DNA from: a candidate division WOR-3 bacterium
Lineage (GTDB): Bacteria > Hydrothermota > Tepidihabitantia > SM23-42 > JAOAFX01
Length of the DNA: 45,910 nucleotides
Assembly (NCBI GenBank): GCA_039802145.1
Contig: JBDRWA010000001.1
Location: 1-45,910 of the forward strand
Direction: 5' to 3'
The notes under the pieces were generated by a model that did not search any database, was not told where the DNA came from, and saw nothing but the letters and a program-made list of their open reading frames with translations. Below are positions 1 to 45,910 of the stretch, in pieces. The position numbers and the translations under genes were made by a program. How positions within the stretch are numbered: position 1 is the first letter of the stretch; each line of letters opens with the position of its first letter.

Positions 1-58
1 TAATTAATCCAACTGACAATGAATTAATTTTTAATAAAATTTAAATAAAGGATGCAAA

Positions 59-1648
59 ATGCTTTTATGTGTAGTTCTATTCTTTACCTCAGCTGTTATG
101 AGTTCTGAATTAAGAATGCAACTGGAGAATCTACAAGATAAAGAAATAATCACGGTGATTGTTTTGATGAATGCTGAATATCCTTTTGACGCAGTGGAGA
201 ATTTTCCTATAAAAGAGAAGGCACAAATTTTTAGAGAAATTGCACGCGGGAGTCAACAAACTCTCGTTAATTTTCTTAAGCAATTTCCAGAAGGGGTCAA
301 CGAGATAAAACAATACTGGGTCTTCAACGGTATGCATATCACTGCAACAAAGAAAGTGATAGAGCACCTTGTCAACAGGGATGATGTGAAATATATACTA
401 CACAATGGGATAATTGAACTTCCGAACGAAGGAAAAAATTCAGATATAAGGACAACCGAATGGAATATCAAGAAGATTATGGCTGATTCCTGCTGGAATG
501 CAGGTTATACTGGGGAAAATGTATTAATTGGTATTCTTGATACGGGATGTGATTTTACGCATCCTGCTTTATCTGGCAAATGGAGTGGATACTGGCGGGA
601 TTGTGTAAACGGTCAGACACAGCCCTATGATGATAATGGTCATGGCATATTTATGAGTGGTATTATCTGCGGCGGTGATGGATTTGGACCATTTGTTGAT
701 GATATTGGTGTAGCACCCGGGTCAAAATTAGTTGTTGCAAAGGTTTTTAATTCCCAGGGTGCGGGGCAATATACCTGGATAGATGAAGGAATGCAATGGA
801 TCGCAGATTTGAAGGTTGATTCAGGTGTTGATATTCGTGCTGTTTCTAATTCGTGGGGTAGTAATACATACGAACTTCACTTCTGGAATATCTGTCTTAC
901 CTGGAAATCAATCGGTATTTTAGGAATATGGTCAATTGGTTCAAGTGGACCAGGACAGGGAACCTGTACTGCACCAGGAAACTATCCTCTTGTCTTGGGC
1001 TGTGGGGCAACTGATTCATTTGATAATATTGCTTCATTTTCATCTCGTGGTCCTGCACCAGACCAGCCACCCTGGAATGATACAATCTACTGGCTTAGAA
1101 GAGACTGGAATTTGACCAAACCGGACATTGTTGCACCAGGGGTCAGTATTAGATCGAGTTCTAGTAATGGTGGGTACATGACAATGAGTGGAACATCTTT
1201 GGCAAATTCTCATGTTGCAGGTGGTGTTGCAATATTATGCCAGGCAAATCCCAACCTTACTGTAACGCAATTATACAATCTTTTTCTTAACAATGCCGAT
1301 TCAATTTATTATGGTGGTTATCCTAATAATACCTATGGCTGGGGAAGACTGAATCTCTGGCAGACGCTTCAATCAGTACCGGGGATAAAGGAGAATAATA
1401 AATTCAAAGTTGTAGAAAATATAATAATTATGCCAAATCCATTCAGCGGGCAATTGAAATTAACCAACCTGCCTGATGGTTGTAATATCTCTTTATATAA
1501 TGCGATTGGCAGAAAGGTTTATATTTGCATAAGTGATAAGGGAACAATAGTTATTGCTTTGCCAGTTTCTATAAGAAATGGTGTTTATTTTCTTGAAGTT
1601 AAAACAAAATCAGACCTGATTGTACGGAAGGTTACGCTATTGAGATAA
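59..1648 (+). CDS. Secreted subtilisin-family (S8) peptidase with I9-like propeptide and T9SS C-terminal sorting domain
   Basis: 529-aa ORF with hydrophobic N-terminus MLLCVVLFFTSAVMS. S8 triad motifs are GILDTGCD (Asp), DDNGHGIF (His) and MSGTSLANSHVAGG (Ser). The C-terminus MPNPFSG...LYNAIGRKV...GVYFLEV...VTLLR fits the T9SS tail pattern. AAAGGA lies 6 nt upstream of the ATG. The oxyanion position reads GSSG instead of GNxG. Confidence 0.85.
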   Translation: MLLCVVLFFTSAVMSSELRMQLENLQDKEIITVIVLMNAEYPFDAVENFPIKEKAQIFREIARGSQQTLVNFLKQFPEGVNEIKQYWVFNGMHITATKKVIEHLVNRDDVKYILHNGIIELPNEGKNSDIRTTEWNIKKIMADSCWNAGYTGENVLIGILDTGCDFTHPALSGKWSGYWRDCVNGQTQPYDDNGHGIFMSGIICGGDGFGPFVDDIGVAPGSKLVVAKVFNSQGAGQYTWIDEGMQWIADLKVDSGVDIRAVSNSWGSNTYELHFWNICLTWKSIGILGIWSIGSSGPGQGTCTAPGNYPLVLGCGATDSFDNIASFSSRGPAPDQPPWNDTIYWLRRDWNLTKPDIVAPGVSIRSSSSNGGYMTMSGTSLANSHVAGGVAILCQANPNLTVTQLYNLFLNNADSIYYGGYPNNTYGWGRLNLWQTLQSVPGIKENNKFKVVENIIIMPNPFSGQLKLTNLPDGCNISLYNAIGRKVYICISDKGTIVIALPVSIRNGVYFLEVKTKSDLIVRKVTLLR

Positions 1649-1659
1649 AATTATAAAAA

Positions 1660-2007
1660 CTAAATTGCTACCGGGTTTAAAAAGGTCTGGAATTCAACCA
1701 ATCTTCCTTCCGGGTCTTTAAGGAAAAAGTGATAAATATTGTATTTTTCATTCACCAGTGGTTCGGCTAAAGCCTCAAGCCTGAATTTTTTATACATATT
1801 ATAGACCTGGTCGGTATTTTCATAAAAGAATGTAATGATTCCCTGATTATCTAATTCCTCACGCTGGCAGAAACCAAGCAGTAGATTACCATGTTTAAGA
1901 ATCACACAGTCTGCCTGCTCCAGCCAGACATCCATTCCGACCCTTTTTGTATAAAAATCCTTTATCTTGTTTATATCCCTTGTTTTAAAGAAAATAATAC
2001 CCGACAT
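1660..2007 (-). CDS. VOC/glyoxalase-fold family protein
   Basis: 115-aa ORF with the beta-alpha-beta-beta-beta style pattern typical of small VOC proteins (FFKTRD..FY...GM......LLLGF......FFYE......FFLKDPEGRLVEF). AGGAG/GGGG lies upstream. Confidence 0.55.
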   Translation of the reverse strand: MSGIIFFKTRDINKIKDFYTKRVGMDVWLEQADCVILKHGNLLLGFCQREELDNQGIITFFYENTDQVYNMYKKFRLEALAEPLVNEKYNIYHFFLKDPEGRLVEFQTFLNPVAI

Positions 2008-2065
2008 ATTTGAACCCCTGAACTCCTATCATTATATTTAAAAAATCATAAAAATCAATACTGAA

Positions 2066-4498
2066 TTATTGAGATTGCAGAAATAATCTTATCTCCATAT
2101 TTTCAGGATTTATCTCCAGTGCCTTTCTAAATTTCTGTATCAATCCCTGTCTATCCCTTCTGTTTTGATAAATCAGTCCTTCAATAAAATATTGCTGACC
2201 TTGCAGATATCGCTTTAACTTTTCTGAATCTTCTATACCAGATATAATTTTACTAACATCTACTCTGTGTTCAATTATTGAATTTATATTTAACTCCCAG
2301 TTTTTATTTCTCAAACTCAAGGGTGTGAAGAATTCAAGAATTGGCCGGTTATCAGTATTTATCTGTGCTCCAGTGCTGAATCTCTTTATTGCCTCTTTAT
2401 CCAGAAGACAGGAGACGGCAAGGAGATAAGGGTCTTTGAGCATTTCTTCTTTTATATTTTTCAATGACTCAAAATCTATCTTTTGTGTCTGATTTGTTCC
2501 CACTAATATACCGTGAGAATAACCGAGCCAGATTGAAGTATAGGGGAAAACATCTGCAAAGGTTTTTATCAACGATTTAAATTCTTCAGGGCTCAATTTA
2601 TGAAAAGGAAGATATTGACATACCACACCTTTATCAGATAAGTGTTCTTTACATAATAAAAAATATTCCTTTGTGTAGAGATTCCCACTGCCTAATATTG
2701 GATGTGTAGGGTCACAGGAAATAATATCATATTTTTTCTTACTTAATAGGAGAAAATTCCTGCCATCATTTGAGACAAAATTAACGACCGGATTATTGAA
2801 TATATATTTGTTAAAATCACTAAAATATTTTGATGCCTCACGCAAACCCGGGCAAATCTCAACACAATCAATCTCTCTGACATTATATTGAGCGATTGCC
2901 GATGTAGTAATTCCTACTCCAAAGCCAATTACCAGAACTTCTTTTGCATCTGGGTTAAAAATAAAAGGCAGATTACCGAGCATCTTTACTACCTTTAGGG
3001 CATCATATGTCGTTCCAATTACTGCACTGTTATTCACATAACAGGACCTTATGCCAGTGAGTCGTTCTTCACTTACAATTATTGTTCCATCCCTTGTTTC
3101 TTTATAATAAAGAATACGGTCCTGTCTATTTGGTGTGTTATATAATGAAGGCGGCAGGATGAATTTTTGCCTAAAAGCAAAAATTGAAATGGTTATTGTA
3201 ATAAAAATCATTGACATATTTAATATTCTATTCTTCAAATTGATTGTAAAGATCAATCCGAGAAACAAATTGATAAATGCAATAATGACCAATCCCCTAA
3301 TGACTCCAAGATAATGTATTATAAAAAATCCTGCAACCAAGGAGCCTAATGCACTACCCATGGTATTCAAAAAATAGACCCTACCAATTTTATTTCCCAC
3401 TGTGTTAATTTCCTTACTGTATAATGAACATATCAATGGAAAACTTATTCCCATAAATATCGTCGGTATTAAAACCACAACTACAGAAAGTAAGAGTGCA
3501 GGTAAAAAGATTCTGAAAAATGGTATTTCAAGCAGAACCTGGGAGGTAAATAATAATTCAGGAAGCCTGTTCATAAAAAAACAGCCAATCACAATATATA
3601 GCCCTGTCATAATTTGAATCAGTGTAAATATTGCCTTGAGATTGTTTCTATTTGAAATCTTTATAAAGATAAGACTGCCGATAAAAATGCCGGTTAAGAA
3701 AACAACAAGTATTATAGTAAAAGTATAAGTTGAATTTGTAAGGAATATAGAAAGCGCGCGAATCCAAAAAATCTCACAGGCAAGGCTCGCAAAGCCTGTT
3801 AAACCCGCAATCAATGGTAGATAATCTATCAGACTTCTTGTATTTGATTCTTGATGTTTGATATTCTGAGCTTTGGGTTGGGGGGATTCCAGATTGGCCT
3901 GTTTTTGTAAAATCATAAAAAGCCCAATAATTACATTAATAATAATTGCTATGAGCTGTGTTGATGTTAGACCAAGGTTTTTGATAAAAAGGAAACCCGT
4001 AAGCAATGCACCCAGCACCCCGCCAATGGTATTAACTCCGTATAGTACTCCGATGCCTCTTTTGATTTCATTATCCTTTTGTATATAAATCCTGTTCATC
4101 ACCGGGAATGTGCCACCCATTAAGAAAGTGGGAATGAGCAAAAATATAAAAGCAATGAAAAATATAATAAACCATGAACCCTTTTGAGTTAAATGGAGAC
4201 TGTGGATAATGCCTTTATATAAATATTGTAATTCAGGTAAGAAAATAAGGAGAAAGAGAGAAAAAATGGCGAGTCCGAGTTGCAAAAAAGAAAATAATAT
4301 TTTGGGTTTTTTTATTTTATCAACATAAGAGCCGAAATACAATCCACCGATACCGAGTCCCAACATAAATGCAGTTATCACCATTGTGTTTGCTACGGTT
4401 GTGGAGCCAAATGAAAGCATTAGCAACCTTGCCCAGACTACTTCATAAATTAGCGCAGAAAAGCCGGAAAAGAAAAATAGAATTAAATATATTGCCAT
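2066..4498 (-). CDS. Fused polytopic membrane / spermidine-synthase-like (SAM methyltransferase fold) protein with C-terminal TPR-like tail
   Basis: 810 aa. The N-terminal ~450 aa are hydrophobic multi-helix (MAIYLILFFFSGFSALIYEVVWARLL is typical of this family). The central segment VLVIGFGVGITTS...DIISCDPTHP resembles the spermine/spermidine synthase motif. Confidence 0.75.
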   Translation of the reverse strand: MAIYLILFFFSGFSALIYEVVWARLLMLSFGSTTVANTMVITAFMLGLGIGGLYFGSYVDKIKKPKILFSFLQLGLAIFSLFLLIFLPELQYLYKGIIHSLHLTQKGSWFIIFFIAFIFLLIPTFLMGGTFPVMNRIYIQKDNEIKRGIGVLYGVNTIGGVLGALLTGFLFIKNLGLTSTQLIAIIINVIIGLFMILQKQANLESPQPKAQNIKHQESNTRSLIDYLPLIAGLTGFASLACEIFWIRALSIFLTNSTYTFTIILVVFLTGIFIGSLIFIKISNRNNLKAIFTLIQIMTGLYIVIGCFFMNRLPELLFTSQVLLEIPFFRIFLPALLLSVVVVLIPTIFMGISFPLICSLYSKEINTVGNKIGRVYFLNTMGSALGSLVAGFFIIHYLGVIRGLVIIAFINLFLGLIFTINLKNRILNMSMIFITITISIFAFRQKFILPPSLYNTPNRQDRILYYKETRDGTIIVSEERLTGIRSCYVNNSAVIGTTYDALKVVKMLGNLPFIFNPDAKEVLVIGFGVGITTSAIAQYNVREIDCVEICPGLREASKYFSDFNKYIFNNPVVNFVSNDGRNFLLLSKKKYDIISCDPTHPILGSGNLYTKEYFLLCKEHLSDKGVVCQYLPFHKLSPEEFKSLIKTFADVFPYTSIWLGYSHGILVGTNQTQKIDFESLKNIKEEMLKDPYLLAVSCLLDKEAIKRFSTGAQINTDNRPILEFFTPLSLRNKNWELNINSIIEHRVDVSKIISGIEDSEKLKRYLQGQQYFIEGLIYQNRRDRQGLIQKFRKALEINPENMEIRLFLQSQ

Positions 4499-4504
4499 TG
4501 AACC

Positions 4505-4532
4505 AGTATAATTGTCAAAAACAGAATGTCAA
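4505..4532 (-). promoter_or_regulatory. Sigma70-type promoter, leaderless geometry (TTGACA-16-TATACT, 6 nt to ATG at 4498)
   Basis: Read directly on the reverse complement: -35 at 4532..4527, -10 at 4510..4505. Confidence 0.6.
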
Positions 4533-4585
4533 CCACTATATTCAACCATTTGATTTCTTATCTATAAGGCTACCCTACCAAATCT

Positions 4586-4613
4586 TTGACAAATAATCTC
4601 AAATATATATAAT
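4586..4613 (+). promoter_or_regulatory. Sigma70-type promoter, leaderless geometry (TTGACA-16-TATAAT, 5 nt to ATG at 4619)
   Basis: Read directly: -35 at 4586..4591, -10 at 4608..4613. There is no SD sequence before the ATG. Confidence 0.7.
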
Positions 4614-4618
4614 TTATT

Positions 4619-6517
4619 ATGAGTCAGAGAAAGTTTATTCTCTGGTATATCGTGCTCTTCTTCATCTTTGGAGTTGTATTTCTTCTCTCCTTACGCAAAA
4701 TTTATGATGTTGATATAGGTTTTCACCTGCGAGGTGGAGAATGGATGTTGGAAAACAAGTCATTCCACCATTATGATGTATTTACATACACTGCCCGAAA
4801 TAATGAATATGTCGCAATGTATTGGCTTTATCAGATTATACTTTATCTTGTTTTCAAGTTATCTGGTGATGGTGGAATTTCAATCTGGAACAGTATTTTA
4901 ATATTACTTCTCTTCTTTTTGATATTTCTCCGTCTTCGTAAATCTTCAGTGCCTCTATGGCTGATTTCTATTTTAATTTTATTAAGTATCTTCCCGTTTG
5001 AAATAAGATTCGGGGTCAGACCCGAGATTTTTACATATATATTTATGGTATTGATGCTCATTGTTCTTGATTACTATTTTTTGTATAAAAAAAGTTTTCT
5101 CTTTCTACTTCCGTTGATACAATTGTTATGGGCAAATTTTCACGGTTTATTTATTTTAGGCTGGGTTGTAATCGGTTGTTATCTTATCAGTATTTTCTTT
5201 ACCAATAAAAAAGGATTTATAGATATGTTGAAATGGGCTATTGTTTCAATATTTGTATCATTTATAAATCCCTATCACATCAAAGGCATTTTATTTCCAT
5301 TCTATCTTTTTACAAGACTCCAGAATTCCAGTGTATTCAAGGATGCAATAACTGAGTTTGCCTCACCGTTATCCGAACGCGGCTTTTTACTCACTGCCCA
5401 CTCTGCCTTATTCATATACTTTTTATTCTTTGGGCTCTCTTTTTTATTATTACTTATAACACGACGCCATAGAAAATTGCATGAGTATTTACTTTTTATT
5501 TCATTCGGCTATCTTTCCTGCACCGCGGTGCGAAATATTCCACTGTTTATAATTATTGCCATCCAGATTACAGGAACATCTATCAAGGATTTACTACCTG
5601 AAATAAAAAAGAAGATACAAATTCCTGAACTATTAGAAAATGGAGTTGCTATCACCGTCATTCTCTTTTCTTTTTTGTTTTCCTTGCGTATAATAAATAA
5701 CAGTTATTACGCTGAAAGGGGCGGGGGAAATTTTGGTATTGGATTTGACCCCAATACCCAGCCGATTAAGGCATGCGAGTTTATTGTTAAAAACAGATTA
5801 ACAGGAAGAATCCTCAATGATTTGAATCGTGGTAGTTGGTTGATATGGTCGGTGCGTGAGCCTGTTTATATTGATGGAAGGCTTGAGGTTATGAAAGAAT
5901 CTTTATTCAGTGAATTTCATAATAGCCACGAACCAGGTGGTTTAATTAATCTTATTAACAAATATAATCCTTCACTTATCATCTTTGACTATTCATATCC
6001 TGAGGCACTTTTCTGGGACATTGATTTAGAAAATTCGCCTGAATGGCGGATGATTTACTGGGATGAAACATCGGTTATTTATGCAAAGAAAGGATATGCT
6101 GAAGATTTACAGACAGTATCTCTTTATTCAACAATTCAGAATTTGGATATTGAACAAAACCTCACGGAACAGGCAAAATGGAATATTCTACGCAAGCCTA
6201 CAAAATCTTGTTTACAACTGTTCTTTGAAGGATTATACAAAAAACAAAAATATCCTGTAATCCTGACCAGAATGGCATTTTATGCTTCTGTAAAATTGGA
6301 TTTTCAGACTGCCGAGGTTCTGTATCTGAATGCCTTAAGGATAGCAGATTATCATCTTACAGAAATATATTTCCGGCTTGGTCTAATTTATCATTTTATA
6401 CAGGATTTTGCTAAGGCGGAATATTGTTATCAAAGGGTATTAAAAGAAAAACCCGGACATAAAAAAGCCCAACAAATGCTGAATCGTTTAAGGCAGAGAT
6501 TACCGCCTGTGCAATAG
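4619..6517 (+). CDS. Polytopic membrane protein with C-terminal TPR-like domain (function unknown, possibly GT-C-like)
   Basis: 632 aa. Many hydrophobic helices occupy the first ~370 aa. The soluble C-terminal half ends in TPR-like helices (AEVLYLNALRIAD...YFRLGLIYHFIQDFAKAEYCYQRVLKEKP). Confidence 0.6.
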   Translation: MSQRKFILWYIVLFFIFGVVFLLSLRKIYDVDIGFHLRGGEWMLENKSFHHYDVFTYTARNNEYVAMYWLYQIILYLVFKLSGDGGISIWNSILILLLFFLIFLRLRKSSVPLWLISILILLSIFPFEIRFGVRPEIFTYIFMVLMLIVLDYYFLYKKSFLFLLPLIQLLWANFHGLFILGWVVIGCYLISIFFTNKKGFIDMLKWAIVSIFVSFINPYHIKGILFPFYLFTRLQNSSVFKDAITEFASPLSERGFLLTAHSALFIYFLFFGLSFLLLLITRRHRKLHEYLLFISFGYLSCTAVRNIPLFIIIAIQITGTSIKDLLPEIKKKIQIPELLENGVAITVILFSFLFSLRIINNSYYAERGGGNFGIGFDPNTQPIKACEFIVKNRLTGRILNDLNRGSWLIWSVREPVYIDGRLEVMKESLFSEFHNSHEPGGLINLINKYNPSLIIFDYSYPEALFWDIDLENSPEWRMIYWDETSVIYAKKGYAEDLQTVSLYSTIQNLDIEQNLTEQAKWNILRKPTKSCLQLFFEGLYKKQKYPVILTRMAFYASVKLDFQTAEVLYLNALRIADYHLTEIYFRLGLIYHFIQDFAKAEYCYQRVLKEKPGHKKAQQMLNRLRQRLPPVQ

Positions 6518-6533
6518 TTTTATCTTTAAGAAT

Positions 6534-7562
6534 TTAATTATCAATAATTTCACTAATTATCCCACCACCTAAAACTATATCATCCTGATAAAACACTACT
6601 GATTGTCCTGGTGTGATTGCCCATTGTGGTTTTTCAAAACAGACCTTTGCCTTATCATTTTCAAGATAGACTGTCGCGGGACTCAGGCGGGCAACATACC
6701 TTGTCTTTGCCAGGACATTCAATGGTTTATCAAAGTCAAGTGGTGTTATAAAATTCAGGTCTGTAGCAACCAAATTCCGTTTGTAAACATCCTGCCTCTT
6801 TCCCACATATATAGCATTCTCAGTCGGGTCAATTCTTATGATGTAATAAGGTGTTTTATCGCTAATTCCAATCCCTTTACGCTGTCCATAGGTGTAGTGA
6901 AAAATCCCCTTATGTTCACCTATCCTCTTTCCATTTTTATCATAGATTGGTCCCCTATTTTCATTAATAACACTTTTTAAATAAGCGGTATACTCCATAT
7001 CAGGTAAAAAACATACATCTTGGCTCTTTTTTCTGTGAGCGGTGGGGATTTTATATTCCTTTGCTAAATGCCTAATTTCTTCTTTTGTATAATAACCGAG
7101 TGGCAAAATCATTCTTGAGAGTTGTGTCTGATTTAGTCTGTATAAAAAATATGATTGCTCATTTCTATCTATACCTTTCTTTAATAGATAAATACCGTTT
7201 TTCTTTTCAACCTTTGCGTAATGTCCGGTTGAAATCATATCAAAGCCCATTTCAATTGCCTTCTCAAGGAGTATACCAAATTTTACAAGTTTATTACACA
7301 ACACACAGGGATTCGGTGTTCTGCCTCCTTTATATTCTTTAATAAAATTTTCAATTATTGTCTGTTGATAATATTGAGTAAAATCAAATAAATGAAATTG
7401 AATCCCTAATGTTGAACAGACGATGCGGGCGTATTCAATGTCTTCTTTTTTTACACCTTTGAATAACATCATTGCACCGGCAACTTCATAGCCATTTCTT
7501 TTTAAAATCAACGCGGTGGTGGATGAGTCAACACCGCCACTGAGTGCAACAAGAACTTTCAT
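6534..7562 (-). CDS. mnmA: tRNA-specific 2-thiouridylase
   Basis: 342 aa with PP-loop VALSGGVDSS, conserved CNK..KF and the C-terminal barrel region. It lies directly downstream of a cysteine desulfurase gene. Confidence 0.9.
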   Translation of the reverse strand: MKVLVALSGGVDSSTTALILKRNGYEVAGAMMLFKGVKKEDIEYARIVCSTLGIQFHLFDFTQYYQQTIIENFIKEYKGGRTPNPCVLCNKLVKFGILLEKAIEMGFDMISTGHYAKVEKKNGIYLLKKGIDRNEQSYFLYRLNQTQLSRMILPLGYYTKEEIRHLAKEYKIPTAHRKKSQDVCFLPDMEYTAYLKSVINENRGPIYDKNGKRIGEHKGIFHYTYGQRKGIGISDKTPYYIIRIDPTENAIYVGKRQDVYKRNLVATDLNFITPLDFDKPLNVLAKTRYVARLSPATVYLENDKAKVCFEKPQWAITPGQSVVFYQDDIVLGGGIISEIIDN

Positions 7563-7578
7563 TGGTGGTCAGAAATTT

Positions 7579-8757
7579 TTATTGTTTTTTGGCAAGCGGT
7601 GATATTGCCCTTAATTCTTTTACAACTTTTGGAAAAACTTCACAAACATAATCAATGTCTTCCTCGGTAGTAAGTCTTCCGACAGTAATCCTGATTGAGC
7701 CCCTTGCATCTTCAACTGGAACACCGATCGCAGTTAAAACATGAGAAGGTTCAAGGGACCCTGATGAACAGGCAGAGCCAGTTGCAACTTCAATGCCTAA
7801 CTGGTCAAGGCTCATAAGCAATGCTTCTCCTTCTATGTATTTAACAATAAAATGACAATTATTTGGTAATCTTTTTTCAGGATGACCGTTCAAAACTATA
7901 TCGTCAATACTATTTAATAATGATTTAATCAATTTATCACGCAATCTCTTTGAATGTTCAATCCTTTGTGGCATTTCTCTTATCGCAAGTTCTGCAGCAC
8001 AAGCCATACCCACAATGCCGGGGACATTATGAGTTGATGCCCTCTTTCCCATTTCTTGGGCGCCGCCATGTATTAAAGGTTTAATCCGAGTTCCTTTTCT
8101 TATATATAAAACACCAATCCCTTTTGGTCCATAGAATTTGTGGGCGGAGATTGAAAGTAAATCGACACCGAGTCTATTGAGATTTGTATCAATTGCACCA
8201 AATGATTGGACTGCATCAGTGTGGAAATATACATTTTTTTCTCTGCATATCTTTGAAATCTCTTCTATCGGTTCTATTGTACCAATTTCATTATTGGCGT
8301 GCATTATTGAAACAAGAATCGTTTTATCAGTGATTGCCTTTTTAACATCATCAGGATCAACAATACCATATCTATCAACCGGTAGAAATGTAGTGCTATA
8401 ACCCTGGGATTGTAAGAAGATAAATGGTTCGAGAACCGCGTGATGTTCAATCTTTGTGGTGACAATATGATTTCCTTTGTCTGCCATTGCATAGGCAACG
8501 CCTTTTATTGCCATATTATTAGATTCGCTACCCCCAGAAGTAAATATGATTTCTTCGGTATTCGCTCCAAGTACCTCAGCAATTGTATTTCTCGCTTTTT
8601 CAACGGCGTCCTTCGCTTCCAGCCCAGATGTATGAAGGCTTGATGGGTTACCAAATTTTTCAAAAAAATATGGCTTCATGGCCTCCAATACAGCAGGATG
8701 GAGCGGTGTTGTTGCTGCATAATCAAGATAGATTCTGCGATTTAGTTTGTTTATCAT
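7579..8757 (-). CDS. nifS: Cysteine desulfurase (NifS/IscS class)
   Basis: PLP-lysine motif SISAHKFYGPKGIG and active-site loop ATGSACSSG. I prefer the ATG start at 8757 over the ORF-track TTG at 8763, because the TTG overlaps the -10 box of the promoter. Confidence 0.9.
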   Translation of the reverse strand: MINKLNRRIYLDYAATTPLHPAVLEAMKPYFFEKFGNPSSLHTSGLEAKDAVEKARNTIAEVLGANTEEIIFTSGGSESNNMAIKGVAYAMADKGNHIVTTKIEHHAVLEPFIFLQSQGYSTTFLPVDRYGIVDPDDVKKAITDKTILVSIMHANNEIGTIEPIEEISKICREKNVYFHTDAVQSFGAIDTNLNRLGVDLLSISAHKFYGPKGIGVLYIRKGTRIKPLIHGGAQEMGKRASTHNVPGIVGMACAAELAIREMPQRIEHSKRLRDKLIKSLLNSIDDIVLNGHPEKRLPNNCHFIVKYIEGEALLMSLDQLGIEVATGSACSSGSLEPSHVLTAIGVPVEDARGSIRITVGRLTTEEDIDYVCEVFPKVVKELRAISPLAKKQ

Positions 8758-8762
8758 ATACA

Positions 8763-8790
8763 ATTATAATCTAAAAGAATTCTTTGTCAA
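8763..8790 (-). promoter_or_regulatory. Sigma70-type promoter, leaderless geometry (TTGACA-16-TATAAT, 5 nt to ATG at 8757)
   Basis: Read on the reverse complement: -35 at 8790..8785, -10 at 8768..8763. Confidence 0.7.
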
Positions 8791-8818
8791 TTATTTTTGA
8801 AAATTAGAAAAACCGACC

Positions 8819-8846
8819 TTGACTTATTAAATATTTTCAATAAAAT
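8819..8846 (+). promoter_or_regulatory. Sigma70-type promoter (TTGACT-16-TAAAAT) with SD-containing leader
   Basis: -35 at 8819..8824, -10 at 8841..8846. It is followed by GAGGAGG at 8855..8861. Confidence 0.55.
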
Positions 8847-8866
8847 AAACCTATGAGGAGGTGTTC

Positions 8867-9253
8867 TTGAAGAAAACCATTTTTTTAATTATCATTGCAT
8901 TTGTTATTTTAAGATGTACTAAAAAAGAAGAATTGTATTTTACCCATCTTTATGGATGGTTAAAACATGATACACTCGGTGGCATAAATGGGCTAAAGAT
9001 TAATATTAGAGATATAAATCCAGAAAATACTGATTATTACCGGTTCAGACCATATACAACGGGTTATTCGCCAGATTTCCAGCCGGGTTTCTTTGAAATG
9101 GATAGTGTCTGTTATGGAACATCAAGTTATCAGGGAGGTCAGATTGTTGCCGTGCTTCTTGACAGCACAGATAACCCTGGCTGGCCCAGACAGTATTGGT
9201 ATCTCACTCTTTCTGGCGGCGTAGATACAGTTGAACTTAAGTTAAAAAGATAA
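8867..9253 (+). CDS. Small exported/lipoprotein-like hypothetical protein
   Basis: I prefer the TTG at 8867 (5 nt after GGAGG) over the track GTG at 8861, which overlaps the SD. The N-terminus (M)KKTIFLIIIAFVILRC is signal/lipobox-like. No recognisable domain. Confidence 0.55.
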   Translation: MKKTIFLIIIAFVILRCTKKEELYFTHLYGWLKHDTLGGINGLKINIRDINPENTDYYRFRPYTTGYSPDFQPGFFEMDSVCYGTSSYQGGQIVAVLLDSTDNPGWPRQYWYLTLSGGVDTVELKLKR

Positions 9254-9258
9254 AATAA

Positions 9259-10440
9259 TTGAATCAAACAGGAAAAACTGGATTATCATTCCTCACCCGT
9301 AATATATTCTTTCTCGGTATGGTCAGCCTTTTCACTGACCTCTCTACCGAAATGTCTTACGCAGTTATTCCAATTTTTTTAAAAGATGTTCTAAAAGCAC
9401 AACCCATATTTATCGGATTGGTTGAGGCAATTGCCGAATCAACTGCGAGTATTCTAAAGACTTTCTCCGGGTATATCTCAGACCGATTAGGAAAGAGAAA
9501 GTTATTCATTTTTATTGGTTATACACTCTCGGCAATTGTTAAGCCACTTCTTGCACTTGCCACGCAGGGATGGCACGTTTTAATTGTCAGATTTGCTGAT
9601 CGATTCGGGAAAGGGATAAGAACCGCACCACGGGATGCACTGATTGCTGAATCAGCGAAGAGAGAATTCTATGGAAGAACATATGGTTTTCATAGGGCAA
9701 TGGATACAATGGGTGCTATATTAGGTCCTCTACTTGCATTTTTGATTCTTTCGCTTTCACACCAGAATTATAGATTGTTATTCGCCCTCGCCTTCATTCC
9801 AGGTCTGATAGCGATACTTTTTATTCTTTTTGGTGTAAAAGATATCCTCCCGGAAACAAAAAAGGCATTTAAATTCTCATTAAGAGAAATCAATCCCCAA
9901 TTGCGTTCATTTTTTATTGTAATAATCATTTTTACCCTTGGCAATTCGTCTGATGCATTTTTAATTTTAAGGGCAAAGGAATTAGGACTTGATGTAACAG
10001 CGGTACCAATTCTGTGGCTCGTTTTTAATGTCTCTTATTTTTTATGGTCTTATCCTGCAGGGATAATTTCTGACCGCATAGGTAGAAAAAAGACGATAAT
10101 CTTCGGGTTTTTAATCTATACTATTACATACGGTGCGCTTGCGTTTAATAATAAAATCATAATTTTATGGCCCGTCTTTATAATCTATGGCCTTTATTAT
10201 GGATTTACCGAAGGTAATATAAGGGCTTTTGTAGCAGATTTGACACAACCTGAGCATCGAGGCACTGTCTTTGGCATCTATCATACGATTATAGGTATTA
10301 CACTTTTACCTGCCAACCTATTAATGGGTTATTTCTGGCAAAGATTAGGTTTTGACATTGCCCTTATGGTTGGTGCCAGTCTTTCATTTCTTTCTGCGTT
10401 ACTTTTAATGATCCTGGTGAGATCGGGCAAAGAATCATAA
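9259..10440 (+). CDS. MFS transporter
   Basis: 393 aa with about 12 hydrophobic segments. MFS-like loop motifs are SDRLGKRK (after TM2) and SDRIGRKK (second half). Confidence 0.8.
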   Translation: MNQTGKTGLSFLTRNIFFLGMVSLFTDLSTEMSYAVIPIFLKDVLKAQPIFIGLVEAIAESTASILKTFSGYISDRLGKRKLFIFIGYTLSAIVKPLLALATQGWHVLIVRFADRFGKGIRTAPRDALIAESAKREFYGRTYGFHRAMDTMGAILGPLLAFLILSLSHQNYRLLFALAFIPGLIAILFILFGVKDILPETKKAFKFSLREINPQLRSFFIVIIIFTLGNSSDAFLILRAKELGLDVTAVPILWLVFNVSYFLWSYPAGIISDRIGRKKTIIFGFLIYTITYGALAFNNKIIILWPVFIIYGLYYGFTEGNIRAFVADLTQPEHRGTVFGIYHTIIGITLLPANLLMGYFWQRLGFDIALMVGASLSFLSALLLMILVRSGKES

Positions 10441-10453
10441 AACATTTTTATTG

Positions 10454-10735
10454 CTACATTTTTTTCTCCTGGGAAATTTTATTTCTTACTTCTGACAGTC
10501 TAATTTCAGCGCTACTAAATCCACGGTTAATAGCTACCGCCTTTTCATACATCTGTTCTGCTTGAATCAGTCGTCCTGATTGCTCATAGGCAAGACCCAG
10601 ATAGTAATATAATTCTGGGTCATGAGGATTTATCTTTAGTGCTTCACTGAATTTGGCGATTGCCTTATCATACTCCTTGTTCAGGAGGTATGATTGACCA
10701 ATCTCCATTAAGACTTCAATTTCTCCTGATTGCAT
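10454..10735 (-). CDS. TPR repeat protein
   Basis: 93 aa with two or three TPR units (YDKAIAKFSEALKINPHDPELYYYLGLAYEQSGRLIQAEQMYEKAVAIN). GGAAAGGAG SD upstream. Downstream of nadB. Confidence 0.75.
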   Translation of the reverse strand: MQSGEIEVLMEIGQSYLLNKEYDKAIAKFSEALKINPHDPELYYYLGLAYEQSGRLIQAEQMYEKAVAINRGFSSAEIRLSEVRNKISQEKKM

Positions 10736-10772
10736 GCTCCTTTCCTTTTTTAAATAATTGATTAACTTTGTA

Positions 10773-12302
10773 TCATAATGGGGTACAACTTATAACTGTA
10801 TCTCTGAGGAAATCGTCGTCTTTCTCCGGATAGTCTACAACATAATGGAGTCCCCTTGATTCTTTTCTAATAAGACAGGAGGTCACAATCAATGCGGCAA
10901 CATCAACCATATTCCTTGATTCAGCATTTATCAGATGAACGCCGGATTCAAACTGTTTGCAATATTCATTCAATATTTCATTCACTTTTTTTAACCCTTC
11001 TTCAGTGCGTATAACATTGACATACTGTGACATCAGTTGTTTTACCTGAATTTTAAAATCAGGACCTGTACTAACCGAAGGCTTTAATCTTGGAATTCTT
11101 GCCAACTTTAATGCTTTGATATTTGATACTCTCTTTGCTGCCCTTGAGGCGAATACAAGTGCCTCAAGCAAAGAATTGGAGGCGAGGCGATTCCCCCCAT
11201 GGACTCCGGTGCAAGCACATTCACCAAGGGCAAATAATCTTTTTATGGATGTTTCACCCCAAGTGTTCACTTTGATACCTCCGCATAGATAATGGGCTGC
11301 AGGAACCACAGGTATTGGTTCCCTTGTAATATCAATGCCCCAGCGCAGGCAGGTTTCATAAATTGTAGGAAACCTGTTTTTTACAAAATCCGATTTTAAA
11401 TGGGTGACATCAAGTAATACATATGGGTCATTGTTGTTAAGCATCTCTGTGACACAGGCGCGAGCAACTACATCCCTGGGTGCAAGATTTTCCATCGGGT
11501 GGTATTTTTTCATAAATGGTTCACCTGACCTCGTCTTCAATATTCCCCCTTCACCACGTACTGCTTCAGAAATCAAGAATGACCTGCCGTCAATTTTAAT
11601 ATTATAAACTGCGGTGGGATGGAATTGGACAAATTCCATATTGGCGATCTCGGCGCCAGCCCGATAAGCCATTGCGATGCCATCACCTGTTGCGATGGGC
11701 GGATTTGTGGTATGTTCATAAACCTGTCCTATACCACCGGTTGCTATGACAGTAGCACTTGCCAATATAGTCTCAACACGCTGGGTATTAACATCCAGAT
11801 AATAAATGCCAAGGCATTCTCCATCCTGAACTATCAAATCCAGCACCACTTCATTTTCACTGATTGTAATATCGTATTTCTTTGTTTCCTCAATTAGTAC
11901 ACGTTCAATCTCTTGTCCGGTATAATCACGGGCATGAACAATTCTACGATGCGAATGTCCACCCTCCTGACCGAGTTCAAAATTTCCATCTTTATCAACT
12001 GAGAATCTACAGCCCATTTGATATAATTCCTTAACCAATCCAGGACCTTCTTTGACCATAATTTCTACAGCATCCTTATGGCATAGGCCGTCACCTGCCT
12101 TTAAAGTGTCCTCAATATGGCTTTCAAACGAGTCATCTTTCCCAAAGACCGCAGCAATACCTCCCTGGGCATAATTGGTGTTTGACTCTGCTTTGTGTTT
12201 TTTAGTGAGTATCAGTACACTCCCATATTTTGCACTCTTGATTGCGAAGGTTAGACCCGCAACCCCGGAGCCCACAACCAGAAAATCCACCTTTCTGGGC
12301 AT
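10773..12302 (-). CDS. nadB: L-aspartate oxidase
   Basis: FAD motif DFLVVGSGVAGL, plus HAHRR-like GGHSHRRI and FLISEAVRGEGG. I prefer the ATG at 12302 to the TTG at 12305. Confidence 0.9.
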   Translation of the reverse strand: MPRKVDFLVVGSGVAGLTFAIKSAKYGSVLILTKKHKAESNTNYAQGGIAAVFGKDDSFESHIEDTLKAGDGLCHKDAVEIMVKEGPGLVKELYQMGCRFSVDKDGNFELGQEGGHSHRRIVHARDYTGQEIERVLIEETKKYDITISENEVVLDLIVQDGECLGIYYLDVNTQRVETILASATVIATGGIGQVYEHTTNPPIATGDGIAMAYRAGAEIANMEFVQFHPTAVYNIKIDGRSFLISEAVRGEGGILKTRSGEPFMKKYHPMENLAPRDVVARACVTEMLNNNDPYVLLDVTHLKSDFVKNRFPTIYETCLRWGIDITREPIPVVPAAHYLCGGIKVNTWGETSIKRLFALGECACTGVHGGNRLASNSLLEALVFASRAAKRVSNIKALKLARIPRLKPSVSTGPDFKIQVKQLMSQYVNVIRTEEGLKKVNEILNEYCKQFESGVHLINAESRNMVDVAALIVTSCLIRKESRGLHYVVDYPEKDDDFLRDTVISCTPL

Positions 12303-12308
12303 CAAAAC

Positions 12309-12336
12309 ATTTTATATAAATTTTTCTGAATGTCAA
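12309..12336 (-). promoter_or_regulatory. Sigma70-type promoter, leaderless geometry (TTGACA-16-TAAAAT, 6 nt to ATG at 12302)
   Basis: Read on the reverse complement: -35 at 12336..12331, -10 at 12314..12309. Confidence 0.6.
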
Positions 12337-12381
12337 TAATAATTTTTAATTCACTTATTTTTAAATTGAAACCTGCTTCCC

Positions 12382-12409
12382 TTGAAAATTTGCAGAAAAT
12401 TAATATAAT
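12382..12409 (+). promoter_or_regulatory. Sigma70-type promoter, leaderless geometry (TTGAAA-16-TATAAT, 5 nt to ATG at 12415)
   Basis: -35 at 12382..12387, -10 at 12404..12409. No SD. Confidence 0.65.
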
Positions 12410-12414
12410 TACCT

Positions 12415-13518
12415 ATGAAGATATTACTCCTTGCGGTACCAATTGGTGCAGGGCATATTAAGGCCGCGACCGCAATAAAACAGGGAATAGAAAAATTATC
12501 AATTGAATCTCAGGTCAGGCTTGAAAATTGCTTTCAATGGGTTCTGCCGATTTATGGATTTGCATATAAAAATATATATGAATTCTGTCAGAAGAATGCG
12601 GTCTGGTTGTTGAAGATTTTTTATCAAGGGATGGGTATAAAGGCTGGTAGTAACAGAACACTTTATGCCTTCCACAAGATAACTGCTTACAAATTTCCCT
12701 TATTACTTGAGGAATACAAACCCGACTACATATTATGTGCCCATTTTTCTCCTGCTTATTATTCTGCGTTATATAAAAATTTTTTCAATTACAGAATTGG
12801 AGTTGTGGTTACAGACTATTATATCCATCCCCACTGGGTAAATAAAGAAGTAGATGACTATTTTATTCCGAATGAAGATTTAGTCAGCCAATTATTGAGT
12901 TACGGTGTTAAGGAGTTACAGGTATATCCGTTTGGGATTCCAGTGAATATCGCTCTTGAAAGTGAAATTGATAAGGATTCAGCGCGCAGGAGATTTGGTC
13001 TATCAGCAAATAGGATTTCGGTGGTAGTAATGGGTAGCAAGGTGTTTGGTGGTGAGTGGTTTGAAATCGTTCAAGAAATTGTGGACTTTGATTATGATTT
13101 ACTTGTCTTATGTGGTGAAAACAAAGAGGCAATGGAAAAGATAAAAAAACTTCATGGACGGGCAAATCTAAAGATTTACGGAATGGTTGATAGAATTCAG
13201 GAATTGATTGCGGTATGCGATATTCTAATCACCAAGGCAGGCGGCATTACAACAACTGAAGCAACCAAGGCAGGTCCGTGTTTATTGTTCGCCAATTCAA
13301 TACCAGGATTGGAAGATAAAAACGAAGAATTTTTTATCAGGCATAAGGCAGGATTGAAGATAACGAAAGAGAATGCAAAACAAATTATGGCTGATCTCCT
13401 TTCACATCCAGAAAAAGTCGTGGAGATGAAGGCAAATCTTTTAAAGCTTGGCAAAAAAAACTCTGCCCTGAACATTGCCCAGACGATCTTAAAAAGGGGA
13501 CAGGCAACTTTTTTGTAA
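12415..13518 (+). CDS. MGDG-synthase/UgtP-like (GT28) diacylglycerol glycosyltransferase
   Basis: 367 aa. The N-terminus MKILLLAVPIGAGHIKAA and the C-terminal ILITKAGGITTTEA are typical of the MurG/MGDG-synthase fold. The last 8 codons lie inside the left inverted repeat of the RAYT cassette. Confidence 0.7.
   Translation: MKILLLAVPIGAGHIKAATAIKQGIEKLSIESQVRLENCFQWVLPIYGFAYKNIYEFCQKNAVWLLKIFYQGMGIKAGSNRTLYAFHKITAYKFPLLLEEYKPDYILCAHFSPAYYSALYKNFFNYRIGVVVTDYYIHPHWVNKEVDDYFIPNEDLVSQLLSYGVKELQVYPFGIPVNIALESEIDKDSARRRFGLSANRISVVVMGSKVFGGEWFEIVQEIVDFDYDLLVLCGENKEAMEKIKKLHGRANLKIYGMVDRIQELIAVCDILITKAGGITTTEATKAGPCLLFANSIPGLEDKNEEFFIRHKAGLKITKENAKQIMADLLSHPEKVVEMKANLLKLGKKNSALNIAQTILKRGQATFL
13491..13513. 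repeat. Left inverted repeat of RAYT cassette
   Basis: AAAAAGGGGACAGGCAACTTTTT. It overlaps the stop region of the glycosyltransferase gene. Confidence 0.9.
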
Positions 13519-13523
13519 AATTT

Positions 13524-14186
13524 ATGCCCAGAATAGCTCGTGGAATAGCCGACGGACTGACCTATCATATACTTAACCGAGGTAATGGTGGTCAGACGGT
13601 TTTTAGAAAAGACCAAGACTACAGGGTTTTTATTGAGTTAATGTCCTATGCAAAGTCTGAATTCAATATCAAAATATTTGCTTATTGTTTAATGCCTAAT
13701 CATTTCCATGTGGTTTTGATGCCGACAAAAGGTGAAAATTTAAGTAATTTTATGCATCTCGTTATGACGAGCCATGTGCGGCGCTATCATAAACATTATG
13801 GCACGAGCGGACATATATGGCAGGGAAGGTATAAAAGTTTTATTATCCAGGAGAATAACTATTTGTTAACAGCATTAAGATATGTTGAAGGAAACCCCGT
13901 GAGAGCGAATTTGGTGAAGTCAGCAATAAAATGGGAATGGTCATCGCATAGAGAGAGGATTAAATTAAAACCCAATGAATTATTGGCTGAACCCCCTATT
14001 GATTTACCATCCAACTGGACTGAATTCGTTGATGAACCATTATCTTTAAATGACTTAGAAAAAATAAGGAACAGCGTTATTCGCCAAGCCCCCTATGGTG
14101 AATTAGAATGGCAGATTAGTATCTGTAAAAATTTGAACTTAGAATCAACAATTAGACCAAGAGGCAGGCCTGCAAAATGGAAATAA
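13524..14186 (+). CDS. REP-associated tyrosine transposase-like (IS200/Y1 HUH) protein
   Basis: HUH motif LMPNHFHVVL and catalytic-Tyr helix LRYVEGNPVRANL. Length and layout are typical of single-copy RAYT-type genes. Confidence 0.8.
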   Translation: MPRIARGIADGLTYHILNRGNGGQTVFRKDQDYRVFIELMSYAKSEFNIKIFAYCLMPNHFHVVLMPTKGENLSNFMHLVMTSHVRRYHKHYGTSGHIWQGRYKSFIIQENNYLLTALRYVEGNPVRANLVKSAIKWEWSSHRERIKLKPNELLAEPPIDLPSNWTEFVDEPLSLNDLEKIRNSVIRQAPYGELEWQISICKNLNLESTIRPRGRPAKWK

Positions 14187-14207
14187 AAAGTTGCCTGTCC
14201 CCTTTTT
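14185..14207. repeat. Right inverted repeat of RAYT cassette
   Basis: AAAAAGTTGCCTGTCCCCTTTTT. It ends 1 nt before the ATG of the next gene. Confidence 0.9.
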
Positions 14208-14531
14208 ATGACCAGAGAAGAATTTGAAAAGATCGTTGTAGAAGTTTTGAAAAGATTACCAAAGATTTTAAGTGAGAAACTGATAAATGTTGAGATAGTG
14301 ATTGAAGAAGAACCCATTCCACAAAAATCCCTTTTGGGTTTGTATCAGGGAGTGCCGTTGAGGAGAAGGGGAATATGGTATGGAAACGTTTTGCCTGATA
14401 AGATAACACTCTTTAAAGCGAATATTGAACGTCTGACAAACAATGAACAAGAAACAAAAGAACTCGTCTATGAAGTCTTGATTCACGAAATCGGTCATTA
14501 CTTCGGATTTGATGAAGAAGACCTCTTGTAA
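14208..14531 (+). CDS. Small zincin-like metallopeptidase family protein
   Basis: 107 aa with HEIGHYFGFDEEDL near the C-terminus, as in the Zincin_1/DUF1025 family. No SD; the ATG abuts the inverted repeat. Confidence 0.7.
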   Translation: MTREEFEKIVVEVLKRLPKILSEKLINVEIVIEEEPIPQKSLLGLYQGVPLRRRGIWYGNVLPDKITLFKANIERLTNNEQETKELVYEVLIHEIGHYFGFDEEDLL

Positions 14532-14533
14532 AT

Positions 14534-14631
14534 GGGTTGGGAAATGGGATAGGGTCGGAAGGATGGTTGATGGGTTGGGGTTTGGAATCTGGTATTGAAT
14601 TTGGTTAAATGGTAATTGGTAACTGGTTAAA
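14534..14631 (+). repeat. Degenerate G-rich tandem array with 7-nt phase (about 14 units), intergenic
   Basis: GG/GGG recurs every 7 nt, clearest at TGGTTAA/ATGGTAA/TTGGTAA/CTGGTTA (14602..14629). The 5' end is GGGTTGGGAAATGGGATAGGG. Confidence 0.7.
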
Positions 14632-14634
14632 TAT

Positions 14635-16878
14635 TTATCCATTTAACAATCTCTTCGCTTCCTGAGAATCCGGAATTATCTTCAAGACCTTCTGTAAAAT
14701 TTTTCGGGCGTCAGTTTTATTATTGTGCTCAAGACAGCTTTTTGCAAAATTTATCGCTTCGGTCTCAAACTGACTCAAAATTTTAAATCTCATATCCACT
14801 GACCAGTTATCAAAATTCTTTTTGAATGGTTCGCCGCGGAATAATTTAAATGCCCGTAAAAATTCTTTTCTTGCAAACTCCCACTCACCAGCCCGCTCTA
14901 ATGCCTTTGCCCTTGTAAGGGTCTCATTGAATTCCTGATAGTCAGTGGTAAAATATATTCCTTGATTGATTAACACTGAAGTGCCACTTCCACGAGATAT
15001 TTCCAATAAATGCGTCGGTATTTTTAATGTTTTTTTAATTCGGACCAATAGATGTGAAAAATTGCGCGATGCATTTTCACTTCCGGGCCAGAAATTCGCA
15101 TAAACTTTGTCCAAGTTTACAGATTTTTTTGGCTCCGTTGCATAAAAACTGAGAAATATTATGAATGTTTCATCTTTGGGCGCAAGTTCAACTCTCATAT
15201 CCTTACCGCACTTATCAATAATCAACTTACCCAAGAATTTGATTTCATAGACTGGAACATTTGTGTTAAATATGGGCAATCTTATTATTGCTCGCGGGAG
15301 TCTGGTCGGTTTTCCTTTTTCAAGATATTTGGTTACTACTTGAGGAAAGTAGAATATGTATTGATAGAAAAAACCCATAAGATTCCTGGATTTGGCATAT
15401 GAAAAAGCCCTGCGGTATGAACCTTCTATCATTATGTTCAAAAGTCGTGTGACAGGCATTGTATCTTTGTTCAATTGGGTATCAATTTTATTTTCTGAGA
15501 AATATTCTGTCAGCAAGATATATCTATTAAACACTGATTTTAGACCTCTGCCGGCGAAAGGTAGAATTTTCTTGATAATTTCAATCGCTTGTTTTTGTCT
15601 GCCAAGGCTACAATAAGCACTGGCAATAATTGAATATGCTGCAATAATATGTTTAAAAAGCTCCTCTTTTTTTGAAACAGTGATTGCCTCGTGGCAAAGA
15701 GAAATGGCTCGATTAGGTTTGCCGCTCACCAAAGACATCATTGCTTCAAAGATAAATCTTTTAGGCTGATGCGCCCACCATTGAAAATTTTCCATACTAC
15801 GGAGTAGATTAAGCGCTTTGCGATACTCTCCCTTGTAGAACAATATTTGCGCTAAGTCATCCATAATAAATTGTGCATCTTCCTCACTTGCTACTTTCAG
15901 AGTCTGGCTATACCAGTACTCAGCTTTACGGAAATTTTCTAAAAATATGTATAAGGCGCCTATATTATGGAGTAGGTCATAGGACCAAATATTTTTCCTT
16001 TTTCTTAACAACGTATGACATATTTTTGCTACCTCAGACGCATTCTTTATGCGGTTTAGATACACATTAGCAATACCTTCGCAGATTAAGAGGGTAATTT
16101 TAAGATAAAGCAGATCGCGGGACATCCTGATTTGGGTTTTTAATAAGGTTTTTAATTGTTTTATTCGTTTTAGCATTTCCTCGGGTTTGTTTATATATGA
16201 TAATACCGCTAAATAAGTAACTCCAATACGTAGCAATGAATAGCATAATCTATTCTTAATACACCATTTATAGATTTCTTTTATCTGTTTACGATAAATA
16301 GATAAAGGAACTTTTCCATACAATAGGATATATTTTTCCATTCTTCTCTTGATATTTAAAAGGGAATCTGGTACGTGGATGATTAGATCATTCTGTGGAA
16401 GAGCGGGTATTGAATTTAAGAGAGATGCAGCAGTTTGATAATCTTTTATTTCTATGCAACTTTTTGCACCTTCAATTTTCTTGGTCGCTTCAGTAGACCA
16501 TGAACAATTGTTAGGAAATTCTTTTAGTATTTTTCCATTTTCAAACCCTGCCAGGCCGTAGCGTTTCCATACTGACCAAATACCTTTTACCGAAATTTTA
16601 ATTCCTCTGCTGTGAAGAATATCTCTTGCTTTTCTTACAGTCAGAGCCGGACAACTTTCTTTAAGAAAAACAATCGTTTTTTCCAGATCAGTAGATATAC
16701 GGTTCCAGGGTCGCCTGTAGTCTGAATAAAACCAGGTTTTACCATATTTTTCATATGATTTTATCCACTTGTACAATGTCATGTAGTTCAGTCCAAACTG
16801 CCTTGCAGTTTTTCGCAACGATTGACCCTGTCTGATGTGGTATTGGACTATCTGAAACGAATAAGTTTTGTTACCCAT
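14635..16878 (-). CDS. Large regulator: N-terminal transposase-type paired HTH, central TPR-like solenoid, C-terminal winged-helix + BTAD (SARP-like)
   Basis: 747 aa. The N-terminus SLRKTARQFGLNYMTLYKWIKSYEKYG...TVRKARDILHSRGIKISVKGIWSVWKRYGL resembles IS630-type HTH pairs. TPR-like helices fill the middle. The C-terminus ...LLVRIKKTLK...YFTTDYQEF...LFRGEPFKKNFDNWSVDMRFKIL... fits an OmpR-type wHTH followed by BTAD. Confidence 0.7.
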   Translation of the reverse strand: MGNKTYSFQIVQYHIRQGQSLRKTARQFGLNYMTLYKWIKSYEKYGKTWFYSDYRRPWNRISTDLEKTIVFLKESCPALTVRKARDILHSRGIKISVKGIWSVWKRYGLAGFENGKILKEFPNNCSWSTEATKKIEGAKSCIEIKDYQTAASLLNSIPALPQNDLIIHVPDSLLNIKRRMEKYILLYGKVPLSIYRKQIKEIYKWCIKNRLCYSLLRIGVTYLAVLSYINKPEEMLKRIKQLKTLLKTQIRMSRDLLYLKITLLICEGIANVYLNRIKNASEVAKICHTLLRKRKNIWSYDLLHNIGALYIFLENFRKAEYWYSQTLKVASEEDAQFIMDDLAQILFYKGEYRKALNLLRSMENFQWWAHQPKRFIFEAMMSLVSGKPNRAISLCHEAITVSKKEELFKHIIAAYSIIASAYCSLGRQKQAIEIIKKILPFAGRGLKSVFNRYILLTEYFSENKIDTQLNKDTMPVTRLLNIMIEGSYRRAFSYAKSRNLMGFFYQYIFYFPQVVTKYLEKGKPTRLPRAIIRLPIFNTNVPVYEIKFLGKLIIDKCGKDMRVELAPKDETFIIFLSFYATEPKKSVNLDKVYANFWPGSENASRNFSHLLVRIKKTLKIPTHLLEISRGSGTSVLINQGIYFTTDYQEFNETLTRAKALERAGEWEFARKEFLRAFKLFRGEPFKKNFDNWSVDMRFKILSQFETEAINFAKSCLEHNNKTDARKILQKVLKIIPDSQEAKRLLNG

Positions 16879-16887
16879 AGTGGAAAC

Positions 16888-16915
16888 ATTGTAGCCAATT
16901 TTTCAAAAAAGTCAA
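16888..16915 (-). promoter_or_regulatory. Sigma70-type promoter, near-leaderless (TTGACT-16-TACAAT, 9 nt to ATG at 16878)
   Basis: Read on the reverse complement: -35 at 16915..16910, -10 at 16893..16888. No SD. Confidence 0.65.
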
Positions 16916-17051
16916 GAATTCAATAACAAATTGCATGAAATATTGAGAAATCAATCTTTTCAATAAATGCTTGTGGATAAACTCAGACACAATTCCATTT
17001 ATAATTAAGTATAAGAAAGTTAAATTTTAAAAAATTAGAAAGGAGGTTCAA

Positions 17052-18611
17052 ATGTTATTAGGTTTTGCTTTTGTCTTTACCAGTATACTATTTGCACAGA
17101 CCGAAAGGTGGGTCTACCGGTATAACGGACCTGGAAATAGCCATGACTATGCTCATTCAATTGTCTATGGAATGGATGGGAATATCTATGCGGCGGGACA
17201 GAGTTTTGGTGGAGAACCAGCGCGGAGTGATTTCACAGTGATAAGTTTGACTTCTACAGGAACCCAGAGATGGGTTTATCGTTATCCTAATCATTACGAA
17301 GATAATGCGTGGGCGATCACATATGGGCAGGATCATAATATTTATGCAGCTGGATATGTCAATGGGACCGCTATGGATTTAGCAATTATAAGTCTAACAT
17401 CTTCTGGAGCTCTAAGGTGGATTTATACACACAACGGTCCTTTAAATAGCGATGATTATGCAGTGTCAATCATTCAGGGTTCTGATGGGAATATATATGC
17501 TGCTGGCAGAAGTGGTGGAATAAGTACTCACGATTTATTCGTTGTGAGTCTAACACCTTCTGGAACTGAAAGATGGGTCTATTACTATGATGGGTCCGCA
17601 CACTTGCTTGACGCGGCTTATTCCATAAGTTATGGCCCAGATGGAAATTTATACATTGCTGGTCATGGCGGCGGTGGAGCAGGGCGTCATTTCATTGTTT
17701 TGAGTCTTACAACATCTGGTGAATTAAGATGGGTTTATGATAACGGAGGCACTAATGATTGGATGAGCTATGCTTATTCACTTACATTTGACCAATTGGG
17801 TAATGTCTATGCGTGTGGTTATATCTGGTATACTGGTAGTTGGTCTGATTTCACGGTGGTCAAACTGGACACAAGTGGTAACGAGCAGTGGATTTACCGG
17901 TATAATAGTCCCTGGAATGGTTATGAAGGTGCCTATTCAATTGTCTATGGTGCGGATGGAAATATCTATGCAGCGGGCGCAGGTACATCTGCTAACACGA
18001 GTTTCAACGATTTGCTGGTTATCAGCCTCACTCCTGCTGGCGAAGAGAGATGGATTTATTATTATGGCAGTCCTTCCGGTCTGAATGATGGTGCCGAAGA
18101 GATCGTGTACGGAGATAATGGGAAACTCTACATCACGGGTTATTGCACAGTTAGTTCTAATGCCGAAGATTGGGATATGATTGTAATTGAAATGGACACA
18201 AATGGTGTGGCAAACTGGATATACAGATACGATGGACCTGGGCATTATAAAGACCAGGGTGAAGGAATTGTTTTTGGCTCTGACAATAATATTTATGTGG
18301 CTGGATGGAGTTGCGGAGCAAACCAGGATTTTCTTATTTTGAGTTTGACTGCATCATTAGATATTGCAGAAACATTAATGCAATCAAAATTTGTCTATCC
18401 ATCAACTCATCGTGCAGTTCCCAATCCCTTCTTCTCCTTCACTTCTATAGAAGGGTATGAAAATGAGCAGTTTCAACTTTTTGATGCATCAGGACGATAT
18501 ATTGGTGTGTACAAAGGTGACCGCATCGGCGATAATCTTCCTGCTGGATTATATTTTGTAGTATCTGATGACAAAAGTATTCTGCCTGCACGGGTGGTGA
18601 AGATAAGATAA
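17052..18611 (+). CDS. Secreted SBBP-type beta-propeller repeat protein with T9SS C-terminal sorting domain
   Basis: 519 aa with signal-like MLLGFAFVFTSILFAQ. About eight ~50-aa repeats (RWVYRYNGPG...YA.SIVYG.DGNIYAAG...DF.VISLT..G). Tail PNPFFSF...LFDASGR...LPAGLYFVV...VVKIR. AGGAGG SD. Confidence 0.85.
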   Translation: MLLGFAFVFTSILFAQTERWVYRYNGPGNSHDYAHSIVYGMDGNIYAAGQSFGGEPARSDFTVISLTSTGTQRWVYRYPNHYEDNAWAITYGQDHNIYAAGYVNGTAMDLAIISLTSSGALRWIYTHNGPLNSDDYAVSIIQGSDGNIYAAGRSGGISTHDLFVVSLTPSGTERWVYYYDGSAHLLDAAYSISYGPDGNLYIAGHGGGGAGRHFIVLSLTTSGELRWVYDNGGTNDWMSYAYSLTFDQLGNVYACGYIWYTGSWSDFTVVKLDTSGNEQWIYRYNSPWNGYEGAYSIVYGADGNIYAAGAGTSANTSFNDLLVISLTPAGEERWIYYYGSPSGLNDGAEEIVYGDNGKLYITGYCTVSSNAEDWDMIVIEMDTNGVANWIYRYDGPGHYKDQGEGIVFGSDNNIYVAGWSCGANQDFLILSLTASLDIAETLMQSKFVYPSTHRAVPNPFFSFTSIEGYENEQFQLFDASGRYIGVYKGDRIGDNLPAGLYFVVSDDKSILPARVVKIR

Positions 18612-18627
18612 AACCAGTCCCTTTCTG

Positions 18628-18659
18628 TCCCCTGGGGTGCCTGAAGGCACCCCAGGGGA
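18628..18659 (+). terminator. 14-bp GC-rich hairpin after cargo gene (TCCCCTGGGGTGCC-tgaa-GGCACCCCAGGGGA)
   Basis: Perfect stem read directly. The downstream T-tract is weak (TTATACATT). A near-identical copy is at 23594..23623. Confidence 0.6.
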
Positions 18660-18772
18660 TTATACATTGCGCTTAGAAGCAGCTCATTAGATAAATCTGA
18701 AAGGAGATATGGTATTTGGGTTTAGGTTTGGAAATGGAAACTGTCTGTATTTATTTGTTTGGACTGCAAAAC

Positions 18773-18833
18773 AATGTAGGGCAAGGCTTTAGCCTTGCAA
18801 CAAAAATAAGCAAACCTAAAGGTTTGCCCTACA
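18773..18833. repeat. Small nested palindromic element (TGTAGGGCAA...TTGCCCTACA arms enclosing CAAGGCTTTAGCCTTG hairpin)
   Basis: 10-nt inverted arms at 18775..18784 and 18824..18833, with an inner 7-bp hairpin. The first 26 nt recur (25/26) inside a coding region at 31947..31972. Confidence 0.7.
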
Positions 18834-18867
18834 ATGTAATTAACCATAAAACCATCTACCCACCCAA

Positions 18868-21102
18868 CTATCCAACCATCAAGCCATCCAACAATCCCTT
18901 CACTTCTTGTGAATCCGGAATTATCTTCAAGACTTTTTGTAGTATTTTTCGTGCATCATTTTTGTTCCCGTGTTCAAGGCAGCTCTTGGCAAAATTTATC
19001 GCCTCAGTCTCAAGCTGCGTTAAAATCTTAAATCTCATGTCCACTGACCAGTTATCAAAATTCTTCTTAAACGGCTCACCGCGGAATAACTTGAATGCCC
19101 GTAAGTATTCTTTGCGAGCGATACCCCACTCCCCTGCCCGCTCCAGTGCCTTTGCCCGGGCTAAAGTTTGTCCAAATTCCTGATAGTCGGTGGTAAAATA
19201 AATGTTTTGATTGATTAGATAAGATTCCCCGTTCTGTCTTTTTATCTCTAAATAATGGGCAGGAATTTTAAGAGCCCTTTTTATTCGGACTAAACTGTGG
19301 GAGAAAATCCTTGCTGGATTCTTACTTTTTGACCAGAAATTTTCGTAGAGTTCATTTAAATTCAATGATTTTTCTGGTTCATTGATTCTGGTGATAATAA
19401 ACAAAAGTATTGCACTATCCTTTGGCGAAAGATGGAATTTGTGATATCTTTGATTGCGGAAAATGGTTATTTTGCCTAATAAATTTATATGGTAAACATC
19501 GGTTTTTGTATTAAATATCGGCAGGCGCAGAATTGCCTTAGGTAGATAAGTTGGTTTATTCTTTGCAATCCTTTTCTGAACAAAATCGGGGTAGAAGAAT
19601 AGATAACGATAAAAATAAAACAGGATGCCTTTCCTGACGGCAAACTGATATGCCCCCATATAACCCCTGTTTTTTAATACCCAGGCAAGTTTGATTGTAG
19701 ATAATTTGAAAAATTCTTTATTTTGTGGAATTTTTTGCAGGAGGATGTTGGTAATCAACAACTGCCTTTTCATATTTCTTTTTTTCAAAAATTTCTTCAA
19801 GTTAGCCAATAATGACTTTGCTTTTTCTTCCTCCCCAAAACACATATATGCACTTGCCATTGCCAGATAGGCATTGTTGATATCGGTCAGAAGTCCTGCT
19901 CCTTTTGAGGCATTTAGGGCATTCTGTGCTAAGATAAATGCCTCTGATGGTCTACCTTCAATCAAGGCAAAAAGGGACCGGAATCTTGATAACTGGGCAT
20001 CTTTTGCCCAATCATAAATTTCTGCTTCATTTATAAGTTTCAATGCAGTATTTTTATCGCACCTCAATAAATGAACATAAATCGCAAGCAGCGTCTTCAA
20101 CCTTTTCTTTCTTTGCTCGTCAATACCTTCAAGGGATTTGAGAAGCAGTTTTTCTGCAGTATTATAATCTTCAAGGTCTATGAACTGGACCGCAAGGTCA
20201 TAGAGGAATTCATAAAATGGACTTTTGTGTTGTGATACAAGATGATAGCAATGACGGGCAAGACGGAATGCTTCAGTCAATTTTAACATTTGCACCAGGG
20301 TGTGGCATTTTGAAATAAGTAAGGTAAAACGAATTGGCATTAAATCTTTTGCTTTTCTATCATTGTCAGGTAGAGATTTTTCAATTTTTTCTGTCCATCT
20401 CTTTTGTTCTTCAGGATTGCCAAGCCAGGATAATGCAACAAGCAAAGCCATACCAATTCTTAATGCCGAATAATTCCACTCATTCTTGATAGATTTTTTA
20501 TAGAGTATTTTTGCTTTTTTGATATATTCCGACAATGGGATTTTGCCGAATTCCATTGTCAATCTTTCAATCTTGCGCCTTGTATTCAAGAGTTTTTCCG
20601 GTAATTTTAAAACTAATTCATTCTTTGGTAGCGGGGGTAAGGAATTTAAAATTATCGCTGATTCTTTCATTTTGCCATCATTAAATAGCCGCTCTGCATC
20701 TTCTAACTTTAACTTTGTTTCCTGAGAAGGAATAATGAATTCGGTAAAGTCATTGCAAATGTTCAAACGATCAAAGCCAGAATATCCATATCTTTTCCAG
20801 ATATTCCATATTCCACGGCTGGTGATTTTTATTTTCTTCTTGAGCAATACCCTCCGTGTCTGTTCCAGCGTGAGCCAGGGATATTTTTCTTTATACTTTA
20901 TGACGAAATTTTCAATATACTTTGGGGAGCGATTCCAGGGTTTAAAAAGCGGTTGTGTTTTAAATTTTTTAAAATACTTCAACCATTTATAAACCGTCTG
21001 ATAATGGAGATTAAATTTTTTTGCGGTCTTTCTGATTGAAGATTTATTTTTAAAATATTCGTCAATGACCCCATAAAATAATTCTCTTTGTTTGTTATGC
21101 AT
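18868..21102 (-). CDS. Paralogous large regulator: paired HTH, TPR-like, winged-helix + BTAD
   Basis: 744 aa, collinear with 14635..16878. By manual count, 90 of 100 aligned residues are identical across the BTAD region starting at IYFTTDYQEF (ten residues before the C-terminus), and the rest is much more diverged. Confidence 0.7.
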   Translation of the reverse strand: MHNKQRELFYGVIDEYFKNKSSIRKTAKKFNLHYQTVYKWLKYFKKFKTQPLFKPWNRSPKYIENFVIKYKEKYPWLTLEQTRRVLLKKKIKITSRGIWNIWKRYGYSGFDRLNICNDFTEFIIPSQETKLKLEDAERLFNDGKMKESAIILNSLPPLPKNELVLKLPEKLLNTRRKIERLTMEFGKIPLSEYIKKAKILYKKSIKNEWNYSALRIGMALLVALSWLGNPEEQKRWTEKIEKSLPDNDRKAKDLMPIRFTLLISKCHTLVQMLKLTEAFRLARHCYHLVSQHKSPFYEFLYDLAVQFIDLEDYNTAEKLLLKSLEGIDEQRKKRLKTLLAIYVHLLRCDKNTALKLINEAEIYDWAKDAQLSRFRSLFALIEGRPSEAFILAQNALNASKGAGLLTDINNAYLAMASAYMCFGEEEKAKSLLANLKKFLKKRNMKRQLLITNILLQKIPQNKEFFKLSTIKLAWVLKNRGYMGAYQFAVRKGILFYFYRYLFFYPDFVQKRIAKNKPTYLPKAILRLPIFNTKTDVYHINLLGKITIFRNQRYHKFHLSPKDSAILLFIITRINEPEKSLNLNELYENFWSKSKNPARIFSHSLVRIKRALKIPAHYLEIKRQNGESYLINQNIYFTTDYQEFGQTLARAKALERAGEWGIARKEYLRAFKLFRGEPFKKNFDNWSVDMRFKILTQLETEAINFAKSCLEHGNKNDARKILQKVLKIIPDSQEVKGLLDGLMVG

Positions 21103-21111
21103 CTGCGGTAA

Positions 21112-21140
21112 ATTATATACTATAATGCAGAATATGTCAA
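21112..21140 (-). promoter_or_regulatory. Sigma70-type promoter, near-leaderless (TTGACA-17-TATAAT, 9 nt to ATG at 21102)
   Basis: Read on the reverse complement: -35 at 21140..21135, -10 at 21117..21112. Same geometry as the paralogue. Confidence 0.7.
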
Positions 21141-21248
21141 GTAATTATAATATGTATCGCTGTAACCAGTAATTAACTATTGCGATTGTGTTGTGTGTGG
21201 TTAATTTGGGACACATTTATATGTAAATATTTAGAGAAAGGGGGTATT

Positions 21249-23573
21249 ATGAAAATTGGAATTTGGTTTGGTATGTTCTTAATCGTTTCTTTTGTTCATT
21301 CAGCTAACCTCCCCTGGACCTGGCAGAATCCATTACCTGAAGGTAATGAATACACTGATGTCTGTGTAATCAACGAAAATATTATTTTTGTTGTTGAAGA
21401 AGAGGCAGGAACCATTTTAAAGACGACAAATGGTGGCTTGGCCTGGGATGTAAGTTTCACACCTTATCCTGATTCCCAGCCTGGTTATTATGAACTTTAT
21501 GGTATTGATTTTCCTGATTCGCTAACTGGCTATGCAGTCGGTAATTTCTGGGGTTCAAACTGGAATACAACATATCATGCTGTAATTTTAAAAACCACAA
21601 ACCAGGGTGCAACCTGGACATTCCAGTATCTTGGCGCACAGAATACCTGGCTTATGGATGTTGATTTTCCGCAGGGAAATAATCAGGTCGGATATGCAGT
21701 AGGGAGAAATGGAATGATATTAAAAACGACAAATGGTGGGCAGAGTTGGGTTCAGCAAAATTCTGGCACAACCTATGAATTGCTTGCAGTACATTTTCCC
21801 GTTGATGCAAATACTGGATATGTTGTTGGTGGGAATAGAACTACAACCCCGGTAATCTTAAAAACAACAAACGGTGGTTCCAACTGGAATAGCCAGACAA
21901 GTCCAGCAAATGTGACTTACTGGGATGTGTGTTTTATTGATAATCAGAACGGTTATGCAGGGGGGTATACATTAGGTAGTGGTGGCAATGGTACAATTAT
22001 TAAAACAACCAATGGAGGTAGTACGTGGCAACAGATATGGTATCAACAATACCGTGAAATTTATTCAGTACATTTTTTGAATGCCCAGGTCGGGTATGCC
22101 GGTGGTTGGGCACACTCAAATTCGGGCTGGAGTGGAAGTTTCATTATGAAAACAACAAACGAAGGTAGTAGCTGGACTCCAGTCTTTCTTCCGAAATTTA
22201 TGACCTATGTTTTACCGATTGGTTTTGCCAATACACTGACTGGTTATGCTGCAGGATATGTCTATGACCAGAATGGTGGCCATGGCCAACTTTTGAAAAC
22301 TACGGATGCGGGCACATCCTGGATTTTCTTAAATACAGGTCCTGAAGGAATTTTTTGGGCTGTTGATTTTCCGGAGAGCGACCAAATTGGTTATGCGGTT
22401 GGCGATGCAGGATATATATACAAGACAACTGATGGAGGTGCAACCTGGGTACAGCAAACAACAGGAACCGGGCAGGTATTCTATGATGTTGATTTTCTTG
22501 ATAATCAACTCGGTTTTGCAGTTGGTGCTAATGGAACATTTTTCAAGACAACAAACGGTGGTAATGTCTGGACTCCAAAAAATGCAAATACTACAGCCAC
22601 CCTGTATGCAGTGAAATTCATAAATTCGCAAATTGGTTACATTGCTGGACTGGGAAGTACTGGTGGAGTGATAATGAAGTCTACGGATGGAGGTGATAAC
22701 TGGATAAGTCAGACCATCCCTAACAATAATACTTATCGGGCAATTCAGGATTTATTTTTCTTTAATGCGGATACTGGTTATGCAGTTGCGGGTGCCACAC
22801 CTTCTTATGGTGGTGCAGTTGGACTTGTATATAAAACCACTAATGGTGGTCAGACCTGGGTTGAAAACTATGCACCATCTTCAGCAAATTTCTATGCCAT
22901 AGATTTTCCAGAAAATTCACAGGTTGGTTATATTTCAGGTTTAATGGGAGGTACCGGGACTTATAAAATGATAAAGACAACCAATGGGGGCAATTCCTGG
23001 ACAGGACAAAGCCTGGGGGGTGGTATTGTTCCCGCTGTTGGTGTATCCTTTGCAGATAATCTCATTGGTTATGCGGTATTCAGACCTGGTGGATACCATA
23101 TGATGATGAAGACAACGAATGGTGGTTCAAACTGGTTTGCTATCAATTCTCTGACCTGGCACGGTTATGAGGATATCCAGGCGATCAATGCAAATGTCGT
23201 TTATGCAGTTGGCAGGGGCGGAATGATCCGCAAGACAACAAATGGTGGAAGCGTTTGGATTGAGGAAGAAAAAGGTGATGGAGATATAAAGGTGGATAAT
23301 CATTATCAAAGTTTGTGGGTCTATCCTAATCCATTCAGGAACAATGTCCATATCAGATGCAGGATGCATGATACAGGATACATGATAAAGATATACGATG
23401 TTTCGGGACGTGTTGTAAAATCTTTCAATCTTGAATCCTGTATCCTGAATCATGAATCCAGTATCACCTGGTTCGGCGATGATAAGCTGGGACGTGAATT
23501 GCCTGCAGGTGTTTATTTTATCGTGCCTGAGGATAAAAGTTCGTCGCCCGTGCGGGTGGTGAAGATAAGATAA
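21249..23573 (+). CDS. Secreted BNR/Ycf48-like double beta-propeller protein with T9SS C-terminal sorting domain
   Basis: I prefer the start at ATG 21249 (AAGGGGG SD, then signal-like MKIGIWFGMFLIVSFVHSA) over the track start 21180. There are 14 repeats of the (I/L)xKTTNGGxxW motif. Tail NPFRNN...IKIYDVSGR...LPAGVYFIV...VVKIR. Confidence 0.85.
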   Translation: MKIGIWFGMFLIVSFVHSANLPWTWQNPLPEGNEYTDVCVINENIIFVVEEEAGTILKTTNGGLAWDVSFTPYPDSQPGYYELYGIDFPDSLTGYAVGNFWGSNWNTTYHAVILKTTNQGATWTFQYLGAQNTWLMDVDFPQGNNQVGYAVGRNGMILKTTNGGQSWVQQNSGTTYELLAVHFPVDANTGYVVGGNRTTTPVILKTTNGGSNWNSQTSPANVTYWDVCFIDNQNGYAGGYTLGSGGNGTIIKTTNGGSTWQQIWYQQYREIYSVHFLNAQVGYAGGWAHSNSGWSGSFIMKTTNEGSSWTPVFLPKFMTYVLPIGFANTLTGYAAGYVYDQNGGHGQLLKTTDAGTSWIFLNTGPEGIFWAVDFPESDQIGYAVGDAGYIYKTTDGGATWVQQTTGTGQVFYDVDFLDNQLGFAVGANGTFFKTTNGGNVWTPKNANTTATLYAVKFINSQIGYIAGLGSTGGVIMKSTDGGDNWISQTIPNNNTYRAIQDLFFFNADTGYAVAGATPSYGGAVGLVYKTTNGGQTWVENYAPSSANFYAIDFPENSQVGYISGLMGGTGTYKMIKTTNGGNSWTGQSLGGGIVPAVGVSFADNLIGYAVFRPGGYHMMMKTTNGGSNWFAINSLTWHGYEDIQAINANVVYAVGRGGMIRKTTNGGSVWIEEEKGDGDIKVDNHYQSLWVYPNPFRNNVHIRCRMHDTGYMIKIYDVSGRVVKSFNLESCILNHESSITWFGDDKLGRELPAGVYFIVPEDKSSSPVRVVKIR
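23354..23394 (+). repeat. In-frame 7-nt-phased array in T9SS tail, loop 1 (CAGGATG/CATGATA/CAGGATA/CATGATA/AAGATAT)
   Basis: Units read directly; they encode RCRMHDTGYMIKI just before the IYDVSGR strand. Confidence 0.75.
23432..23466 (+). repeat. In-frame 7-nt tandem array in T9SS tail, loop 2 (TGAATCC/TGTATCC/TGAATCA/TGAATCC/AGTATCA)
   Basis: Five contiguous heptamers read directly; they encode LESCILNHESSI. Confidence 0.8.
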
Positions 23574-23593
23574 AAACCCAACCCCCTTTCTGG

Positions 23594-23623
23594 CCCCTGG
23601 GGTGCCTGTGGGCACCCCAGGGG
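23594..23623 (+). terminator. 13-bp GC-rich hairpin after cargo gene (CCCCTGGGGTGCC-tgtg-GGCACCCCAGGGG)
   Basis: Perfect stem. The stem sequence is identical to the hairpin at 18628..18659. It is followed by an A-run rather than a T-run. Confidence 0.55.
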
Positions 23624-23715
23624 ATTAAAAAAATGTTAGTTTATTTACAAAATATTTTTAGAACATAAATTGAGATGTTTTGTATGAAACTGAATAAAAA
23701 ATTTCTCAAAAGACA

Positions 23716-23749
23716 TTCTGGTATTCTGGTAATTACCGGAATACCAGAA
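23716..23749. promoter_or_regulatory. 34-nt near-perfect palindrome upstream of the giant S8 gene promoter (candidate operator)
   Basis: TTCTGGTATTCTGGTAATTACCGGAATACCAGAA: 16 of 17 positions are symmetric and the remaining one is a T/G pair. It ends 30 nt upstream of the -35 box. Confidence 0.45.
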
Positions 23750-23779
23750 CAGCAATTTGATTATAAAAAGATTTTCTTA

Positions 23780-23807
23780 TTGACAAAGCAAAAATAATTA
23801 ATATAAT
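23780..23807 (+). promoter_or_regulatory. Consensus sigma70 promoter (TTGACA-16-TATAAT) for the giant S8 peptidase gene
   Basis: -35 at 23780..23785, -10 at 23802..23807. A roughly 90-nt leader follows, with two GGAGG sites. Confidence 0.7.
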
Positions 23808-23905
23808 TTATCATCTGAAAGGAGGTGAGAATAAATGAATTAAAATATGGGGATGCTGCAGTACAGGATCAATTCAAATAAAGAGAATTGAAAAAGGAGG
23901 TGTGT

Positions 23906-26900
23906 ATGTTTAATTTGTTGCTTGCGTTTCTTTTTGTAGCAAGGCCAGTGATACCGGGTAAGATGACTCCGGAACTGGCGCAGATTCTGCATAATACATC
24001 AGATAACGAAAAGATACTCGTTATCGTCCATATGGCTACAGAATATCCTTATGACCAGCTTCGGGGAATGACACCGGTTGAAAAGTGCAAGGTATTTGAG
24101 AATATTGCCTTCAATTCCCAGCGTGAAATTGTTGAATATTTAAAGTCACTCCCTGACGAGTTTGCTGAAGTCGGTGGTCAATTCTGGATATTCAATGGAT
24201 TCCATTTAAAAGCAACAAAGGCATTAATCTATGAACTTGCCAAGCGTGATGATATCTGGTTTATCTGCCACAATGGGATAGTAAAACTTGATGCTGATGT
24301 TCTGCCTGAAGCAGATATTACTGGTCGTGCTCCAGAATGGAACATCAAGAAAATAAAGGCGGATTCTTGCTGGGCAGAGGGTTATTCTGGTTCAGGGATA
24401 ATTCTTGGTCATATTGATACCGGCGTATTAACTACCCATGAGGCACTTACCGGTAAATGGCTCTCTCCTTACTGGATTGATGGTGTGAGTGGACAGGCTA
24501 ATCCTTATGACGACCATGGACATGGGACTCATACTATGGGGACTATCTGTGGTGGTGATGGCCCTGGTCCGTTTGCGAATGATGTTGGTGTTGCATATGG
24601 TGCCCGGTATATTCCAACCAAGGCATTTGATTCTGGTGGTTCAGGACAGTATGCCTGGATCGATACCTGTATGCAATATCTGGCGAGATTGAAGTCTCAA
24701 GGTGTTGATATCCGGGCGATTGGTAATTCCTGGGGCAGTTCGGGTCAGACCGATTTACACTGGTGGGATATAATTCTGAACTGGAAAAATCTTGATGTAT
24801 TTCCTGTATTCTCCCAGGGGAATAGTGGTCCAAATTCAGGAACGGCAAATGCACCAGGAAATTATCCCACTGCAATAGGTGTTGGTGCAACCGATTCACT
24901 TGATGTGATTGCAAGTTTCTCGTCCCGTGGCCCTGCACCAAATCAAAGTCCCTGGAATGATCCACAATACTGGTATTATCCTACCTGGAATCTTTTAAAA
25001 CCCGATGTCTCTGCCCCGGGTGTCGCAGTCCGTTCTTCATATAATAATGGTGGATACACATCTATGCAGGGAACTTCTATGGCATCACCCCATGTCACCG
25101 GCGGAACTGCAATTCTCCTTGAGAAAAATTCCACTCTTACTCCTGACCAGTTATTCGAAATCTTTTATACCACCTGTGACCAGCCATCAGGTGGAGGTCC
25201 CTATCCTAACAATAACTATGGCTGGGGTAGAATAAATCTCTATCGTGCATTACAACAGACACCGCCGCCAACTCCTCACCATAATATTCGTGTTCAGACA
25301 ATAGTTGTCCCTGGAACAAGGGAGCGTGAATATACTGTTATCCAACCCCAGGTTCGTTTTAAGAATGCAGGAACCTTTGATGAAAACAATATCCCTGTGG
25401 TATGCCAGATAAAGAGGGGCACGACAACCGTTTATACCAGCAACCGCACGATTGGTTCACTCCTTCAGAATAAGGATACACTGATAACTTTTGATAATTT
25501 CACAGTTGGTTCCTGTGGCAATCATTATACTGCTTTTGGCATAGCCAACCTTTCAACCGATACTCTCCATTATGATGACACATTGAAAAAGAATTTTGTT
25601 GCAGCAAGGGTCTATGAAGTCACAACGCCGGATTGTGATGCCTGGAAGATTGCTAATGCGGACTCTGGAACTCCACCCGCGCCAACGAATCCTGCTTGGA
25701 TTCCTGCCACAACAACCGAGAAACAGCAGATCTCTGCACTTGATAATCAGTGGTGGGTAACGGCAGGCTCTCCACAAGATACCACACATATGGATGTGCA
25801 GTTATATGGATTCCGATTGACCGGAGTTCCTGATACCGCCATTGAGGAGATGACCCTTGAGTGGTGGGGTCATCATGGAAGTGGCGTGCGGGACCAGTTA
25901 AGATTTAGGCTTTGGAACACCCTGACGAGTTCCTATTCATTAAAGATTACCCAACAGAATGTCACTTCAGATCAATTATTCAGCATAATTATTCCTGACG
26001 ATTCTGCTGAAGCCTATGTGGGTAATGATGGTTTCTTATATGCCTGTGTGGCGAATGATGTCTATATCAAATCTTCCTGTCCATTGCTCTTTACTCATAA
26101 TAAAAACAAGAGTTACTTCATCGGCGACATTGTAACTGGTGGAGATATTGGAACCTGGATTGGTCGGGTAATGGGTGTGAATCTTTATGCACCACCTGAC
26201 TACGACGAATATGTAAAGATTGATGGCGAAAAATTGCAAGCGGTGAATGGGAAATATCACCTCAGTATAAATGAGATGCTCCAGGAAATCAGTTATATTG
26301 ATGAAGTAACACTGTATGCAGTTGACCACCCTGCTGGAAGTGATATTTATCCTCATGAGGCACTCCTCTGGCCCGGTTATCAAGGGTTGAAAATTTTCAA
26401 TGGTTATGAAAAGCCGATTTACAAGGTATTCAATGAAAAGGGTCAGGATATTACTGATTATCTAAATGCAATTGATAGGAATTTTGCTCCATTTGAATTA
26501 ACAGGACTTGTGGGATTTGCCAAGCCTTTCACAATTACACTTGACCTTGGGGAATTGAATGATCCGGATAATACAGTCCTTTGCCTCTATGGTAGCACAC
26601 GTTTTCCTGATGCGGGAAAGATTAAGGAAGTGAGTGATATCTACGAGGCCTACAAAAAGGGCATGAAGGTTCAAAATCCGACTGTTGAAGTTTATAATAA
26701 CGGCAAGTGGCAGAAGATCAAATCCTGCGGTATGCCTGCGGGTCATAAAAAGGTAGTTACCTATCCGCTCTTTGATGAAAATGGTAAGTCAATCTTCAAA
26801 GGCAAAGACTATAAACTAAGAATTACATTCTACCATGAAGTTTATCTTGATAAAATCTGGATTACCACAGATACAGATAACAATTATCGCATTGCGGCAC

Positions 26901-27970
26901 TTTCGCCCATTTCTGCGGACTTGCACTTCTACGGCAATTCTGCTTATGTCTCAGACGATGGTAGATATCCGGGTGAGTTTGATTATGCTAATAAGATTCA
27001 AGTTGATTATGCCCAGGCAGCAGGATACTACACCCGTTACGGTGATGTCCTAACATTACTACAAGAAGGAGATAATAAATTTGTAATAATGAAATCCGGA
27101 GACGAGATAAAACTTACATTTGATGCTCAAGAACTACCGCCATTACCAGACGGCTGGAAACGAGACTTCATCTTCGCAACAAAAGGATTCTATAAGGCGA
27201 TTAGACCTGGCCGTGCCTATGCTTACTCTGTAGATCCATTACCTTTCTACGGAATGCGCGCAGATTTATCTGCAAATGGTGTTGGTTATTATCCTTATGA
27301 CCCAGCACCGGGACTATTCGGTTCACTGATCGGAAGAATTTATGCAAGGATTGCCTGGGGTTATCCATTTTCACTTAAAGATGCGATTACACTGATTAAA
27401 AACCATATTACGAATAAGGTGAATAATAAATATCCTGCAGAACTTACCGAATACTGCCAGTTATGGAATACGAGAAGGGTAGAAGGTTATTATCCTGCCT
27501 ATTATGCGAATTTCTTACCGCATAAGAACCTTGAGAAAGTGCCTTTAACCGAAAGAGAAGGCAAATGGCCTATGCACCTTGCCTCGCTGGGAATTCCATT
27601 CGGACCGCATTCATTATACAGCAACTATGTCCGCCTCTGGATGGTGACACATAATCCACTCGTTGTAGTTGAGGAGAAACCTGCAAATCAAGCAAAGGGA
27701 TTTTCATTTATTGCCCTTCAGAATCCGTTCCGCAATATCGCTAAATTCGAATACAATCTGCCAGTGAATACAAAGGTCAATATAAGCGTATATGATAATA
27801 CAGGAAGACTGGTGCGTCGTCTCGTAGATGCAAAACAGGATAGAGGCAGTTATCAACTGGAATGGTCGGGCGATGATGAGCAGGGTAGAAAGTTGTCGAC
27901 TGGAGTCTACTTTGTAAGATTTGAGACCGACCAGACGAACACGGTCCAGAAGGTGATAATGCTGAAATAA
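23906..27970 (+). CDS. Giant secreted S8 peptidase: I9-like propeptide, complete S8 catalytic set, ~800-aa uncharacterised extension, T9SS C-terminal sorting domain
   Basis: I prefer the start at ATG 23906 (GGAGG 5 nt upstream) over the track TTG at 23888. Motifs: GHIDTGV (Asp), DDHGHGTHTMG (His), SQGNSGP (oxyanion Asn), MQGTSMASPHVTGG (Ser). Tail QNPFRNIAKF...VYDNTGRLV...GVYFVRF...VIMLK. Confidence 0.88.
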   Translation: MFNLLLAFLFVARPVIPGKMTPELAQILHNTSDNEKILVIVHMATEYPYDQLRGMTPVEKCKVFENIAFNSQREIVEYLKSLPDEFAEVGGQFWIFNGFHLKATKALIYELAKRDDIWFICHNGIVKLDADVLPEADITGRAPEWNIKKIKADSCWAEGYSGSGIILGHIDTGVLTTHEALTGKWLSPYWIDGVSGQANPYDDHGHGTHTMGTICGGDGPGPFANDVGVAYGARYIPTKAFDSGGSGQYAWIDTCMQYLARLKSQGVDIRAIGNSWGSSGQTDLHWWDIILNWKNLDVFPVFSQGNSGPNSGTANAPGNYPTAIGVGATDSLDVIASFSSRGPAPNQSPWNDPQYWYYPTWNLLKPDVSAPGVAVRSSYNNGGYTSMQGTSMASPHVTGGTAILLEKNSTLTPDQLFEIFYTTCDQPSGGGPYPNNNYGWGRINLYRALQQTPPPTPHHNIRVQTIVVPGTREREYTVIQPQVRFKNAGTFDENNIPVVCQIKRGTTTVYTSNRTIGSLLQNKDTLITFDNFTVGSCGNHYTAFGIANLSTDTLHYDDTLKKNFVAARVYEVTTPDCDAWKIANADSGTPPAPTNPAWIPATTTEKQQISALDNQWWVTAGSPQDTTHMDVQLYGFRLTGVPDTAIEEMTLEWWGHHGSGVRDQLRFRLWNTLTSSYSLKITQQNVTSDQLFSIIIPDDSAEAYVGNDGFLYACVANDVYIKSSCPLLFTHNKNKSYFIGDIVTGGDIGTWIGRVMGVNLYAPPDYDEYVKIDGEKLQAVNGKYHLSINEMLQEISYIDEVTLYAVDHPAGSDIYPHEALLWPGYQGLKIFNGYEKPIYKVFNEKGQDITDYLNAIDRNFAPFELTGLVGFAKPFTITLDLGELNDPDNTVLCLYGSTRFPDAGKIKEVSDIYEAYKKGMKVQNPTVEVYNNGKWQKIKSCGMPAGHKKVVTYPLFDENGKSIFKGKDYKLRITFYHEVYLDKIWITTDTDNNYRIAALSPISADLHFYGNSAYVSDDGRYPGEFDYANKIQVDYAQAAGYYTRYGDVLTLLQEGDNKFVIMKSGDEIKLTFDAQELPPLPDGWKRDFIFATKGFYKAIRPGRAYAYSVDPLPFYGMRADLSANGVGYYPYDPAPGLFGSLIGRIYARIAWGYPFSLKDAITLIKNHITNKVNNKYPAELTEYCQLWNTRRVEGYYPAYYANFLPHKNLEKVPLTEREGKWPMHLASLGIPFGPHSLYSNYVRLWMVTHNPLVVVEEKPANQAKGFSFIALQNPFRNIAKFEYNLPVNTKVNISVYDNTGRLVRRLVDAKQDRGSYQLEWSGDDEQGRKLSTGVYFVRFETDQTNTVQKVIMLK

Positions 27971-27976
27971 GAAAGC

Positions 27977-28005
27977 CAAGGGGGCAGGATTTGCCTGCCC
28001 CCTTG
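27977..28005 (+). terminator. 12-bp GC-rich hairpin (CAAGGGGGCAGG-atttg-CCTGCCCCCTTG)
   Basis: Perfect stem beginning 7 nt after the stop codon. No T-tract follows (an A-run does). Confidence 0.55.
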
Positions 28006-28114
28006 AAAAATTAAATAATAAAATACGCTATTTATTGATTGTTGCATTCCACCACAGGCAGAAAAGATATATTACGCCAACCGGATAAATAGAAGAATGA
28101 GATTTTAAAAAAAT

Positions 28115-29320
28115 ATGAAATCAATAAGTAAGATTTGCTTGTTTTATAAAGGCAGGTCAAATTTTTTAAAAGAATTTTTTTACCTTTTTAATAAGGGTGG
28201 GATAAAATCTACTATTTCTTGTCTGCGACTATTCAAGACCGCATTAAATAACGAAAAGATAAATAAATTTAACGATAAAGCAGTCCTTTTCTTTCTCATT
28301 CCACCTATCCCGTCAGAGAGTTTTAGACGCCATTTAAGGCATTATTCAAACAAATTTATTTTGCGAAACGGAAATAGTTTCTTTGGACAGGCATTCATCG
28401 CGGTCAATCGCAAATGTCCGTTCAATTGCTGGTATTGTAGTGCAGGCAACACGCAGGATAATGAATTGAGTTTAGAAGAACTGGATGGAGTTATTTCGCT
28501 GTTTAAAGACTGGGGTGCAAGCACAATTGTCTTTACCGGTGGTGAACCACTTTTGAGGGATGATATAGATATTTTGATCTCAAAATATCATGAAGATCTG
28601 TCATTTGTTATATTGACTTCTGGTTATGGATTGAGTGTAAAAAGGGCAAAAAGACTGAAAGATAACGGTTTGTTTTCAATTTCTATCAGCCTCGATCACT
28701 TTGACCCTAAAATCAATGACCGGTCAAGGGGTAGGGAAGGGGCATTTGACATTGCCCTTGATGCCATAAAGAATGCCAAGAGTGCTGGATTGTATACAGT
28801 CGTCCAGACCGTAGCAACAAGCGAATTGTTAAGGGATGGAGAGACAGAAAGATTCATAGACTTTGTAAAAAATTTAGATGTTGATGAATTATTCCTCCTT
28901 GAACCGCTCTGCACTGGAAGATTGTTTAGTAAAGAAAGAGATATTTATTTGAATGGCGAAGAGGCAGAAAAATTGAAATTATTACATATCCAATCAGCGA
29001 AAAAGAAAAACGGTTTGAAGATTATTACATCCCCATTCATTGAAGATACTACAAAATTTGGCTGTGGTGCTGGTACCCAGCATATCTATGTTGATACGAG
29101 TGGCGATCTCTGGCCCTGCAATTTTCTCCCTGTATCATTGGGGAATCTCTTAAGAGAACCTGAGGCTGTGAAGATAAGACTTAAGAAATATTTCAGTAAA
29201 CCATGTGGTTTCTGTATTCTAAAGAAGTACCACAAAGAATTATTAAAGTATTATGATAATGGATTACCTATAAAGTTTGAATGCATAGAAAAGATATTAG
29301 AAAAGATGGATAAATCCTGA
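28115..29320 (+). CDS. Radical SAM enzyme with C-terminal SPASM/twitch-like Cys cluster
   Basis: 401 aa with CPFNCWYC (CxxxCxxC) after a ~95-aa N-terminal extension. GGEPLL motif. The C-terminus GCGAGTQHIYVDTSGDLWPCNF...PCGFC resembles a partial SPASM domain. Confidence 0.8.
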   Translation: MKSISKICLFYKGRSNFLKEFFYLFNKGGIKSTISCLRLFKTALNNEKINKFNDKAVLFFLIPPIPSESFRRHLRHYSNKFILRNGNSFFGQAFIAVNRKCPFNCWYCSAGNTQDNELSLEELDGVISLFKDWGASTIVFTGGEPLLRDDIDILISKYHEDLSFVILTSGYGLSVKRAKRLKDNGLFSISISLDHFDPKINDRSRGREGAFDIALDAIKNAKSAGLYTVVQTVATSELLRDGETERFIDFVKNLDVDELFLLEPLCTGRLFSKERDIYLNGEEAEKLKLLHIQSAKKKNGLKIITSPFIEDTTKFGCGAGTQHIYVDTSGDLWPCNFLPVSLGNLLREPEAVKIRLKKYFSKPCGFCILKKYHKELLKYYDNGLPIKFECIEKILEKMDKS

Positions 29321-29348
29321 GACATTTATCCTTATAATAGAAGGAGGT

Positions 29349-32156
29349 ATGATGGTAGGTAGTGCATTAATCTTAGTCTTTACGCTGCTACCACAGATTC
29401 CAGGTAAGTTGACCCCGGAACTTTTAGAAATACTTAATCGCTCTTCACCCGGTGAAAAAATCTTTGTCATTGTCCATATGAGTACTGAATACCCATATGC
29501 TGAGATTGAAAACTTGCATCCTCAGGAAAAATGTAAAATCTTTGAGCAGGTTGCCAGAAATTCCCAGAAGGATATTATCAATTATCTTAAAAGATTGCCC
29601 GTAGAAAAGGCAGAAGTCCTTAAGCAGTTCTGGATTTTTAATGGCTTCCATCTGAAGGCAACGAAGCATATAATCTATGAACTCGCCAAACGTGATGATA
29701 TCTGGTTTATCTGCCATAACGGAATAATAAAACTTGATGATGAGGTTTTGTCAGAATCGGATATTACAGGGCGTACGCCAGGGTGGAATATTATAAAGAT
29801 AAAAACGGATTCCTGCTGGCTTGCTGGATATAGCGGTGCAGGTGTTATTGTTGGACACATTGATACAGGAGTTATGATAGACCACCCTGCCCTTGAAGGG
29901 AAATGGTTATTACCTTACTGGTATGATGCGGTGAATTTTTACCCTAGACCGTATGATGATCATGGACATGGCACTTTTACAATGGGCACTCTATGCGGTG
30001 GTGATGGCTTTGGACCATTCGGTGAAGATGTCGGTGTTGCCTTTGGTGTAAAATATATTGCAACCAAGGCATTTGATTCTCATGGCTCTGGACAATATGC
30101 TTGGATAGATGCCTGTATGCAGTATCTTGCAGATTTGAAGGCACAGGGTGTGAACATTTGTATAATAAATAATTCATGGGGATCTGCCAATGGCTCGGAT
30201 TTACACTGGTGGAATCTCATTCTCACCTGGAAAAATTTAGAAATCTTTGCCGTTTTTGGCACAGGAAGTAGCGGTCCTGGTTCAGGGACGGTTGTTTCAC
30301 CGGCAAGTTATCCCCTTGTCGCCGGAATCGGTGCCACCGATTCCAGTGATAACATAACGAGTTTCTCTTCCCGTGGTCCAGCACCGAACATCTCACCGAT
30401 AAATGACCCTCAATACTGGTTTTACCCGACCTGGAATTTGTTAAAACCAGATTTCTCAGCCCCCGGGCAAAATATTCGTTCATGCTACAATAATGGTGGT
30501 TATGCTAATTCCACAGGGTCAGGAATAACCACGCCCCATGTTGCTGGTGGTGCGGCGATTTTGTTAGAAAAAAATCCGGAACTTACGGTTAATGATATCT
30601 ATGATTTTTTCCGAATTTACTGTGACCAGCCTCCGCAGGGCGCACCGTATCCAAACAATAATTATGGTTGGGGCAGGGTTAATCTCTGGCGCTCTTTACA
30701 AAACATTCCGCCTTTGAATATGCCCAACATTGTTCTCGCCAATGCTTCAGTCGTTAATGACAACAATAGCAATGGTAAACTTGACCCTGGTGAAGATGCA
30801 GGAATTGTTTGTTATTTGAAAAACAGCGGGGGCGTGCAGGCGAGTAATGTCCAGGCAATTTTAAGGACAACATCTAATTATGTTATAATTTACGATTCAA
30901 CATATTTTTATGGCACAATCAGTTCCGGAGATACGGTTGAAAATACATCAGAACCATTTGTGTTAAGTGTATTAGATTCAACACCGCCAGGGCACATTTC
31001 AATTTTCCAATTAACAATCACCTCTGCCGAGACAACTTGGACAAGAAGTTTTTATAAAACGGTCGGTATCGCTCCAGGAACGATTATCTGGGGTCCTAAG
31101 ACACTGCCCAATTTTCCTACAAGCGGAATTGTCTATGGTATTTCCTATGATGCAGCGGATGATAAAATATATGTAGTAGACTTTAATTCACCTCAGATCT
31201 ATTGTTACTCATCGGATAGTTTTGTTACTTACTATGGGACAATTCCTGCGCCAGAAGATAGTCTCACTGACATCACCTATAGCCCTTATGATGATGCATT
31301 GTATGTGATTGGGCTCAATCCTAAAATTGTGTGGAAGATTGATAAGACGACTGGTGCAATACTCCGTCAATTTGATAATCCGGCAATTGACTATCCTGTC
31401 GGTATAGTTTTAAAACCGCATGATACACTATGGTTTGCGGATCGAAGGACTGCTCTTGGTACACCCCAGTTGCTTTATATTGGTGATACATTAGGAAATG
31501 CCAATCAATATAATAACCCGGTCCAGGGATATTACAACTCGCGGTGCCTCGCCTATGACGCGATTGGTAATTCATTTATTCAAGCCCATACATGGTATGA
31601 TTCTCATGGAAACAATTTGGATAGTGCTGGTGTTGTTGAAATAAAAGGTGAACCACCCATGTTGACATCAAATCTTATGCTGTTAAATCCAGCTTGGCAT
31701 ATAAGGGGTGTAGAATTTGACCCGCGGGATGGCAATTACTGGGTTACCATTGCCCAGGTTGGTGGCAGTTTTCCTGTAAGATGGATTGTAAAAGTGAGGG
31801 GTTTTTATACACCGACAACCGCGATTAAAGAAAGAAAAGTCTTCCAGACACAAAAAGGACTTTTAAATATTGTGCCGAATCCATTCCAGAATCACTGCGT
31901 TATTAAATTTCAAATTCCAAGCACCAAATCCCATAATCCAAACGGAAATGTAGGGCAAGGCTTCAGCCTTGCGATATACGATGTAACCGGTAGAATGGTT
32001 AGAGATTTTTCTTGGCTGACGGTAAACGGTGAACGGTCAACGGTTTTCTGGGATGGTTGTGATGATTCTGGTCGCAATTTGCCTGCAGGTGTTTATTTTG
32101 TTAGGTTAGATGTGGATGATTTCAAAAAAGTGGAAAAGGTTATATTTTTAAGATGA
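29349..32156 (+). CDS. S8-like paralogue with substituted nucleophile (probable pseudo-peptidase), NHL/beta-propeller-like region and T9SS C-terminal sorting domain
   Basis: 935 aa, collinear with the 23906 gene through the S8 domain with no gaps around the active site. Asp (GHIDTGV) and His (DDHGHGTFTMG) are kept, but GTSMASPHV is replaced by GSGITTPHV and the oxyanion GNSG by GSSG. Tail PNPFQNH...IYDVTGRMV...LPAGVYFVRL...VIFLR. The gene starts 28 nt after the radical SAM gene. Confidence 0.85.
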   Translation: MMVGSALILVFTLLPQIPGKLTPELLEILNRSSPGEKIFVIVHMSTEYPYAEIENLHPQEKCKIFEQVARNSQKDIINYLKRLPVEKAEVLKQFWIFNGFHLKATKHIIYELAKRDDIWFICHNGIIKLDDEVLSESDITGRTPGWNIIKIKTDSCWLAGYSGAGVIVGHIDTGVMIDHPALEGKWLLPYWYDAVNFYPRPYDDHGHGTFTMGTLCGGDGFGPFGEDVGVAFGVKYIATKAFDSHGSGQYAWIDACMQYLADLKAQGVNICIINNSWGSANGSDLHWWNLILTWKNLEIFAVFGTGSSGPGSGTVVSPASYPLVAGIGATDSSDNITSFSSRGPAPNISPINDPQYWFYPTWNLLKPDFSAPGQNIRSCYNNGGYANSTGSGITTPHVAGGAAILLEKNPELTVNDIYDFFRIYCDQPPQGAPYPNNNYGWGRVNLWRSLQNIPPLNMPNIVLANASVVNDNNSNGKLDPGEDAGIVCYLKNSGGVQASNVQAILRTTSNYVIIYDSTYFYGTISSGDTVENTSEPFVLSVLDSTPPGHISIFQLTITSAETTWTRSFYKTVGIAPGTIIWGPKTLPNFPTSGIVYGISYDAADDKIYVVDFNSPQIYCYSSDSFVTYYGTIPAPEDSLTDITYSPYDDALYVIGLNPKIVWKIDKTTGAILRQFDNPAIDYPVGIVLKPHDTLWFADRRTALGTPQLLYIGDTLGNANQYNNPVQGYYNSRCLAYDAIGNSFIQAHTWYDSHGNNLDSAGVVEIKGEPPMLTSNLMLLNPAWHIRGVEFDPRDGNYWVTIAQVGGSFPVRWIVKVRGFYTPTTAIKERKVFQTQKGLLNIVPNPFQNHCVIKFQIPSTKSHNPNGNVGQGFSLAIYDVTGRMVRDFSWLTVNGERSTVFWDGCDDSGRNLPAGVYFVRLDVDDFKKVEKVIFLR
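31905..31939 (+). repeat. In-frame 7-nt tandem array in T9SS tail, loop 1 (AAATTTC/AAATTCC/AAGCACC/AAATCCC/ATAATCC)
   Basis: Units read directly; they encode KFQIPSTKSHNP. The unit family resembles the arrays at 32335..32383. Confidence 0.75.
31947..31972 (+). repeat. Coding copy of the 26-nt palindromic element (AATGTAGGGCAAGGCTTCAGCCTTGC)
   Basis: 25/26 identical to intergenic 18773..18798. Translated in frame as NVGQGFSLA. Confidence 0.8.
32019..32046 (+). repeat. In-frame 7-nt tandem array in T9SS tail, loop 2 (ACGGTAA/ACGGTGA/ACGGTCA/ACGGTTT)
   Basis: Four contiguous heptamers. The first three differ only at position 6, and position 6 runs A, G, C, T across all four. They encode LTVNGERSTV. 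Confidence 0.85.
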
Positions 32157-32237
32157 TAGAAGTGAAGTGAGGAAATGGGTATGGAATTTAGAAGTAGAAA
32201 AAGATGTTTTTTGGACCGAATGACAAAAGCCTCTAAA

Positions 32238-32268
32238 CGATATAGGCTGCGAAGCTGTATAACGACGA
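32238..32268. repeat. 31-nt imperfect direct repeat, copy 1 (CGATATAGGCTGCGAAGCTGTATAACGACGA)
   Basis: 27/31 identical to 32834..32864 by manual alignment. Confidence 0.7.
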
Positions 32269-32276
32269 CCAATGCT

Positions 32277-32304
32277 TTGACTTCTCTGGTATCAGTGATA
32301 TAAT
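32277..32304 (+). promoter_or_regulatory. Consensus-like sigma70 promoter (TTGACT-16-TATAAT) in the relic region
   Basis: -35 at 32277..32282, -10 at 32299..32304. Followed by GGAGG (32310..32314) and an ATG at 32320. Confidence 0.5.
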
Positions 32305-32334
32305 CAATTGGAGGCAGAAATGAGAATTGCAAAT

Positions 32335-32383
32335 AAATTCGAAATCCGAAGCACGAAATTCGAAACAAATTCTAAATTCCAAA
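32335..32383 (+). repeat. 7-nt tandem array (AAATTCG/AAATCCG/AAGCACG/AAATTCG/AAACAAA/TTCTAAA/TTCCAAA)
   Basis: Read directly. Confidence 0.75.
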
Positions 32384-32409
32384 CCGCTACGCAGCACGGC
32401 GGACCAAAC

Positions 32410-32479
32410 AAATCCGCATTTCGCAATCCGAAATTCAAAATGCCTTTTTCCCGTTCCGCAATTCGCAAAACGAAATTTC
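32410..32479 (+). repeat. 7-nt tandem array (AAATCCG/CATTTCG/CAATCCG/AAATTCA/AAATGCC/.../CAATTCG/CAAAACG/AAATTTC)
   Basis: About ten units with conserved ..A..CG phase, read directly. Confidence 0.7.
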
Positions 32480-32517
32480 ATTAAAGATTTATGATGTTGC
32501 GGGTCGGGTAATGAAAT

Positions 32518-32549
32518 CATTTAACCATTTAACCAATTTTTCATTTAAC
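32518..32549 (+). repeat. 8-nt tandem array in orphan tail, loop 2 (CATTTAAC/CATTTAAC/CAATTTTT/CATTTAAC)
   Basis: Read directly; it encodes HLTNFSFN at the same loop as the heptamer arrays in the intact paralogues. Confidence 0.75.
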
Positions 32550-32670
32550 CAGATTGTTTGGGACGCTTTTGATGATTCCGGTCGTAAACTTCCTGCAGGT
32601 GTTTATTTTGTGCGGCTGGAGACGGGTGAATTCAGTATGGTGAAGAAGGTGATATTTTTAAGATAGGGGA

Positions 32671-32720
32671 TGAAGAAGGGTGAATAAGGGTGAAGAGGGG
32701 TAAAAAGGGGTTGGACAGGG
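32671..32720 (+). repeat. Five tandem decamers ending in G-runs (TGAAGAAGGG/TGAATAAGGG/TGAAGAGGGG/TAAAAAGGGG/TTGGACAGGG)
   Basis: Read directly. G3-4 runs are spaced 10 nt apart, with one more GGGG at 32666..32669. Confidence 0.85.
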
Positions 32721-32833
32721 TATCGGAGCCTCGGTGGAACGGAGCATCGGGGAAACCGAAATGGATTGCATTAGCTTGCTAATGCGCCGTTGTTTAATTA
32801 TTGGAATTTAATCATTGTTTGGGATTTAATTAG

Positions 32834-32864
32834 CGATACAGGCTGCGAAGTCGTAAAACGACGA
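32834..32864. repeat. 31-nt imperfect direct repeat, copy 2 (CGATACAGGCTGCGAAGTCGTAAAACGACGA)
   Basis: 27/31 identical to 32238..32268. Confidence 0.7.
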
Positions 32865-32866
32865 TA

Positions 32867-32894
32867 TTGTAATGATAAAAAAATTGGATATAAT
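32867..32894 (+). promoter_or_regulatory. Sigma70-type promoter (TTGTAA-16-TATAAT) for the KAS III-like gene
   Basis: -35 at 32867..32872, -10 at 32889..32894. A 30-nt leader carries GAAGGAGG. Confidence 0.6.
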
Positions 32895-32924
32895 TCACAA
32901 GTTGACGAATGCGAAGGAGGTCAT

Positions 32925-33953
32925 TTGATAAATAGAACAAAGATTTTATCAATCAGTTATTATGTGCCGGAGCAGGTTGTTAAGACGATTGACATAGAGA
33001 AAAAATTACAATTTAAAGAGCGGCTCGGCATGCCCTATGGTATCTTAACAAAAATGACAGGGTGCAAGGAACATCATGAGGCAAGGGGTAAATTTGATGC
33101 CTCAGATCTTGCTTTCCGTGCTGCACAGAAGGCAATAGAACAAGCAAAAATTAAACCTGAAGAAATTGACCTCGTTTTATTCTGTGCCTGTGACCATGAT
33201 ATAGATGAGCCCGCTACCGTTAATATTGTGGCGGAGAAATTGGGATTGAGAAAAGTCTCTGCATTTGATGTAAAGAATGCCTGCAATTCCTTTATCAACG
33301 GCCTGGATATTGCAGATGCGATGATAAAGAGCGGTAAAGCCAGAACAGTGCTCGTGACTACCGGGGAGGTTATAACTAACTGGGTTTGCTATGATATTAG
33401 GTCAAAGGATGAGCTCAAATATAAGGCAGCGGGATTGACCCTTGGGGATGGTGGAGCGGCAGCGATTGTTGTGCCGAGTAATACCGAGGAATGCGGAATT
33501 CTATATTCCTGTTTTGAAACCTTTGGCGAACACTGGCGGATTGCAACCGTTATGGCTGGTGGAACAATGTATCCAAGGTGCCCTGCTGATTCGGATTTAG
33601 ATGTCACCTATTTTCTTTCAGATAGCGAGAAGATCCTTGCCCTTGCCTTGGAAAAAATACCACCGGTGATGGAAAAGGTGATGAAAAAAGTGGGCTGGGA
33701 ACCCGATGATATTGACTTGGTAATCGGTCATCAGGTTACGATAAAAATAATGCGCGATATATTGAACAAAGTTAATATACCATTTGAAAAAACGGTGGTG
33801 ACTGTTGACCGTTATGGCAATACTGGTGCGGCGAGTATCCCAATAGCCTTGTGCACAGCACTTGAACAGGGAAGATTAAAATCAGGGATGAAGGTCTTAC
33901 TCGTTGGTGGGGCGAGTGGATTTTCTGCAGGTGTTATTGCGATGGTCTGGTAG
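32925..33953 (+). CDS. 3-oxoacyl-ACP synthase III (KAS III/FabH-like) family condensing enzyme
   Basis: I prefer the start at TTG 32925 (after GGAGG and downstream of the promoter) over the track start 32790, whose extra residues come from repeat DNA. Cys-His-Asn candidates are NACNSF, GHQVT and GNTGAASIP. Confidence 0.8.
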   Translation: MINRTKILSISYYVPEQVVKTIDIEKKLQFKERLGMPYGILTKMTGCKEHHEARGKFDASDLAFRAAQKAIEQAKIKPEEIDLVLFCACDHDIDEPATVNIVAEKLGLRKVSAFDVKNACNSFINGLDIADAMIKSGKARTVLVTTGEVITNWVCYDIRSKDELKYKAAGLTLGDGGAAAIVVPSNTEECGILYSCFETFGEHWRIATVMAGGTMYPRCPADSDLDVTYFLSDSEKILALALEKIPPVMEKVMKKVGWEPDDIDLVIGHQVTIKIMRDILNKVNIPFEKTVVTVDRYGNTGAASIPIALCTALEQGRLKSGMKVLLVGGASGFSAGVIAMVW

Positions 33954-35309
33954 GTTTATTTTTATTGATAGGCGATGGCTCCTTATCGTTGCTTGGCGCA
34001 GAAACAAATGGAAGGCAGTTGCCCAGAGAGTTGTAATAAAATTTTTTGTTGATAGAAGTGTTTTTAAAAATCTTTTAAATACTGAACACCAGTTATAGAT
34101 TTTTCTCACCACATATTTCCGAGCATTTTCGAGTTCATTAACAGTCATTCCCAGTGGGTGATAGGTTACTTCAGCGAATGTATAATGTTCCCAGTCTTCA
34201 GGATATCTTGTATAAATTATCCTTCCCTGATTGTATAATTCTTCATATAATTTTGTGCCCGGTAAAGGTGTGAGATAAGTTATCTGGATTGCATTGGCAT
34301 TACTTTTTATTATGTAATCTGTTCGTTCTTTGATTGTCTTCATTGTATCGGTATCCATACCAAACATAAACGCACCGATGACACCGATGCCATATTCATT
34401 GATTCTGCGGAAGATGATTTCCATTTTTTGATTACCAGTTTTAAGATTAAGTTTTTTGTTTATGCTCATCAAAGCCGGTTTATCCTGTGCTTCAATGCCA
34501 ATAAAGAGTAATTTGCACCCACTCTTTGCAGCGAGATTGAGTAATTCTTCATCTTCGCCAAATTTGATTGATGTCTGGCACCACCAGTCTTTTTTAATTT
34601 TCTGTTCAATCATTTCCCGACACAGGTCTTTTAATCTTTCTTTTGATGAAGTAGTATAACCGATTATATTATCATCTACAAAAAAGATTCTTTTTTGAGG
34701 TATTGCCTTTAATTCTTTTATAATATCATCAACCGGACGAAATCGTTGTCTTTTCCCATAGAATGCACTCACGGAGCAGAACTTACAATCCATAGGACAC
34801 CCACGACTTGTTTCAATTGAACAAAAGACATATTGACTTGAAAAGATTGCACGCTTTGGTATCGGCAATTTATTTAAATCAGCCGGCGTCCCCCGGTATA
34901 TCTTCTTTAAATTACCTTTTTCAAAATCGGCAATCAACTCCGGCCAGATATTTTCTGCCTCACCAATTACAATGCTGTCCGCATAATGGAGTGCCTCATC
35001 AGGACTTATTGTTATGTGAAATCCGCCCATTACCACCGGGATTTTTTTGCTCCGGAAGACTTGAGCAATTTCATAAGCCCGTGGCGCCGCAGCAGTAAAT
35101 GCCGTGATACCGACAAGGTCTGCTTCCTGATAACAGAAAGATGCAAAATTTTCATCAATCAGGGTTACTTTCCAATTATCCGGGGTCAGGGAGGCAATAA
35201 TACCCAATCCGAGGGGCTGAAATCTTGTTGCGCGGTTTGCAGTAAGACCAACACGATTTTTGTAAAATCGCTGATTTATCGGATTAATCAGAAGTAGGTG
35301 TCTTTTCAC
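33897..35309 (-). CDS. B12-binding-domain radical SAM protein (class B)
   Basis: 470 aa. N-terminal Rossmann-like B12-binding region (DLVGITAFTAAAPRAYEIAQVFRSKKIPVVMGGFH), then SRGCPMDCKFC (CxxxCxxC). The 3' end overlaps the KAS III gene by 57 nt on the opposite strand. Confidence 0.8.
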   Translation of the reverse strand: MKRHLLLINPINQRFYKNRVGLTANRATRFQPLGLGIIASLTPDNWKVTLIDENFASFCYQEADLVGITAFTAAAPRAYEIAQVFRSKKIPVVMGGFHITISPDEALHYADSIVIGEAENIWPELIADFEKGNLKKIYRGTPADLNKLPIPKRAIFSSQYVFCSIETSRGCPMDCKFCSVSAFYGKRQRFRPVDDIIKELKAIPQKRIFFVDDNIIGYTTSSKERLKDLCREMIEQKIKKDWWCQTSIKFGEDEELLNLAAKSGCKLLFIGIEAQDKPALMSINKKLNLKTGNQKMEIIFRRINEYGIGVIGAFMFGMDTDTMKTIKERTDYIIKSNANAIQITYLTPLPGTKLYEELYNQGRIIYTRYPEDWEHYTFAEVTYHPLGMTVNELENARKYVVRKIYNWCSVFKRFLKTLLSTKNFITTLWATAFHLFLRQATIRSHRLSIKINLPDHRNNTCRKSTRPTNE

Positions 35310-35315
35310 TAATAA

Positions 35316-35343
35316 ATTATAGTAATGTAAAAAACAAAGTCAA
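35316..35343 (-). promoter_or_regulatory. Sigma70-type promoter, leaderless geometry (TTGACT-16-TATAAT, 6 nt to GTG at 35309)
   Basis: Read on the reverse complement: -35 at 35343..35338, -10 at 35321..35316. Confidence 0.6.
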
Positions 35344-35384
35344 GGCAGAAGTCTGCTTTATTACAAGTATTATTGCGGACTTGC

Positions 35385-35412
35385 TTGACAAATCTGTCAT
35401 TTCGGTTATAAT
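35385..35412 (+). promoter_or_regulatory. Consensus sigma70 promoter (TTGACA-16-TATAAT) for the tRNA and downstream operon
   Basis: -35 at 35385..35390, -10 at 35407..35412. The tRNA 5' end lies 15 nt downstream. Confidence 0.7.
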
Positions 35413-35427
35413 AAACTATATTTATAA

Positions 35428-35500
35428 GGCGGCGTAGCTCAGTTGGCAGAGCAGGAGAATCATAATCTCTGTGTCGGGGGTTCGACTCCCTCCGCCGCTA
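35428..35500 (+). tRNA. tRNA with CAU anticodon (elongator Met, or Ile2 if lysidinylated); CCA not encoded
   Basis: Hand-folded cloverleaf. Acceptor GGCGGCG/CGCCGCT (G1-U72 wobble), U8, D arm GCTC-AGTTGGCA-GAGC, anticodon arm GGAGA-ATCATAA-TCTCT, T arm GGGGG-TTCGACT-CCCTC, discriminator A. It lacks the three G-C pairs and the 1-72 mismatch of an initiator. Confidence 0.9.
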
Positions 35501-35508
35501 TATAAGTT

Positions 35509-38500
35509 ATGGCGTCAATCAAAGAATATCTGAAAGAGACTAACAATTTAAATAAGAGGGTTGAAATTATAACCGAATTTTTGAATAATTCAATTCTTGA
35601 GTTAAATGAACTCATAACTCTTTTAGAAAGTATATTTGACTCATTAAGACGAGCTAATAACTTAATAAATTTTTTAAAAAATTACGCACTGAGTTTTAAA
35701 ACACAAATAGCAAAATTTAGCAATGATTTAGTAGAAGTAGAAAAGAAGATTACATTCTATCAAAATTACCTTGTAGAAATAGAACAACTTATTAGAGAAA
35801 CCAAAGAGATAACAAACAATATAGAGGAAAATGCACATTCTTTTATAAAATTTACGCGGATGATTTCATATCTTGCTGAAAATATTGAAGTGAAGGCATA
35901 CCAGGCAAAAGACGAAGGTAAGGGGCTGGCAATTATCGCCCGAGAGGCATTCAAAATAGCACGTTCATCACAATTATTGTTTCAGCACTTTGATGATTTA
36001 CTTGATATTATAAGAAAAAATGTTGAACCTTTCTCAACAGAAATTGATAACACAATAAAAGATGCCGAAGTTTCTCTAAATAGTTTAATAAATTTGCTTA
36101 CCTCATTAAAGGCGGTCAGTGATTTATTAGAATCGCTACAAAATTTTATTCACGCTATAGAAACCGGAAGCGAAATTTTTTCTGAGATAGAGACGAAGAT
36201 AAATGTACAGGTTGATGGAATAAATAAACAACTGACCGCTTCCCTAAATACGGTGGATGAGATTTCACTGCGGGGTTCCGAGATTTACAATCTCTCTCAG
36301 ATTCTGTATGAACTTTACAGTGTTGTCAGCAGTCCTCGATATGGTCGTGAGAATCCTTATTTATTAGAACAATTTAAGTACCTGATAGATGAAAATATAC
36401 GCATTTTGAAGAAAATAAATATAGGAGTACGCCCTACATTATTATCTTCCGAACTCGTTAATGATTTAAATTATATTACTAAACAAATTAATACACTATA
36501 TGAAATAATTGTGAAGGGCAAGGGAGAAGTTGAAAACTTGGGTATTATAATGGATAAAGTTTCAGTTATAAGATTAGATGTAAACCAAATTTTTTCTACC
36601 CAGGGTATAATTGTTGAAAAGATTAAAGATTTCAAGAATATCTTGGGTGACCAGTTATTGATTATTGAGAGTCTTACTCAGGTCGGTTCAAAAATTATTG
36701 ATAAGCTTAAAACACTTTCTATTTTCTCTCGTCTTGAGCAGAGTCACAGCGTAGAATATAAAGATCTGATCACGCCGATTATAGATGAATTCAGGAATCT
36801 ATCAAATGGCATAAATCTGTCCTTCAGCGCTTTAGAGGACGGCGTTAGCAATTTAAGAAAAATTCTGAACAAATTGGGTGTGTTGGTTATAAAGAAAGAA
36901 GTTGTTCAATTAAATCTGCCTGATTTTTCGCGCATTAAAATATTTTATGATGATGTCGTTAGAGTATTTGAAAATTGTTTCTCAAATATAAAGAGTTTAA
37001 GAAATTTTATTGGGAGATTGGATAAAGCAAACTTCTTACTACATCAGCACTGGATTGTTTATGAAGAGGCATTGAGAGAAATTTTGAATTTTTCCGTATT
37101 ACTACAAAAATTTGTGCCGCAAAAATTTCCTGCGCCCTCAATATCTAAAACGCGGAGTATTTTGAAAATAAATTTGTTTAATGATCCAGTAACACTGAAA
37201 CCTGATTTAAAAACTGATGCAACATCGCAACAGGTAATTGTAAATTATTCTGCTGGATTATTTCAGTTTGGGTTTGGAACAGCTGTTATTCTAGGCCTTT
37301 GCGATGATTACTCAATCTCTGAGGATGGCAGGATTTATACATTTCATATCAGGGATAATTTGAAATATTCAAATGGCCGGAAATTACAGATCGGAGACAT
37401 AAAAGCAGGGATTCTGAAGGGGCTGAGTGGACCTAATCATAATTTGCTGGAGATGATTTTCGGTGCTAAAGATTTTTTAAATTCCCGGGACCCATATTCA
37501 CTCTGGGTTAAAGAGATTGATCAACATAGGATTCAGGTTAAACTTGATTATCCTTATCTGCCATTCCTTGCCAATTTTGCAACCAATGTCGCTGACCCAT
37601 ACATTGATGAAGACCCACCTGTGGGAATGGGTCCGTTCAAAATTTTAAACTGGGAACGCGGTAAAGAAATTATTCTGGAGGCTAACAATTTTTATTTTGA
37701 AGGAAGACCTCAAATTGATATTCTCAAATTTATTATTACAGTAGACGAGGATTATGGATATGAATTATTTAAGAGTGGAGAGTTGTCGATCTATCAACCT
37801 GGTCAAAAGTCACTTAGAAAAATAAAACAGGAATTCCCGGAATTATTGATTATGACACCTGAATTATCAGTTCAGTTCCTCTGTTTTCACTGTCAGAAGT
37901 CACCATTTAATAATAAACTTGTTCGTAAAGCGATTTACTATGGTATAAATGTAGAAAAATTAGTCTCTGATTTGTTGAGTGATATAGCAATTCCAGCCAA
38001 GGGTATATTCCCGCCTTCATTACCTATGTATAATAGAAAACTTGTTGGATACAAATACGATCCACACAGAAGTGTGGAACTATTAAGTCAAGCAGGATTT
38101 CAGGGCGGTTTGCCTGATATATATCCGTTGACAGTGAGTGATACACCAATGTCTATTAAGAGGGCAGAATTTATTAAATCAAATCTTAATGAGATTGGAA
38201 TAAAGATTGAGATAAATCCATTACCCTGGCACGAATTCTTAGAGAAATGTTACCAGGGCAATTTTTTACTTTGCTTACAGGGATGGATTAGCGATACTGG
38301 TGACCCGGATAATTTTCTATATCCCTTGTTTCATACGAATTCTTTTGGCTATGCTGGCAATACATTCTTTTTTTCCAACAATGAGATTGATAAAATGATT
38401 GAAAATGCGAGGCAGATTAGAAATATAAGACAACGTTACAACTATTATCAGTTGATAGAAGAAAAGATATTAGATGAGGCACCGGGTGTTTTTCTTTTTC

Positions 38501-38655
38501 ACTCTTTAAAAAATGTTGTAGTAAAGAAAGATGTGCGTGGTTTTAAATCACATCCTTTAAGCATATTAAGGTTAAAATACACGCAGAAAATTATGGAAGT
38601 AGCAAATAATGAAATTTTATCAGAAATGATTGCTTCTCAGTGTATTACCGTTTAG
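35509..38655 (+). CDS. Signal-less fusion protein: N-terminal chemoreceptor (MCP signalling tip)-like helical domain + long helical linker + C-terminal family-5 solute-binding domain
   Basis: 1048 aa. Residues 122-154, LAENIEVKAYQAKDEGKGLAIIAREAFKIARSS, align to the MCP hairpin-tip consensus [33 protein letters not shown]. From about residue 555 onward the protein looks like a peptide/nickel-type SBP5 (...GPFKILNWERGKEIILEANNFYFEGRP...GWISDTGDPDNFLYPLFH...). No N-terminal hydrophobic segment and no TM helices seen. Confidence 0.6.
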   Translation: MASIKEYLKETNNLNKRVEIITEFLNNSILELNELITLLESIFDSLRRANNLINFLKNYALSFKTQIAKFSNDLVEVEKKITFYQNYLVEIEQLIRETKEITNNIEENAHSFIKFTRMISYLAENIEVKAYQAKDEGKGLAIIAREAFKIARSSQLLFQHFDDLLDIIRKNVEPFSTEIDNTIKDAEVSLNSLINLLTSLKAVSDLLESLQNFIHAIETGSEIFSEIETKINVQVDGINKQLTASLNTVDEISLRGSEIYNLSQILYELYSVVSSPRYGRENPYLLEQFKYLIDENIRILKKINIGVRPTLLSSELVNDLNYITKQINTLYEIIVKGKGEVENLGIIMDKVSVIRLDVNQIFSTQGIIVEKIKDFKNILGDQLLIIESLTQVGSKIIDKLKTLSIFSRLEQSHSVEYKDLITPIIDEFRNLSNGINLSFSALEDGVSNLRKILNKLGVLVIKKEVVQLNLPDFSRIKIFYDDVVRVFENCFSNIKSLRNFIGRLDKANFLLHQHWIVYEEALREILNFSVLLQKFVPQKFPAPSISKTRSILKINLFNDPVTLKPDLKTDATSQQVIVNYSAGLFQFGFGTAVILGLCDDYSISEDGRIYTFHIRDNLKYSNGRKLQIGDIKAGILKGLSGPNHNLLEMIFGAKDFLNSRDPYSLWVKEIDQHRIQVKLDYPYLPFLANFATNVADPYIDEDPPVGMGPFKILNWERGKEIILEANNFYFEGRPQIDILKFIITVDEDYGYELFKSGELSIYQPGQKSLRKIKQEFPELLIMTPELSVQFLCFHCQKSPFNNKLVRKAIYYGINVEKLVSDLLSDIAIPAKGIFPPSLPMYNRKLVGYKYDPHRSVELLSQAGFQGGLPDIYPLTVSDTPMSIKRAEFIKSNLNEIGIKIEINPLPWHEFLEKCYQGNFLLCLQGWISDTGDPDNFLYPLFHTNSFGYAGNTFFFSNNEIDKMIENARQIRNIRQRYNYYQLIEEKILDEAPGVFLFHSLKNVVVKKDVRGFKSHPLSILRLKYTQKIMEVANNEILSEMIASQCITV

Positions 38656-38665
38656 AGGGGGTAAT

Positions 38666-40846
38666 ATGGCAAAAAAGGAAGATATTGATATCCTTGCTGA
38701 CTTAGAGGAAAAACTCGGTCAGCTTGAGAAAGTTGAAAAAGATTTGGCAGCAAAAACCAAGGAATTAAAATCCGCTGAAGAAAAACTTGCCGAAACGTAT
38801 TCTACACAGATGGAGTTGACTAGTGAAGTTGAGGAATTAAAAAAGACAATTCAGGATTTGAAGAGAGAGGAAAAGGCACTGCGAGAGGCTCTGAAGACTG
38901 CTGAAAAAGACAGCCAGAAATTAGGGACACTCCAGCGTGAGGTCGGAGAACTTGCTTCAGAAAAGGATAAATTTGAAACGAAGATAAAAGAATTAAAGTC
39001 AGAATGTGATAAATTAAATAATGAGCGTAATAAGCTTGAAGAAACCATTGAAAAGTTGAAAACACGGCAAGAAGAATTGACTGCGAAGTGTGGAGAGATT
39101 GAATCAAGATATGCTGAATTGGAGAATGCATACCATAATCAAGAAAAATCTCACAATGAGATTAAATTGAGAACAGAGGAGTTGAAGAATGAATATCAAA
39201 GTGTTGAGCAGACCTTAAGGGCTGCGCTTTCTGACTTGAGGGCGACGGAGAAAGATCTGAAAATAATGAATGAAGAGCGTAATGCCTTGAATAAGGAATT
39301 AGGCGCTTTGAAGAAAAATTTAGAAAAAGATGAGGCACGCCATCAAAAGATATTAAGCGAAGTGCAATCATTAACCGAGGAAAAAAATAGATTACATAAA
39401 ACAATTGAAGAATTTAAGAGTGAAGAAAAGGAGTTGGCCGAGCGTTTGGAAGAAATAAGAAAAACATTTGAAGTTGAGAGTGATGAGCTGGGGAAATTAC
39501 AGAAAGAAGTGGCAGAATTACAAGATATGAGAGAAAAATTATACAAAGAGAATGAAGAACTTGCAAATTTGAAAAAAGAGCATGATGCACTCGTTCAGAA
39601 AATTTCAGAATTAAAAAAGGAAGAAGGAGAACTTGTATCCAATATTTCTAATTACCAATTAGAATATAGCACACTTGAAGCGTCATTCAACGAACTGGAT
39701 AAAAAATATAAAAAAGAAGAAAAAGAAGAAAGCGAATTGCAGAAAAATATTGAAAAGATGAAAAAAGAACAGGAAGAATTACATAAGATTGTTGATAAAT
39801 TACGCAAGGAGCAAAAAGAACTTGATCCAATTGTTGCAGAACTCAAGGAAAAAGAGAAAGAATTGCGAAAGATTGAGCCTGAATATAAAAAGACAAAGGA
39901 AGAACATACTCGTCTTAAGGAAGAGGCACAGGAGTTAGGTAAGTCTATTGAACTTGCCAAAAAACGGATTGAGGAACTTGAGCCCCAGGTTGCCAAATAT
40001 GAAGAAATGGACAAGGAGTACAAAAAGAAAAAAGAGGAACTTGAAAAGGTTGAAGCACAATTGCACAAGAGTGAAGACAAGATAAAACATATTGAAGAAG
40101 AGTATGAAAGGATAACAGCTGAATTGCCCAAATTGCGTGATGAATATGAGGAATTGCAACTGGCAATTGAAGAGAATGAAAAGATTAAACAGTTATTGGA
40201 GACGAGAAAGAAAGAACTGGCAATGGTTGAGGATAAGATTACAGACCAGCGTAAGGAACTCTCCACACTTAATGATAAACTTGAGATTTTAAAGAAAGAA
40301 GAGGCAAAGGCTGTAGAAGATTTAAACAAAGAAACAAAAGAATTATTGAGGGAAAGGGATAAGTATAAGGATGAAATTGAGAAGCTGTCAGGGCATAGAA
40401 AAGAGATGGAGGACAAAATTAATGATTTAAAAATTCTCCTTTCGGAAACCGAAGGGAAGATTGAAAAAGCAAGGGCAGTTGAGGCGAATATGATTGCGAA
40501 AATTGAAAAAAGGCGTGAAGAACTGGTGAAGATTAATGATGAAATAGAGCAGAGCAAGATGAAGATTAAGAAGGAATGCGAGGAGGAGTTGAAAAGAGCA
40601 GAATTAGCAAGAGAAGAGATTAAAGAACTTGAGACCAAGAAAAAGGAAGCAGCGATAATTATTGCCAAGGCTGAGGAATTTAAAAAGTCAATTGTTAAAT
40701 TAAAGGAGGAAAAAGACGAACTTGAGAAAACGATTGCTGAAAAGACAAAAGAATTGGAAAAGATTAAAATATTTATCGCCCGACTCAAGGAGGCACAACC
40801 CACCAAATCTAAAGAAGGGGATAAAAAACAGGACATTTCCTTTTGA
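38666..40846 (+). CDS. 726-aa all-coiled-coil, K/E-rich protein (cytoskeletal/scaffold-like, no globular or NTPase domain seen)
   Basis: I prefer the start at ATG 38666 (GAGGGGG SD) over the track start 38630, which overlaps the upstream gene. Heptad-like charged sequence is continuous from end to end. No Walker motif, TM segment or signal peptide. Confidence 0.75.
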   Translation: MAKKEDIDILADLEEKLGQLEKVEKDLAAKTKELKSAEEKLAETYSTQMELTSEVEELKKTIQDLKREEKALREALKTAEKDSQKLGTLQREVGELASEKDKFETKIKELKSECDKLNNERNKLEETIEKLKTRQEELTAKCGEIESRYAELENAYHNQEKSHNEIKLRTEELKNEYQSVEQTLRAALSDLRATEKDLKIMNEERNALNKELGALKKNLEKDEARHQKILSEVQSLTEEKNRLHKTIEEFKSEEKELAERLEEIRKTFEVESDELGKLQKEVAELQDMREKLYKENEELANLKKEHDALVQKISELKKEEGELVSNISNYQLEYSTLEASFNELDKKYKKEEKEESELQKNIEKMKKEQEELHKIVDKLRKEQKELDPIVAELKEKEKELRKIEPEYKKTKEEHTRLKEEAQELGKSIELAKKRIEELEPQVAKYEEMDKEYKKKKEELEKVEAQLHKSEDKIKHIEEEYERITAELPKLRDEYEELQLAIEENEKIKQLLETRKKELAMVEDKITDQRKELSTLNDKLEILKKEEAKAVEDLNKETKELLRERDKYKDEIEKLSGHRKEMEDKINDLKILLSETEGKIEKARAVEANMIAKIEKRREELVKINDEIEQSKMKIKKECEEELKRAELAREEIKELETKKKEAAIIIAKAEEFKKSIVKLKEEKDELEKTIAEKTKELEKIKIFIARLKEAQPTKSKEGDKKQDISF

Positions 40847-40867
40847 GAATTTGAATGAAATAAAATA

Positions 40868-41698
40868 ATGAGTATTATTTTCTTAATTATTGGTACGGTT
40901 TTTTATTCTTTGAGTTATTCTGTTTTTCTTATTCCTCATAACATTGTTCCGGGTGGCATTTCGGGATTAGCAATGGTATTACATATCCTTTTTAAAACCC
41001 CGGTTGGTATTATGGTAATTCTATTCAATATTCCTTTATTTATATTTGCCATCAGAATTTTAGGTTTTTCCCTTGGTGCTAAATCCGTGATTACAATAAT
41101 TGTGACTAATCTATTGATTGATTTTCTAATTTATACAATTAAAATTCCCACACCAACCGGCAATATCATTCTCGCTTCAATATATGGTGGAGTGATGCTG
41201 GGAATCGGTCTGGGTTTGATATTCCGGGGAGGTGCAAATACCGGTGGAACTGATATTATAGGGCAGATATTGAATCGTTTTACAAATTTCTCAGTTGGAA
41301 TCTGGATATTGATTGTGGATACAATAATAATAACCCTGGCGGGCGTTGTAACAACTTCAATAGAACATGCTCTCCTTGGTTATCTTGCACTTTTCCTTTC
41401 TACCAGAGTTATCGATCTGATACTTGAGGGCATAGACTACGCACGTGCTGCATTTGTCATAAGCGAACAAACAGACAAAATTATTGAAGGAATTTATCAA
41501 AAATTAGGCCGGGGCATTACCATCCTTGATGGTTTTTCACCATATACAAAGACGAAAAGGCCGGTTATTATGTGTGTAATTACCAAAATGGAAACTGAAA
41601 ATTTTAAGAGACTGGTAAAGGATATTGATGAAAATGCATTTGTGATATTGACTGATGTATTTGAAGTGCTCGGTCAAGGTTTTAGACCCCGGGTGTAG
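40868..41698 (+). CDS. YitT-family membrane protein with C-terminal DUF2179-like domain
   Basis: 276 aa. Five or six TM helices with the GGxSG motif (VPGGISGLAMVL, GGANTGGTDI), then a soluble C-terminal domain (...ITILDGFSPYTKTKRPVIMCVITKMETENFKRLVKDIDENAFVILTDVFEVLGQGF). Confidence 0.8.
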   Translation: MSIIFLIIGTVFYSLSYSVFLIPHNIVPGGISGLAMVLHILFKTPVGIMVILFNIPLFIFAIRILGFSLGAKSVITIIVTNLLIDFLIYTIKIPTPTGNIILASIYGGVMLGIGLGLIFRGGANTGGTDIIGQILNRFTNFSVGIWILIVDTIIITLAGVVTTSIEHALLGYLALFLSTRVIDLILEGIDYARAAFVISEQTDKIIEGIYQKLGRGITILDGFSPYTKTKRPVIMCVITKMETENFKRLVKDIDENAFVILTDVFEVLGQGFRPRV

Positions 41699-41707
41699 AA
41701 AATTAAT

Positions 41708-42451
41708 TTGAAGAAATATACTTTAATTATATTCATAATACTGATTTTAATACCATTCTGTCCGGCAAAAAGGAATTTTTTTGCACCAGTTTTGCTGGAG
41801 TATAAAATTATTTATCCTGATATGGCAAGGCAGATGGGGCTGGAAGGTAGGGTGCTCCTTGGTGTGTTGATAAACGAAGCGGGCAGTGTAGAAGAGGTGC
41901 GTATTTTGAAATCTTCTTCCAGTACTGTGCTTGATTCTGCTGCGCTGGAAACTGCTTATACTTTTAAATTTGCACCCGCAATTTTGGGAAATAGACCTGT
42001 AAAGATATGGGCCAATCTTCCTGTTGAGTTTAAATTTGAAGAGCTCAAGCCCGAAATTTGGCTCTTAGAAGTAAAAGAATTGCAAAAAGCCATCGCCCGG
42101 GAATATAAAGAATCACTTATAATGGATTTGTATAAGTTATATAAAAAACTTATATTTTCACCCAAAAAGACTATTGAAATAAAGGTGAACGATTATATAA
42201 GACTGGCAGTATCAGATAGAACTGCAAAACTATGGGATGGATACTGGAGATTATATCCCGCAACATCTATATTGTTTTTTGATATTATATATTGCTTTCC
42301 AGAATCTTATGCACGATTTGAAGCCGAAGAGGAATTTAGAAAATTTTTTGAAAGTGAGGCGATAGCAATTCGCTCCACACTTCCGCAAATAACTGCGGAT
42401 ACAATAATTATACGCCTAAAAAATGCTATAGAAACACTTCAAAATAAATAG
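41708..42451 (+). CDS. TonB C-terminal-domain protein with extra helical C-terminal extension
   Basis: TTG start, N-terminal anchor KKYTLIIFIILILIPF. TonB_C-like YPDMARQMGLEGRVLLGVLINEAGSVEEVRILKSSSSTVLDSAALETAYTFKFAPA, followed by about 130 aa of unknown helical sequence. Confidence 0.7.
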   Translation: MKKYTLIIFIILILIPFCPAKRNFFAPVLLEYKIIYPDMARQMGLEGRVLLGVLINEAGSVEEVRILKSSSSTVLDSAALETAYTFKFAPAILGNRPVKIWANLPVEFKFEELKPEIWLLEVKELQKAIAREYKESLIMDLYKLYKKLIFSPKKTIEIKVNDYIRLAVSDRTAKLWDGYWRLYPATSILFFDIIYCFPESYARFEAEEEFRKFFESEAIAIRSTLPQITADTIIIRLKNAIETLQNK

Positions 42452-42473
42452 GAAATATTGTGAATATAGGAAT

Positions 42474-45400
42474 TTACTTATTTATTCGTGATAAACCAAC
42501 TCTAACAGGAATACCGTTAATATCAAGTTGTCTGTGGATTTCTCCAGAATCTTCTCTCTCTATGACTTCTAATGCGAGTGTTTCACTCTTCAGATAATCT
42601 AAATTTTTATTTATTGCATTTTTTAATTTATCTGAACACTGATAATAAATCTTTATTCTATCGGTAAGATTGAAATCTGCTTCTTTGCGCATTAACTGAA
42701 TTTTATGTATCAATTCTCTTACTAACCCCTCGGCTTCAAGCTCTGTTGTTATTATGGTATTAATTGCTACCATATATTTATCTTCTTCAACGATAACCCA
42801 ATCTGGTGGCTCCTGCCTTTTAATTTCAACATCTTCTTTGGTAATCTCAACAAGTCTGTCATCAAAACTATTTTTTAGTGAGCCAGTTTGTATGAATTCT
42901 TTAATCTGGTTTTTATTTAAACTCTTTATCCACTCTGCAACTTTCTTTGATAAAGCTCCGTATTTAGGACCAAGGTGGTCAAATTTTGGACTCAAACTGT
43001 AAGTATATAATTCTTCAGTGTTTGGAACAAATTGCATTTTTTTAATATTCAATTCTTCAAGGATTGTATTTACGGTAGATTCATCAAATGGTTTTTCTTC
43101 CTTTGGTAAATTGATGAGAATTTCCTTGAGTGGTTGGCGTACTTTGATGTTTACTTTATTTCTTGCTGACCTTCCCATTGATACAATCTTGCGAACGCGT
43201 GCAACTTCGTCTTCAAGTTCCTGATTAATCATTGATTCATCAACTTCAGGAAAATCACAGAGATGAATGCTCAGGGGTGCATTCTGGTCAACGCTTCTTA
43301 CCAGATTTTGATACATATCTTCAGTCCAGAAAGGTATTATTGGTGAAATAATTTTGATGAGATTCAAAAGACAATTGTATAACACAATATACGCAGTTTC
43401 CTTATCAAGGTCATTTTCTGATTTCCAAAAACGTCGACGATTTCTGCGCAGGTACCAGTTGGAAAGTTCGTCGAAATAATTTTCAACTTCTTTTACTACT
43501 GAGGCAACATCATAATCATTATAATGATAATCACACTTTTTGATTAGGGAGTTTGTCCGGGATAGTATCCAGAGGTCAAGTTTTGTTAGATTTTCTCGGG
43601 ATAATTTCTTTCCAACCGGATTAAAGTTATCAATGTTGGCATAGGTAATGAAGAAAGAGTAGATATTCCAGAGGGTTAGTAGATTACGTTTGATTTCCTC
43701 GGCGGGTCCATACCCAAAATTTAGATTTTGAACAGGGTTGTGTTTTGCGAACATCCAGCGCATTACATCAGCTCCCATTTTTTCTGCCGCATCATCAAAC
43801 CATATTGCATTGCCTTTGCTTTTATGCATTTCCTCGCCGTGTTCATCCCTTACAAGGGCATGCCCAAGCAAAACTTTAAATGGCGGTTTATTTTCAAGGA
43901 CAGTGCTCATTGTTAAAATTGCATAGAACCAGTTACGGAATTGACCAGGAAAACACTCAGTAATAAAATCCGCAGGAAACCATTGTTCCCAGTAGGATTT
44001 ATTATAAGGATAGCCATTATAGATATTATGCATATCTTCAGGTGGCCTTAAAGTAGAATATGGCACAATCCCGGCATCAAGCCAGGGATTACCGACATCG
44101 GGAATTCGAGACATTAGATTACCACACTTATCGCACTTAATTTTTATTTTATCAACCCATGGTCTATGTGGTGAATACCCTTCAAATTCGCTCCATCCCT
44201 CTATTGCTTTTTCCTTCAGTTCATCCCTTGAACCGATCACAATAAAATGTCCGCAGGAACATTCCCAGATGGGCAAAGCAAGACCCCAATAACGTTTCTT
44301 TGAGATACACCAGTCAGCCATATTCCTGAGCCAATCAAGTTCTCTATCAAGACCCCATTCTGGAATCCAACGTTCAACTTTTTTTGCAACTTCGGCTATT
44401 TCATATCGTAAGGTATCCATTGAAATATACCATTCATCTACAAGCCTGAATATTAATTCACTGTCACATCGCCAGCATATCGGATAACGGTGTGTATAAT
44501 CCTCCACATTGTATAAAATACCTCTTTTTTGAAGGTCCTCAATAATTGCTTCAGTCACCTCGTTGACATTTTTACCGGTGAGCCAGTCAAAACCATCAAT
44601 ATAGTAGCCAAGTTCATCAAGGGGTGCAATTGTTGCAAGTCCAAATTCCTTGCCAAGGGCAAAATCCTCTTTACCACAACCCGGCGCAATATGAACAAGT
44701 CCGGTGCCTTCGCTCTCGCTAATTTCTTCCCAGGGAATTACTTTATGAATTACTCCTTTCTGGGCGGGAAGATAATCAAATGGTCCATCGTATATTAGAT
44801 TTAATAATTCTTTTCCCGATATTTCTGCCATTATTTCATACTTGCCTTTTAATACCCTGACAAGATTTTTTGCCAGATAATATATTGCACCATTGTTTTT
44901 TACTTTTACATATATAAAATCTGGGTGAACTGCTACTCCGGTATTTGAGGTCAATGTCCATGGTGTAGTGGTCCAGACCAGAAGATATTCATCCTTCCTG
45001 TCTCTCAACGGAAATCGCACAAAGACTGCCTTATGGGTTAGTTCCTGGTATCCTTCGGTTGCAATTTCCATATCGCTTATGGCGGTTCCGCATCTCGCAC
45101 ACCACGGCATTACATCGGTTCCTTTATATATAAAGCCTCTTTCATAACATTTTTTCAAAAAATACCATATAGTATAATTGTTAACTTCGCTCATTGTATA
45201 ATAAGAATGACTCTTTTTTAACCAGTCTTTATCATCCAGACTTGTTTTCCATTCTCCCCAATCCATCCACATTCCAAGACGGATGGACTGTTCGGTTTGG
45301 ACCATAGAGTATTTATGAACTCTTTCCTGACATTTCATGACAAACTTATCTATACCATATTTTTCAATATCCCTTTTAGATGTGAAACCGAGGTCTTTTT

Positions 45401-45692
45401 CTACTTCAACTTCAACCCAGAGCCCCTGGCAGTCAAAACCATTCTGATAACGTTGTTCAAAGCCTTTCATAGTTTTATACCTCTGGAAGATATCTTTATA
45501 GGTTCTACCCCAGGCATGATGGACACCCATTGGATTGTTTGCCGTAATTGGCCCATCCTGGAAAGACCACTTCTTTTTACCTCTGTTTTTATTCTTATAG
45601 AGTAAAAAGACATTGGATTTCTCCCAGAACTCCAATATCCGATGTTCAATTTCAGGAAAATTTAATTCCTTGGAAACCGGTTTAAAATTCAT
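42474..45692 (-). CDS. ileS: Isoleucine--tRNA ligase (type 2-like)
   Basis: 1072 aa. The N-terminus NFPEIEHRILEFWEK...RYKTMKGF...VEVEVEKDLGF parallels known type-2 IleRS. KMSKS-type EMHKSKGN is present. The HIGH position reads GVHH. Confidence 0.85.
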   Translation of the reverse strand: MNFKPVSKELNFPEIEHRILEFWEKSNVFLLYKNKNRGKKKWSFQDGPITANNPMGVHHAWGRTYKDIFQRYKTMKGFEQRYQNGFDCQGLWVEVEVEKDLGFTSKRDIEKYGIDKFVMKCQERVHKYSMVQTEQSIRLGMWMDWGEWKTSLDDKDWLKKSHSYYTMSEVNNYTIWYFLKKCYERGFIYKGTDVMPWCARCGTAISDMEIATEGYQELTHKAVFVRFPLRDRKDEYLLVWTTTPWTLTSNTGVAVHPDFIYVKVKNNGAIYYLAKNLVRVLKGKYEIMAEISGKELLNLIYDGPFDYLPAQKGVIHKVIPWEEISESEGTGLVHIAPGCGKEDFALGKEFGLATIAPLDELGYYIDGFDWLTGKNVNEVTEAIIEDLQKRGILYNVEDYTHRYPICWRCDSELIFRLVDEWYISMDTLRYEIAEVAKKVERWIPEWGLDRELDWLRNMADWCISKKRYWGLALPIWECSCGHFIVIGSRDELKEKAIEGWSEFEGYSPHRPWVDKIKIKCDKCGNLMSRIPDVGNPWLDAGIVPYSTLRPPEDMHNIYNGYPYNKSYWEQWFPADFITECFPGQFRNWFYAILTMSTVLENKPPFKVLLGHALVRDEHGEEMHKSKGNAIWFDDAAEKMGADVMRWMFAKHNPVQNLNFGYGPAEEIKRNLLTLWNIYSFFITYANIDNFNPVGKKLSRENLTKLDLWILSRTNSLIKKCDYHYNDYDVASVVKEVENYFDELSNWYLRRNRRRFWKSENDLDKETAYIVLYNCLLNLIKIISPIIPFWTEDMYQNLVRSVDQNAPLSIHLCDFPEVDESMINQELEDEVARVRKIVSMGRSARNKVNIKVRQPLKEILINLPKEEKPFDESTVNTILEELNIKKMQFVPNTEELYTYSLSPKFDHLGPKYGALSKKVAEWIKSLNKNQIKEFIQTGSLKNSFDDRLVEITKEDVEIKRQEPPDWVIVEEDKYMVAINTIITTELEAEGLVRELIHKIQLMRKEADFNLTDRIKIYYQCSDKLKNAINKNLDYLKSETLALEVIEREDSGEIHRQLDINGIPVRVGLSRINK

Positions 45693-45699
45693 AATCTAT

Positions 45700-45728
45700 A
45701 TTATAATCAAAAATATCAAATTTGTAAA
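45700..45728 (-). promoter_or_regulatory. Sigma70-type promoter, leaderless geometry (TTTACA-17-TATAAT, 7 nt to ATG at 45692)
   Basis: Read on the reverse complement: -35 at 45728..45723, -10 at 45705..45700. Confidence 0.55.
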
Positions 45729-45818
45729 GAGTTGATTTTACCAGAATAATAAACTTAAATATTAAAAAACTTCAGGGTAGTTTAGTAATACTATTTTTGC
45801 CTGGTATTTCTTGAGAAA

Positions 45819-45910
45819 TTAATAATTTCTCTTTTTCCTTTTTGTAAACTTCCTTTTTTTATCAAATTTAGGACGAGCTTCGTTTATATTCATTGGTCTA
45901 CCTTTTAGAA
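45819..45910 (-). CDS. 3' end of an RRM-type RNA-binding protein gene (partial, runs off the window)
   Basis: The reverse strand reads ...LKGRPMNINEARPKFDKKRKFTKRKKRNY*. The GRxhxhNEARP pattern plus a basic tail is typical of the end of bacterial RRM proteins. Only 29 codons are visible. Confidence 0.4.
   Translation of the reverse strand, partial: LKGRPMNINEARPKFDKKRKFTKRKKRNY

What the first reader, a model, noticed from the sequence alone, without database searches (positions are those of the whole stretch)
35509..38655. Cytoplasmic-looking fusion of a chemoreceptor signalling-tip-like domain to a family-5 solute-binding domain
Residues 122-154 (nt 35872..35970) read LAENIEVKAYQAKDEGKGLAIIAREAFKIARSS. 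This matches the most conserved part of methyl-accepting chemotaxis proteins ([33 protein letters not shown]) at 13 of 33 positions, with further conservative substitutions, including the G-x-G-hydrophobic-A-hydrophobic-hydrophobic-A-x-E core. About 120 helical residues lie on each side, as expected for a hairpin bundle. The C-terminal ~490 aa resemble peptide/nickel-type SBP5 proteins, which are normally exported. I see no signal peptide, lipobox or TM segment. The domain order (signalling domain first, ligand-binding domain last, no membrane anchor) is the reverse of classical MCPs. If real, this would be a soluble sensor using an ABC-type binding protein as its input module.
Basis: inference. 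Interest (0 to 1): 0.65.

Follow-up and report, generated by a model that had tools for sequence, protein, structure and literature searches.

The report
Cytoplasmic chemoreceptor-like protein with peptide-binding domain
A 1048-residue protein of uncultured WOR-3 bacteria joins a chemoreceptor-type helical hairpin, a second hairpin-shaped helical module and a dipeptide-binding-protein-like domain in one membrane-less chain, and is always encoded next to a long coiled-coil protein, which points to an undescribed intracellular sensor rather than an ordinary transport protein.

Summary
ORF 35509..38655 (+) encodes 1048 aa with no upstream in-frame start, signal peptide, lipobox or TM segment.

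- **SBP5 domain:** residues ~561-1019 are a complete domain (Pfam 226 bits; E. coli DppA 1dpp E=4.5e-55, end to end).
- **MCP hairpin:** residues 1-273 are a diverged MCP signalling hairpin. Pfam gives 32.0 bits against a cut-off of 34.6. The family profile hits PDB chemoreceptors at E=1e-8, tip on tip. AF2 places helices 2-132 and 134-273 with the turn at the motif.

1. Residues 283-533 form a second helical hairpin with its own conserved tip, possibly a degenerate MCP hairpin.
2. MCP-invariant tip residues (Tsr E385, R388, G390, F396) are replaced by family-invariant K/R, Q/H, K/R and L. No methylation motif exists.
3. A ~530-735-aa coiled-coil gene follows 8-10 nt downstream in most loci examined (87 nt in one), usually followed by a YitT-family gene.
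4. One relative has the helical module without SBP5.

No che genes lie in the loci examined. Whole genomes could not be checked.

Best reading: a WOR-3-specific cytoplasmic sensor derived from soluble tandem MCPs, with an optional peptide-type input. Its output probably does not go through CheA/CheW. This is a new variant of a known kind, of moderate to high interest.

The parts
35385..35412 (+). Sigma-70-type promoter-like site (TTGACA-16-TATAAT, 12 of 12) upstream of the tRNA-Met gene and the operon
   Evidence: The site is conserved in L001, L004 and L005. It is a consensus match only, and function is not shown.
35428..35500 (+). tRNA-Met (CAT), ending 8 nt before the ORF start
   Evidence: ARAGORN. 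The tRNA, the 8-9-nt spacer and the ATG are conserved in homologous loci.
35509..38655 (+). Whole ORF, 1048 aa: MCP-like hairpin, second helical hairpin and SBP5 domain
35509..36327 (+). Hairpin 1 (aa 1-273): MCP-signalling-type antiparallel helical hairpin of about 19-20 heptads per arm
   Evidence: Pfam MCPsignal 32.0 bits, E=1.3e-7. PDB MCPs at E=1.1e-8. hhalign against an alignment of bona fide MCPs gives E=7.7e-22. AF2 gives helices 2-132 and 134-273.
35860..35970 (+). Tip 1 motif (aa 118-154), the most conserved part of hairpin 1. It carries the family-specific residues K129, Q132, K134 and L140.
   Evidence: 73% mean identity against about 53% for the arms. Residue-by-residue comparison with 148 MCP signalling-domain segments from 138 proteins.
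36355..37107 (+). Hairpin 2 (aa 283-533): helices 283-302, 314-412, a turn at 413-417, then helices 418-457 and 474-526. It has no Pfam match and may be a degenerate MCP-type hairpin.
   Evidence: AF2 pLDDT 80-94. No Pfam hit. The HMM of this region scores 19.4 bits against MCPs, compared with 15.4 for the reversed control and 9.3 or less for block shuffles. The tip register coincides in 7 of 9 hits. hhalign E=0.25 is not significant.
36703..36804 (+). Tip 2 motif (aa 399-432, KLKTLSIFSRLEQSHSVEYKDLITPIIDEFRNLS), the conserved turn of hairpin 2, 281 residues after tip 1
   Evidence: 70% mean identity against about 46% for its arms. It is conserved in distant members. Tandem soluble MCPs show tip spacings of 283-300.
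37189..38565 (+). SBP5 (DppA-like) two-lobe binding domain (aa 561-1019). D929 corresponds to DppA D408 and D878 to DppA R355.
   Evidence: Pfam 226 bits. NCBIfam DppA 184 bits, far below the equivalog cut-off. 1dpp at E=4.5e-55 over residues 14-497 of 507. Invariant columns; residue check.
38666..40846 (+). Co-operonic 726-aa K/E-rich coiled-coil protein with an AGGGGG Shine-Dalgarno sequence, starting 10 nt after the stop codon
   Evidence: Start and SD. Orthologues lie 8-10 nt downstream in eight loci with varied flanks and 87 nt downstream in L014. Conserved termini and internal motifs. It matches only the coiled-coil parts of SMC, Rad50 and JetC, with no ATPase head.
40868..41698 (+). YitT-family membrane protein with DUF2179, the third gene of the conserved cluster
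   Evidence: Pfam. It follows the coiled-coil gene in every locus examined except L016.
41708..42451 (+). TonB_C-domain protein, the fourth gene. It is conserved only among close relatives, so membership of the system is doubtful.
   Evidence: Pfam 72.7 bits. Present in L001-L006 but absent from L014-L017.

Best explanation
The gene encodes a cytoplasmic, MCP-derived sensor or scaffold protein specific to a clade of candidate phylum WOR-3.

Anatomy, shown by sequence and structure prediction:
- A long MCP-signalling-type hairpin (aa 1-273) with a conserved tip.
- A second, shorter helical hairpin (aa 283-533) with its own conserved tip.
- A linker, then a complete DppA-like Venus-flytrap domain (aa 561-1019).
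- No signal peptide and no membrane segment.

The gene is co-transcribed with a long coiled-coil protein and usually with a YitT-family membrane protein.

Inferred origin: the helical part descends from soluble chemoreceptors that carry two signalling hairpins in tandem.

Inferred mechanism:
- The SBP5 domain binds a small intracellular ligand with a free amino group, most plausibly a di- or oligopeptide in these protease-rich organisms.
- Closure of the domain on the ligand is relayed through the helical bundle to the conserved hairpin tips.
- The tips control or organise a partner other than the canonical CheA/CheW pair. The co-encoded coiled-coil protein is the leading candidate.

SBP5 is an optional input module, because one lineage has the helical module alone in the same operon.
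For: - **Architecture and homology:**
- **No export signals:**
- **Conserved family:** more than 20 members at 45-67% identity, plus five more distant members of 1032-1072 aa with the same two Pfam domains. The named sources are all WOR-3 MAGs.
- **Selection on the parts:** both tips (73% and 70% identity) and SBP5 (74%) are more conserved than the helical arms (45-54%).
- **Divergent tip:** MCP positions that are 91-99% invariant (E, R, G, F) are replaced by family-invariant K/R, Q/H, K/R and L. The backbone motif L-A-x-N...A..A...G-x-G-x-A-V-x-A-x-E is kept.
- **No adaptation sites:** no methylation motif occurs in residues 1-560.
- **Conserved partner:** an orthologous coiled-coil gene lies 8-10 nt downstream in eight loci and 87 nt downstream in the SBP5-less locus L014. 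The surrounding genes differ among the divergent loci.
- **SBP5 is optional:** a 548-551-aa variant exists in WOR_3 SM23_60 and two other assemblies.
- **Likely ancestry:** the best non-family relatives are TM-less proteins with two canonical MCP tips 283-300 residues apart, against 281 here.
- **Ligand site:** the DppA amine-anchoring Asp (D408) is invariant as D929.
- **Ecology:** WOR-3 genomes are rich in extracellular peptidases (PMC4411801), and the window carries four subtilase genes.
- **Precedents:** SgrR/DsvR is a cytoplasmic SBP5 sensor (PMC13060122). Tls is an MCP-like protein with a non-CheA output (PMC12623472).
Against: - No experiment exists, and the ligand and the partner are both inferred.
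- The presence or absence of CheA/CheW in these genomes could not be tested. A conserved tip could still bind a diverged CheW or CheA.
- The window protein's own MCPsignal score is slightly below Pfam's gathering threshold.
- Coiled-coil composition inflates helical matches. A designed coiled coil scores E=5e-6.
- Foldseek found nothing at E<1e-3.
- The MCP origin of hairpin 2 is not statistically secure (hhalign E=0.25).
- The DppA carboxylate-binding Arg355 is not kept, being D/N878 here. The ligand may therefore not be a dipeptide.
- AF2 modelled the SBP5 part poorly, so the pocket could not be inspected.
- Much of the synteny comes from related genomes.
Confidence: 0.5

Rival explanations
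1. It is a bona fide soluble chemoreceptor. It forms cytoplasmic arrays with CheA and CheW encoded elsewhere in the genome. It steers flagellar or type IV pilus motility in response to intracellular peptides bound by the SBP5 domain.
For: - Clear homology to MCP signalling domains, tip on tip.
- A strongly conserved tip.
- The closest non-family relatives are canonical soluble MCPs.
- DppA is the known indirect dipeptide sensor for the E. coli chemoreceptor Tap (PMC8050422).
- Pili were seen on the cultured WOR-3 strain.
Against: - Family-invariant substitutions occur at the MCP-invariant positions equivalent to Tsr E385, R388, G390 and F396. By my recollection of the Tsr literature these lie in the trimer and CheA/CheW control surface.
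- No methylation motif.
- No che gene in the 46-kb window or in about 20-kb stretches of the homologous loci examined.
- No motility was observed in strain sy37.
- The invariant neighbour is a coiled-coil protein, not a Che protein.
Confidence: 0.25
2. It is mainly a structural or cytoskeletal coiled-coil protein. It assembles with the co-encoded coiled-coil protein, possibly anchored through YitT. The SBP5 domain serves as a protein- or peptide-docking module rather than as a small-molecule sensor.
For: - There are 555 residues of helical hairpins.
- The partner is a 530-735-aa pure coiled coil with conserved termini, MAKKEDIDIL... and ...KIFIARL...ISF.
- The helical module exists without SBP5 in the same operon.
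Against: - SBP5 is the most conserved part of the protein and keeps the ligand amine-anchoring Asp and the GWxSDxGDPDNF motif.
- The conserved C-terminal ISF of the partner does not track with the presence of SBP5. L017 has SBP5 but no ISF, and L014 has ISF but no SBP5.
- Tips that are more conserved than the arms suggest specific contacts rather than bulk filament packing.
Confidence: 0.15
3. It is an ordinary exported ABC-transporter substrate-binding protein, as NCBI names it, with a mis-called start or an unusual N-terminal extension.
For: Source annotations read 'ABC transporter substrate-binding protein'. The SBP5 match is strong.
Against: - No signal peptide, lipobox or TM segment.
- The N-terminal 555 aa are coding and conserved from residue 1.
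- No permease or ATPase genes nearby in any locus.
- All NCBIfam equivalog scores are far below their cut-offs.
Confidence: 0.03

Closest known systems
MCP cytoplasmic signalling domains, e.g. Thermotoga maritima TM1143 (PDB 2ch7) and the soluble receptor TM14 (3g67)
   Same: Both have a long antiparallel helical hairpin with the conserved motif at the turn. The motif backbone LAxN...A..A...GxGxAVxAxE..xLA is shared. The profile match is E=1e-8 over about 200 residues.
   Different: The tip residues E, R, G and F that are invariant in MCPs are replaced. There is no methylation motif. The hairpin lies at the extreme N-terminus, and the sensor domain is C-terminal. A second hairpin module follows. 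No Che partners have been found so far.
Soluble tandem 'double MCPsignal' proteins
   Same: They have no TM segment and carry two hairpin tips in one chain 283-300 residues apart, against 281 here. They are the best-scoring non-family relatives.
   Different: Both of their tips are canonical (LALNA.[15 protein letters not shown]), they carry no SBP5 domain, and they are annotated as chemotaxis proteins. Here the second tip is degenerate and the first is altered.
E. coli DppA and the DppA-Tap dipeptide chemotaxis route
   Same: The C-terminal domain aligns end to end with DppA (E=4.5e-55) and keeps the amine-anchoring Asp. A DppA-type protein feeding an MCP-type protein is an established pairing (PMC8050422).
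   Different: DppA is periplasmic, free-standing and serves an ABC transporter. Here the domain is covalently fused, cytoplasmic and has no transporter genes nearby. DppA Arg355 is not conserved.
SgrR/DsvR transcription factors (HTH plus SBP_bac_5)
   Same: They use an SBP5 domain in the cytoplasm as the C-terminal sensing module of a regulator (PMC13060122).
   Different: Their output module is a DNA-binding HTH domain, not an MCP-type hairpin. No close sequence relationship was shown.
Tls, the chemoreceptor-like regulator of E. coli B2 strains
   Same: It is an MCP-type protein whose output is not chemotactic signalling. It sequesters FlhDC instead (PMC12623472).
   Different: Tls is Trg-like, occurs in a motile organism with a full Che system, and has a different partner and input.

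Membership tests
MCP signalling domain (Pfam PF00015, MCPsignal) | Significant sequence match to the signalling-domain profile | tested here: met
   The window protein scores 32.0 bits (E=1.3e-7) against a gathering score of 34.6, so it is marginal alone. Relatives P0023 and P0026 pass at 34.8 and 37.2 bits. The family profile hits PDB MCPs at E=1.1e-8. hhalign against MCP signalling-domain segments gives E=7.7e-22.
MCP signalling domain (Pfam PF00015, MCPsignal) | Antiparallel two-helix hairpin with the conserved motif at the U-turn | tested here: met
   AF2 gives helices 2-132 and 134-273 with the turn at residue 133 inside the motif, at pLDDT 84-93 around the tip. Foldseek assigns probability 1.00 to 2ch7, 3zx6 and 3g67, but no hit has E<1e-3.
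Functional chemoreceptor (CheA/CheW-coupled MCP) | Near-invariant tip residues (Tsr E385, R388, G390, F396 equivalents) | tested here: not met
   These positions are 0.99 E, 0.91 R, 0.99 G and 0.99 F in the 148 MCP signalling-domain segments compared. In all 23 family members they are K/R129, Q/H/K/R132, K/R134 and L140.
Functional chemoreceptor (CheA/CheW-coupled MCP) | Methylation (adaptation) consensus sites on the helical arms | tested here: not met
   The pattern [EQ][EQ]xx[ASTG][ASTG] has no match in residues 1-560.
Functional chemoreceptor (CheA/CheW-coupled MCP) | CheA, CheW (and CheR/CheB/CheY) encoded in the same genome | not testable with these tools
   None lie in the window or in the flanks of the homologous loci examined. 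Whole MAGs could not be searched. The cultured WOR-3 strain sy37 showed no motility.
SBP_bac_5 (cluster C solute-binding proteins, DppA/OppA/NikA type) | Full-length match to the two-lobe SBP5 fold | tested here: met
   Pfam 226 bits against a cut-off of 32.4. The match to DppA 1dpp covers residues 14-497 of 507 at E=4.5e-55.
SBP_bac_5 (cluster C solute-binding proteins, DppA/OppA/NikA type) | Export signal (Sec or lipoprotein signal peptide) and extracytoplasmic location | tested here: not met
   The N-terminus is acidic and helical, there is no lipobox, and the maximum KD19 is 1.41. The SBP5 domain begins at about residue 561. SignalP was not available.
SBP_bac_5 (cluster C solute-binding proteins, DppA/OppA/NikA type) | Genomic association with ABC permease and ATPase genes | tested here: not met
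   No ABC transporter genes lie in the window or in any homologous locus.
DppA (dipeptide-binding protein, NCBIfam NF043070 equivalog) | Equivalog-level score and ligand-anchoring residues D408 and R355 | tested here: not met
   The score is 184 bits against a cut-off of 1005. D408 is kept as the invariant D929, but R355 corresponds to D/N878. The roles of these residues are from my own knowledge of the DppA structure papers.
SgrR-type cytoplasmic SBP5 regulators | N-terminal SgrR_N/HTH DNA-binding domain | tested here: not met
   There is no HTH or SgrR_N hit, and the N-terminus is an MCP-type hairpin.

The most novel reading that the evidence does not exclude
The MCP-like double hairpin, the co-encoded long coiled-coil protein and (usually) the YitT-family membrane protein form a previously undescribed signalling or scaffolding system in WOR-3 bacteria that does not depend on CheA. 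In it the chemoreceptor hairpin tip has been re-tooled for a new partner. A DppA-like domain has been recruited into the cytoplasm as an intracellular peptide sensor. This would be a new output pathway for the chemoreceptor fold in a lineage that may lack chemotaxis altogether.
Probability: 0.35. Interest if true: 0.75.

Novelty: new variant of a known kind. Interest (0 to 1): 0.58.

Why it matters
MCP signalling hairpins are regarded as dedicated couplers to CheA and CheW, and family-5 binding proteins as extracytoplasmic transport components. Three things follow from this family.

- **Re-used parts:** both modules appear in one membrane-less chain, with a re-designed hairpin tip and a new conserved partner. 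This would extend the known repertoire of both folds.
- **A natural experiment:** versions with and without SBP5 occur in the same operon, which makes the question 'what can an MCP tip talk to besides CheA/CheW?' directly testable.
- **Annotation:** current database names ('ABC transporter substrate-binding protein') are misleading for this family. Metabolic reconstructions of WOR-3 MAGs could wrongly count it as a peptide uptake component.

Tried and rejected
- **Upstream start or signal peptide:** rejected. A tRNA gene ends 8 nt upstream, and the 30-aa extension in P0017 is that tRNA read as protein.
- **P0001 (877 aa) as an alternative shorter gene:** it begins at a GTT codon, so it is a contig-edge fragment.
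- **Internal duplication test (hairpin 1 vs hairpin 2) by hhalign:** E=0.076 in a different register, so not informative. hhalign of hairpin 2 against the MCP alignment gave E=0.25. Only the HMM-score controls and the tip-register coincidence are suggestive.
- **Foldseek of the N-terminal model against the PDB:** no hit at E<1e-3. The long coiled coils of SMC and toxins rank alongside MCPs.
- **Full-length AF2:** the SBP5 part was poorly modelled (pLDDT 25-60) because the alignment is shallow. The pocket and the domain packing could not be read.
- **Defence-system reading:** PADLOC gave no hit for the fusion protein, YitT or TonB_C. It gave only coiled-coil-type matches of the partner to LmuB and JetC rods, with no ATPase head. 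NCBIfam matches to SMC and Rad50 are likewise coiled-coil only.
- **Partner's conserved C-terminal 'ISF' as the SBP5 ligand:** rejected as a simple rule, because it does not co-vary with the presence of SBP5.
- **P0021 (Thorarchaeota, SBP5 plus TPR) as an analogue:** its SBP5 is N-terminal and it is probably an ordinary exported protein, so it is not comparable.
- **Literature:** no paper contains both 'MCPsignal' and 'SBP_bac_5'. The review of SBPs in signalling covers only free periplasmic SBPs. Papers on WOR-3 give no chemotaxis information.
- **Context of a tandem-MCP relative (P0181):** no che genes adjacent, so uninformative.


Full report

The window holds an ORF at 35509..38655 (+) of 1048 aa. 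The listing starts at the first possible start codon after a stop, so no upstream extension exists. The 8 nt before the ATG follow a tRNA-Met(CAT) gene at 35428..35500.

Substitutions between the window and three homologous loci concentrate on third codon positions from codon 1 onward, for example 38, 23 and 63 changes at positions 1, 2 and 3 over codons 1-117. The N-terminus is therefore coding.

They match the quoted MCP consensus at 13 of 33 positions, against 8 for the next-best ungapped placement in the protein. The family consensus matches at 18 of 33.

**2. Domain tests**

- **SBP5.** Pfam gives SBP_bac_5 at residues 594-945 with 226 bits. The C-terminal 500 residues align end to end with mature E. 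coli DppA (1dpp, residues 14-497 of 507, E=4.5e-55). NCBIfam equivalog scores are far below their cut-offs (DppA 184 against 1005 bits). The domain is DppA-like but not a DppA orthologue.
- **MCPsignal in the single sequence.** Pfam gives residues 91-239 against profile positions 28-169 of 172, at E=1.3e-7 and 32.0 bits. This is just under the 34.6-bit gathering score.
- **MCPsignal at the family level.** A profile of 13 family N-termini (alignment A2) finds chemoreceptor cytoplasmic domains at the top of the PDB: T. maritima TM1143 (2ch7, E=1.1e-8, query 69-268 vs chain 90-296), TM14 (3g67/3g6b, about 1e-5) and Tsr (1qu7, 6.6e-4). The conserved motif lies on the receptor tip in each case.
- **Exhaustive search.** The same profile searched against 1.84 billion representatives gives 2235 hits at E<=1e-3. 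Beyond the family itself, the four hits I scanned were strong MCPs at 159-208 Pfam bits.
- **Profile-profile comparison.** Hairpin 1 against an alignment of those MCPs gives E=7.7e-22. That alignment was seeded by the family HMM, so the test is partly circular.
- **Caveat.** Coiled-coil composition contributes to the scores. A designed coiled coil scores 5e-6.

**3. Export signals**

The highest 19-residue hydropathy mean is 1.41, and it lies in a core SBP5 strand. The first 40 residues are net acidic with no hydrophobic core. No lipobox is present. SignalP and TMHMM were not available, so this rests on simple criteria.

**4. Anatomy**

AF2 on the N-terminal 555 residues (mean pLDDT 81.3) predicts:

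- helix 2-132, a one-residue break at 133 and helix 134-273 (hairpin 1, about 19-20 heptads per arm);
- a junction containing helix 283-302;
- helix 314-412, a turn at 413-417, then helices 418-457 and 474-526 (hairpin 2);
- a disordered linker into the SBP5 domain.

The full-length model was poor for SBP5 because the alignment is shallow. Foldseek gave no hit below E=1e-3, although MCP structures carried the highest probabilities.

Conservation is uneven. Tip 1 (aa 118-154) has 73% identity, tip 2 (aa 399-432) 70% and SBP5 74%. The helical arms have 45-54%.

**5. Is hairpin 2 also MCP-derived?**

By eye, KLKTLSIFSRLEQSHSVEYKDLITPIIDEFRNLS aligns without gaps to [34 protein letters not shown]. 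The evidence is mixed.

- hhalign recovers this register, but at E=0.25.
- An HMM of residues 276-555 scores up to 19.4 bits against the 138 MCPs. The reversed control reaches 15.4 bits, and ten heptad-block shuffles reach 9.3 bits or less.
- In 7 of 9 domain hits, residue 418 falls on exactly the target residue that G137 of hairpin 1 aligns to.
- The best non-family hits (P0034, P0035, P0036, P0052 and others) are TM-less proteins with two canonical MCP tips 283-300 residues apart. The spacing here is 281.

I regard descent from a tandem soluble MCP as likely but not proven.

**6. How chemoreceptor-like is the tip?**

I compared 148 MCP signalling-domain segments (from the 138 non-family hits) with 17 close and 6 distant family members.

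- **Kept:** L122, A123, N125, A130, A133, G137, G139, A141, V142, A144, E146, L150 and A151.
- **Replaced by family-specific invariant residues:** E (0.99) to K/R129, R (0.91) to Q/H/K/R132, G (0.99) to K/R134 and F (0.99) to L140. Also A to Y/F/H131 and L to E/K124.

In Tsr numbering the four main positions are E385, R388, G390 and F396. To my recollection these lie in the trimer-contact and kinase-control surface. That statement is own knowledge and was not tested here.

No methylation-type motif occurs in residues 1-560.

**7. Family and context**

Close homologues (45-67% identity, 1043-1049 aa) and more distant ones (1032-1072 aa; P0023-P0026 and P0028) all keep both Pfam domains. Named sources are candidate division WOR-3 MAGs. 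Seven GTDB species representatives carry the gene.

In eight loci examined, including four with entirely different flanking genes, a 531-735-aa protein without Pfam domains starts 8-10 nt after the stop codon. In the SBP5-less locus L014 it starts 87 nt after the stop. A YitT/DUF2179 membrane protein follows in all loci but one.

These downstream proteins are true orthologues. They share the N-terminus MAKKEDIDILADLEEKLG.LEK.EKDL, internal blocks such as SDLRATEKDLK and ELVSNISNYQLEYSTLE, and a C-terminus KIKIFIARLRE.Q...ISF. They match only the coiled-coil rods of SMC, Rad50, JetC and LmuB, and have no ATPase head.

WOR_3 bacterium SM23_60 and two other assemblies encode a 548-551-aa protein that is the double-hairpin module alone. 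UniRef names it a methyl-accepting transducer domain protein. It sits in the same operon with the coiled-coil and YitT genes, and its upstream genes are syntenic with the SBP5-bearing locus L017. The helical module plus the coiled-coil partner is therefore the core unit, and SBP5 is an add-on, either gained or lost.

**8. Ligand hints**

The motif GWISDTGDPDNF is invariant. Its D929 aligns with DppA D408, the residue that anchors the peptide's amino group (own knowledge of the DppA structure). DppA R355, the carboxylate partner, aligns with D/N878. A ligand with a free amine is plausible, but a classical dipeptide is not assured.

WOR-3 genomes are reported to be rich in extracellular peptidases (PMC4411801). 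The window itself carries four subtilase genes, two of which hit the T9SS sorting-domain model above its threshold and one just below it.

**9. Chemotaxis partners**

No CheA, CheW, CheY, CheR or CheB gene lies in the 46-kb window or in the flanks of the homologous loci. Whole genomes could not be interrogated with the tools on hand. The first cultured WOR-3 bacterium, from a different lineage, had pili but showed no motility. Its description does not mention flagella or chemotaxis (PMC12285271). This is weak, indirect evidence.

**10. Interpretation**

The best-supported reading is a cytoplasmic sensor or scaffold derived from a soluble tandem MCP.

- Ligand-induced closure of the C-terminal flytrap domain would be relayed through the helical bundle to the conserved tips.
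- The tips would act on a partner that is probably not the canonical CheA/CheW pair. The co-encoded coiled-coil protein is the prime candidate.
- Precedents exist for each unusual element. SgrR/DsvR uses SBP5 in the cytoplasm (PMC13060122). Tls is an MCP-like protein with a non-Che output (PMC12623472). DppA feeds the chemoreceptor Tap in E. coli (PMC8050422).

The main rival is a genuine soluble chemoreceptor coupled to a diverged Che system encoded elsewhere. I give it about 0.25. A purely structural role gets about 0.15. The database label 'ABC transporter substrate-binding protein' is effectively refuted.

**11. Novelty and score**

No paper in the searchable library mentions the two domains together. 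Both building blocks are well known, and automatic pipelines already flag both domains.

The following appear to be undescribed:

- the cytoplasmic fusion;
- the double hairpin;
- the re-tooled tip;
- the conserved coiled-coil partner;
- the natural variants with and without SBP5.

I class the finding as a new variant of a known kind, with interest 0.58.

Noticed in passing
window 35385..35511: A perfect sigma-70 consensus (TTGACA-16-TATAAT) is followed by tRNA-Met(CAT) at 35428..35500, and the ORF's ATG follows only 8 nt later with no Shine-Dalgarno sequence. The next gene has a strong AGGGGG SD. The whole arrangement is conserved in homologous loci. This suggests co-transcription with the tRNA and near-leaderless translation after tRNA processing.
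   Followed up: partly
L006 74..3313 (protein P0017): The gene caller extended this homologue by 30 residues (MLFSGVAQLAEQENHNLCVGGSTPSAAMQF). That extension is the upstream tRNA-Met gene translated as protein, so it is an annotation artefact.
   Followed up: yes
window 59..1648, 23888..27970, 29349..32156 (and 21180..23573): Three subtilase (Peptidase_S8) genes sit at these positions. Two of them hit the Por_Secre_tail (T9SS) sorting-domain model, one above and one just below its threshold. A BNR/Sortilin-like protein with such a tail is also present. This fits a proteolytic, FCB-type diderm lifestyle.
   Followed up: partly
window 14635..16878 (-) and 18868..21102 (-): Two paralogous proteins of about 745 aa have an N-terminal HTH_28 domain and C-terminal TPR repeats. 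A related HTH-type protein of 749 aa occurs in L017. Their function is unknown.
   Followed up: no
window 13524..14186 (+): An IS200-like Y1 transposase (Y1_Tnp) gene.
   Followed up: no
window 2066..4498 (-): An 810-aa fusion of an MFS transporter domain (residues 4-387) with a spermidine/spermine synthase domain (residues 504-654).
   Followed up: no
window 28115..29320, 32790..33953, 33897..35309: A radical SAM gene, a KAS III-like (ACP_syn_III) gene and a divergent B12-binding radical SAM gene are conserved together upstream of the tRNA in close relatives (L001-L005). They may form a lipid or natural-product modification cassette.
   Followed up: no
proteins P0037 and P0152: These short TM-less proteins have two or three canonical MCP tip motifs only 82 residues apart. 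This is an unusually compact tandem arrangement among the MCP hits.
   Followed up: no
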